In this document: positions 1 to 64,000 of the stretch, one piece after another
Numbering within the stretch: the first letter of the stretch is position 1
Layout: the number at the start of each line of letters is the position of its first letter
DNA from: Eledone cirrhosa
Taxonomy: Eukaryota
NCBI GenBank assembly: GCA_964016885.1
Contig: CAXHJY010001274.1
Coordinates: 62,001-126,000, forward strand
Length of the DNA stretch: 64,000 bases
Direction: 5' to 3'
Program-made: the position numbers and the translations under genes
Notes under the pieces: generated by a model
The model's database searches: none
Seen by the model: the letters and a program-made list of their open reading frames with translations, nothing else
What the model was told of the DNA's origin: nothing

Positions 1-70
1 TCAGACAAGAATTTCTATAGAAATTTAAACAGAACTTACTCAGCAAGTTATACGCGTGTGTCCATCCCAG

Positions 71-150
<80 letters not shown>

Positions 151-152
<2 letters not shown>

Positions 153-2581
153 ATTTCTTTATTAGCCACGAGGGCACAAAAGAAGGGGACAAATACAAAT
201 GGGGAGTTTACATACAGGTATATGAAAATAAAACTATTAATAAAACAACAAATAACAATTGAAATCCCCAATAGGGGGAGGTGTTACACAGGAGTTGTAC
301 ACACCGCGAAAAAAAATGTACAACCCTCATCTCCAGAAGCACCAAGAGTGAGTACTCCCTTCCTCTCTTCCTCTTTTTCCTCAACCTACAGGATTATATA
401 GAGAGAAGACCCAACCGCTCGGGCCATCTTTTCCACATTCACCCACCTTTTATAAAACTTGCTGGGGTACAGCCCCTCTCTCTCTCCATCCTGGCTCTTC
501 TTCTAAAGTGGTATTTGAAAAAAAAGAATCAGTTGTTCGCCGGAGAGAAAGGTGTCTGACCTCAGCCCTTTTAACATCGTCCACCATACAACCTCTTTCA
601 CCATAGCCATAACACATAGAAAAACCGCCTCTCCTTCGTTTTTGAAAGCGGATGGCGGTTTGATCATGACAATGGACTCGGAGGTCAACTGGATTGGTCC
701 CAAACGCGACATTAGTCGTTCTACATAGCCCCAAAGGTCGGTAACGTCGCGTACGCATCTCGGACAGATCTTTTTTGAAGTGTCTCTGCCCGGGCGCTCG
801 TGTCTGTAGAGCTTGTCTCGAACTGGTAGAGCTCCGCGGTAGCACTGCCAGGCCAGGGACTTTTGGAAGTTGTCCATCGGTCCCGGGCGGAAGGTCCTAC
901 CGAACAGACTGGCCAGTTCGCCCTCCACTACGCCTAGAGTTTCTCCGAGCGCGGCGTCGCACTTGCTGCTGACCAACCCTCTATAGAATGACGAAGTGGA
1001 GTCTCCACTGATCGCCGGGTCCGTTTGCCAGAGGACTGTGAGCGCCTGAGCACATTCGATGTGCCAGTCACCCAGTTTCTTCGGTCTTTGCTTGACTCAG
1101 TACTGCAGCTCGGTCAGCGAGACGAGTCGTGGGAAGGCTCGCCTCACGAACGGGGCCCACACCGGTTGTCCGGTGAGGAATACGTGGAGGTGCCGCAGCC
1201 TGAGCGCGTGTTTCCTCATCGTCAGCTACGGCATACCCAGCCCTCCGTTTGAAGGGTGTTGGCAGCAGATGGATCTTCTCACCAAAGGATCCCGTTTCTT
1301 CCAAAGGAATTGGAAGACCACGCGCTCCATTTTGGTGAGCGTTTTGGCTGGACAAGGCGCGACGGTCAAGCGGTAATAGATGACGGACGCTATAAAAGTG
1401 TTCGCCACCTCCGCTCGACCTTTCAAGGATAGTTTGCACTCGGCCCACTTCTGGGTGAGCGCAAACACCTTGGCCGTCACCTCGTTCCAGTTCTTCTCCA
1501 CCTGGAGGTCCGGACCAAACCAGACCCCGAGCAGCTTTACCGGTCCTTCCGTCCAGCGTCCGACAACGCCATCGGAAGGCATCGGTTTGCCTTTCCACGT
1601 TCCGAGTTGCAAACCGACGTATTTGTCCCGGTTCAGCTTCGCTCCTGTGAACCTTTCGTATTCCTCCAGTAAGGTGCCGACCTCCCCGATTTGCGAGGTG
1701 CTCGACACCATTACTGTCATGTCGTCGGCGTAGGCCGACGCCTCTTTTCGCAGTCCCGGTTCCAAAGGGATGCCCTGCAATAGCTCCAACTTCCGCAGTA
1801 GTGGCTTGAGAGTCATTACGTACAGAAGGGAGAAGAGAGGGCATCCCTGTCGGGTGGATCGCGTGATATGGAACGGCTCCGAGAGGTAGTCGTTCACCTT
1901 GACCCTTGAGCAGATGTTGCTGCTGTGTATTCCAGCAATCCAGCCCCTGAACACGGGTCCGAAGCCTGCCGCCTCGAGCACCGCATCCAGGTAACGATAG
2001 TCAACCCTATCGAAAGCCTTAGACTGATCCAAGTTCATCAGGGCCCCACCGAAGCCGGGTTTAGACCCAACCGTCTCTATGATGTATCGCATGAGGTGGA
2101 GGTTGTTGTGTATGGACCTGGTCGGGATTGCGCATGTTTGCGCTTCTCCCACCAGGCTTTCGACGTCAAGCGCCAACCTCTTTGCCAACACCTTGGCCAA
2201 CAAGTCCGGCATTGCAACGTAAAATTCGTAGGGTAGACCGTCGAGACCTGGAGATTTGCGTTTGCCGCATTGGCTCAGCGCGTCCCCTATCTCAGCGGCC
2301 GAAATCGGCCTTTCGCAGAACTTCGCCTCGCTGTCCGAGAATCGCGGCAGGCCGTCGAGGTATGGACCGAAATCCATAGCCCCTCCCGGCGCGTCGCCCT
2401 GCCCGAACAGCTGAGCAAAGTGCCGCTGAAAGGCCGCGCACATCTGCTTCGACTCACGTATCACGTGTCCGTCTTGGTCCTTCAAAGACCGAATCGTGAA
2501 CTTGTTGCACTTTTCGCCTCCGTCACTCGGGCCCAGCTAACAGCTTTGACTCCCTCGGTTCCCAGAGCAGGTATTTTTCTC
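151..2581 (-). mobile_element. 5'-truncated Tx1-like copy A (RT to 3' end, internal deletions) between GATA tracts
   Basis: ORFs 1226-2485 (SPGLDG, DQSKAFDRV, QGCPL, YADD) and 503-976 (CYRGALPVR, CPRC). 3' end AATAAAGAAAT-(TATC)n; GATA-like tract resumes at 2582. Confidence 0.92.
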
Positions 2582-2620
2582 ATAGATAGATAGACAGGTA
2601 GATACATAATTAGATAGATA

Positions 2621-3503
2621 TCTTTCTTTATTTGCCACAAGGGCGTACAATAAATGGGATATTACAAGACGTGACGGCGGGGGGTCTTACATAAAAATTA
2701 TATAACTTTAATAAATAATTATAAACCATATATAAAATAAAATAACAATTGAAATCCCCAATAGGGAAGAACGTTCCTGCGTAGTGTTTTACACCCCGTA
2801 GATAGTACAACCCTGAACACCAGGAACACGTTTTGTAGGTGTTCCCGTTTATCTTCCTCAACCTACAGGTTTATATACAGAGAATCCCATTCACTCGGGT
2901 CATTTTCGCCACATTCATCCACCTTTCAGCGAATTTATTGAGGTGTAGCACCGCTCTCTCTCTCTCTCTCTCTCTCTCTTCACTCTCACCTTCTTTCTGA
3001 AGTGCTACTTAAAGAAGGGAATGAGTTGTTGTCCGGAGAGAAAGGTGTTAGCCCTCAGTCATTTAACCTCGTCCACCACCTCTCCTTCATTCTTAAGTGA
3101 AGGCGTCGGGGTGATCCTCACGATGGACTCGGCTAACAACTGGATGTGTCCCATACGTGACAGTAGCTGTTTGACATAATTCTACAGGTCGATCACCCCT
3201 GGGCACTGAACAGTTGCGTGGAGGACGGTTTCAATGTCCTGCTCGCACCTTGGACAGGCAGGACCTCTGCCAGGGCGTCGTTGCCTGTAGATCTTGTCTC
3301 GAACTGGTAGAGCTCCTCGGTAGCACTGCCAGGCCAGAGACCTCTGGAAGTTATCCATCTGCCCTGGACGAAAGTCCTCCCGAACAGACTGGTTAGTTCG
3401 TCTTCTTCGATGCCTAGAGTTTCCCCTAGAACGTCGTCGCACTTATCCTCCACTAATCCCCTATAGAATGTCGAAGTGGAGTCTCCGCTGATTGCCGTTT
3501 CCA
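2621..3503 (-). mobile_element. 5'-truncated Tx1-like copy B (zinc-finger region + 3' UTR, divergent subfamily)
   Basis: MDNFQRSLAWQCYRGALPVRDK..CPRCEQDIETVLHATVQC; flanked by GATA tracts 2582-2620 and 3504-3576. Confidence 0.88.
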
Positions 3504-3576
<73 letters not shown>

Positions 3577-3577
<1 letters not shown>

Positions 3578-3946
3578 TTCTTTATTAGCCACAAGGGCGC
3601 AACAAGAAAGGGGACAATACAAAGACATGCCGGGGATTTTACATACAGTCGTGTAAAAAATATAAAAACAAACAATTTCAACAATCGAAATCCCCAATAG
3701 GGGGGAGGCGCCACAAATGGGTTGTTTAATACCCCGTCGATAGAACAACTCTCAACTCAAGGAGCGTGTTGTGCAAGTGCTCCTTTCTTCCTTTTGCTCT
3801 CTTCCTCAACCTACAGGCTTATAAACAGAGAAAGCCCAATCACTCGGGCCATTTTCGCTTCATTCACCCACCTTTCAGTAAATTTACTGGGGTGCAGTGC
3901 CTCTCTCTCCACCCTGATTCTCCTTCTAAAGTGATACTTAAAGAAT

Positions 3947-3947
<1 letters not shown>
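3577..3947 (-). mobile_element. 5'-truncated Tx1-like copy C (ORF2 C-terminus + 3' UTR)
   Basis: FFKYHFRRRIRVEREALHPSKFTERWV matches the ORF2 C-terminus; flanked by GATA tracts. Confidence 0.85.
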
Positions 3948-4011
<64 letters not shown>

Positions 4012-4012
<1 letters not shown>

Positions 4013-4143
4013 TTCTTTATTAGCCACAAGGGCGCAACAAGAAAGGGGACAATACAAAGACATGCCGGGGATTTTACATACAGTCGTGTAAAAAATATAA
4101 AAACAAACAATTTCAACAATCGAAATCCCCAATAGGGGGAGGC
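4012..4143 (-). mobile_element. Tx1-like copy D (3' UTR only), apparently identical to the 3' end of copy C
   Basis: tttctttattagccacaagggcgcaacaag...aatagggggga repeats 3577-3709; GATA tracts on both sides. Confidence 0.85.
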
Positions 4144-4190
<47 letters not shown>

Positions 4191-4591
4191 TGATAGGAAG
4201 ATAGATAGAAGGCAGACAAATTAGCTTCTCAGAAGAAAAATAATTAAGAAAGGTGAGAATTAATGAGAAATGATAGGTGGTGTGGTGTGATGGTGCAGGG
4301 GTTCAGTAAGTAGCTAAACAATTAAAAATGCAGTTTTTACACCTTTAGTGCAACAAATGTTTTTTCCTCTCTACAGATTTCTTTTTCCTATTAGATTTTC
4401 TTGATAGCTTGAAAAATATGTGTGATAATTTTATTTTGTGATAATGAATGAAGGTTTTGAAATCATTTTTAGAAGTACCATCCATCACAGCTTGAAATTC
4501 TTGAATTCCATCTTTGCCTGTGTTTTTATTTGTCATTATAAATGGTATTATTGGTACTTTTGTTCTTGTCGTTCTTGTAGCAGTTGGTAAT

Positions 4592-4635
<44 letters not shown>

Positions 4636-4636
<1 letters not shown>

Positions 4637-4799
4637 CGAAGGAAGTGTGGTAAGGAACCAGACGCACCAAAGTACTCAAAACTTAGGGTAGTAGAGTGGG
4701 TAATAGGAACGAGTAGGACCCCGACGGCTGAGCTCAAGCCGTTTCGACAAGCCGTTTCGTCGAAACGGCTTGAGCTTAGCCGTCGGGGTCCTACTCGTT

Positions 4800-4803
<4 letters not shown>
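4636..4803. mobile_element. TA-embedded palindromic mini-element, copy 1
   Basis: Conserved aacgaaggaagtgtggtaaggaacc..gtagtagagtgggtaa segment plus a TAGGAA...TTCCTA palindrome. Confidence 0.8.
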
Positions 4804-4886
<83 letters not shown>

Positions 4887-5315
4887 GTATATATATACGT
4901 ATATATATGTATATACGTATATATATATATATATATACGTATATATATGTATATATATATATATACGTATATATATATATATACGTATATATATATATAC
5001 GTATATATATATACGTATATATATATATACGTATATATATGTATATATATATATATACGTATATATATATATACGTATATATATTTATATATACGTATAT
5101 ATATGTATATATATATATATACGTATATATATATATATATACGTATATATATTTATATATACGTATATATATATATATATACGTATATATATATATACGT
5201 ATATATATGCATATATATATATACGTATATATATGTATATATATATATATACGTATATATATGTATATATATATATATATACGTATATATATTTATATAT
5301 ACGTATATATATATG

Positions 5316-5352
<37 letters not shown>

Positions 5353-5366
5353 GTATATATATATAC

Positions 5367-5461
<95 letters not shown>

Positions 5462-5528
5462 CGTATATATATATATATACGTATATATATATATGTATAT
5501 ATATATATACGTATATATATATATATAC

Positions 5529-5568
<40 letters not shown>
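4804..5568. repeat. Compound (TA)n microsatellite punctuated by CG/TG
   Basis: (TA)n with recurring TACGTA and TATGTA. Confidence 0.95.
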
Positions 5569-5571
<3 letters not shown>

Positions 5572-5687
5572 GGCGTGTGGCTGAGTGGTTAGAGAATTGG
5601 ATTCGCAATCGTAAGGTTGTGAGTTCGATTCCTGGACCAGGCGATGCGTTATGTCCTTGAGCAAGACACTTTATTTCCCGTTGCTCC
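5569..5687 (+). mobile_element. tRNA-derived SINE family 2 (CORE/V-like), 5' part
   Basis: tggctgagtggttaga (A box), gagttcgattcc (B box), gtccttgagcaagacacttta. Confidence 0.75.
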
Positions 5688-6005
5688 TTCTACCTGGAGT
5701 TGCGACCGATAGATAGTATTAGCAATTGGAAAGACCAACGGAAACATTGTTCCCTCGGTCCGATTTGACGAAAGTCGATCGTCCCTTTATACGTATATAT
5801 ATATACGTATATATATATATTTGTATATATATATATACGTATATATATATATATATATATACGTATATATATATATATATATATATATACGTATATATAT
5901 ATATATATATATATACTATATATATATATATATATATACGTATATATATTAAAATTTAGGCCTAGAAGAAATAGTCGCATTTGTTGGTATAACCCACCAA
6001 ATAAT

Positions 6006-6638
6006 ATGGAGGTGGCCACACCATTAGCTAAGATCATTCTTTCCCTTATTACGAAGCATTTTCTCCCTACACATAAATATAGTAAAATTTTTAATAGAAA
6101 TACTATCAAAATTTCTTACTCTACGACTCCTAACCTTGCACATAACATCACAGCTTCAAATTTAGCTAAACTACCTAGCCGTAGGAACACGTGCAACCCT
6201 GTAGTTAGTACTAACTGTAATTGTAGGAATCGGGTTGATTGCCCCCTATCCGGGAAATGCCTCTCTAGTAACATTGTCTACAAATGTAAGGTTGTAACAC
6301 CCACGTCCTGTAGGGCCTACATAGGGTTAACCGCCAATAGATTCAAGCAGCGTCTTTACATGCATACCCATTCTTTTCGTTACCCTCTAAGAAGGAATAT
6401 GACGTCACTTTCAGCTTATATCTGGAGTCTAAAAGACAACCACACCCAATATAAGTTACACTGGGAGATCCTAGCTAGGGCTAGATCGTATAACGGAAAT
6501 AAAAGACCATGTGACCTGGAAATACTCTACGCCACAGACCACATCTTAAACAAAAAATCTGAGGCAATTTCGGCTTGTAAACATAAATTGCACAAAACTT
6601 TCCTGTATTACAGCCCCACGTTATACCCTAACGGATAG
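6006..6638 (+). CDS. Penelope-type GIY-YIG endonuclease fragment with Cys-rich linker
   Basis: [31 protein letters not shown]...[37 protein letters not shown]. Confidence 0.85.
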
Positions 6639-7565
6639 TACGATCTATACGTGGATATTTTACGTCTTGATGTGGGAGCTAAGTATATGTTTTGTTTATA
6701 CCATTACTTATTTGCATAGGTAAGTATATATTACTCGTATGTTTTGTGAAGGTACGTATACCTTCTCGTACGTATATTTGATTGTTTATGTTATGGCGTA
6801 TAATTTTATATATTCTGGTACATATGGTTTGGCTTTGTGTATACGGGAGTTTGGCGTCTGTGTGAGTATGCTGGTTCATACGTATGTAGGGTGTGTGTAT
6901 ATGTGTACTTCATGTTTTGGTTGACTAACGTCTCCGAACATTCGTGTATTTACATGTAGGTATATGTGTGCGCTTGTTATATACGTATTTATTTATTTAT
7001 ATACGTTTATATAATTATTTATTTATTTGTATACACGCATACACACACATATTTATATGTGCGTGGTTTTGTATACCTATGGTAAGTGTTTTGCGTATGC
7101 TTGTGTATGTACGTATTTGTTTTCATGTATGTATTTATTTCTATTTCTTCTGTATTGTATTTATTTACTTTGTTCTTAACTCTGTAGCGGAGATTCATTC
7201 GGTCTCCTAGTTAGAATTTTAGTCTACGACTTCTGCTATACCATTTACGTGGTTTTGTCTTTGCGTGCTATTGTTCTCCACGCTCCACATATGACGTATT
7301 ATCTTCGTTTTTTTCGTTCATTGCCAGAGTACGTCTCTATGAACCACATAAGAGAACATTAGTCTACGACCTCTTTTATACCATAAACGTGGTTCTGTCT
7401 TTGCGCGTAATTGTTTTTCACCGCTCCTATTAATGACGTATTATTCGTTTTTTCGCGTTCTTAGCCAGCGAACGTTTCCACGAACCAAAGTATCGTCTTC
7501 CTGTCTTCCTCCGGTTGCAACGTTTTTTGAAATATCCACTTCTGCGTTTACAGATTGACTTTGTT

Positions 7566-7616
7566 AGTTTCAGAAGATCCCGTTAAGGGTGAAAGCAGCG
7601 ATTCTTTGCTTAAACT
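7566..7616 (+). ncRNA. Degenerate hammerhead in the Penelope 3' pLTR (core CAGAAGA)
   Basis: agttt-CAGAAGA-tccc/gggt-GAAA-gca..tgc-TT-aaact; one core substitution. Confidence 0.55.
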
Positions 7617-7627
7617 TTAATCTGTTA

Positions 7628-7659
<32 letters not shown>

Positions 7660-7663
<4 letters not shown>

Positions 7664-7779
7664 AAAAGAGTCAGGACGCCGGTGGGTGAGCTCCGGCCGC
7701 TTCGACACTCTACTATCCCAAGTATTGAGTACGCTTGTGCGTTATGGTCCACCTGGTATCTTACCATACCCTCTTTGTT
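7660..7779. mobile_element. TA-embedded palindromic mini-element, internally deleted copy (opposite orientation)
   Basis: Contains ctctactatcccaagtattgagtac..gcgttatggtccacctgg. Confidence 0.7.
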
Positions 7780-7810
7780 ATATATATATATATGTGTGTG
7801 TGTGTAAGTG

Positions 7811-7856
<46 letters not shown>

Positions 7857-7859
<3 letters not shown>

Positions 7860-8390
7860 TGATTAATGTTCAGAGCCATCCTCAGCATCCTCGTGTAGCA
7901 CCCATCCACCATCTGAGTGAGTTTCCTGGTCAGTGTCCAAGTCTCAGACCCATACAGCAGCACAGACTCCACTACAGTAATGAAGAGGCGGATTTTCAGG
8001 TCTCTACGAAGGTCCGACTTCCACACCGATCTCAAGCTGTGGCACGCCGCCCAGGCCTTGCTCTTCCTCTCAACCACATTAATCAGTATACACTGAGGAT
8101 GAAAAACTCAGAGCTGTATGGGAGCATCCCAAAAGTCAGCTCAAAAGTGACACAGAGGAGACTGGGGTTAGCTGGACATGCTCACCGACATCCAGAGTTG
8201 ACATTGCACTCAGTACTCCTTTGGGCGCCCCTACATGGACACACTAGAAGAGGAAGACCAAGGTTAACGTATGTTGATGCCCTAAGGACAGACACTGGTC
8301 TGTTGGAGATGCAGGACATGGCAGCGATAATGAGGGACAGAGACCGCTGGAGAGAACTCGTCCATGGATCTCGGGAATTTTACCCGCCTT

Positions 8391-8391
<1 letters not shown>
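7857..8391. mobile_element. RTE-type LINE 3' fragment with inverted 5' part
   Basis: Minus segment 7857-8075 encodes KIRLFITVVESVLLYGSETWTL..YTRMLRMALNIN. Plus segment 8076-8391 continues INQY..NSELYG..RRLGLAGHAHRH..RRGRPRLTYVD. Confidence 0.85.
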
Positions 8392-8444
<53 letters not shown>

Positions 8445-8451
<7 letters not shown>

Positions 8452-9068
8452 GAGAAGAAAGAATACTGCGTGGTTTGCACATGGGTTACATATGATAAAA
8501 ATAGTCCTTCGTCAGTGATTTGCCAACCATCATTGGTATTTCATCGCATTAAAAATCAGATACCTCAGGTTGGTGCGAGCAATAAGCTAAAAAAAGTGAT
8601 TGAGACCAGTAATCGTGTAAAGCGAGGGGGACAAGTGAACAACATAGAAGGATAAAAACAAACCAAAGAAAGGAAATAAACAAGCAACATGGTAGTCCTG
8701 GTCAGCATGAACTGGGTGGATTTCATGAGCGAATAGTACAGACGTCCGACGTGAGTGAGATGTAAGCAAGAAAAGGCCCACTGTTAGCCAAACGGCAGGA
8801 AGTGAGAAGGGGAGAAACAGAGTGAGTGAGTGGAAGTGCGAGGAAGCGGTCAGTCGAGAGAAAGTGTAACTGACAGAGGGGGCGAAAGAAGGTGAGAGAA
8901 ACAGAGAGAGCGGGGAAGCAGTAAGAGAGAAACAGACAAACGCAGCCGAGGTAAATATATATAAAAAACATGAGAAGAAAGAATACTGCGTGGTTTGCAC
9001 ATGGGTTACATATGATAAAAAATAGTCCTTCGTCAGTGATTTACCAACCATCATTGGTATTTCATCGC

Positions 9069-9072
<4 letters not shown>
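8445..9072 (-). mobile_element. Non-autonomous element with 107-bp terminal direct repeats (520-bp period), retrozyme/pLTR-like
   Basis: 8445-8551 is repeated at 8965-9072; degenerate minus-strand hammerhead at 8523-8573; (TA)n on both sides. Confidence 0.6.
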
Positions 9073-9139
<67 letters not shown>

Positions 9140-9484
9140 CATGTATGTGTGATGTTATATGTTTAGTAGAGAGTAAGTATTACACGTGATACGTTATAAC
9201 AAACAAGTGTCTCAAAGCACAGCATTGCTGTAAATATCAAATACGACATTCATACATGGATTTACAGAAGAGACTTGCATATGTAATATACTGAGTTAAA
9301 ACCTTTTGATTAAATTGCATTATCGCTGAAATTCTACAGAAAATATTCCCTTTAAGGCTGCTTAAAATTTGAAAACAAGCAAGGAACTGTGATTTCAATT
9401 AAATTATGGCGGTATCACGGTAAATTTGAGCTAATCCGAAGTTTTGGAAAATAAGATATTTCGGTTTGTTCGATGACTCAGTGA

Positions 9485-9575
<91 letters not shown>
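9485..9575. repeat. (GATA)n microsatellite with no Tx1 insertion
   Basis: Direct reading; flanks lack the tttattagccac-type 3' end. Confidence 0.9.
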
Positions 9576-10404
9576 TAACCCTCTCAACAATAATAAATAT
9601 TTGAAAATCATAAATCAGATTTCTGTTTTAATTCTTGTCACACCTAACATAATAATAACTGGTCGACATTTTTCAAAACAAATCAAGGGAAAATAACCAC
9701 AGAATTTTATTCCAATTTTATTATCCCTTTCATCTAAGACAGTAAATTCTAAAAGAATGATGGAATTTGAAATCTTAAAAAGAAGGATTTGATAATGGAA
9801 AGATCAAAGATGCTAGAAACAATAAAAAATAATCTTAAAACAGTCATACTAAGTGACAACAAAATTATACGTAAGTAAATATATGTTGTCGATATGTGTA
9901 ATGTGTACACTTGATAGACTTTATTTGACGTCATTTCTATTGTAAAATAGATTTTAGACAGACGTTAGTTTGTAGTTCAACATCTAAAATTCTGAAGGAT
10001 TGGTCATCTGTAATTAAAACGTTTATTAGTTATTTGTTTTGTAGACATACGAAACGGTAATCGTTGTTTGAGATAAAGCCAGAGTCGTTATCTTTGGATG
10101 TCTCTTACTTTCTATCTTTCTCTGGAAAAATCTGTTGTACTCAGGCCTGGAGAGGGATGGGCCCCTCCAAGCTTTAAAATGCCCAAGAAACGCCTTATGT
10201 CTATACGGCGCCTCTACGTTTTTATCAGGAGTTGCGGGACCATATATACATACAATATATAAGATTGATTTCGAAAAATGATAATCGCAACTGCAACTTC
10301 GATTTTACTCACTATTATATTTATATATATATCCAGGAAGCTCCAACCGTTAAGGTTGTCTTTTTTCCGGGTATGTCAATATTTATTTATAAAACAAATC
10401 TGTA

Positions 10405-10466
10405 TTTTATCTGATGAAAGCGCACCATAATTTGCCTTGGTTGCCCTTGAAATATATATAATAAAA
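10405..10466 (+). ncRNA. Minimal type I hammerhead ribozyme
   Basis: ttttat-CTGATGA-stem II-GAAA-tatata-TA-ataaaa. Confidence 0.75.
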
Positions 10467-10620
10467 CAATTATGGTTTTATAAATATAGTTTCCATTTAT
10501 TAATATATTGTGTATTTACTCCACTAACCTGTTGAGTGCTTTATATCAGTTATAAAAATTATTTAAGCTTGTTGAATCCCAACAAATTAAATATAACCTC
10601 TGCATATATATATATATATA

Positions 10621-10910
10621 TGAATGTATATACAGTGTATTTTGCAATACACTGTATGCTTAATTAAAAGCATTTTGAAGACCTTACGCTATTGTTTTAA
10701 AGTAGTGGCTATGTCACTTACACAAAAGGAGTGCTAAGCTCTGAAGAATACCAACAGTATGAAACAGAGATCTGTCAGCTTATCTCCCTTTGTTTGTTGA
10801 AAAAAGAAGTAAGTGACATAGTCACCTATTTTAAAACAATAGCGTAAGGTCTTCAAAATGCTTTTAATTAAGTATACAGTGTATTGCAAAATACACTATA
10901 TATACATTCA
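10621..10910. repeat. Inverted repeat (~100-bp arms) enclosing a hammerhead
   Basis: 10621-10720 pairs with 10810-10910. Confidence 0.88.
10735..10782 (+). ncRNA. Type I hammerhead ribozyme (intact core)
   Basis: taagct-CTGAAGA-atac/caaca/gtat-GAAA-cagagatctg-TC-agctta: all three stems pair; GUC cleavage triplet. Confidence 0.85.
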
Positions 10911-11185
10911 TATATATATCGCTATTTCAGAGCACCAATTCTAATTTTCATATATATATATATATGTGAGAAAAACCACAGATGTGAGAAAAACCACAGA
11001 CCCTCCATCTCAACTCTACTTTTGAAAAGCAGAAGAACTGCGAAACCGGTAAAGGAACCAAGTAAATATATATATTTTTTTTAAATAAGACTCCAGTTGC
11101 ATTTTCGATTTCATCTTTTTTTCTTTATACTTTCACTCGTGTAGGACACCTCGGTTATTTTTCATTTTGTAAAAAAAAACCTCAC

Positions 11186-11274
<89 letters not shown>

Positions 11275-11286
11275 TAAAATCGAAGT

Positions 11287-11320
<34 letters not shown>

Positions 11321-11732
11321 TAAAATCGAAGTTGCATATATATATGAGTAAAATCGAAGTTGCAGTTATATATATATTGGGATTTAGTGATTTATGTATA
11401 TAAGTATTTCTAACTTTAATTTTTATCTAATTATGTATGGTTGACCGTATATCTAATTAATTTCCACGTGCTGTTGAAATGTTGGGTAAATATTCTATAG
11501 CGGTTGGACGCGAATACGCTGCTGTGGCGTATTTATTTACTGTTTCTTCATAGGTGCCTTTTATTCTTATAGCCTGGTCTAATTGATTTTTTGTGTGGTT
11601 AATTGTGCTGATTTGGAGTAGAGATGATGTATATATATTATTAAATAATTCTCTGGACATGCTTTACTATATATATATATATATATATATATAATGCGAA
11701 CTGGTAGTCATTAGAACGTCGGATAGAAAGTC

Positions 11733-12016
11733 TAAGTCTAATCCTAAAGTCTGTCTCAAGCTTGGAAGCTCATCAAGCCGGTGCTTATCCCAGTTTCCAT
11801 GGCTTTAAGCTACTGAGAAAACAACACTCCCCCCTGAACAGGACGCCAGTCCATCGCAGGGTTAAACTCCCAGCTATTGCTGGTACTCATTTTCAGTTGA
11901 GTATACTGGAGCAACAAGAAATGAAGTGTTTTGCTGAAGAACACAACACACAAACCAGTCCAGGAATTGAACCTACAATGTCCAACACCCTTACCTCTAG
12001 CCCTCGTGCCTCCACA
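11733..12016 (-). mobile_element. SINE family 2
   Basis: Reverse complement matches 29795-30064, including the agacttta tail. Confidence 0.72.
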
Positions 12017-12696
12017 TCTTTGGATGAGATTATGTTAGTTTTCTTTTTGTTTATTTTTACCCGTATTGCAGAATTAGGGTTCAAATGGTCAATTAGTTTA
12101 CTTCCGCAAACACCACTATGTATGCTAGCCGCGTGAAAGTGATTACTGCCATTAATGAGAATTTATCTTGATGTTGGTAATGTCTTCTTTTGCAGATGAG
12201 GCCAATTCACGCAGACACAAGGTCACAGTCGTTCTAGTCATAACTGTTTTCATCTTATTTGTTCAGTCATAATGTATCTATGCCTATATTGTGTAATATA
12301 TCCTTCCATTTTTAATTTTCTATAAAATCAGTATGTAGATATTAGAGGAGAGATTTTGTTACTATTACTTGCAGAAAAAATACCCACCTAGAGAGTCTTT
12401 CATTTTAGCTCCCTCCCTTTCATCTCAATTCGATGCATAGGCAAGGGTCTATTCCAAAGAACATGGATTCCAATAGACATAAACAATTAATGTGACAGGG
12501 ACCCTGGTACCGGTGAATTGCTGTGAAGATGTTAAAACTTAGGTAAATATATATTTTTTTTAAATAACTAGTCCGGGAACTTTTTGATACCACCTCGTGT
12601 GTGTGTATATATAAATATGAAATCGCCCAGAATGTCCTGATGATTTCAGACGAATGAAACAGTTCTCGTACTTTAGAAATAATTTCCATTTGAAAG

Positions 12697-12900
12697 AGAA
12701 TAGAGTCAGGGCCCCGACGGCTGAGCTCCGGCCGTTCCGACAGCTAGATCCGGACTCCTACTCCGATCTAGCTGTCGAAACGGTCGGAGCTCAGCCGTCG
12801 GAGTCGTGACACTTTTCCTATTACCCACTCTACTACCCTAAGTATTGAGTACTCTGGTGCGTTATGGTCCACCTGGTTCCTTACCACACTTTCTTCGATT
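12697..12900. mobile_element. Palindromic mini-element copy (opposite orientation)
   Basis: ccgacggctgagctcc...ggagctcagccgtcgg palindrome plus the conserved tail. Confidence 0.78.
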
Positions 12901-12939
12901 TATATATATATATTGTTATACTTTGGGAGGGTCATCTTG

Positions 12940-12981
<42 letters not shown>

Positions 12982-13955
12982 TAATTTTCCTTACACAACT
13001 GTGTCCAATAACAAAACACCACATAAGCATACATAAGTGCGCGTGCGTGTGCGTGTATATGTGTGTGTGTGTGTGTGTGCGTATATGTGTGTGTGTGTGT
13101 TCGTTCGTGTTTGTGTTGTAAATCGGTAAAACAAGACAAAATAGCAGTTACAGCGTCAGTATACAAATATTCTACATAGGAAATATCATTATAAACAGCA
13201 TGACATAGATTATGCTTGAAGGCAGAGTGAAATGAAGGTAACTCCGTACTTTTGTCGATTGCTGCTTCAAGACAGATTGCACCTAATGCTCCACAGCTAA
13301 GTTAAGTGTCAGCTCCAATTTCTAAGAATATGAGTCACTGCATTTATTGGAGACATATGTGCAATCGTTATTAACGCGGTGCTGCATTCAAAGCATCCTC
13401 CTGAGGTTTGATTTTTCCAAAGTTTCGAAGATAACAACTAAGAGCTAGGGATTTTTTGTGGGTTTTATTTTTTTGCTTCTTTTGTTTTTGTTTCCATAGA
13501 ATGTATTTAAATTAACTAGAAAATGTATCCGTGCAACCTCATATCAAGGTGTCGACTCAGAGAAATATGTAAACCAATCATTTATCCAGGGATGCCAAAG
13601 TTTCCCTTTAGCTTAAGCCTAGTTGGAATTTAGAGCTCAGCTTTCCTATTTAGTAATAATGGTTTCTGATTTAGGCACAAGGCCAGCAATTTTGTGGAAG
13701 GGGAAAGTCGATTAAATCAACCCCAGTGCATTACTGGTGCATTGGCCAATGCTCTACCGATTCTGCCAATCCACCACCATTTCCTACTTAGTAATAATAA
13801 TTAACTTTTGTATAAGAAAATCAAAATGGAAAGAAAATATTATAAAATATATAAAATTCGTCAACTTCAACTTTGCAGTTTTTTGCTGAATATATTATTG
13901 CATTGTTTATAGACTTCGTTGCACTGATAGCGTGTGTGTTTGGCTGTGTGTGTGT

Positions 13956-14051
<96 letters not shown>

Positions 14052-15103
14052 GTGTGTGTGCGTGTCTATGTGTCTATGTGTGTCTGTGTGTGTCTGTGTG
14101 TGTCTGTGTGCGGCTGTATGTATGGTTGTATGTGTGCATGTTTATCTATGTATGCGTGCATGTATGTGTGTCTGTGGTTTCTTGAAGTAAGCTGTTGTTG
14201 GGTGGTTGTAACGATAAAGAACTCTAACTTGCAATGTGTTTTCCTATTCTCGAATTGAAAAAAAAGCAATAATAATAACGACTGTATAAAGTTTAACTGC
14301 ACTTAAAAGCCTTGTCAAGATTAGAGAAGTTAGCAGAGTCCAGTTCTTAGAATATAGCGTCAGCCAATCAGAATACATTATCTTTAGTGATGTGAAACTG
14401 TTAGCAACCTGTCGTATTTAGAACACAACACTTCCACATTCCAATTCTACATTTATCTAATGAGTCGACGAAACTGCAATTCTTATAATCCAGAATGGCA
14501 ACGTCTGTTCACTCAGGTTTTGTATCATATACCTTAAATAAGTTAACTTCGCTGAGCTATTCGGTTTTTTTAAGTTTTATTGGTGGTGCGGTGAATACTG
14601 CCATGCTATCAAAACATTATATATCTTTGTCTTTATTTTACTTTGCCTTTCATCCTTACGGGGGTCGATAAAATAAAGTACCAGTAATGCACTGGGTAAT
14701 TGCTGGCCTTGTGCCAAAAGTAGAAATAATTATATATCTTTGTCTTGACCACGGGTTTATTGTATATTGTGATAAGAAGATATGAACCACAGAAATATCC
14801 ATTTGCAGTTTCGGTCTCGCTATTTAACCAATAATATTTGACTGCCTTAAGCTATCTCTCATAGAGGGAGTCACCCTACATTGCTCCACAAGTTAGTAAT
14901 ACTCGAACACTGAACAAGCTAAAATGATATAGGTAAGACGAAAAAGGGGGGGAAAACAACAGCAGAGATGTTAAAAAGGTTAAAGTCTAAGTTAATCACA
15001 ACACTACTGAATGCCATAATAAAACAATAGTAAGAAAATCCCTTATATGGCCATGGAATTAAATGACTGAACAGGGTTAAACTAGAGAAGGAAATTCACA
15101 ATT

Positions 15104-15240
15104 GAAGAAGAAGAAGAAGAAGAAGAAGAAGAAGAAGAAGAAGAAGAAGAAGAAGAAGAAGAAGAAGAAGAAGAAGAAGAAGAAGAAGAAGAAGAAGAAG
15201 AAGAAGAAGAAGAAGAAGAAAAAGAAGAAGAAGAAGAAGA
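15104..15240. repeat. (GAA)n microsatellite
   Basis: Direct reading. Confidence 0.95.
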
Positions 15241-15536
15241 TATTTGACAAAAACCAACATTTCGACAAACTTCCGGACAGCGTCAATTCACTTCGTATCA
15301 CATCACAATTATATCATTTGACCGATAAACTACGTTGTTATTTTACGAATCTTTTACTCTTCCAACACTATACACGTCCGTTTCTTTTATATATCGGAAA
15401 TCTGAATTCTCATACAACGTGTTAACCAATAAATATCAAAAATCTCATCTTCGTCTAACGCTTGCGAAAAACAACGAACATTTTATTTCCTTACGCTAAA
15501 AATCAGGGCAAATATAAATCTATGAACGTATATATG

Positions 15537-15568
<32 letters not shown>

Positions 15569-15689
15569 TGTATGTATGTATGTATGTATGTATGTATATA
15601 GATGACTGTGTGCGAGTACGGTGTGTATGATGTATATACGTGTCACATACATATGTGAGTGTATGTATATATATATAAATATATATATA

Positions 15690-15746
<57 letters not shown>

Positions 15747-15774
15747 ATATATTATGTGTTTGTGTGTGTGTGTG

Positions 15775-15809
<35 letters not shown>

Positions 15810-16552
15810 TTAATATCAGAAGTTATCGGAAAGTATGAGATGAAAGACAAATATTAATGTAACAACATGAAATATCTTCTATTATCCAGAAAATTCCCAA
15901 CCTTTCTTTTCCATTCCACACCATCCATATATCTATCTATACATATATATTCACAAATATATATATATATATATACATAAATTACATACATATATATTCA
16001 TATATTGTATATATATATATACATATATATACATATATATATATACATACACATCATACACATACATATATATGCATACACATACATATAAATATACATA
16101 TATATATATACGTACACATACATACATATACTTGCACACACATTTATATACATACACATTATATGCATATACATACACATATATATATATACATACATTT
16201 TTTCTCCCACTCTTTCTTCCCCACCTTTCTTTTCTCTCACCAATTGTATCTTAATTCCGGGTTTTATCCTGTGTTATTCGCCAGTAAAAAATAACTTACT
16301 CCAAGTAATTAAAATTCCTATGATTTCTATCTAATTGGGCTTATCAATATGTTTTCATAATTCAGGGTGTTAAAGTTGTAAGGAAGGATGACAGTTCTAT
16401 TCCATTTATTTTACCAATAGTTTTGAGTCACCCATAGCCTTGTGAGACCGATTTCACGGACATATGAGTGAAAACAAACTTGACAACTAAAAATGAGTAA
16501 TTAATATAACCCACACATACATTAAATATATACAGGCACAGCCACACTCACT

Positions 16553-16728
<176 letters not shown>

Positions 16729-17047
16729 CACATATATATAACACAACAAATTTTATATATATATATATAAGCAGAAGGGATATTCAATGTGTTGGTAATT
16801 CAACAAATATAAATGTTTATAACTGATTCAGAGCACTCAACCGATTTTCTGGAGTATAATATAAAATGATATTAAATAAATGGAAACTATATTTATAAAA
16901 CCATAATTATTCTATTATATATATTTCAAGGGTACCAAAATTGTTGTACGCTTTCATCGGATAAAATGCAAAGTGTGTTTTATAAATTTTGACATAACCA
17001 AGGAGAATATACTTTAACGGATCAAGTTATCCTTGGATAGTTTTCTA

Positions 17048-17655
17048 ATTCTAATTAGATATTTTATTTCACTTGTCCTTGAAATAATCTAAATAGCACG
17101 ACAGACAAATGAAGAGATAAAGTTTTGTTTTAAACGCAATATATATATATATTTAATTTTTTGTTGTTATATATATATATATATATTAAATTTGTTGTCA
17201 TATATATATATATATATATATACGTTATTCCGGGTTGAATCGGCACTCTCTGTGCCCCTTATAACCATCATCAAGAAACCATGCTGACCAAACTCGACCT
17301 TGATATTTCCTTGAAGAACATCCCTATCCCTCCAAGAAAAAAAAAAAAAAAAAAAACCACTTGTAGAGACCTATAAATACCATATTTATTTTTTGATACC
17401 CAGATTCCTGATGATTTCTAATGAATGAAACAGTTCTAGTCCTGTAGAATCTCATCTATATTAAAACTATATATATATATATATATATGAATGAAAAATG
17501 GCGAGCTGTGTTGTTGCCAATATGATATATATAATAAATATATAAATATATATATATATATATTGCGTTTAAAACAAAACTTTATCCCTTCATTTGTCTG
17601 TCGTGCTATTTAGATTATTTCAAGGACAAGTGAAATAAAATATTTAATTAGAATT
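17048..17655. repeat. Inverted repeat (~95-bp arms) around TA tracts and a hammerhead-bearing insert
   Basis: 17048-17142 is the reverse complement of about 17561-17655. Confidence 0.8.
17402..17452 (+). ncRNA. Type I hammerhead ribozyme
   Basis: agattc-CTGATGA-tttctaatgaat-GAAA-cag ttctagtc ctg-TA-gaatct. Confidence 0.75.
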
Positions 17656-18189
17656 GTCTGCTACATTTCTTGTCAATTTCATCGTCTGCTAAACCAAAAG
17701 TTGGTGAGAATATGTTTTCCTTTAGCTCTTCTTTTCTTTCTTTCTCTGCTTTCTATCTATACATTGTATTGTTGTCTGCTGGTGTTGTTGTTGCTCTATG
17801 TATGGGTGTTGTTAATTATCGCGTGTGTGACTGTATGTGCGTATGTATCTGAATGTGCGTTTCGTGTTTTTCTTAAATTATTTCAATTTTATAATGAATT
17901 TGACAAATGTGATTGGCTAGACTTGTTTTTATTTTTTTTTTTATTATTTTTTTTTTTTCATTTAATAAGCACGTGATTATACTGGATTGGTGATACGAAA
18001 ACAATGAGAGAAAAAATGTGAGAGAGAAACAGGAAAACAGATAGAGATAGAAAGAGGGAGATATGAGAAGGAGAATAAGTTGAGTTTGCGAGGTTGCTTA
18101 TTAATATCACTGTTGATAGTAGACGATGGAGTAGCACAAGCGATGGAATATGGAGTGAAATACATTCTGCTATTTTACCAACTGTTTAT

Positions 18190-18637
18190 ATTTTCAGTAA
18201 TCAGAAGGGAGGTAGGCGTAAAAGCCAAACTCATTATCTTCAATTCGGTTTTCGTGCCAACCCTTAGCTATGGTCATGAATCTTGTGTAATGACCGAAAG
18301 AATAAGATCGCGAATACAAGCGTCTTTGGAGTAACGTTACTTGATAGAGTGCGTCGCTCGGAGATCAGAGTCACTCCAGCTAGAGATGCTACTTCTCCGA
18401 ATTGAGAGATCATAGCTCCGATACGAGGGGCATGTGATTAGAATGTCTCAGGAAATAATCGCTGGACAAATCTTATGGGCAAGACCAATCGGAATGAGAC
18501 CCAGGGGTACACCTCGAGCAAGATGGTTGGATAACGTTCATGAGCTTGGCTGGTCACGCTTGGGGATCTAGACGGATCAATTGGAGACGGTTGCTTCGGG
18601 AATGAGTGTTTGCGGACTCTTCCCCCAAGACCCTCTC

Positions 18638-18670
<33 letters not shown>

Positions 18671-18788
18671 AAGAAGAAGAAGAAGAAGAAGAAGAAGAAG
18701 AAGAAGAAGAAGAAGAAGAAGAAGAAGAAGAAGAAGAAGAAGAAGAAGAAGAAGAAGAAGAAGAAGAAGAAGAAGAAGAAGAAGAAGA
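18190..18788 (+). mobile_element. RTE-type LINE 3' fragment with (GAA)n tail
   Basis: KLIIFNSVFVPTLSYGHESCVMTERIRSRIQA and downstream GHVIRM/RPRG motifs; ends in (AAG)n at 18641-18788. Confidence 0.8.
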
Positions 18789-19457
18789 TTTTCCGAGTGG
18801 ACGCAGCGTAGTCGATTGCTTTATAGGGCTTGCTTCACGTTTGACAAGAGTTACCATAGTTTCTGGTCAAACCACGCCTTTTGAGTGGAATTGCAATAGA
18901 TCATACTTGCAATCCTGCAATTCAAAAGGACCAGTTTGTCACATAGTATGTCACGCTCGATCTCCTTGAAAATTACCTTATGTGTACACGTGACTGGGGA
19001 ATTATCACTCACTCACGCGGTGACGTCACGTGCAGGTTGTTCTGAAGATTGAACAACTGGTTTACTCACCTTGGAATCCGATGGATATCCATTTATATTT
19101 ATATTTTATGAGTACAAATCTAGTCGGATTATCTTTCAGCTTTCCGAAGCCAATACTTTAATGTATAGTTAAGTTCACTATATCTCTTCTATTAATGTAT
19201 AGCCTTTCCGTTCAAATACTAAGCCATTCTTAAGGTCGAGTTAACGCGTGTGAGGGCGTGTGAAGACGCTGAGTTGTTAGAGTGTTCGGCTCCAGATCGT
19301 CAGTTCCCGGCGACGCGTTGTGTTCTTGTTTTTAAATGTCATAGGAACGTTGGAAAATGTCTCAAATACACTGAAATTTAAGCAAAGGTATCCTCGAGTA
19401 TTCCAATTGTTCGATCGACGTAACGACCCACGCATTGAATTATTATTTATTCAGTTA

Positions 19458-19667
19458 GGGCGGTGAATTGGCAGTATCGGTAGAGGGTCGGACGCCATGC
19501 TTTGCAGCTTAGAGTTACGGCCCTTTATGATCTGAGTTCAAATCCCGCTGAGGTTAACTTTGCTTTCATCGTTACGGGGTCGATAAAATAAAGTACCAGT
19601 CACGCACTGGTGTCGATTTAATCGACCCCTCCCCCAAATTGCTGGCCTTGTGCCTATATAAGAAACC
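19458..19667 (+). mobile_element. tRNA-derived SINE family 1 (Meta-domain-like core)
   Basis: A box tggcagtatcgg, B box gagttcaaatccc, core ctttcatc..ggggtcgataaaataaagtaccag, 3' ttgctggccttgtgcc. Further partial copies at about 13661-13778 (-), 14639-14726 (+) and 54830-55015 (-). Confidence 0.8.
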
Positions 19668-20413
19668 GTAATTTATTTATTCAATTTAAACGTCCATATA
19701 GAGCTAGTAAGCTATGATAGGCTAGGAGAAGTATCGAGTACTTTTTACAGTTGGTAATCAAAAGCTAGTGAGACAAGTAATAAAAAAGGGAATAAAAGCT
19801 AAAAGAAAAAAAGAAAGAAAAGGGGGAAAGAGAAAACGAAAAAGAAAACAAAAAAGAAAAGAAGAAACAAGGAAACAAGGGAAGCTGTAAAACAACTAGA
19901 GGTTTCTGTTGTTGAATCTTTTCGTAGCTTCCATACACTCAAAGATTTTGTTTAAATTTGGTATAATAATTAAAGTGCGAATGGTTATGTATTTCACTAA
20001 CACTTGTACCACTGACATAGTTCTTAGGGAGATTTAACGATATAGTATAGCAAGGCTTGACCTTTCAATTACAGGTACATACCTTTATTCCACTCCATCT
20101 CCCATCCCACAACCCACCCCGTTTACTAAATTTTGATAATCTATCTCCGGCGAAATTTTATTGTAAGGGATTCGTAGTGATACAGTAGCTGGAGAATCTA
20201 ATAATAATTCTATTTTAATTAAAAAAAAACATTATATATGACAAAAAAAGAACATTACCAGAAATCCCATATTTATTCCACACACGCCTCCCTCCTATTA
20301 TTTGGGAGCCAAAGCGTGAACCTAATACCAACACTGTTCGTACTGCACTCCTTGTTTTTGTTTTGTTCCTTGCCAATATATATATATACAGAGAGAGAGA
20401 GAGAGAGAGAGAG

Positions 20414-20824
20414 ACCTGAAAAATGCGCAAGCTCAAAAGAGCCACATAATGTTATAATAAACCTTCAAAAGTGTGGGACTAGAATTGTTGCTCAAAAATA
20501 TTGTAATCATTATCTATCGTACACTCTGTGGCACCCTTTTATAAAAAAGAGACTCATAACGAACTCAAGACGACACGATAATTATTTAGATGTTTAGTAA
20601 TGATTAATACGAAATGCACTTAAACCGAATTCTATATTATAAATTCACTTAAATAATTATCATGTCGTCTCGAGTTGGTTATGAGTCTCTTTTTTATAAA
20701 AGGATGCCACGGAGTGTACGATAGATAATGATTACAATATTTTTTAGCAACAACTCTAGTCCCACACTTTTGAAGGTTTATTATAACATTCTGTGGCTCT
20801 TTTGAGCTTGCTCATTTTTCAGGT
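20414..20824. repeat. Inverted repeat (~175-bp arms, ~60-bp loop)
   Basis: acctgaaaaatg..taattattta pairs with taaataatta..catttttcaggt, with scattered mismatches. Confidence 0.88.
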
Positions 20825-21588
20825 GTAGTTTAATATTTTTTAAGGCAACGCTTGTAATAACTCTAGTTAAACATGATATATATTAATAATAAATTATCGT
20901 TGTAATGTAATTAGATTATATAATTGTTATTTTATAAATGATCTTATAACTATTATTGTAAAATGTATAAAAATATTTTCAGACTTTTAATATAAACAAC
21001 TACAAAAAAACAATCAATATTAAATAAATATATTTTACATAATAATTGTTATAGTTGAATTAATAAAAAATTAAATATTACATACAAATAGTCTAACATA
21101 ATAATAAAAAAAATAATCTAACATAATAATAATAAAATAATCTAACATAAAACGAACAATAATATGGACAAATATACAAGTAAATATGATAAAACCAATA
21201 TTATAAGCATGTTATAGCGAACTGAAAAAAAAATAGTTAATATAAATTTAAAAAGGCATATATAAATTAACAATATAACTTACTAAAACGAGAAAAAATA
21301 TTTTGATGATAAAACGACGAAATACAGGAGGAAGATTCGAAAGCGAAACGATAAATAAACGTGCAAACTAAGTGGCAGATGCTTTTGAGCAACAATTATT
21401 CTATTTGGCTGATTAGCCAATAAGACGATGAAATTAGCCTATAAGACGATACATTACAAAAGATGTTTGGCCGGGATCACCACGACCAGCGAAACGCCTT
21501 GAATTTTTTGTTCATAAGCTACGCATATATGTCAGACATGCAGACTTAAAACATTCTGCTGTTAGTCACTGCGTGTCTAACAGATAAT

Positions 21589-21815
21589 TAGGAAGAGTGG
21601 TAAGGAACCAGATGGACCATAACGCACAAGAGTACTCAATACTTAGCGTAGTAGAGTGGGTAATAGGAAAATGTTTGACCCCGACGGCAGAGTTCAAGCC
21701 GTTTCGACGGCTATTTCTGGACTCCAGAAACAGCTTGAGCTCAAGCCGTTTCTGGAGTCCAGAAATAGCCGTCGAAAAGGCTTGAACTCTGCCGTCGGGT
21801 TCAAACATTTTCCTA
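21589..21815. mobile_element. Palindromic mini-element copy with nested palindromes
   Basis: Conserved tail plus a ~150-bp palindrome centred on ttgagctcaa. Confidence 0.8.
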
Positions 21816-21828
21816 TATATATATATAT

Positions 21829-22204
21829 ATATTGGTAAACGGAATAGAAAATGCTGACAAATTGTTCACAGTGAAAAATGGTTTAATTAGGAATAAGTGA
21901 TAATTAGTAATAGTATTGGTTAGTATTAAGTTTTGGTTTTAAGTTTTACCGGTTGCGCATTTCTAATGCTTTTCAAAAATAATTTTGAGATAGAGCGTCC
22001 GTGATGTTTGCTCTGATCAGAGCAAACATCACGGACGCTCTATCTCAAAATTATTTTTGAAAAGCATTAGAAATGCGCAACCGGTAAAACTTAAAACCAA
22101 AACTTAATACTAACCAATACTATTACTAATTATCACTTATTCCTAATTAAACCATTTTTCACTGTGAACAATTTGTCAGCATTTTCTATTCCGTTTACCA
22201 ATAT
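21829..22204. repeat. ~375-bp perfect spacerless palindrome
   Basis: Arms pair around ctctga|tcagag (centre 22016/22017). Confidence 0.93.
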
Positions 22205-22232
22205 ATCATAACTTGTGTGTTACACCTCTATT

Positions 22233-22292
<60 letters not shown>

Positions 22293-22475
22293 ACCTATAT
22301 TTGTTTAAATGTAGTTAGAAAGGAATGACGAATATATATCTATATTTGTGTGTGAGCGTGTACTTAATTATTTCTTCAGTATATATATATATATGTATAT
22401 ACATATACATATATATATATTTATATATTTATATATATATATGTATATATATATATTATACACACAAACACACAC

Positions 22476-22539
<64 letters not shown>

Positions 22540-22675
22540 ATATTGAACTTTTCATTTTTCAGAAGATATCAAACTAAAATTTTGTTAAAAACCATATTCT
22601 GTTTGAAGTACAGAATCCTGTAACACATAATTGGTTGTATGACAAAACATTTGAAAATGTTATTGATCCTAAAGG

Positions 22676-22762
<87 letters not shown>

Positions 22763-23539
22763 GTCTGTATATATATGTGTGTGTATGTGTGTAAGAGAGG
22801 GAGAGGGAGAGAGAGAGAGTTCTAGCTCTTTATAGTTCCAATTCAAACTTGATTAAGCCGGCCTATGATCAAAGGTTTCCTAGTTATGTCCATCATAGCT
22901 TTTTGAATATTCTGAACTACATTGTCCAATGTGTCGTTATCTTTTCTTACGATAAAAAAAGGCATTGGTCCCTATTTCTAGCTCGGTGAGCTACTCCCTT
23001 AGTTCGGCTGTATAGGTTGTTAAATGGATGGATCTTCGTCAGATTTGACGATTAACATTCCAATCGACACAACGCTCAAACTTAGCAGGTGACTGGCGAT
23101 TTGAGAAACAAATATACTTCGAACCTAAATCTCAGGGAGACTCAGCATGGCTGAATGACTTGACGGGTGTTTATAATTACGAGCTTCCAAACAATTCCAA
23201 TGTATCCATGGTAACTCCGGTCAACTCCGGGATGTGGATCATGAGGACACGCTGTGTAATTGGAATCACTTTTCTAAAGCCTAATTTTCAGCGATGCCTC
23301 TGTCCAGAATTATAAATACACATACTTATAGACATGTATAGAGATAGATAGAGAGTTTGTTAATGATCCTGTTAGTTACGGGGGGGAAAACCATAGTTAA
23401 CTGACCCAATTCCTCAACTAGAGAGTATATTTATTTAATAGAAATCAATCTTGGAGAACTAATAATTGTTCGCCCCTCAAGAATTCATTAAAGACGAATT
23501 ATTTACACGGATGCATACTATATATATATATAATATATA

Positions 23540-23570
<31 letters not shown>

Positions 23571-23586
23571 TTAATCGCCTTCTCTT

Positions 23587-23659
<73 letters not shown>

Positions 23660-24120
23660 TCAATCGCCTTCTCTTCAATATTCTCACCTCTTCCAATAAA
23701 CAAAAACGTGACACACATACAGCCACATCACCTCTAGCCCTAACTCCATTATCCCGTTACCTACGACTCTTTCTCTCTGTCCCTCTCTCTCTCTCTCATC
23801 GCCCCACCTCCACTGACTCTGCACACGTCACACCTCCGCCTCCACTAGTTTCTCTCCTTCACGTACTTCCCATACAGTTGTCGCCCCTCCTCACCAGGGG
23901 TTTGCTTCATACCCACCACATCCACATGCAACGCGTTCCAAACACCTGCTGGGGTTGAACGACTATTAGATCACATTAAAGCTACAAGCAGTCTTCTACA
24001 ACTCCATCATCGGCCCAAACAGACTATTTCGCAAGTTTTAGCCGCCGACAGTCACAGTGGACGCCGAGTTCTGATCAGTTCAGCATCCTTCACACAGTTC
24101 TAGAGACATGCCAACGTACT

Positions 24121-24309
24121 TTGAATCGCTTCAATTTCCAAAAGCATTCTCGTCTCACTGACCTTATTCAAGCTGAACTCTCCGCTTTGCGCAGACTACG
24201 GCGCCTCGATGAAATTGTCATCAAATCCGCTGATAAAGGTGATGCCGTTGTGGTGAGGTACGCAGGCCTCTACAGGACGGACGTCCTTCGCCAGCTTCAC
24301 AATACGTAA
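24121..24309 (+). pseudogene. Penelope-like RT N-terminal fragment
   Basis: LIQAELSALRRL...IVIKSADKGDAVVV matches the diagnostic PLE IKxADKG motif. Confidence 0.75.
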
Positions 24310-24642
24310 AAAGAATTATATATTTCTTCGTCGTACTGTGTCGTGTTCTTTGTTATTTCTGTTTGGCTTTTGAATATTTTAATAACAACTGCTGTCGAGA
24401 CTCTACTGAAATTTAGCAGAAATATTGCAGCCATCCTACCACTGTTGACTAACAGATACGAAATGCTTCTTGCGGTGCAGTCTGCATTTGCAGAAACCCA
24501 TTGGGCTCCGGGACAATAATTTGTGCAACCGCTCCATTACAAATATACACTGTTTTAGCTCTCTGAGAAAATTCCTAATTGAGTGAATATATGATAGCAA
24601 CCGAACGATAGAAAATCTTTAAACTATCGCCTCGGTAAGCAA

Positions 24643-24682
<40 letters not shown>

Positions 24683-24769
24683 ATGTGTGTGTGTGTGTGA
24701 ATACATTCGTATATATATATATATATATATATGAATACATTCGTATATATATATATATAAATACATTCG

Positions 24770-24805
<36 letters not shown>

Positions 24806-25058
24806 AATACATTCGTATATATATATATATATACACGAATGTATTCATCTAATGTTGATTGCTGTAAGGTAATGTGTACAAGGAAGTGAGTAATCATATT
24901 ATAATAGTGTGTATATATTTATTTAGGATGACGCATTTATTTGTTAGTATTAATATAGTAGGATTTAATATTTCATAGCTTCATTGCTTTCGTTTCATAT
25001 CGACCGAACACAATAATCGGATGTTGGGTTTTCCTCTTTTCGGATCTTTTAAATATTA

Positions 25059-25149
<91 letters not shown>

Positions 25150-25207
25150 CATACATTCATGTATATATATATGTATATAAATAATTGTATCTGCACATAT
25201 ATAAAAT

Positions 25208-25257
<50 letters not shown>

Positions 25258-25280
25258 TATACATATGTATATATATATGC

Positions 25281-25318
<38 letters not shown>

Positions 25319-25476
25319 GTATATATATATGCATAAATATATGTATATACTACGTGTATATACTACACGTATATATACCACGAGTGAGAGAAATAGGTAT
25401 TGTTTATATATTAAGATTCACTTTCTCTCTCTCATATATATATATATATATATTTATATATTTATATATATATATT

Positions 25477-25556
<80 letters not shown>

Positions 25557-25640
25557 AATATATATATTTATAAATATATATATATTTATATATATATATA
25601 TTTATATATAAATATATATATTTATAAATATATATATATT

Positions 25641-25671
<31 letters not shown>

Positions 25672-25807
25672 TTATATAAATATATTTATATATATATATT
25701 AATATATATATATATATTAATATATATATATTAATATATATATATTAATATATATATATTATATATATATTATATATATATTATATATATATTATATATA
25801 TATTATA

Positions 25808-25893
<86 letters not shown>

Positions 25894-26749
25894 GAATTGC
25901 ACTCCAAATAGGCGTGATTTCACAGATATTTGAACAATTTTTGCTGCAGTTTCACAAATCAGTTCTGCATATTTCTTACAAACTTCAAACGTTTTACCAA
26001 TGACGCTGAAAAGTGTTTCATAAGCTTTTGCTATCCTATTGTCTTCCACTTCATTCTTCTTTCCATATCAATTGTATTCAACGTTTCAATGCGCTTACAA
26101 TGCCTTTAATTGTATATCAACTATATTACACTTCTCAAAACTCTTATAACGCTTCTAGTTTTGTATCAATTGTATACCACAATCCCATACTCTTATAACA
26201 TACCAATTTATTTATATACCAATTGTATACCAAATGCCAATTCTCTTACAATGCCTCAAGTTCTATACCAGTTATATTTAATTGCTCACTGGTCTCACAA
26301 TACCTCTAATTTTACGACTAAATCTTGTACGATTCTGTTTTCACTACAGTTATTTCTTACTCACTTCAGTAAATTGGCTTATACTCTACGTTATGAATAT
26401 GATTCTCAGAGTTAATATTCAATTAGCATAAAGGCTAGAATAAGGCAAAGTTGTTTCATATACATATGCATATATGTCTATGTCCGTGTAGGTTGAGATT
26501 TGGCAGAGTCGTTAGAGCGGCGAGTCAATTTTGTATGTCAACGTTTCGGGATCGATAAATGTAATACCAGGCCAAAGGGCAGTAGATTGGTGGAACTGTT
26601 TAGAGTGTGAGATGAAATATTCTGCAGCAGATCTGGCTCTCTACATTCTAAGTCCAAATCCCGGTCTTTCTCCCATAAAATGCAATCAGGAGATGAGATA
26701 GTATCAGCAATGGAATGACCAAAGAGAACATAGACTTGAGTATCGGCTC

Positions 26750-26806
<57 letters not shown>

Positions 26807-27887
26807 CTCCCTGCACACACACACACCTATAATAGTTTGTTGTGGGGGCACGAAGCATATTCCTTCATAAATGAACCAAATCTGAAATCCCTTTGTTCAA
26901 TGTGTCCGGAGACATTATTGACTTCTTTTATCGAATGGCGGTAATGCATTTTTTCTTTTTATTTTGTCTACATATTTTCTTTCCCAACTTTTAAATTCAA
27001 AGAATATATTTCCTTTAATATTTAATTTTCAAAGTGTATGTTGTTTGTTTCTTTATTTCTTATTTTATTTATTTATCTATGCTTAACTTGATTTGTTTCC
27101 TTGAAATAGATTAGTAGACTGTAAACTTGCTAATTCTCATACCTTTGAGAAACATGTAAACAAGATTAATTTCTCCATATAGCATGTATAATGAAAAAAT
27201 AATCAGCCGTAATGTTTTTCTTTAAAATATAAACACTAAAGGTTAAATGAGATGGAATTAAAATTGCAAAGGACGAAAATATAATCGTCGTTTGTTAGAA
27301 TTTCTTTTAATATATTTGTTTTGCAAGGCTTTTGATATGAAATCGTGAGTTGAAACAGATATTGTTATATTTGGAAAGGGTCATGTTGTCCTAATATTGC
27401 TCAAAATATTAATACAACACACTCACTATTTGTTTTGGCTTTCGGTTCAGTATATCTTTATATTTTTATAAACCTAGCCTGAACAGAAAACATGAATGGA
27501 ATAGCAACAACCATACACAAACACACACTAGTGATCAAAGATAGAATATAAATATACACAGATGCAATAACAACACCCACACACAAATACACATTAGTGA
27601 CCAAAGATAGAATTTAAACACACGCAGACTCAGACACGAATACACACCAAACAGAATACACGCACACAAATGCATACGCAAACAGAAACAACCGGAAAAA
27701 AGTTATAGAAACACAACGGGAGGAAATCATTGAAGATGTCACAGAAAATGTGTGACGAAAGAAATAATATTTATATTTTTAACTGTTGGTCAATCAATGA
27801 TTGCCAGCTAAATTATTTATAAAAATATAAAGATATATTAAAGCGAAAGCCAAACCAAACACTGAGTGTGTTTTATTATTATTATTT

Positions 27888-28271
27888 GGGCGGTGGATTG
27901 GCAGTATTGGTAGAGGGTCGGACGCCATGCTTTGCAGCAAAGAATTACGGCCCTTTATGGTCTGAGTTCAAATCCCGCAGAAGTTAACTTTGCTTTCCTC
28001 CTTACGGGGTCGATAAAATAAAGTACCAGTAATACACTGGGATAATTGCTGGCCTTGTGCCAAAAGTAGAAACAATTATTTGGAAGTATCGGTAGAGTCG
28101 GACACCTTGCTTTGCAGCATAGAGTCGGGCTAGGTTCAAATCCACCCGAGATTAGTTTTGCCTTTCATCCTTGCGGGGTCGATAAAATAAAGTACCAGTC
28201 ACGCACTGGGGTCGATTTAATCTACTTTCCCCTCCCCCCAAATTGCTGGCCTTATGCCTATATAAGAAACC
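27888..28271 (+). mobile_element. Two tandem SINE family 1 copies
   Basis: 27888-28074 and 28081-28271 each match the 19458 copy. Confidence 0.8.
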
Positions 28272-28743
28272 ATTATTATTATTGCCAATATTACGACAAC
28301 ATGACCCTGCCCAAATATAACGAGATTTTTATATAAACTTTTTATATATATTTTTGTCGGGTAAATATCGTTGATAAAAGAAGATCAAAGGCAAATGTTA
28401 GTAAATTTTGATTCCTATTTCTATCGTTGTATTACATTGTTTGGTTTTGTTTTCAAATTGTTGTCTACAGAAAATGTGTTTAATGAATTATCTTTAAAAA
28501 CAAAATAACATGATGTCACTTACGATGTGGTTGATGATCTGATAACAGCGGCTCGTTTCTTTTAAGTATTACCCACATAGAGATATATTAACAAACATGC
28601 AGTGTTGTACATAAATAGACTCACACGAATATAAATATATATTACCTGTGGCTCCTATGTTATTAAAGGATTTTTTACAAGTTAAAACTTCACATTTATA
28701 CCCTATATTACTTCTAGAGTAGTATTTTCAACTCCTCTGATCT

Positions 28744-28794
<51 letters not shown>

Positions 28795-29154
28795 GAAGTA
28801 ATTCCATCGGAAAAGTCCAGGAAAAAAGAGTGCTCTATGTAAGCAACAGAGCTTAATTATTATTATTATGTAATAAACAACATAAGGCAATTATTCCATT
28901 TACCAGTGGTTTCTTAAAAGCAAAAGGTTTTGCTTTCAATCCTCAGAATGAAAAATCCTGGTTTGTTTATTGAATATGGATTCTAAAAACAAAAATGCAA
29001 TCTATATGAAAGTGAGGCTGGAAAAGGGAGAAGGAAAGGAAAAATAAAATAAAATAAAACTACACATGCAAACACACACAAAAAAACACAAAAGCATACT
29101 TACACACACACACATATATACACATATAATTTGCACGCATACACATATACACAT

Positions 29155-29218
<64 letters not shown>

Positions 29219-29275
29219 GCGTACACCTACACACACACATACACATATATACACACATATACACATACATATATT

Positions 29276-29319
<44 letters not shown>

Positions 29320-29492
29320 TATATATACACATGTACATATCCATACATATATATATATATATATATACATACATATACACATATATACACATATACATAC
29401 ACACACACACACACACACACACATGTGTGTGTACAAGCCTACACATACACACACACATATATATACACACACATATACATACATTCACACAA

Positions 29493-29542
<50 letters not shown>

Positions 29543-29596
29543 AGTAAGTATGTTTTGAAACAGTGAGCAGGTTTGAAATTAGAAATTAGAATAGCT

Positions 29597-29774
29597 TTCA
29601 CCGTATTTTTGACTAAAGGAATTTTAGACTGATAATCGTGTTTAGAACCCTCAGATAAATGGAAAAAGATGAGTATTGACGTACATGTACGTCAATACTC
29701 ATCTTTTTCCATTTATCTGAGGGTTCTAAACCCCATTATCAGTCTAAAATTCCTTTAGTCAAAAATACGGTGAA
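29597..29774. repeat. ~178-bp near-perfect spacerless palindrome
   Basis: Centre gacgtaca|tgtacgtc (29685/29686); ends ttcaccgta / tacggtgaa. Confidence 0.9.
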
Positions 29775-29794
29775 TATATATATATGTACATAGT

Positions 29795-30064
29795 GAAGGT
29801 GCATGGCTTGCAATCGAAAGATTGTGACTTCAATTCTCGGACCGGGTGATGTGTTGTTTTCCTTAAGCAAGACACTTTATTTCACGTTGCTCCAGTTTAC
29901 TCAGCTGAAAATGAGTACCAGCTACAGCTGGAGGTTTAACCCTGCGATGGACTGGCGTCCTGTCCAGGGGGGAGTCTTGTACTCTCAGTCGCTTCACGCT
30001 ATGAAACCGGGATAAGCACCGGCCAAATGAGCCGTCTGGCTTAAGACAGACTTTAGACTTTAGA
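29795..30064 (+). mobile_element. SINE family 2 with (AGACTTT)n tail
   Basis: ttaagcaagacactttatttcacgttgctccag..aaccctgcgatggactggcgtcctgtccagg..agactttagactttaga. Confidence 0.75.
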
Positions 30065-30070
30065 TATATG

Positions 30071-30107
<37 letters not shown>

Positions 30108-30109
30108 CA

Positions 30110-30600
30110 TAGAAAAAAGAGAATCAATGTTGCGACGAAAGGAATTTATTGGACATATTACAATTGTTTCTCGGGGGACCAGCTCGAAGCATGATCGATA
30201 TGTTGATCAGACCTGACTCTGAAATCTCTCGGTCGTCAGATACGTCTCGATTCTACGAAGCAGATTTTCCAATAGTCCTTTAACATCGACTTTCTTCGTT
30301 TGTTGATTTAGATCCTGTTGTTGCCATTCCATGAGTGGTCAAGAATTGTACACGTCACCAGTATTTCTAGCCACTCATGGTTGCCCACTTCTTGATTCTT
30401 CTCGTTCTCCACCTGTCAATCAAAATTTCTTCCTGTATCAGAATTACTACTGTGGTGGGAGAGGGGCTGTAATCTTGAACGGCTGGCATCACTTCGAAGT
30501 CTTCATGCATCCTAGGGGCCTTAGTCTACATCGGTCAGGTACACACCCGCAATTATGCTGTATGCGGCAGTCATAAATAATGTTTTGTGGGAATTTTTTT
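30110..30600 (-). mobile_element. Decayed Penelope-like 3' end with hammerhead and AATAAA
   Basis: Minus-strand hammerhead at 30154-30244 followed by AATAAA and (TA)n; the upstream frame reads ..LIDRWRTRRIKK.., resembling a PLE GIY-YIG C-terminus. Confidence 0.5.
30154..30244 (-). ncRNA. Hammerhead ribozyme with long stem II
   Basis: RC: cgtat-CTGACGA-(~60 nt)-GAAA-caattg-TA-atatg. Confidence 0.6.
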
Positions 30601-30914
30601 TTTTTTTAGACCATAGGGATATTTAGAGTAACATTTGTAGGACACAGCCTTAGGATACACTCCGCCATACATATTTCAAAAAGATGCTTCACAAGTATAA
30701 ATTAAAATGAGAAACCAACCTCATATCTAAGTCACACATGTACAAACTCACCAGAAGAACGTTTCGCCATTTTAGTATATATATATATATATATATATAC
30801 AAACACACACTAATTTAAGGTATCACAATATATATAATACGTATGATGATTATGTGTTTCTCAATAGAAAAGCTCAGTGGACATTTGCCCAGAGCATGAA
30901 TAATTCAAATTGAA

Positions 30915-31034
<120 letters not shown>

Positions 31035-31226
31035 GTATATCAGAGGATTCGTCCTTGGATAAGTTCCAATAGAGTAGAGAGTAGTTTTATATATGTTAGG
31101 ATCCGAGAGTTAGACCAAAACAATAGACAGCATGATGTGAGAACGTTTTAACTGTGGAGATAGATATAAATTTGTATTCTATACTCTATTGTACTCTATA
31201 CTCTATTGGAACATATCCAACGATGA

Positions 31227-31346
31227 ATCCTCTGATGATTAGTTTCGCGTCTCCCGTAGTTTTACCAAAATCTGGTAATTGATAGTCGATTATTTAGATC
31301 GACTATCAATTACGGTTTACGAACTATGAAATGGTACCATAAGTAA
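31227..31346 (+). ncRNA. Hammerhead-like motif with long branched stem II, weak stem I
   Basis: CTGATGA(31232)-tagtttcg...cgaacta-t-GAAA-tggtacca-TA; internal hairpin gtaattgatagtcgat/atcgactatcaattac. Confidence 0.5.
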
Positions 31347-31447
31347 ATGAGAACTTTTCCACCTTAAAGTACGTATTTTTTCCTAAATATTATGTGCTAT
31401 AAATATGTAGAAAATACCATGTTGTTCTCAAACGATATATGGCTTTT

Positions 31448-31479
<32 letters not shown>

Positions 31480-31512
31480 CACACACATATATCTTTTAAT
31501 TTGAAATTATAT

Positions 31513-31558
<46 letters not shown>

Positions 31559-31772
31559 TTCTTTATTTACCATAAAGGCATAAAAAGAAGGGACAAATAC
31601 AAAGGGGGAGTTTACATATAATCGAGTAAAAAGGGTGTAACATGAAAATAATCGAAAATAACCTCAAAAGGGAGGGGACGTGATGGGGGTTGCACACACC
31701 CCCGAAAAAGTGTGCAATCCTTTGCCCGGGGAGCACATGGAGAAGGTGCTCCCCTCTCCTTTACTTCTTTAC

Positions 31773-34700
31773 CTACAGGATGGTATACAGAGAAGGCCCA
31801 TTTACACGAGCCATTCTCGCCACTATCACCCACCTTTCATAAAACTGCCTGTGGCCAAGCACCTCTCTCTCCATTCTTATCCTTCTTCCGAAGTGATATC
31901 GGAAGAAGTAGACCAGACTATGGCCAGAGAGGAAGTTGCCTGACCTCAGACCTTTCAATCGTGTCCACCAAACAACCTCTTTCAACATGGCTATTACGCA
32001 CAGAAAAACCGCCTTTGCTTCCTTTGTGAAGAGGGGAGGCGGTTTGATTGTCATCACGGACTCGGCGGTCAATTTAATCGGCGCCACCCGCGACAGCAGT
32101 TGTTCGGCGTAGCCCCACAGATCAGCCACGCCCGGACATTGCACCAATGCGTGCGCTACGGTTTCTTCGTGACGCACGCATCTAGGGCAAATCTTTTTTG
32201 AGGGATCCCTGCCCGGGCGCCCGTGTCTGTAGAGCCTCTCTCGAACGGGTAGAGCCCCTCGGTAGCACTGCCAGGCCAGTGACTTCTGGAAGTTGTCCAT
32301 TGGTCCTGGGCCGAAAGTCCTACCGAACAGGCTGGCCAGTTCGTCTTCTTCCATGTCCAGCGACTCTCCAAGGGTGTCATCGCCCCTGCTAGCCACCAGC
32401 TCTCTATAGAATGATGAGGTGGATTCTCCACCGATGGCCCGGCCCGCTTGCCAGAGAGCCCTGAGCGCCTGAGCACACTCAGTGTGCCAGTCTCCCAGTT
32501 TTCCGGATCTTTGCTTGACCCAGGACTGTAGCTCGGTGAGTGAGACGAGTCTCGGAAAGGCTCGTTTCACGAACGGAGCCCACACCGGTTGACCAGTGAG
32601 GAATACCTGTAGGTGCCGTAGCCTTAATGCGTGCCTACGCATCATCAACCACGGCATCCCCAGCCCTCCTTTCGAAGGTTGTTGGCAGCAGATGGATCTT
32701 CTCACCATAGGAGGACGCTTCTTCCAAAGAAATTGGAAGAGCATGCGTTCCATGGTGGTGAGTGTTTCCTTAGGGCAAGGCACGACAGTCAGGCGGTAGT
32801 AAGTGACGGACGCTATGTAAATGTTCGCCACCTCCGCCCGGCCTTTTAGGGACAGCTTACACTTGGCCCATTTCTGGGTTAGTGCAAACACCTTGTTCGT
32901 AACCTCGTTCCAGTTCTTTTCCACCTGGAGGTCCGGTCCAAACCAGACCCCAAGCAACTTTACCGGGCCCTCCGTCCAGTGTCCGACGACACCGTCAGGA
33001 GGCATCGGTTTGCCTCTCCACGTTCCGAGTTGCAGCCCGATGGATTTTTCCCGGTTCAGTTTCGCTCCTGACAACCTTTCGTACTCCTCCAGTAAGGTAC
33101 CGATCGCCTCGATCTCCGAGTCGGTTGATACCATTACTGTTACGTCATCGGCGTAGGCCGACACCGCTTTGCTCAATCCTGGTTCCAGGGGGATACCCTG
33201 CAACAACTCCAACTTCCTCAGTAAAGGCTCGAGAGTCAATACGTACAGAAGGGAGGAGAGAGGGCACCCCTGTCGAATGGATCGTGTGATTTCGAACGGC
33301 TTCGAAAGGTAGCCGTTCACCTTGATCCTAGAACAGATGTGGTTGCTATGTAGGGCAGTGAAAACAGGACCGAACCCAGCCGCCGCTAGCACCGCATCCA
33401 GGTAACCATGGTCGACCCTATCGAAGGCCTTAGACTGATCCAAGTTGATCAGGGCCCCACCGAAGCCGGGTTTGTTGCCAACCCTCTCTATGATGTATCG
33501 CATGAGGTGGAGGTTATCGTGAATGGACCTGGATGGGATAGCACATGTCTGCGCATCTCCCACCAGGCCACCCACGACAAGCGCCAACCTCTTTGCTAAC
33601 ACCTTGGCCAAAATCTTTAACTCTGTGTTTAGCAGGGTTATGGGCCGAAAATTATTTATACTATCCCCCTTTTTCTCGTCCTTCCTCACCAGCGTGACTA
33701 CGCCCTTGGCTACAGAACAAGGAATTCTCCCGTTCTGCTGCCAATTGCAGTAGACCGCTTCGAGGAGTTCGGAGAAGAAGACCGGCATTGCTAAATAAAG
33801 TTCGTAAGGTATACCATCGAGACCTGGAGATTTGCGTCTGCTGCATTGGCTCAGCGCATCTCCGATCTCATCAGCCGAGATTGGTCCCTCGCAGGACTCT
33901 GCCTCTTTGTTCGAGAGACGCGGCAGGCCGTCGAGGTATGGACAGAAATCCACGCCCCGGCCCGGACCCTCGCCTCCCCCGAACAATCGGGCAAAGTGCT
34001 TTTGAAAGGCCTCGCACATCTGCTTAGGCTCCCGGATCACTCGTCCATCTTCGTCTTGCAACGACCGGATGGTGGATCGATTTCCACTTTTAGCTTCTGT
34101 CACGCGGGCCCATCCAACGGCTTTGGCCCCCTCATTACCTAGAGCACGTATTTTACTTCGAATGACGCAGCCTTCATGCTTTGCATCGAAAAACTGGTTC
34201 AAGGCCGTCCTCGATGCCAGCACTCTAGCCACATCTTCGCTCTTGATTGCCTCTTCTAATTTACCTGTTAATTCTTTCTCGTTTCTATTCCTATTGGCAG
34301 CTAACATCTTGCTATAACTTATTGATTCTGTTCTAATCTCTCTTTTGAGAGATGCCCACCATCGGTTGTTGACGATTGCACCCGTCAACCTCTCCTTAAC
34401 TAATCTGCTAATCCGGTTTCTGTAAGTCTCTTTTGCCGGTAAAGACAAATTAAGTTTCCAGTAACCGGGACCCTGTCTATGTGTTTTCTCGAGATTGACC
34501 ACGCAGGTCACTAATTTGTGATCCGTGTAGCCAACCGTGCGCATTTCTGGACAGCTTAATATGTCCCTATCCTTACTTCTAACTAAGAATCTATCTAAGT
34601 ACGATCTAGATTGACCACTGTGGTTTCTCCAAGTCCAGGTAGGCACAGTTGGAAAATCTAGTCGATATCTATCGACCAAGTTAAAACGGTCGAGTAACCC

Positions 34701-35198
34701 CTTGAGGCTGTTACACCCCCCTCTATTAGGACATGCTCCTGCATAGTCCCAACGTGCATCTAAGATGTCATTCCAATCCCCCGCTAGAAGCAGGGAACGC
34801 GACGTTCCCAGAAAAGTCTCCAAACGCTGGAAGAAGTCGGGCCGTTCAGCTCCGAAAGGGGAGTAGACGGCGACCAGTCTCAAGGCCGCACTTTCACTAC
34901 TGCCAACGTCTAGCACCAACAAACGACCCTCCGGGTCCGAGTGCACAACCTGTACGGCAAGACCCAGGTGTTTTTGCAGCAGCACGACAACCCCACCCCC
35001 ACCTCCAGGTTGACAGAGAGATGCATGCACCTCAAAGTCATCGAAGGTGGGGGCCAGCTGCCGCATGACGCTGATTCGAGTCTCACAGATAACCATTACA
35101 TTTATACTACATGACCTGAGGTCATTTAGAAGCTTTGCTTGCTTCCAAGTTGAGCCCAGGCCACGTGCATTCAAACATCCTACTCTTAACACATCCAT
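31773..35198 (-). CDS. ORF2: apurinic-like endonuclease + reverse transcriptase + C-terminal CCHC zinc finger (1141 aa)
   Basis: APE motifs CLNARGL, ICETR, VYSP, GDWN, YLDRFL, TDH. Linker GYWKLN. RT motifs SPGLDG, NFRPITLLN, DQSKAFDRV, QGCPLS, YADD, KLLGV. Zinc finger CPRC..ETVAHALVQC. Confidence 0.96.
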   Translation of the reverse strand: MDVLRVGCLNARGLGSTWKQAKLLNDLRSCSINVMVICETRISVMRQLAPTFDDFEVHASLCQPGGGGGVVVLLQKHLGLAVQVVHSDPEGRLLVLDVGSSESAALRLVAVYSPFGAERPDFFQRLETFLGTSRSLLLAGDWNDILDARWDYAGACPNRGGCNSLKGLLDRFNLVDRYRLDFPTVPTWTWRNHSGQSRSYLDRFLVRSKDRDILSCPEMRTVGYTDHKLVTCVVNLEKTHRQGPGYWKLNLSLPAKETYRNRISRLVKERLTGAIVNNRWWASLKREIRTESISYSKMLAANRNRNEKELTGKLEEAIKSEDVARVLASRTALNQFFDAKHEGCVIRSKIRALGNEGAKAVGWARVTEAKSGNRSTIRSLQDEDGRVIREPKQMCEAFQKHFARLFGGGEGPGRGVDFCPYLDGLPRLSNKEAESCEGPISADEIGDALSQCSRRKSPGLDGIPYELYLAMPVFFSELLEAVYCNWQQNGRIPCSVAKGVVTLVRKDEKKGDSINNFRPITLLNTELKILAKVLAKRLALVVGGLVGDAQTCAIPSRSIHDNLHLMRYIIERVGNKPGFGGALINLDQSKAFDRVDHGYLDAVLAAAGFGPVFTALHSNHICSRIKVNGYLSKPFEITRSIRQGCPLSSLLYVLTLEPLLRKLELLQGIPLEPGLSKAVSAYADDVTVMVSTDSEIEAIGTLLEEYERLSGAKLNREKSIGLQLGTWRGKPMPPDGVVGHWTEGPVKLLGVWFGPDLQVEKNWNEVTNKVFALTQKWAKCKLSLKGRAEVANIYIASVTYYRLTVVPCPKETLTTMERMLFQFLWKKRPPMVRRSICCQQPSKGGLGMPWLMMRRHALRLRHLQVFLTGQPVWAPFVKRAFPRLVSLTELQSWVKQRSGKLGDWHTECAQALRALWQAGRAIGGESTSSFYRELVASRGDDTLGESLDMEEDELASLFGRTFGPGPMDNFQKSLAWQCYRGALPVRERLYRHGRPGRDPSKKICPRCVRHEETVAHALVQCPGVADLWGYAEQLLSRVAPIKLTAESVMTIKPPPLFTKEAKAVFLCVIAMLKEVVWWTRLKGLRSGNFLSGHSLVYFFRYHFGRRIRMEREVLGHRQFYERWVIVARMARVNGPSLYTIL

Positions 35199-35231
35199 GT
35201 GGGCGGCAGAGCCAAAGGAGAGTGTAGAGAC

Positions 35232-36959
35232 CTACCTTTCCGCTTCCCGGGGTTCGGGTTGCACGACTTCCATGGGGTCGGGGGTGTTGGGTGAAGGGGT
35301 GTCTTGTGGTGGTGTGGGGTCGTCGGTGTGTGGTGGGGTTGGGGTGTTTGGAGTTGTGTTGGGGAGGGGAAGGGGAGGGGGAAAGCTTTTTAGTAGGACG
35401 CGGTTTATGGGTTTGACAGAGGGTGGTGCTACGTCCTCCTTAAAATCCTTTTTTAGTTTTTGGTAGAGGTTCATTGGGATTTTTATTAGTTTTAAATGTG
35501 GGTGGTTTTCTGATGAAACAAAGTTTACACCTTCGGTTTGTACCGAAGGATTATTGTATATGAGTTCATTTAATTTATTATTGTTTCTGTTGATGTAAGT
35601 ATAGTGTAATGTCTTTTTTTCCGATGGTGTGAGTGTTTCGAAGAGGGGAGGGGCAGGTTTGGTTTTGTTTGTTGCTGGAGGGGTGTTTTCTGTTTTGTTA
35701 GATTGTGTTGCGATTTGGGTGGGGGTTGTTTGTCCTTGTGTGTTTTGCACATGTTTTCTTTTTTTCCTTTTAATCTGTCTGAAGGACTCCGTTTCTTCCT
35801 CCGAATTCGTTGGGTTATCTTCAGTGTTGGAGGGAAGAGGTATGTTTGCTGGTAATGTTTCCGTGTTGGTTTTCTTTGTGGGGGAGATGGATGTCACTAT
35901 GTTAGACTGTGTTGTGTGTTGTGTCTGCGGTGGTTGTGTTGTTTTATTGAGTGAGAGGTTGGGTGGGCCTGTATTTTGTTTTGGGGTAATGTGTTGTGAC
36001 TGTTTGTGTTGTGGTGGTGTTGTGGTGTTACTGAGGGACGGGTTGGGTGGGACTGAGTTTTGTTGTTTGTTTATCTGTTGTGGTGGTGGTGGTGGAGCTG
36101 GTGTTGGTAGCAGGGTTTTCTTTTTGTTGAGTTGGGGACAAGCGGCCTTCAGGTGCCCTCTGCCTGCACAGATATGGCAGGACGGCCTTCTCCCCTCCAC
36201 GCTAATGTTTATATACCCGTGGTCCTCTAATAGGATTCTGTCGGGTATTTGGGCGATGCGTTCAGGCTTCATTTGTACTACCAGCTCTATACCTGTTCCA
36301 CTGAACGCATTGCCTGTGGTTTTCCCAATGGAAATCACGTTGTCATTCACTGGATCGATGAAGCCAGCTATGAGCCAGCAGTAGTCCACATCTGGCATCA
36401 TTGCATCCAGCCATATGCGTTGAGTTTTTTTTCCCATATAAGATGGATAAAAGGTGAAATTTTTCGAACGAATCGGTGACAAAGCACATTTTTTTGCCGC
36501 CGATTCGTTCTTCATGATAATTGCTAGGCTTCCATACAGTCTGTCTTTTCTTATGAAAGTTGTTTCATTCAGTACTTCTGCGAGTACTGTTTTGATATCT
36601 GCTTGAGAAGGCTGTTCAGGTTTTTTTGTACTGTTGTTGATGGTCCGAAACTTGACCGTTCGGCTTTCAATGTCTTTCGTGAATTCTTGAGGCATTTTTA
36701 CCAATAAAATACCATTCTCACCTTCACTTATGTATTGTTTTGCGTCCGTGATCCTTCGTACCACATCTGAAATGTTTTCCGCTATATAAGTCAAAGATTT
36801 CTTTGTTTTCTGTGCAAATGAAATCCTGTCGTCTGCTTTGTTTTCTGATATGATGTTATTTTCAACTGTTATTTTTTTGTTTGTTGTGTCTTTGTTTGTG
36901 TTATTAGTATTGTCATGCAATTTTTCAAATTTTTTTTTTTTTTTCGTTGTTTTCGTCAT
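35232..36959 (-). CDS. ORF1: gag-like nucleic-acid-binding protein with CCHC zinc knuckle (575 aa; true start may lie upstream)
   Basis: Long ORF ending 33 nt before the ORF2 ATG. Motif CHICAGRGHLKAAC (CX2CX4HX4C) followed by a Pro/Thr/Gln/Asn-rich tail, as in Tx1 ORF1s. Confidence 0.88.
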   Translation of the reverse strand: MTKTTKKKKKFEKLHDNTNNTNKDTTNKKITVENNIISENKADDRISFAQKTKKSLTYIAENISDVVRRITDAKQYISEGENGILLVKMPQEFTKDIESRTVKFRTINNSTKKPEQPSQADIKTVLAEVLNETTFIRKDRLYGSLAIIMKNESAAKKCALSPIRSKNFTFYPSYMGKKTQRIWLDAMMPDVDYCWLIAGFIDPVNDNVISIGKTTGNAFSGTGIELVVQMKPERIAQIPDRILLEDHGYINISVEGRRPSCHICAGRGHLKAACPQLNKKKTLLPTPAPPPPPQQINKQQNSVPPNPSLSNTTTPPQHKQSQHITPKQNTGPPNLSLNKTTQPPQTQHTTQSNIVTSISPTKKTNTETLPANIPLPSNTEDNPTNSEEETESFRQIKRKKRKHVQNTQGQTTPTQIATQSNKTENTPPATNKTKPAPPLFETLTPSEKKTLHYTYINRNNNKLNELIYNNPSVQTEGVNFVSSENHPHLKLIKIPMNLYQKLKKDFKEDVAPPSVKPINRVLLKSFPPPLPLPNTTPNTPTPPHTDDPTPPQDTPSPNTPDPMEVVQPEPREAER

Positions 36960-37346
36960 TTAATTTTTTCTCCGCAGATTCGTCCGTTTTTATTTTCATT
37001 TTTCCTTCCTTCTCTATGACGTTAGTTGGGAAGGAAGGGAGGACTAAAGCGTGCGAGCTTACAACTCTTACCGCTGTCCCCCCACCACTATTTTCGTTCG
37101 CTGCGTTTAACATTTCTGTTAGACGATTGAAATTTTTTACACAAAATTTTTTTTAAAACAGGTTTTTCACCTCTAGGAGGGGTAAAGATGAGCTGACCCA
37201 CCGCCTGACAGTTCAGACGGAGGGTCAAGCTACACAATTGTATCAAAATTAAGTTTGAACTCACAAAATTTCCTCAATAAATTTGAACAAAACTTCTGTG
37301 CGAAGTGAATGACATCCACACTGTAGAACAGACGACAGCTAGATTG

Positions 37347-37422
<76 letters not shown>

Positions 37423-37562
37423 TAGATATAGATATCTATATCTATATATGGATGTATACATTGATATGTGTAAATGTAGGTATGTGCTTCTGTGTATGAC
37501 TATGTGTTTATTTATATCTGTATATGTATGTATGTATATATATTTATATATATACATATATA

Positions 37563-37713
37563 TAGGAAAATCTTTAACCCCGACGGCAGAGTTTCGACGG
37601 CTATTTCTAGACTCGGGGTTAAACATTTTCCTATTACCCACTCTACTACCCTAAATATTGAGTACTCTGGTGCGTTATGGTCCATCTAGTTCCTTACCAC
37701 ACTTCCTTCGTTA
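37563..37713. mobile_element. Palindromic mini-element copy (opposite orientation)
   Basis: taggaaaat..ccccga...tcgggg..attttccta plus the conserved tail ending cttccttcgtta. Confidence 0.78.
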
Positions 37714-37906
37714 CATATATATATATATAATCTCCCTGGATTTCACTAAATTCTGTTGGATAAATCTATATCCTGATTCTTTTTGAATTGAGTTTGAATT
37801 ATTTTTCCCACATCTTACGTTAACTATTTTCCCATTTTGACGCTATAGTCACTTATATATTATGGAATACTGTTGGCTTCTTGCTACAATACTTTCTATA
37901 CCTTTC

Positions 37907-37958
<52 letters not shown>

Positions 37959-38001
37959 ATGATATTAATAAATGGAAACTATATTTATAAAACCATATTT
38001 A

Positions 38002-38058
38002 TTCTATTATATATATTTCAAGAGTACCAAAACGTTGGTACGCTCTCATCAGATAAAA
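38002..38058 (-). ncRNA. Minimal type I hammerhead (same family as 10405)
   Basis: RC: ttttat-CTGATGA-gagcgtacca..tggtactctt-GAAA-tatata-TA-atagaa. Confidence 0.72.
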
Positions 38059-38221
38059 TACGGAGTTTGTTTTATAAATATTGACATATCCAGGAATGAG
38101 AACTTAACGGTTCAAGTTTTACCTGGATAGTGTTATAATCTGTTACAAATATATATATTTGTTGAATTACCAACAAATTAAATATCCCTTTGCTTACCTT
38201 TTACATACATATATAATTCGG

Positions 38222-38276
38222 ACTGCCTGAAGAGGTCACAGCCAAAGATGGCTGTCACCGAAATATATATAGCAGT
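38222..38276 (+). ncRNA. Minimal type I hammerhead ribozyme followed by AATAAA
   Basis: actgc-CTGAAGA-ggtcacagcc/ggctgtcacc-GAAA-tatata-TA-gcagt-AATAAA. Confidence 0.82.
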
Positions 38277-38423
38277 AATAAACGAAGCCAAATTTTTAAC
38301 ATTTGACTTATTTATTTTATTTTATTTTACATTACTCCGGAGTAACCAAACCAACCAACCTGCGCACTTCGTCGAGTGCTCCAATCTGCATACTAGGGTG
38401 TTGGTATACAACTAACATATACT

Positions 38424-38522
<99 letters not shown>

Positions 38523-38823
38523 TGCGCGTGTGTGTCCCATTCTTTGGATCGACCTTTTCGGAAAATCTTTGGAACTTCTGTCAAAGTGACCGTTGGTCTG
38601 AAGTGAGTAAAGTGAAGCAAGTGACAGCTGTGGTATGTTGTGTTTACAGCAAGTCCAGTCAGGCATTCTCTCCTCCTACATCTCCTGCCTCCCTTTCCCT
38701 CCCAGTGACCTCATCTCTCACCGTAGATACTGTCCACTCAAACTAACTCACAGCTGAGTCATCTTCTTATATTGCTCTATCTCTTTATCACATCAAAACA
38801 CGGAACAGTGCGGAAATATTTAA

Positions 38824-38936
<113 letters not shown>

Positions 38937-39020
38937 CAGTCCCACCGAATGGCTAAATAATGATGGCGACGACGATTACAAAGGCCGAACAAAAACATAC
39001 TTCAATATACACACATTTAA

Positions 39021-39110
<90 letters not shown>

Positions 39111-39169
39111 GTGTGTTTGTATACAAATATATATGCATGTATATACATAGGTATATATACATACATACA

Positions 39170-39202
<33 letters not shown>

Positions 39203-39570
39203 GTGCACATATCTGTTTCATTATTATTTATTTTATTTTATTTGTATGTTTATACTCTATAACGACATCAATGAATCATATGATTGTTCAACCAAGTCTT
39301 TTTTTATGTAATTACAGCAGCATTCGCCATGTTGAAAATTACAGGCACACATCAATAGAGGTGGGTTTCCACCACCCTAACAGGAAATAGAAGGTTAAAG
39401 CACTGCTAATTTATTTCAATGCTGGCCATCACCTAATAGTGTCCCCTGCACAACGGTCAGTGTGAATGGAAAAGGATATATCAAGATTAAAATACAATAA
39501 GAAGGTTTAAAATAAGTAAAAAAAAAAAAAAATAGACAGCATAGAATATAACACAATGCACACACACACA

Positions 39571-39647
<77 letters not shown>

Positions 39648-39663
39648 GTGTGTGTGTGCACGT

Positions 39664-39723
<60 letters not shown>

Positions 39724-39821
39724 ATGTGTGCATGTGTGTGTGTGTGTGTGCATTGTTATATTCTATGGTGTCTATTTTTTTTTTTTTTTACTTATTTTAA
39801 ATCTTTTTATTGTATTTTAAT

Positions 39822-39866
<45 letters not shown>

Positions 39867-39869
39867 TGT

Positions 39870-39917
<48 letters not shown>

Positions 39918-40046
39918 TGTTGCTATACATGGAAAAGGGTGAATGGAAATAGAGATAGCAATTTCCGTTACTGGTCATTTGTAAAACTACACAAACAAAC
40001 ACCAGACACAAACAAATACTCTTCTCACTGTCTCAGTATATATATA

Positions 40047-40108
<62 letters not shown>

Positions 40109-40110
40109 CG

Positions 40111-40171
<61 letters not shown>

Positions 40172-40177
40172 GTATGT

Positions 40178-40242
<65 letters not shown>

Positions 40243-40893
40243 CACGCACACAAACATATATATATATATATAACTGTTTGTGCGTGAATGCGGGTATTGA
40301 TCTAAATATCTATCTATCATTTTACATTATTTTTAATCTATTTCTACATCTGCCGGAGATCAGTCAAGGGTAAACGATTAAGTAAGCTAAGAGATAGGTG
40401 AATGGACTGAAAGATAGATTGACAGACACGGAAACACAGAGTCAGAGAGACGGGAAGGCAGACAGACTGACAGATAGCCAGAATAGATAGATAAATAGAG
40501 AGAGAGAGAGAGAAAGAGACAGACGATTTTGTATTTTCTTTTGGCTTAGTCAAAGAAAGAATGACAGAGTTGATAACATCGACCTTTGTTGCAAGATACT
40601 TTCTAATCTACCGCCCCAGAACAAAGCCAGGCCATCCGACTGATTTCCGCAAAATTTCCGATAATGTAGTCCTAGATATACTATGTCTCAAAAAAATGTA
40701 CAGTCATTGCTGGAGCGCATATATGTTTTCCTGGATTTGCTAGATAAGGGTTGATCTGGTGTTAAACCAAAACAACTGCAATTTCCTGCATGACCTGAAG
40801 CTTTTGTAGAGGAAATCAGCTTAAAGTACTGCGAAATATGATCGTCCCTGGAACTTCGCAGATATATCTAATGGCAAATCACACGGGAGATTG

Positions 40894-40959
<66 letters not shown>

Positions 40960-40960
40960 G

Positions 40961-40995
<35 letters not shown>

Positions 40996-41548
40996 GGAGT
41001 AAGAATAAATGAAATAGAGGCTGTGAAGAAGAGGGAGAGCGAATGTTTGGTAGATAGCGAAGCAGGTTGTACAGACAAAACAAACTGCCTGACGGTTTGA
41101 GTTGTTGCTTATTTTCTATATCAGCTCTGATGAAGCCGAAAACCTATGTTTTGGGGATTTCCGGTCATGCCCCTACTATATTGTTTTCTGCAATACGGTA
41201 TACAGAACTACGTCATTCGACCACATGGAACGTAACAGTTCGACACGGATAGAAAGTCTGCTTAACACCGTGACAGATGTAGAAGGAAGACCAGTAAAAT
41301 GTAAAGATATCGCATTGTTAATTTTCAATGAAAAACAAATAGATCATGTCAACGTTCGCAGACAGACATTAAAATAAAAGCTAAAGAAACAAATATTATC
41401 AGTGTATTTCCCTATTCTATCTATGTACTTAACGTGTCTATCTATTTATCTCTGCATTTAACAATTTTTGTATCTATCTATGCATCTATCATACAATTTA
41501 TGTGTGTAAATCTGCGCATGTTTTTGTGTGTTATATATATATATGCAC

Positions 41549-41676
<128 letters not shown>

Positions 41677-41729
41677 ATTGGAAGCTTAGTAAAATCGAAG
41701 CTTTGGCTGTGGGCAAACAAAGTCGACCT

Positions 41730-41777
<48 letters not shown>

Positions 41778-41779
<2 letters not shown>

Positions 41780-41910
41780 CGAAGGAAATGTGGTAAGGAA
41801 CCAGGTGGACCATAACGCACAAAAGTACTCAATACTTAGGGTAGTAGAGTGGGTAATAGGAACCAGTAAGACCCCGACGGCTGAGCTCAGCCGTCGGGGT
41901 CTTACTGGTT

Positions 41911-41914
<4 letters not shown>
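41778..41914. mobile_element. Palindromic mini-element copy with a short perfect palindrome
   Basis: taggaaccagtaagaccccgacggctgagctcagccgtcggggtcttactggttccta plus the conserved tail; (TA)n on both sides. Confidence 0.82.
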
Positions 41915-41955
<41 letters not shown>

Positions 41956-42145
41956 TTGGGTTTGTTGGTTCACCACTGGATAGAACTGGTCATTCTGTGT
42001 GGTCAACCACGATGTAATGTTAAGGAAAGCACTCAACGTAATCCAACTCACCCTTCTTCGTTTGTGTAGTTGGTGGTGCGAGTACGGAGTTAATTATTAC
42101 AAAATAACAGGAGGCATGTACTGGTGTAAATCCTTGAAAGGTTTA

Positions 42146-42206
42146 TTATACTATGATCATTTCAATAACCGGGTTCAGTATGAATCCGGTGACATCATCA
42201 GGTAAT
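42146..42206 (-). ncRNA. Minimal type I hammerhead ribozyme
   Basis: RC: tac-CTGATGA-tgtcaccgg..ccggttatt-GAAA-tgatca-TA-gta, then AATAAA. Confidence 0.7.
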
Positions 42207-43735
42207 TCAAAATATAACGAAGGAATAAAACAAAAATTCATGGTGTTTAAATCAGAGACAGGGGGGTGGCCGGCAATTTAGCAGCTTCTAGCTACATCGA
42301 CCGCCCTCAAGTGCTGATTATTGGGTCTAGATACTACCATCTGGTGTGGGGGCGCAAGCCCTTAATGTACCACCACCATCCCGTCAGATGGGAATGTCAG
42401 TGCTGAGGTCACGCGTCAATCAGGCTGGTCAGGCATGCTCGATATTGCCGCGAAATATGTTTTTTCAAGGACAAACATCATCCGCGAAGACAGACATAGA
42501 GAATAAAAAGGGAGTGAGTGTGTGTGAATGAAAGAGAGATAGAGAGTGACAGAGAGAGTAGAACAGAGAGAGAGAGTGAGGGAGAATGAAAAACAGAGAG
42601 ATTGACTGAGAGAGTGAGAAAGAGAGAGTGTATGTAAGTGATATAGAGAGAAAGTGACAATTAATATAAGGAGACTTTTATGAAGAAGTTTAAGTGTGAT
42701 ATATATAGTCACGATAAATTGTCAGGGTGGTATATATAGTAAAAATACGCCCGTGCTAGTGGTCAATAACCAGCGACGACTGCGGGCCCCCGCGCCATCC
42801 ACCCCCTCCCCCGCGTGCCAGCTGTTCCGAGTAATATCGTCTAGCGAGAGAAATGGAAATTAGTTTTTCCGAGCACTCCAGGAATGTAACTGTCTTAGGC
42901 GTCGGTTGTGTCAGCGCGGAGCCGGCCCCTCGCCGGCTGGCCATCGTATATACCAAGTGGTTGGTATTATATCACACAGTGTGGGGGTTTAGTTAAGTGC
43001 TAGTAGGAAGAGGCATGATACAGCTAAAGGTTATGACTAAACCTAGAAAATAAAGGTAGTATTTGGCGGTCAATGCCAGCGGCGCGGCTAGTCCCAGGCC
43101 CGCCCTAGCCCCGGGACGAAGCAGCGTTTCCGAGTAATTTCGTTTATCGAAAGAAGAAGAAATCTATTTTTCCAAGCACTCAAGGAAGGCTAAAACGTCC
43201 GATTGCCCGGCGCACAATCAGGGAATCCGTCACATCCGTCGGATTATCGCGTATTACCAGACGATTAATATTTATTCACACCCGTGGTGTGAAGTTGAAA
43301 GTGGTAAAACGCGATGAAATGCGCTAATAGACTATATCTAGTCCCCATTTAGTCCGGGTTATATTAGTGTGGTTCTAGGGTGGGTAGGGGGAGTGAATAA
43401 GGAAACAGATATATGGGTACATAGAGTAATATTCCAGGTTCGTGTGCAAATGATCACAGTGGTAGTTATGTATTGGGAATAGAGCGAGTAAGTAAATACA
43501 TAAGTAAAAGGAATAATAAGCAAAATACAACATAAAAAATAAAAAGCCAAATACGTAAATAAATAAAACAATAAAAATACATAGATAAAATGCAGTCATA
43601 ACTAGGGTGGTGGTGCATGGAGTAAAACGGAAGTACAGAGAAGATATCGAAGAAATCAAAACATAGGGGAAATATATATATATATATATATATATATAAA
43701 GAGTCAGTACCCCCACGGCTGAGCTCATGCCGTTT

Positions 43736-43771
<36 letters not shown>

Positions 43772-43802
43772 CCCAGCATGTCCTCAGCCCGTCGGCTGGT
43801 AC

Positions 43803-43869
<67 letters not shown>

Positions 43870-44040
43870 TATATGTATATATCGCAGAAAATATCATACT
43901 CTGCTCTATGAGAGCATCGAGTGCTCATACGGACGCTTTAAGCATCCAACACCAATTATATATATATATATATATATATATATCATATTTTAAATGCTGG
44001 AGAGAACAACAAAGATTTATGAATACATATATATATAATT

Positions 44041-44220
44041 GTTTCTACTTTAGGCACAAGGCCAGCAATTACCCAGTGCATTACTGGTACTTTATTTTAT
44101 CGACCCCGTAAGGATGAAAGGCAAAGTCAACCTCGGCGGGATTTGAACTCAGATCGTAAAGGGACGTAACAATGCTTGAAAGCATGGCGTCCGACCCTCT
44201 ACTGATACTGCCAATACTGC
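44041..44220 (-). mobile_element. SINE family 1
   Basis: Reverse complement of the 19458 consensus. Confidence 0.78.
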
Positions 44221-44508
44221 ACAGTAAGAATGGACATAGATGTTCGGATGTCGAATTTAAAACGATATTTGAATATGATTTTTTGCTCTGCTTATAATAC
44301 GATTGTTAAACTTTCTCTTTTTCCATCTAATCGCATGGCTCGCTAGTCTCGCAATCTACATGCATTGAGCACACTAACCTTCCCTCTACTGACTAGTAAT
44401 CTGCATAACTAATCACTTTGTTCTTCTCCTGATTAGCTTACTTACTTTTTACTCTGTATATATATGTACCAGAAAAGGGATAAATACTACCATATAACTT
44501 GAACAGTC

Positions 44509-44559
44509 GGCTTCCTGATGATTTCTCCCGAATGAAACAGTTCTAGTCCAGTAGAAGCC
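44509..44559 (+). ncRNA. Hammerhead of the 17402 family with a covarying stem I
   Basis: ggcttc-CTGATGA-tttctcccgaat-GAAA-cag..cag-TA-gaagcc; stem III has one mismatch. Confidence 0.6.
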
Positions 44560-44706
44560 ATTTCTATATTAAATATTTATACTCTGCTATGTATTTAGTA
44601 CCTTACTTACTGTAGTTACCCCCGTTTGAACCCGAGATAAACTTATATATATATATATATTAAAATACAAATATTAATAAAATAGATGTTCTTGTGATTA
44701 ATTAAA

Positions 44707-44757
44707 TTGTATTATACATATTTCAGAGGTACAACAGTACGTCCTCATCAGATAAAA
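44707..44757 (-). ncRNA. Minimal hammerhead (10405 family)
   Basis: RC: ttttat-CTGATGA-ggacgtac..gtacctct-GAAA-tatgta-TA-atacaa. Confidence 0.55.
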
Positions 44758-44925
44758 TAAAATGAAACATGACATACCTTGAGATGTTAAATGGTTAAGA
44801 TTTAATCAATACATACATATACACTCAGAGTGTCCCAAAAACATGTATACACACTTCAACAGCATCCTAATAAATATTGCTTGTACAAGCAATCAAAGTG
44901 TGTATACATTTGGGGAGGGAGAAAC

Positions 44926-45025
<100 letters not shown>

Positions 45026-45775
45026 TGTGTGTGTGTGTGCGTGCGTGCGTGCGCAAGAGAGAGAGAGAGAGTGGCTGACAGACTGAATGACTGCTAGACA
45101 GATGTGTGTATAGTCTTCTTGATTTAATAATGATTATTGATATGTAGATTTATCTATTTCCTTATTTCCCCATGTCTCTCCGTGCATCTACATGCATGCG
45201 TGAGTGTGCGCATGCGTGTGCGTGTGCAAGTGCGCGTGTGTGTGCGTGTGCGCGTATGCTTGTGAGTGTGTACATGACCTTATCAGTTGCTTTCGAAGTT
45301 GTCTTCCTTCCGAGATAGATTAAATATAGAACCATTTTTATTGCTCATTCAGATGGGGAAAAGGTAACATCAATGATATTTATAGGGTGGTGGGGTGATT
45401 TGAAGAGATGGTACATCAAGTAGAGTCGTTTTAATAGGCTTCAACGTGAGTTCGATCAAACTTTGAAACATTCGATTATAAAAAGGAAGTTCTATGTAAA
45501 TAACCATGCTTTTGCTCCTGTATGCTAAATACATACGGTGATTTAATCAGCTATTCATTTCATATCTGGTAAAGGCATATCAATGCATCTGTGTAAGTTA
45601 GGCATCATTTAATGATTTATCAGATCAACCAATATGTATTTCTTTAATATCGTTACATAACACAGATTCTTCTAAACATTCTTAAGATAATTCAACGTGA
45701 TGAGAGTTTCCACCCAATCACATGGCATGCTAGAAAGAATAGCTATATCACTCTCAAATCCCACACCGCTACCTT

Positions 45776-46002
45776 CCTCTTCTTCTTCACCCACTTATTC
45801 CTGAGAGGGTCTTGGGGACAGAGTCTTCAAACACTCCTTCCAGTGGGTCCTGTCGGAATTACAGTCTCCAACTGATCCGGCTGGATCCCCAAGCGTGACC
45901 AGCCAAGCTCATGGATGTTATCCACGCATCATGCCCGGGGGGTCTACTCCTGGGTCTCTTGCCCTTAAAATCTGTCCGGCGATTCTTTCCTGAGACATTC
46001 TA
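45776..46002 (-). mobile_element. Short 3' fragment of the same RTE family
   Basis: Reverse complement matches 18436-18640 (agaatgtctcagga...gaccctctcag) and has a short GAA tail. Confidence 0.75.
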
Positions 46003-46726
46003 ACCACTATCTTGAAAACAAAAGTAAGCATTCGATAAGTTAGTCTTAGGTACAGTATGTCCGAAAATAAAACCATGATAATCTCGGCTAGAAGGCATTT
46101 TTTTATGTTGCTGTTCGACAAGGTTTGGTCTATGACTAAACAACACATACCAAAGCAACTTCAATGGGAGTATTAGCATATTTCCAACTTTCATAAAGAC
46201 AACAGCAGATATCAATTAATGACTGATGCTTATCAGTGTCAGTGAATTTCTTGACGTGATAAAAATGAATTAAAAAAAACTCTATAAAGCGTTCATCCGG
46301 TCAGACGAAACAGTTTATTAGTTTCTGCTATAAAAATATAACATAGATGAACAAAACGAACTAGTTCAGTCTGTGAGAATGCATCCACAATTTCTATTAA
46401 ATTTTATCTCTTTATTTCTTCGTTTGTTTGTTTTTTATATATATTTTACATACTGATGGAATAACTTTTCTCTTAATAGCCTTTAAACTAGCCTATTCTA
46501 TTTATTTGTTTTTGTTTTACTAGTTTTTAAAAAAATAAAATACTATCTTTTGTAAGGTTTGATCTCCGTTCGTCATTAGGTGACGAATGCAGTAGTATTT
46601 AAATTATATTTTATAAAACAGGAAGGATGAAATTTACAGACTGAAAGATTATTTCATTAGGATTCATAAAAAAAATTCATCTAAAGAAATTTTCGTTTAT
46701 AAAATTTTCATTCTTTGCTAATTAAT

Positions 46727-46914
46727 TGTTTCTACTTTTGGCACAAGGCCAGCAATTTCTTCAGTGTATTACTGGTACTTTATTTTATCGACCCCGTAAG
46801 GATGAAAGGCAAAGTTAACCTCGGCGGGATTTGAACTCAGATCATAAAGGGCCGTAACTCTTTGCTACAAAGCATGGCGTCCGACTCTCTACCGATACTA
46901 CCAATCCACCGCCC
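46727..46914 (-). mobile_element. SINE family 1
   Basis: Reverse complement of the 27888 copy. Confidence 0.78.
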
Positions 46915-47136
46915 TAATTATTCTTTGCTAAATAATAAACTCAAATAGTAGCTTTAACTAACATTTGACGGAGAATTAAATGAAATTCTCTCATCGTTAT
47001 ATTTAGAACAGCCTGGAAAATAGAAATGTTTTCTTCATTCTGCCAAACTTATCCCAGAAATCTTGAACAAAATTATTGCCAAATTGTCCCAGCCATAATG
47101 ATTTATTTTTATCAGATATAGGACGACATTATTCAA

Positions 47137-47342
47137 AGGTGGTGGATTGGCAGAGCGTCGGGCAACATGCTTAGTGGCATAGAGTTTTGCCCTTTTATGT
47201 TTTGAGTTCAAATCCCGCCGAGATGAGCTTTACCTTTCATCCTTACGGGGTCGAGAAAATAAACTACCAGTAATGCACTGGATCGATTTAATCGACTTTC
47301 CTCTCCTCAAAATTGGTTGGCCTTGTGCCTAAATCAGAAACA
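47137..47342 (+). mobile_element. SINE family 1
   Basis: ggtggattggcag..gagttcaaatcccgcc..ctttcatccttacggggtcga. Confidence 0.75.
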
Positions 47343-47966
47343 ATTATTCCATGTGTCTGTTTTGTAAGACGCTGTGGTGTAGTGTTACGCTGTTTAAGCG
47401 AGATTTGGTTGCAGTTTCTTCCTATTCAATGGATGGATGTATATATATGTACATATAAGAAGGTGTATTGATAGAGATACATTAGAGAAATAGTGAATCA
47501 AGGAAGAAAAAGAAGTCAGTAGATAAGGCAATGCCGTTAATATCAATGTTTTCATGGAACGTAATGTGTCACGTGAATGAGAATTTTGATTCTAGGGTGT
47601 GACTAACCTGATTATCAAAATCCTATTTTGTAGAAATGGCTTTTTGTCTTATTCTTAAGATGCATTAAACACCGATGTTTCAGGCAAGTTTTAAAGAGGT
47701 CTGTACAATTATATGTAGACTGGCACCACACCTTTTTGTAGATGTGGAGAGTGCATCTGTTGTTGACTGGCTGGGATCAATTGGGTGAAGTATGCTGAGT
47801 GCAACTTCAAGAAACGAGCAGGAGTTGTAATGGCGTTCGTATTGGCTTTATATAGAGGGAGAGGGAGGAGGAAAGAAAGAAACGTATATGTGATAGACAG
47901 ATATAGACATAGATAGATAGACACAGATAGACAGATATAGATAGACAGACAGAGAGACAGACAGAC

Positions 47967-48019
<53 letters not shown>

Positions 48020-48272
48020 GATAGATAGATAGATAAATAGATACCTTTCCATTTATTTGCCACCAGAGCATGAAAGATTGGGACAAATACAAAGGTGGGG
48101 GGGAGTTTACATACAATAAAACGAGTACAAAAATATAACAAACAAAATAAAACAATCGAAGTCCTCAATAGGGAGGGGGCGTTTTGGGGGTCGCACACAC
48201 CCCCGAAAAAATGCGCAACCCTTCTCCTCGGGAGCACAAAGAGAGGGTGCTCCCTTCTCCTATTCTTTCCAC

Positions 48273-51200
48273 CTACAGGCTGATGTAGAGAGAAGGCCCA
48301 TTCACAAGGGCCATTCTCGCCACTTTCACCCACCTTTCATAAAACTGGCTGGGATGGAGCACCTCTCTCTCCATCCTGATCCTCCTTCCGAAATTATATC
48401 GGAAGAAAAGGACCAATTGTTGGCCGGAGAGAAAGGTGTCCGACCTTAGTCCTTTCAAACGCGTCCACCATACAACCTCTTTCACCATGGCTATTACACA
48501 GAGGAAGACCGCCTCTCCTTCGTTTTTGAAGCGGGGAGGCGGTTTGATCGTAACAATGGATTCGGTGGTCAACCGGATTGGTCCCACTCGTGACAGCAGT
48601 CGTTCCGCATAGCTCCACAGGTCGGCAACGCCCGGGCAGTGTACCAATGCGTGCGCGACGGTTTCCTCGTCACGCACGCATCTCGGACAGATCTTTTTCG
48701 AAGGGTCCCTACCCGGGCGCCCGTGTCTGTAGAGCTTGTCTCGAACGGGCAGAGCCCCACGGTAGCACTGCCAAACCAGGGACCTCTGGAAGTTGTCCAT
48801 CGGTCCCCGGCCAAATGTCCTACCTGGCCAGTTCTTCCTCCTCCATGCCTAGGGCTTCTCCGAGGGCATCGTCGCACATGCTGCTGACCAACCCTCTATA
48901 GAATGTCGAGGTGGAGTCTCCACTGATAGCTGGTTCCGCCTGCCAAAGAGCCGTGAGCGCCTGAGCACACTCCGCGTGCAAGGCGGCCAGTTTTCTCGGT
49001 CTTTGCTTGACCCAGGATTGTAGCTCGGTAAGCGAGACGAGTCTGGGAAAGGCTCGCCTCACAAACGGGGCCCACACCGGTTGACCGGTGAGGAATACCT
49101 GGAGGTGCCGTAGCCTTAATGAGTATTTGCGCATCTGCAGCCAGGACTTCTTCCAAAGGAATTGGAAGAGTGCGCGCTCCATTTTGGTGAGCGTTTCACC
49201 TGGGCAAGGCACGGCAGTCAAGTGGTAATAGATGACGGACGCTATATAAGCGTTCGCCACTTACGCCCGACCTTTCAGGGATAGTTTGCACTCGGCCCAC
49301 TTCTGGGCCAGTGCAAACACTCTGTTCGTTACCTCACTCCAGTTCTTCTCCACCTGGAGGTCTGGTCCGAACCAAACCCCGAGCTGCTTCACCGGGCCCT
49401 CCGTCCAACGTCCGACGACGCCGTCGGAGGGCGTCGGTTTGCCCCTCCACGCGCTGAGTTGCAAACCGACGGACTTGTCCCGGTTCAGCTTCGCCCCTGT
49501 AAACCTTTCGTATTTCTCCAGTAAGGTGCCGATCGCCCCGATTTCCGAGGTATTCGACACCATTACTGTCACGTCATCGCCGTAGGCCGACACCGCTTTC
49601 CGCAATCCCGGTTCCAAAGGGATGCCCTGCAACAACTCCAACTTCCGCAGCACTGGCTCGAGAGCCAGCACATACAGAAGGGAGGAGAGAGGGCACTCCT
49701 GTCGGATGGACCGCACGATTTGGAACGGCTCCGAGAGGTTGCCGTTCACCTTGACCCTCGAGCAGATGCAGCTGCTGTGCATTGCAGTAATCCAGCCCCT
49801 GAAAACGGGTCCGAAACCTGCCGCTGCTAGCACCGCATCCAGGTAACCATGGTCGACCCTATCGAACGCTTTAGATTGATCCAAGTTGATCAGGGCCCCA
49901 CCAAAGCCGGGTTCATTCCCTACCCTCTCTATGATGTATCGCATGAGGTGGAGGTTGTCGTGAATGGACCTGGACGGGATAGCGAATGTCTGCACATCAC
50001 CCACCAGGTTGACCACGACAAGCGCCAACCTCTTTGCTAACACCTTGGCCAAAATCTTTAACTCCGCATTTAACAGAGTTATGGGCCTGAAATTACTTAT
50101 TTCATCCCCTTGTTCTTGTCCTTCCTCACTAGTGATACTACGCCCTTGGTCACAGAACAGGGAATTATCCCGTTCTATTGCCAGTTGCAGTAGACCGCCT
50201 CGAGGAGATCGGAGAAAAAGTCCGGCATCGCTACATAAAGTTCGTATGGAAGACCATCGAGACCCGGAGATTTGCGTTTGCCGCATTTCCTCAGCACGTC
50301 CCCTATTTCAGAAGCTGAAATTGGCCTTTCGCAGGACTTCGCCTCCTCGTTCGAAAGACGCGGTAGGCCGTCGAGGTACGGACCGAAATCCACATCCCCA
50401 TCCGGCCCCTCGCCCTTCCCGAACAGTCGTGCAAAGTGCCTTTGAAAGGCCTCACACATCTGTCCAGGTTCAAGGATCACCCGTCCATCCTGGTCCTTCA
50501 ACGACCGGATAGTGAATTTAATCCCACTTTTGGCTTCTGTCACCCGGGCCCAGCTAACAGCTTTGGCCCCCTCGTTTCCTAGAGCACGTATTTTGCTTCT
50601 GACAACGCAGCCTTCGTGCTTCGCGTCGAAAAACTGGTCTAAGGCCGTTTACGACGCTAGCAGTCTGGCTACGTTGCCGCTTCTAATCGCCTCTTCTACT
50701 CTATCTACCAACTCCCTTTCCTTCCTATTCCTATCTGAGGCTAATTCCTTACTAAAACCTATCAAGTCTACTCTAATCTCTCTCTTGAGAGAGCCCCACC
50801 ACCTGCTGTTGACGATAGCCCCCGTCAACCGTTCCTTAAGTAAAGCGCTAATCCGATCCCTGTAAGCTTTACTTGCCGGTAAGGACAAGTTCAGCTTCCA
50901 GTAACCGAGTCCCTGTCTATGCGTTCTATCAAGGTTGACTAAGCAGGTCACTAATTTGTGATCTGAATAGCCAACCATGCGCATCTCTGGACAACTTAGT
51001 AGGTCCCTATCCTTATTTCTAACTAGGACCCTATCTAGGTACGATCTAGATGATCCGCTACGGTTAGTCCAAGTCCAAGTTGGAGCAGTCGGAAAATCTA
51101 GTCGATATCTATCGGCCAGGTCAAATCGGCCGATTAACCGTTTGAGGCTCTTACACCCCCCCCCCCTCTATCGGGACATGCCCCTACATAGTCCTAACGT

Positions 51201-51629
51201 GCATCTAGGATACTATTCCAGTCCCCCACTAAAAGCAAGGAGCGGGACGTCCCTAGAAAAATCCCCAGACATTGGAAGAAGTCAGGCCTCGCTGTCCCAG
51301 GCGACCAGCCTAAAGGCTCCACCTTCACCACTGCCAACGTCTAGTACCACCAGTCGACCCTCAGGGTCCAAGTGCACCGTCTGCGTTGCGAGGCCCAGGT
51401 ATTTTTGCAGCAGAACGACAACCCCACCCCCACCTCCTGGCTGACAGAGAGATGCATAGATCTCAAAGTCGTTAAAGGTGGGGTCTAGCTGGCGTTCGCT
51501 GCTGACCCTGGACTCGCAAATAGCCATGACATTTATACTGCGCGACCTGAAGTCATTTAGAAGTTTTGCCTGCTTCCAGGGTGAGCTCAGACCACGTGCA
51601 TTCAAACATCCTACTCTCAATACAGCCAT
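48273..51629 (-). pseudogene. Frameshifted/deleted ORF2 (APE-RT-zinc finger) of the decayed Tx1-like copy
   Basis: Pieces MAVLRVGCLNARGL, YSDH/GYWKLN, SPGLDG, NFRPITLLN/DQSKAFDRV/QECPLS/YGDD and CPRC..HC lie in different frames, with stops. Confidence 0.9.
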
Positions 51630-51649
51630 GTTGGCGGCGAAGGGGAAGA

Positions 51650-53604
51650 AAAAGAAAAGGCACGTACCTCCTTACATCCCGGGGACCGGGCTGCACAACT
51701 TCCATGGGGGGGGGGGGCATCAGAGTGTGGTGGCGTTGGAGTGTTCGGTGTGGTGTGGGTGTCTGGGTGGGAGCGGGGAAATTTGTCAAGACGCCCTCAG
51801 GAAAATTGTCTTTTAGTTCTATATAAATGTCTATCGGAGTTTTAATCATTTTTAAAGAGGGGTTCTCTGTGTCCCTCGTGAAATTTGGCCCTTCGGTTTG
51901 CACCGAAGGGTTTTGTTCAATTTTGTTTACAAGTTTTATATTTGTTGTGTTAAAGTATGTGTATAGTTGTGTCTGTGTAATTTTTGTTGGTTTTTGTTCT
52001 GTATTTTGTTGTTTTGTTTTGGGGAGGGGTTATTTTTCTTTGTGTGGGTGCGGTGTGTTTTCTTTTTTGTTCGCTTTATTTTTTGGAAGGGTTCCCCCTC
52101 GTCTTCTGACGTTAAGGGATCCTCTTCCATGTTGGAGAGGATGGGTATATTTTGGGGTTTTGTTATGTATGTTGTTGGAGTTATTTAGGTGGGGAGGGGT
52201 TGGGTGGGACCGTGTTTAGTTTTTTGTTGACTTGTTGTGTTTGTTGTTTTGGGGGTGGTGATTGTGTTTTGTTTGTGGAGTTGTTTTAGGTGTGGAGGGG
52301 TTGGGTGGGTCCGTGTTCAGTATTTTGTTGACTTGTGGTGGTGGTGGTGGTGGTGGTGGTGGTGTTTTTGGAAGTGTTGGCAATAAAGGTTTTTTAGTTT
52401 GTTGAGGCCAGGCAGCCCTCAGGTGACCTCTGCCTCCACAGAGGTAGCAAGCGGGCCGCCTACCCTCAACTGCAATGTTCATAAATTGTGAGCCTTCCAG
52501 GGACACTCTTTGGGGTATCTTTGCGATACGTTCTGGTTTCATTCGAACCAGAACCTGTATGCCTATACCGCCAAAGTGGCCCCTGGTGGCTTTGCCTATA
52601 TCTAGGAGTTCATCTTCGTTGTCCAGTATCCCTGCTAGTATCCACCACATATTTTTATTTGGGTGTATACCGGAGATTGTTATTTTTTTTAGTTTTCTTC
52701 CCCATGTAGGTGGGGAAGAAAGTGTACTGTTTGGACACAATTGGCGACACCGAGTATTTTTGGGCCACCAATTGGTCCTTCATCAAAATTATCAGACTCC
52801 CATAAAACTTCCCTCTCTCAATAAAAATCATGTCCTTCAACGCGTCTTTTAAAGCCAGTTCAATTTGGCTATGCGATAATTGAGTTGGTTTTTTCGACGC
52901 ATCTGATATAGTTCTAAAATTAATTGTCCTTAGGACCGTGTCTCTTTTAATATCCTTAGGGGAGATTATGGTGAATTCACCGTTCTCACCAAAGCTCACA
53001 TGTTTTCTCCCCTCTTTTAGCAATTCCGCTGCATTACTGATGTGAACTGGGGTGAAAGGTTCGGTCTCCTTAACGACCTGGGCAAAGTATATTCGTGTAG
53101 TGGGGTCTTTTTTTGTGTTCCGTTGCTGTTGTTCTTGTTTTCTTGGGTGTTTGCGTTTTGGTTGTTGCTGTTTGCGGTACAAATTTTTGGGTTTTCACCC
53201 ATCTTTTCGTGTTTTGGGTTCACATTTATGTTGTTTTCTTTGACATTGTTGCTGCTGTTTTCGCTTTTGTGTGTGTTTGTGTTATTTTCTTTGTTATTTG
53301 TGTTGGTGTTGTTGGTGTCAGTGTAATTTATACATGCTTTCAATTTACTGTTTCCATTGTTTGGGTTATTACCCAAGTTTTTACAATTGTTCGCCAAATT
53401 CACTTCCATACTCGCATGCGAAAGCGAGAGAAGGGAATCTTCAGTAGGTTGAGTTACTTGTTCCTCTTTATCACTTTCTCTGGGGAGGGGGGGGGGGGGC
53501 GTGGTAGTGGTGTTTTCATGTATGATGTCCATTATTGTAAGTTGATATACAAATTTTTCAAAGTAGCTTTTACCCCCAAAAAGGGGTAAAAATAAAATAA
53601 CCAT
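51650..53604 (-). pseudogene. Frameshifted ORF1 of the decayed Tx1-like copy
   Basis: Pieces RTINFRTI, FFPTYMGKK, VEGRRPACYLCGGRGHLRAAW and PMEVVQP match the intact ORF1; the last knuckle Cys is replaced by Trp. Confidence 0.8.
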
Positions 53605-55019
53605 CCGTCTGCAAGTCCAGGTGGCAGGTTAGGTCACATAAATAAAGCAAATGAAACACAAACTCACAGTCTAAAACGTAATACAAATCCAAAATGGCTG
53701 CAACCGAAGTAACACACGTCTACTATCAATGATATATAGATAGATAGATAGATAGATTGACAGACAGACAAATAGACAGTCATAGAGACCGACACACAGA
53801 CAAACAGAGAGGCAGGCAGACATGCAGACAGACACAGATAGATAGAAAGATATATAGATAGAGAATTATTATGTGTAAGTTATATATTAGAGTACAAATT
53901 AGATGCTTGTATCACATAATGGAAGCAATATTTCATGAACTTGTACAATTTGTGATTTTTGCTTGTGAGCACGCATGTTTTCTTAATAAATAGAGATGTT
54001 TATAGGCAACAGACATGGGAACATACAGGGGAATGAATAAGATAAGTAAAATTAATTGGTTTTAAACCTGATATCAAAACATAGTCGTCATCTTACTTTT
54101 CCTGGAATATGCGTTACACATTGAAATTAAGGATTTATAGCATTGGCTCACGCAATAGACTCAGTTTTAGGGAAACCGACAAATGACTTAATCGGTCAAA
54201 AGATTTAACCAATCACTTACTTTATCCAGGAATGTTGGTCTTCCTAGTTCACTCTTGAACATATTTGACTTTGGTTGAACCACAAAATCTCCCATATCCA
54301 CTGGTGAGTGCTTTCTTTGTGTCCATTCACTTAATTCATCTCTTCCAAACAGAATCGCTTAAGTTGCTCTTAACGTCACACATAGCAACAATTGAACTAT
54401 ATATATATATAACTTGATTGTATTGACTTGTTTGTATTTTCGTTGTTGTAGTGGCTTTTGTGGTATTCTTTAGCAATTTGTCACAATTTTAACGTATATT
54501 TATTACTCTAAGATTTAACTTATCGATTTATCGATATCATCTTATTGAGGGCTTCGTGAAAGCTTCTGAGGATTGTTCTTTCGAGGGATGCTAGGCGTAG
54601 CTGAAACTTCGATTTTACTCACTATCATTGTTATATACATACACGTACATTTCTCTCTCTCTTAATGTATAAAAAAGACAGTCGTTTCCTCTACTTTAGG
54701 TTCTGAGGTAGACGTGTAAATGCCCTGAGGTCTTTTGTTTACAAACCGAAAAATAGATCGTGTTAAAACTTAACGTTCCCCGAAAATACCCGTACACGTC
54801 ACATCACAATAATAATTATAACTTTTTTTAACATAGGTCATGGCCAAATATTAAAAGATGGGTTTAGTCGATTTAAATCATTTCCACTTCTTCTCGACTG
54901 GTACATATTTTATCGACACCGAAATGATAAAAGGCACAGTTGACCTCGAATCGTAAAGAGCCGCAATAAATATCGCATACCATTTTTGTCAGACGTTCTA
55001 AAGATCAGGCCAATGCACC

Positions 55020-55050
<31 letters not shown>

Positions 55051-55747
55051 CCGTCGTCGCCGCCGTCGTCGTAGTAGTAGTGGTAGTGGTGGTGGTGGTG
55101 GTGGTGGTGGTGGTGGTGGTGGTGGTGGTGTTTGGTAGCAGTAGTGGTGATGGCGTTGGTGGTGGTGGCGGTGGGTTTAGTAGTAGTAGTGGTGGTGGTT
55201 GTGGTATTGGTGGTGGCGGCGGCGAGACGGCGGGGTTGAAGGTGAAGGTGGCGTAGATTATTTCATTAGTACATATTTATTAATAACGAAGCGATCGCTA
55301 ATATATCGTAATATATCGGTAATACGTCTTAATACATTATACAGAAACAACAAAACAACCTATATTAAAACAATATCAACTTATGGGTGAACAATTGAGG
55401 ACGGTCAACGTAATTTATGTTCTTCAGATCTTTGTAAGCTAATATAAAAATGGTTGTGCTCTCTATCAAAGAGAAATTAAGTTTTCTACCTTCACCCCAC
55501 TTCTACAAATTATAGCCATATTAACAATATTGACGTGATATTTCATCGCAAAATATCATCTATTAGTATATTTGTTATTTCCGATATTATTATATTAGGC
55601 GGTAACTTCGTGATCGAGTCTTCAATGAATATTTATATGTTATTGTGTAAGTATTATCATAAATATGTTATTATACAAGTACATATGTATGCATATATGC
55701 GTGTATATGTGTGTATATATATATGTACATACACATATATATGCATT

Positions 55748-55849
<102 letters not shown>

Positions 55850-55942
55850 CATATATACATATATACATACATATATATATATATAATTACATATATACAT
55901 ATATACATACATATATATATATATAATTACATATATACATAT

Positions 55943-56019
<77 letters not shown>

Positions 56020-56362
56020 CATATATACATATATACATACATATATGTATTTATATGTATATATATATACATATATACATATATACATATATACATACAT
56101 ATATGTATTTATATATATATATATATATGTGTGTGTATGTATATATATATATGTGTGTGTGTGTATATATATATACATACATATATGTATGTATGTCTGT
56201 GTGTATATATGTATATGCATATGTGTGCGTGTGTATACATATATATATATGCACATATATATATATACACACACACATATATATGTATTTATGTATATAT
56301 ATGCCTATACATATATATATATATATATATATATGCCTATATATATATATATATATGTGTGT

Positions 56363-56450
<88 letters not shown>

Positions 56451-57624
56451 ATATATATTTATATATGTATATACAGTGAAGATGCATGACTTGTCGGTTA
56501 GGGAGTTCGTCTCATGATCGCAGGATCGTTAGTTTGATTCCCCGCCGGAAAAATGTGTTGTAGTTGAAATTGAAAAGCCAGCCATGTCACACAGTCGCGC
56601 TGAATCTCCCTGAGAACTATGTTATTGGTAGACGTCTCTGTGGAAAGTTCACATACTTACACATTGATTTCATCAACAGGCTGTATTGTATAGCGATACG
56701 TTGAGATCGATAACTTTGCAAATTATGCTACAAATATCAAGGTAACCATATAAACAAAAAGCAGAAAGCAAGGAAATCAGAATGTTACTTTGAAAATAAT
56801 AGTGTTCCTTATATTTCGGGTAAAATATTCATTGATGAAGGACAATGAACTATCGGATCGGAGAATTAGACGTCTATTCCGTGATATTTTTCTGGTGTTG
56901 TTATGTCGATACTTTAGCTCCATTTGCATTGCAGTGGCTTTCTAAATCTAATTGTTCATATCCCACATTGTTTCAAGCAAATATAACATCCATTTATATG
57001 ATAATTTGTTTTTATTCCGTTGGTATTCTAATACGTTTTCTGTATATATTTCAACCTCCACGATGTTACCACTCTGCTAACTCGTGTGAAATTCATTGAA
57101 CAGTGGCCTACACATCTATAAACTAGTCACTTGTCTCTGATCTTTAACGACACAAATCAAATTAAGAGAACTATAAAATTCTTCAGAAACATTTTATTCC
57201 GAGAAAGTTCGATGTCTGTTATTTTGATTTTTCGACACTTTTATTCAGAAGAGTTTAGTTTAGAACACGTTTAGTCAATGAAACGTTGTTAATGCGTCAA
57301 AACATTAGAAGTACAGATCAATACGAGTGTTTTTATCTCGGCAAATATCTCGTTGATATATACGTATGTCACGTCTCATCTATGTGTTAGCTATCCAATC
57401 GGAGGACGACAGTAATCTGTGTGTACTTTTGTGTGAGACTCTATATGTGTGTATGTGTGTATGTGTGTATGTGTATGTATGTATGTGTGTGTGTGTGTGG
57501 TGATTCACTGCCCCAGACACTAACAGTATAAGACGACATAAATTAGGACTTATATAATAGTAATAGTAGTAACAGCAGCAGAATTAGCAGTAGTAGCTAG
57601 CTTGCTACTGCTATTTTACTGTTA

Positions 57625-57815
57625 CAGTGGTGAATTGTCAGAACCGTTTGGGAGCCAGACAAAATGCTTTGCTGTATTTACTTGCGCCCCTTTACGCTCT
57701 GAGTTCAAATCCGCCATGGTCAGCTTTGCCTTTCATTCTTCTGAGGTCGATAAAATAACTACCAATCGACTTTCTCCTTCCTATAACAACATTGTTGGAC
57801 TCATACCTACATCAA
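57625..57815 (+). mobile_element. SINE family 1, diverged
   Basis: gagttcaaatcc..ctttgcctttcatt..gaggtcgataaaataa. Confidence 0.65.
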
Positions 57816-58177
57816 AAAGCATTATTAAAAAATTGATTTAGATGGTGACGTACTAAATGCCGTTCTATTTCAATTTTGTTTTTTATATGTTAGTCTTTAG
57901 TTTCATAGTTGAGATTTTGAGACGACAATACTTAAATCATGGCATACACTATTATTGTATCCTGATCGAAATAAACTTACGCGACAACAATCATTAGACA
58001 TTCTTGTCTGGTTATATTGTTTTTGTTACTAATTGAATTTGTTTTTAAATAGCCTTCGTTTAACTTAAAGATCGTTTGTTTCGTTTCGTTTACATTCAGA
58101 ATTTCTTGATTTTCCCAAGTATTTATTTCTTTATTTACGTGTGTATATGTCGTATTTAAACAACATATTTTGTATGT

Positions 58178-58490
58178 GAATGTGAATGATTCAGTGGTTA
58201 AAACGTCGACTCAAAATCTCACGATTTTAAGTTCGATTCCCGGACAGGGCGATGCGTTGTGGTTTTTGAGCAAGGCACCTTATCTTACGTTGCTCCAGTT
58301 CACTCAGCCAGAAGAAATGTTTTGCGACGACGCTGATGTCTTTGCTTTTCCCTTGGACATCACCGTTGGCGTGGGGATGTGAGACTGGTGTGCGTGCGTG
58401 ATTATTGATCTTCCGTAAAACATCTTTCCCAGGTTTGTGCCTCACTGGAGAACCTTCCAGATGCAAATCCAGTCATTGAGCACCGAAGTT
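58178..58490 (+). mobile_element. SINE family 2 head with a different 3' tail
   Basis: tcagtggttaa..gttcgattccc..ttgagcaaggcacctta..cacgttgctccag-like core. A related diverged head lies at 56478-56690. Confidence 0.6.
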
Positions 58491-58664
58491 GAGGCATAAT
58501 ATTTTGTATATAATAATCACAATTGTTTATTATGAAATAATCATATGTACATATGATGCGATATTATCAAATATTCGTATAATATAAAGTTGTACCCGAG
58601 GCCGTTCCGATTTGCTTTGTTTGTATTCAAAACGTCATTCTACCCAGATTCGTTTATCCAGTAC

Positions 58665-60596
58665 GTGGCTCTCATTTACCTAGTTTAGTGGTTTCCAAAG
58701 TGAGTTCTGCGTGGATCTCATTTACCTAGTTTAGTGGTTTCCAAAGTGGGTTCCGAGTGGATCTCATTTACCTAGTTTAGTGGTTTCCAAAGTGGGTTCC
58801 GAGTGGATCTCATTTACCTAGTTTAGTGGTTTCCAAAGTGGGTTCCGAGTGGATCTCATTTACCTAGTTTAGTGGTTTCCAAAGTGGGTTCCGAGTGGAT
58901 CTCATTTACCTAGTTTAGTGGTTTCCAAAGTGGGTTCCGAGTGGATCTCATTTACCTAGTTTAGTGGTTTCCAAAGTGGGTTCCGAGTGGATCTCATTTA
59001 CCTAGTTTAGTGGTTTCCAAAGTGGGTTCCGAGTGGATCTCATTTACCTAGTTTAGTGGTTTCCAAAGTGGGTTCCGAGTGGATCTCATTTACCTAGTTT
59101 AGTGGTTTCCAAAGTGGGTTCTGCGTGGATCTCATTTACCTAGTTTAGTGGTTTCCAAAGTGGGTTCCGAGTGGATCTCATTTACCTAGTTTAGTGGTTT
59201 CCAAAGTGTGTTCTGCGTGGATCTCATTTACCTAGTTTAGTGGTTTCCAAAGTGGGTTCTGCGTGGATCTCATTTACCTAGTTTAGTGGTTTCCAAAGTG
59301 TGTTCTGCGTGGATCTCATTTACCTAGTTTAGTGGTTTCCAAAGTGGGTTCCGCGTGGATCTCATTTACCTAGTTTAGTGGTTTCCAAAGTGGGTTCCGT
59401 GTGGATCTCATTTACCTAGTTTAGTGGTTTCCAAAGTGGGTTCCGAGTGGATCTCATTTACCTAGTTTAGTGGTTTCCAAAGTGGGTTCTGCGTGGATCT
59501 CATTTACCTAGTTTAGTGGTTTCCAAAGTGGGTTCCGCGTGGATCTCATTTACCTAGTTTAGTGGTTTCCAAAGTGGGTTCCGAGTGGATCTCATTTACC
59601 TAGTTTAGTGGTTTCCAAAGTGGGTTCCGAGTGGATCTCATTTACCTAGTTTAGTGGTTTCCAAAGTGGGTTCTGCGTGGATCTCATTTACCTAGTTTAG
59701 TGGTTTCCAAAGTGGGTTCTGCGTGGATCTCATTTACCTAGTTTAGTGGTTTCCAAAGTGGGTTCTGCGTGGATCTCATTTACCTAGTTTAGTGGTTTCC
59801 AAAGTGGGTTCTGCGTGGATCTCATTTACCTAGTTTAGTGGTTTCCAAAGTGGGTTCTGCGTGGATCTCATTTACCTAGTTTAGTGGTTTCCAAAGTGGG
59901 TTCCGAGTGGATCTCATTTACCTAGTTTAGTGGTTTCCAAAGTGGGTTCCGAGTGGATCTCATTTACCTAGTTTAGTGGTTTCCAAAGTGGGTTCTGCGT
60001 GGATCTCATTTACCTAGTTTAGTGGTTTCCAAAGTGGGTTCTGCGTGGATCTCATTTACCTAGTTTAGTGGTTTCCAAAGTGGGTTCTGCGTGGATCTCA
60101 TTTACCTAGTTTAGTGGTTTCCAAAGTGGGTTCTGCATGGATCTCATTTACCTAGTTTAGTGGTTTCCAAAGTGGGTTCTGCGTGGATCTCATTTACCTA
60201 GTTTAGTGGTTTCCAAAGTGGGTTCTGCGTGGATCTCATTTACCTAGTTTAGTGGTTTCCAAAGTGGGTTCTGCGTGGATCTCATTTACCTAGTTTAGTG
60301 GTTTCCAAAGTGTGTTCTGCGTGGATCTCATTTACCTAGTTTAGTGGTTTCCAAAGTGGGTTCCGCGTGGATCTCATTTACCTAGTTTAGTGGTTTCCAA
60401 AGTGGGTTCTGCGTGGATCTCATTTACCTAGTTTAGTGGTTTCCAAAGTGGGTTCCGTGTGGATCTCATTTACCTAGTTTAGTGGTTTCCAAAGTGGGTT
60501 CCGAGTGGATCTCATTTACCTAGTTTAGTGGTTTCCAAAGTGGGTTCCGAGTGGATCTCATTTACCTAGTTTAGTGGTTTCCAAAGTGGGTTCCGC
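58665..60596. repeat. 46-bp minisatellite, ~42 copies
   Basis: Unit gtggatctcatttacctagtttagtggtttccaaagtgggtt(ccga/ctgc/ccgc). Confidence 0.97.
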
Positions 60597-60746
60597 AAAG
60601 GACTGTCTGAGATTCCATGAAAAGAGGTAGAGGAGTATATATATATATATATATTACGAACATATAACAGTATTAGACTTTGGGGTTGCCCCAAAAGTTT
60701 CTGAACCAAAACGGGTTCCGCGTTCGGAAAAGTTTGGGAAACATTG
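60572..60746. mobile_element. hAT (Charlie-like) MITE with 8-bp TSD ACCTAGTT
   Basis: Ends tagtggtttccaaa / tttgggaaacattg; gggttccgc subterminal motifs; ACCTAGTT at 60564-60571 and 60747-60754. Confidence 0.75.
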
Positions 60747-60789
60747 ACCTAGTTGTATGATATTTAAACAAGATCTTTTGTGTGGAATA

Positions 60790-60969
60790 ATGATTTCTAA
60801 TTTAGGCACAATACCAACAGTTTGTGGGTAAGGAAAGTCAATTACATCGTCGGCCCCAGTATGTGACTTGTACTTTATTTTATCGACCCAGGAATGATGA
60901 AAGGCAAAGTTGACTTCGGTGGGATATGAACTCAGAAAACGACACTCTAACGACTTTGCCAACCCACCA
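60790..60969 (-). mobile_element. SINE family 1, diverged
   Basis: tactttattttatcgacc..gatgaaaggcaaagttgac..gaactcag. Confidence 0.65.
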
Positions 60970-61377
60970 CTCTTTTGTGCGAAATAATTAAGTAGTGGGG
61001 CTGGCGTCAGCGATGGTAGTGGTGGTGGTGGCGGCGGTGGCGGCGGTGGTGACGACGATGATGATCATGGTGGAGGTGGTAAAAAAAAAAAAGAAGGAAG
61101 AACCATAGCAGGAGAGGGAGGAAGGACGGTAGAGGATAGATCGAAATTCTGGTCTGAAATTTTATGGAAAGAACGGTGCTTAAGTAGATATTAATTTGTC
61201 CTATATATGTATCATTCCATGTAACTGAATTTAACCGACTGTGAAACAATTATTTCATAAAAATAGTCCATCTTTCTCTCACATTCACTCATTGCCTCTC
61301 AGCTTCTTTTAGTGCTTCGTTGCTCTTCTATCATTTTTATATACTGACTGAAGCACAAAATTGAATACGCGTGCGTG

Positions 61378-61436
<59 letters not shown>

Positions 61437-61729
61437 GAAAGGTATAGAAAACACTGCAGCGAAAAGCGAACAGCATTTCATAATATATATGTGACTATAG
61501 CGTCAAAATGGGAAAAATAGTTAACGTAAGATGTGGGAAAAATAATTCAAACTCATCTCAAAGAGAATCAGGATATAAATTCATCCACAGAATTTAGTGA
61601 AATCCAGGGAAAAATCAATAGAGCCTTAACTCATGATAAAATAAAGTTTAAAACACTTATCCTTCAATTTGGAAAAACTTAAAATGCTCTGTAGTCTTAA
61701 AGACTATTTCATGAAAACTTTCAGTGATA

Positions 61730-61769
<40 letters not shown>

Positions 61770-61780
61770 TGTATATATAT

Positions 61781-61875
<95 letters not shown>

Positions 61876-61955
61876 TGTATATATATACTGTATATATATA
61901 TACTGTATATATATATACTGTATATATATTTATACTGTATATATATATATATATA

Positions 61956-61992
<37 letters not shown>

Positions 61993-62001
<9 letters not shown>

Positions 62002-64000
62002 GATCGAGTATCGAAAAATCGGCGCACGAGTTAACGAAAAACGAAATTCGATATGAGCGGCAGAGGGCTCAATAATTCAGATGAATCAGAGCTATAACTA
62101 TCGTTAAAATACCGTCACATATAGAACAAGTCTACAATCAACCATACGATTTAAAATCGATAAAGGAAGATTCGGGCCAAACAGATAAAAAATATCAATA
62201 AAACAATACGTCAATAATTTAAATGAATGTAAAATCATACCCGGACCCACTAGAAAGGTGTTAAATCTAGCTTCATGGGTTTCTGTAAATCCTTAGACAG
62301 TACTCTATCAGCTCACATATAAATATAAAAGCCTACTAGAATAAGTGGAACGGAGTTTACGTTGTCAACGAGTTTTATCCTGGCGGCAAAGGAGTCAACT
62401 AGCGGTGAAAAACGCACATGGCATTAGACAAGGGAGATGACCCCTATATCCGCGAAAATAATTCGAGTGAATGTGGAAATACACATATCGAATTAGAGTG
62501 CTCAATAGACATGTTAAAATAAAACAAAAGCTATTCATCACTCAATAGAATCGACAAAATATGAGCAATAAAATTAACTGGTGGATAGCTATGTCCAGAG
62601 CTAAATATATTAGAAAGATCGAGTATCGAAAAATCGGCGCACGAGTTAACGAAAAACGAAATTCGATATGAGCGGCAGAGGGCTCAATAATTCAGATGAA
62701 TCAGAGCTATAACTATCGTTAAAATACCGTCACATATAGAACAAGTCTACAATCAACCATACGATTTAAAATCGATAAAGGAAGATTCGGGCCAAACAGA
62801 TAAAAAATATCAATAAAACAATACGTCAATAATTTAAATGAATGTAAAATCATACCCGGACCCACTAGAAAGGTGTTAAATCTAGCTTCATGGGTTTCTG
62901 TAAATCCTTAGACAGTACTCTATCAGCTCACATATAAATATAAAAGCCTACTAGAATAAGTGGAACGGAGTTTACGTTGTCAACGAGTTTTATCCTGGCG
63001 GCAAAGGAGTCAACTAGCGGTGAAAAACGCACATGGCATTAGACAAGGGAGATGACCCCTATATCCGCGAAAATAATTCGAGTGAATGTGGAAATACACA
63101 TATCGAATTAGAGTGCTCAATAGACATGTTAAAATAAAACAAAAGCTATTCATCACTCAATAGAATCGACAAAATATGAGCAATAAAATTAACTGGTGGA
63201 TAGCTATGTCCAGAGCTAAATATATTAGAAAGATCGAGTATCGAAAAATCGGCGCACGAGTTAACGAAAAACGAAATTCGATATGAGCGGCAGAGGGCTC
63301 AATAATTCAGATGAATCAGAGCTATAACTATCGTTAAAATACCGTCACATATAGAACAAGTCTACAATCAACCATACGATTTAAAATCGATAAAGGAAGA
63401 TTCGGGCCAAACAGATAAAAAATATCAATAAAACAATACGTCAATAATTTAAATGAATGTAAAATCATACCCGGACCCACTAGAAAGGTGTTAAATCTAG
63501 CTTCATGGGTTTCTGTAAATCCTTAGACAGTACTCTATCAGCTCACATATAAATATAAAAGCCTACTAGAATAAGTGGAACGGAGTTTACGTTGTCAACG
63601 AGTTTTATCCTGGCGGCAAAGGAGTCAACTAGCGGTGAAAAACGCACATGGCATTAGACAAGGGAGATGACCCCTATATCCGCGAAAATAATTCGAGTGA
63701 ATGTGGAAATACACATATCGAATTAGAGTGCTCAATAGACATGTTAAAATAAAACAAAAGCTATTCATCACTCAATAGAATCGACAAAATATGAGCAATA
63801 AAATTAACTGGTGGATAGCTATGTCCAGAGCTAAATATATTAGAAAGATCGAGTATCGAAAAATCGGCGCACGAGTTAACGAAAAACGAAATTCGATATG
63901 AGCGGCAGAGGGCTCAATAATTCAGATGAATCAGAGCTATAACTATCGTTAAAATACCGTCACATATAGAACAAGTCTACAATCAACCATACGATTTAAA
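61993..64000. repeat. 615-bp tandem repeat, >3.2 near-identical copies, continues past the window end
   Basis: tagaaagatcgagtatcg recurs at 61996, 62611, 63226 and 63841. Confidence 0.96.

Follow-up and report, generated by a model that had tools for sequence, protein, structure and literature searches.

According to the accessible parts of the published descriptions, insertions of Penelope-like elements (PLEs) carry an inverted, 5′-truncated copy beside a direct copy and a tail of 30-40 bp at one end (PMC8557442; PMC3846280). In a Poseidon element, the available portion of the report equates this tail with the stretch between two reverse-transcription starts and finds ribozyme cleavage to be dispensable in vitro (PMC11167929). 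The Hydra clade of PLEs is defined, in the sections of its description at hand, by RWK, DKT, and CxCX5C motifs with no CCHH (PMC8557442). Non-LTR retrozymes offer another point of reference: the accessible excerpts describe head-to-tail tandem units, each with a hammerhead, that are non-coding, ~170-400 nt long, and below 45% GC, and whose expression yields monomeric linear and circular RNA; their mobilization by PLEs is proposed there from co-occurrence and homology only (PMC7229834; 10.64898/2026.07.22.740005).

Here we analyze a short insert at positions 10612-10950 of a 64-kb stretch of DNA (the window). It is a real, well-supported example of the described PLE insertion pattern. A literature search covering few subscription papers returned no paper on this family, nor on retrozyme units with an inverted-copy-plus-tail signature; the family may already stand in the PMC13282606 supplement or in Repbase/Dfam.

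Architecture of the insert

An earlier note on this DNA had described an intact hammerhead held in the loop of a ~100-bp inverted repeat and followed by a short tail of ~30 nt in a (TA)n context, and the alignment bears this anatomy out (Table 1). The 110-nt left arm pairs with the reverse complement of the 111-nt right arm at all but five positions (four substitutions and a single one-base gap); the arms measure ~100 nt once the shared TA run is excluded, and a repeat search reports an ungapped portion of 94 nt at 97%. Between them lies a loop of 87 nt (10722-10808). The hammerhead is located in this loop, as claimed, but the loop is not purpose-built to hold it, the ribozyme being part of a direct copy that begins 19 nt 5′ of the hammerhead core and runs through the right arm to the tail. 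The left arm terminates at the internal TA run of the element, and the right arm closes with the same run, which marks the proximal end point; the tail, whose 31 nt read as originally quoted, sits between this run and the right (TA)n. The last bases of the left (TA)n are indistinguishable from the internal TA run, and because the two merge no target-site duplication can be read. The tail bears a CGCT...GAGCAC motif resembling Hydra-clade tails, and its positions 10926-10933 are complementary to the 5′ strand of the hammerhead (10738-10745), a pairing through which the tail could switch the ribozyme off. The absence of coding sequence asserted in the earlier note is true of this copy, though perhaps not of the whole family. 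No other copy of the insert was found in the window.

Table 1. Features of the insert and its target tracts, in window coordinates
Feature	Positions	Strand	Basis
Left (TA)n target tract	10604..10621		sequence; arm alignment
Left arm: inverted, 5′-truncated unit copy, without tail or ribozyme	10612..10721	-	arm alignment; read joints
Direct tailed unit copy, 229 nt, 31% GC	10722..10950	+	alignment; X1 record 1 aligns from 10722
Helix I extension enclosing the hammerhead: internal loop plus closing stem	10722..10793	+	constrained fold (prediction)
Canonical type I hammerhead, predicted cut after C10776	10735..10782	+	descriptor; fold; family variation
Right arm: 3′ portion of the direct copy; contains small hairpins	10809..10919	+	alignment; fold
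Tail, common to the family	10920..10950	+	reads; motif pattern; alignment
Right (TA)n target tract	10951..10965		sequence

The hammerhead

The consensus features CUGANGA, GAAA, and UH and helices I-III in type I order are all present at 10735-10782: helix I pairs 10735-40 with 10777-82, CTGAAGA occupies 10741-47, helix II pairs 10748-51 with 10757-60, GAAA lies at 10761-64, helix III pairs 10764-67 with 10772-75, and the GUC cleavage triplet ends at 10776. A strict hammerhead descriptor matches once in the window, at this site, and never in 200 dinucleotide shuffles. The whole insert folds at a predicted -168 kcal/mol, and the fold with an active ribozyme lies 0.6 kcal/mol above the predicted minimum. 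Rfam returned no match at the gathering score over the window and, over 10200-11100, five weak matches at E values up to 5, none to a hammerhead family; in isolation the hammerhead stretch is no more stable than its shuffles (z -1.1 and -1.3).

An abundant family in three organisms

Ten public sequencing runs were listed, seven of them with part of the stretch and none recorded as RNA. Four (X1, X4, X7, and X8) were aligned to 10540-11040 at a likeness of at least 80%, which yielded 3090 X1 contigs and 4204 X8 RAD reads from organism A, 13 X4 contigs from organism B, and 10 X7 contigs from organism D, with coverage limited to 10625-10947 and the flanks skipped as repeats. The search for other copies that the earlier note had proposed thus uncovers an abundant repeat family, present in three organisms.

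The tail is common to the family and the arms are not. All four runs cover the tail bin 10914-10930 while 548 X8 reads depart at 10919 into (AT)n, so that the family has two right-hand end points. Past 10721, 22 X1 contigs, 346 X8 reads, and X4 contigs continue as the reverse complement of the 3′ part of the loop; since other copies extend the inverted unit beyond this point, the 10721 junction is private to this insertion. Fifteen of 17 joints are listed, at scattered positions and none of them frequent; 14 of these 15 are each supported by a single X1 contig (depth 5-24), the other by X8 reads sharing one start. Because the junctions vary from copy to copy, the arms are not fixed terminal inverted repeats (TIRs). 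The common tail and copy-specific junctions in reads from three organisms uphold the inverted-copy-plus-tail, Penelope-like reading of the insert; constant TIRs with an unconserved hammerhead, the outcome named beforehand as fatal to it, did not appear in the same reads. Summed X1 depth reaches 611,000-824,000 on the outer arms versus 6,000-52,000 over 10727-10777, a gradient that fits 5′ truncation, is confounded by short contigs and low-complexity arms, and is no measure of copy number; X8 depth is confounded by the restriction site at 10662/10866-10869. Within the arms the changes are private, positions 10708 and 10873 departing from ~99% of X1 depth, and follow no compensatory pattern.

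Among the 40 differences listed of 101, by contrast with a damaged core in one X1 loose-end string (four contigs) of a kind expected of old copies, variation across copies keeps the structure of the ribozyme. The free position 10745 (A/G/T) is the only catalytic-core site in that set. Helix II reads ACAC/GTGT in two loose-end strings (X1 and X4) versus ATAC/GTAT in the window, a change on both sides, and 10748 A>G and 10760 T>C likewise occur, unphased, in the listed differences. Two variants of loop III, 10770 A>C and a 2-nt loss at 10766, each yield a perfect palindrome; the accessible text of PMC4209133 gives a palindromic loop III as a hallmark of dimeric hammerheads.

Several other readings of these data were tried and rejected. 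An ADAR-edited template is compatible with three of the four arm substitutions, which could pass through G-U pairs, yet polarization by the reads is mixed (one A>G, two C>T). Copies starting at the cleavage site would explain a 10776/10777 boundary in two X1 contigs, which are too few and confounded by helix III divergence. A retained intron across the proximal end, like that of Chlamys-3, with GTAAGT at 10809 and TTTCAG at 10930 as its borders, was suggested by a GTRAGT kept across three diverged loose-end strings and set aside as weak: the GTRAGT stretch pairs as a hairpin with the variable R bulged out, no comparable splice donor is visible by eye at coral Hydra ends, and no 10809-10930 joint occurs among the 15 of 17 listed.

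Comparison with Hydra-clade loci

The window holds the end of an open reading frame at 5940-6638, for which Pfam gave no family. Of 380 candidates, 83 are related to it, many of them ~705 aa long; these relatives carry the RWK, DKT, and CxCX5C motifs. With one relative we fetched 56 Hydra-clade loci, to which alignment added 18, for a total of 74. Canonical type I hammerheads lie in them ~95 nt past the stop codon and ~180 nt before the next start. Aligning one reference Hydra end to the 56 loci gave 57 rows in 40 of them, 17 of which end at +60 to +200 of the hammerhead core: eight at +73-75, six at +134-137, and three elsewhere. The +73-75 position is an internal TA run and +134-137 is the tail end. 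In L010 and L049 one end of each kind is found in inverted orientation, which is the build of the insert at 10612-10950, and in six copies that lie upstream or carry a tail the start falls 9-53 nt 5′ of the core, a range that includes the 19 nt of the 10722 start.

Helix III of the window hammerhead is ACAG/CTGT, as in four Hydra ribozymes, those of Hydra-1_aMil, Penelope-1_NV, Penelope-1_SK, and Penelope-2_SK in the accessible part of the PMC8557442 supplement. The pattern TATAT..GCT..GAGCAC, composed post hoc after viewing both sides, matches once in the window (10913, in the insert tail) and in nine of the 56 Hydra loci, and the Hydra-2_Amil consensus, as given in the portion of that supplement at hand, closes with the same kind of tail motif (PMC8557442). 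Profiles of coral Hydra ends and tails gave no match to 10612-10950, and blastn of the unit against the 74 loci returned nothing significant (best 19 nt at E 0.04). The core-to-proximal-end spacing is ~170-178 nt in the insert versus 73-75 in coral Hydra, and the tail 31-40 nt in the insert family versus ~60. The Penelope likeness of the earlier note stands as a PLE pattern, but its closest comparators are Hydra-clade elements and not Drosophila Penelope.

The autonomous PLE with the same 3′ end that the earlier note had proposed to look for was not found in metagenome contigs, viral contigs, the 74 Hydra loci, or the available part of the Craig supplement. Exact degenerate hammerhead patterns had no match in the metagenome or the viral contigs, Hydra protein alignment against the viral contigs left none confirmed, and of four short words looked for in the accessible portion of the Craig et al. 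2021 supplement three had no match and the fourth matched at chance level. Eighteen of the comparator loci (L057-L074) lie in assemblies with bacterial or symbiont titles and carry Hydra-type PLE open reading frames accompanied by hammerheads and (TA)n stretches; a single assembly supplies 11 of the 18, an indication that these bins contain DNA of an animal host.

Other elements in the window

The insert has many repetitive neighbors. An arm-arm-tail family distinct from it occupies (TA)n at 4636-4804, 7662-7780, 12698-12900, 21590-21813, 37565-37711, and 41779-41912, with a variable fold-back, a constant ~85-nt tail, and arms that vary in five of the six copies aligned. The coral Hydra tail profile matches four of these copies weakly (E 0.009-0.06), and the 3′ half of a hammerhead (GAAAC...GTC) seems to lie within their arms, which would often place the fold-back apex inside a ribozyme. 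Between (TA)n tracts at 5940-7635 (+) lies a 5′-truncated Hydra-type PLE end, with a GIY-YIG-like frame containing CxCX5C, an extended 3′ region, and, near 7571, what looks like a decayed hammerhead. A third family, with a minimal-type hammerhead and no fold-back, is represented at 10330-10603 (+), 16771-17049 (-), and 37957-38194 (-), with the GAAATATATATA palindrome and with hammerhead cores at 10411 and 38052. The insert sits in the (TA)n that ends the first of these copies; a link to the neighboring hammerhead at 10411 was rejected, the two belonging to different families with no sequence in common.

Palindromic inserts also lie beside TA runs at 21833-22200 (368 nt, 100% self-complementary), 20415-20823 (~410 nt, 88%), and 29597-29774 (178 nt, 98%), and a hammerhead scan of the three found none. 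A short frame at 23980-24309 (+) contains a KSADKG motif and presumably resembles an N-terminal piece of a PLE reverse transcriptase; Pfam gave it no support. On the minus strand, 31773-35231 is a LINE whose 1152-aa frame has endonuclease, RVT_1, and zf-RVT domains and is preceded by a 575-aa frame, with decayed relatives at 155-4143 and 48052-51716. Tandem arrays fill 58664-60597 (period ~92 nt, 97% alike) and 61996-64000 (period 615 nt, 100% alike).

A model for integration and its alternatives

A variable, inverted, truncated copy, a one-sided tail shared across the family, and a sense hammerhead near the 3′ end are all present, and the insert is very probably a PLE-type retro-insertion of the described type, probably a Hydra-like one. 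The Hydra label itself we would favor by a modest degree. Starting from the observed anatomy, the family with its common tail and variable junctions, and the same end pattern at Hydra loci, we posit that an autonomous element provides a reverse transcriptase/GIY-YIG protein, that this protein nicks a (TA)n target, and that reverse transcription begins at two fixed RNA sites 31-40 nt apart. A first cDNA would start at the distal site (the tail end, 10950) and extend 229 nt through the hammerhead to 10722; since it reads through the cleavage site, its template would have been uncleaved or re-ligated. A second would start at the proximal site, the internal TA run, and halt after ~110 nt at the equivalent of 10809, short of the ribozyme. 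Joined head to head, the two cDNAs would give the order arm, ribozyme loop, arm, and tail. The hairpin would then be a by-product of integration, and the ribozyme would act, if at all, in the RNA of the parent element, processing tandem transcripts, possibly as a dimer. We infer the RNA intermediate, the enzyme, and ribozyme activity, as well as the two priming sites, the latter by analogy with the work of Frangieh et al. on the Poseidon element.

What served as the template is a separate question. The end of a long coding element has an even chance of being the right answer, whereas a gene-less mini-unit is possible without being favored. In its specific form, the latter would be a gene-less non-LTR retrozyme-type unit of ~230-235 nt, present as tandem or circular RNA and copied in trans by PLE enzymes, in which the tail end joins the sequence just 5′ of the hammerhead and the tailed copy comprises almost exactly one turn; this proposal is somewhat doubtful. 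In length, GC content (31%), and its canonical ribozyme, the copy agrees with retrozymes as described in the available text of PMC7229834. The 30 letters preceding 10728 in a single X4 contig (record 12; depth 6.9) resemble the last 16 nt of the tail, and their hand-scored global alignment scores at least 7, a value that 1 of 20,000 random 20-mers from the window and 0.1% of AT-rich 20-mers attain; this hint of a tail-to-start joint occurs in that contig only. The last 12 nt of the tail (10939-10950) are complementary to 10798-10808, in helix I register if the ends were joined, a match shared by 0.16% of random 12-mers and 4% of shuffles, and a circular fold is predicted to form five of these pairs with probability 0.53-0.57 and to bring the energy penalty of the ribozyme-active fold down from 6.0 to 1.4 kcal/mol. 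The tests of the X4 letters and of the tail complementarity are, however, both post hoc and share one helix, which links them, and a simple test of duplex energy gives a weak signal (3.6% and 10%). No 3′-to-5′ head-to-tail joint occurs among the 15 listed of 17, where 397 X8 molecules ending at 10866 could reach one and clipping of reads from 10935 on lowers detection. The window holds no tandem copy, and coding Hydra elements, too, commonly start ~20 nt 5′ of the core. We thus regard as tentative, and rather unlikely, the conclusions that the family consists of a gene-less hammerhead unit of ~230 nt, spread to very many sites with the two-end, inverted-copy-plus-tail signature of PLEs and that the tailed copy is one turn of a circular template whose ligated cleavage site was read through.

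Origins outside PLE integration account less well for the insert. The long, near-perfect arms, the TA flanks, and outer arms far more abundant than the center would suit a MITE, a DNA transposon derivative with a TA target and ~100-bp TIRs that carries the hammerhead as a passenger. Such an element would not explain a tail outside one arm throughout the family, junctions that differ per copy with neither constant TIRs nor uniform ends in the reads, arms that run on in other copies as the reverse complement of the loop, or ribozyme variation that preserves structure; this reading is already largely refuted and we consider it highly improbable. Hardly more credit is due to a solo PLE end folded back later by a DNA-level event, such as template switching or repair at a TA tract, unrelated to integration. 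The wealth of microsatellites and palindromes in the window and the mere five differences between the arms are what such an event might leave, but the left arm stops exactly at the proximal end point of the family, and the arm-arm-tail order recurs in the second window family and at Hydra loci and is described for PLE insertions. Least probable by our estimate is a selected hairpin RNA, either a small-RNA precursor or a viroid-like rod, with a long stem presenting the ribozyme: the predicted stability of the insert fold and the near-minimal energy of its active ribozyme accord with this idea, as does the production of siRNAs from Drosophila PLE inverted repeats mentioned in the accessible part of PMC3681739, yet the junction is particular to this copy and the arms bear private changes only, without a compensatory pattern. 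PLE-type integration thus remains our preferred explanation.

For annotation, the insert is a reminder that such hairpins are easily filed as MITEs, and an abundant short family of this kind could help to locate both priming sites used by PLEs that target TA. If the gene-less unit were true, the family would record directly, in the genome, the mobilization of a retrozyme by PLE machinery, making the retrozyme-PLE partnership and the circular template testable on thousands of natural insertions.

Relation to known systems

The insert shares with MITEs its small size, non-coding sequence, inverted arms, TA flanks, and high copy number, and differs from them in its inconstant arms, conserved one-sided tail, and conserved ribozyme. 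With non-LTR retrozymes, as depicted in the available portions of PMC7229834 and 10.64898/2026.07.22.740005, it has in common a short (229-nt), low-GC, non-coding stretch, a link to PLEs, and a canonical type I hammerhead with a long helix I; unlike them, it contains a single ribozyme and no tandem and has an inverted copy and a tail. The Hydra clade, in the accessible part of its description (PMC8557442), resembles the insert in its (TA)n target, type I hammerhead with an ACAG/CTGT helix III, two end points of which the proximal falls at an internal TA run, and GCT...GAGCAC-like tail motif. The (TA)n target and canonical hammerhead are found in the insert but are not exclusive to Hydra, and the insert departs from the 74 loci in lacking significant DNA similarity, in its longer ribozyme-to-end spacer, and in its shorter tail; a Hydra-type frame end occupies the same window, whereas the insert itself has no open reading frame. 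Measured against EN+ PLE insertions, as presented in the available text of PMC8557442, PMC3846280, and PMC11167929, the insert differs in having no open reading frame, two very short copies, and no autonomous partner found, and agrees in the inverted truncated copy, the one-sided tail of 31-40 nt, the sense hammerhead near the 3′ end, and the AT-rich target.
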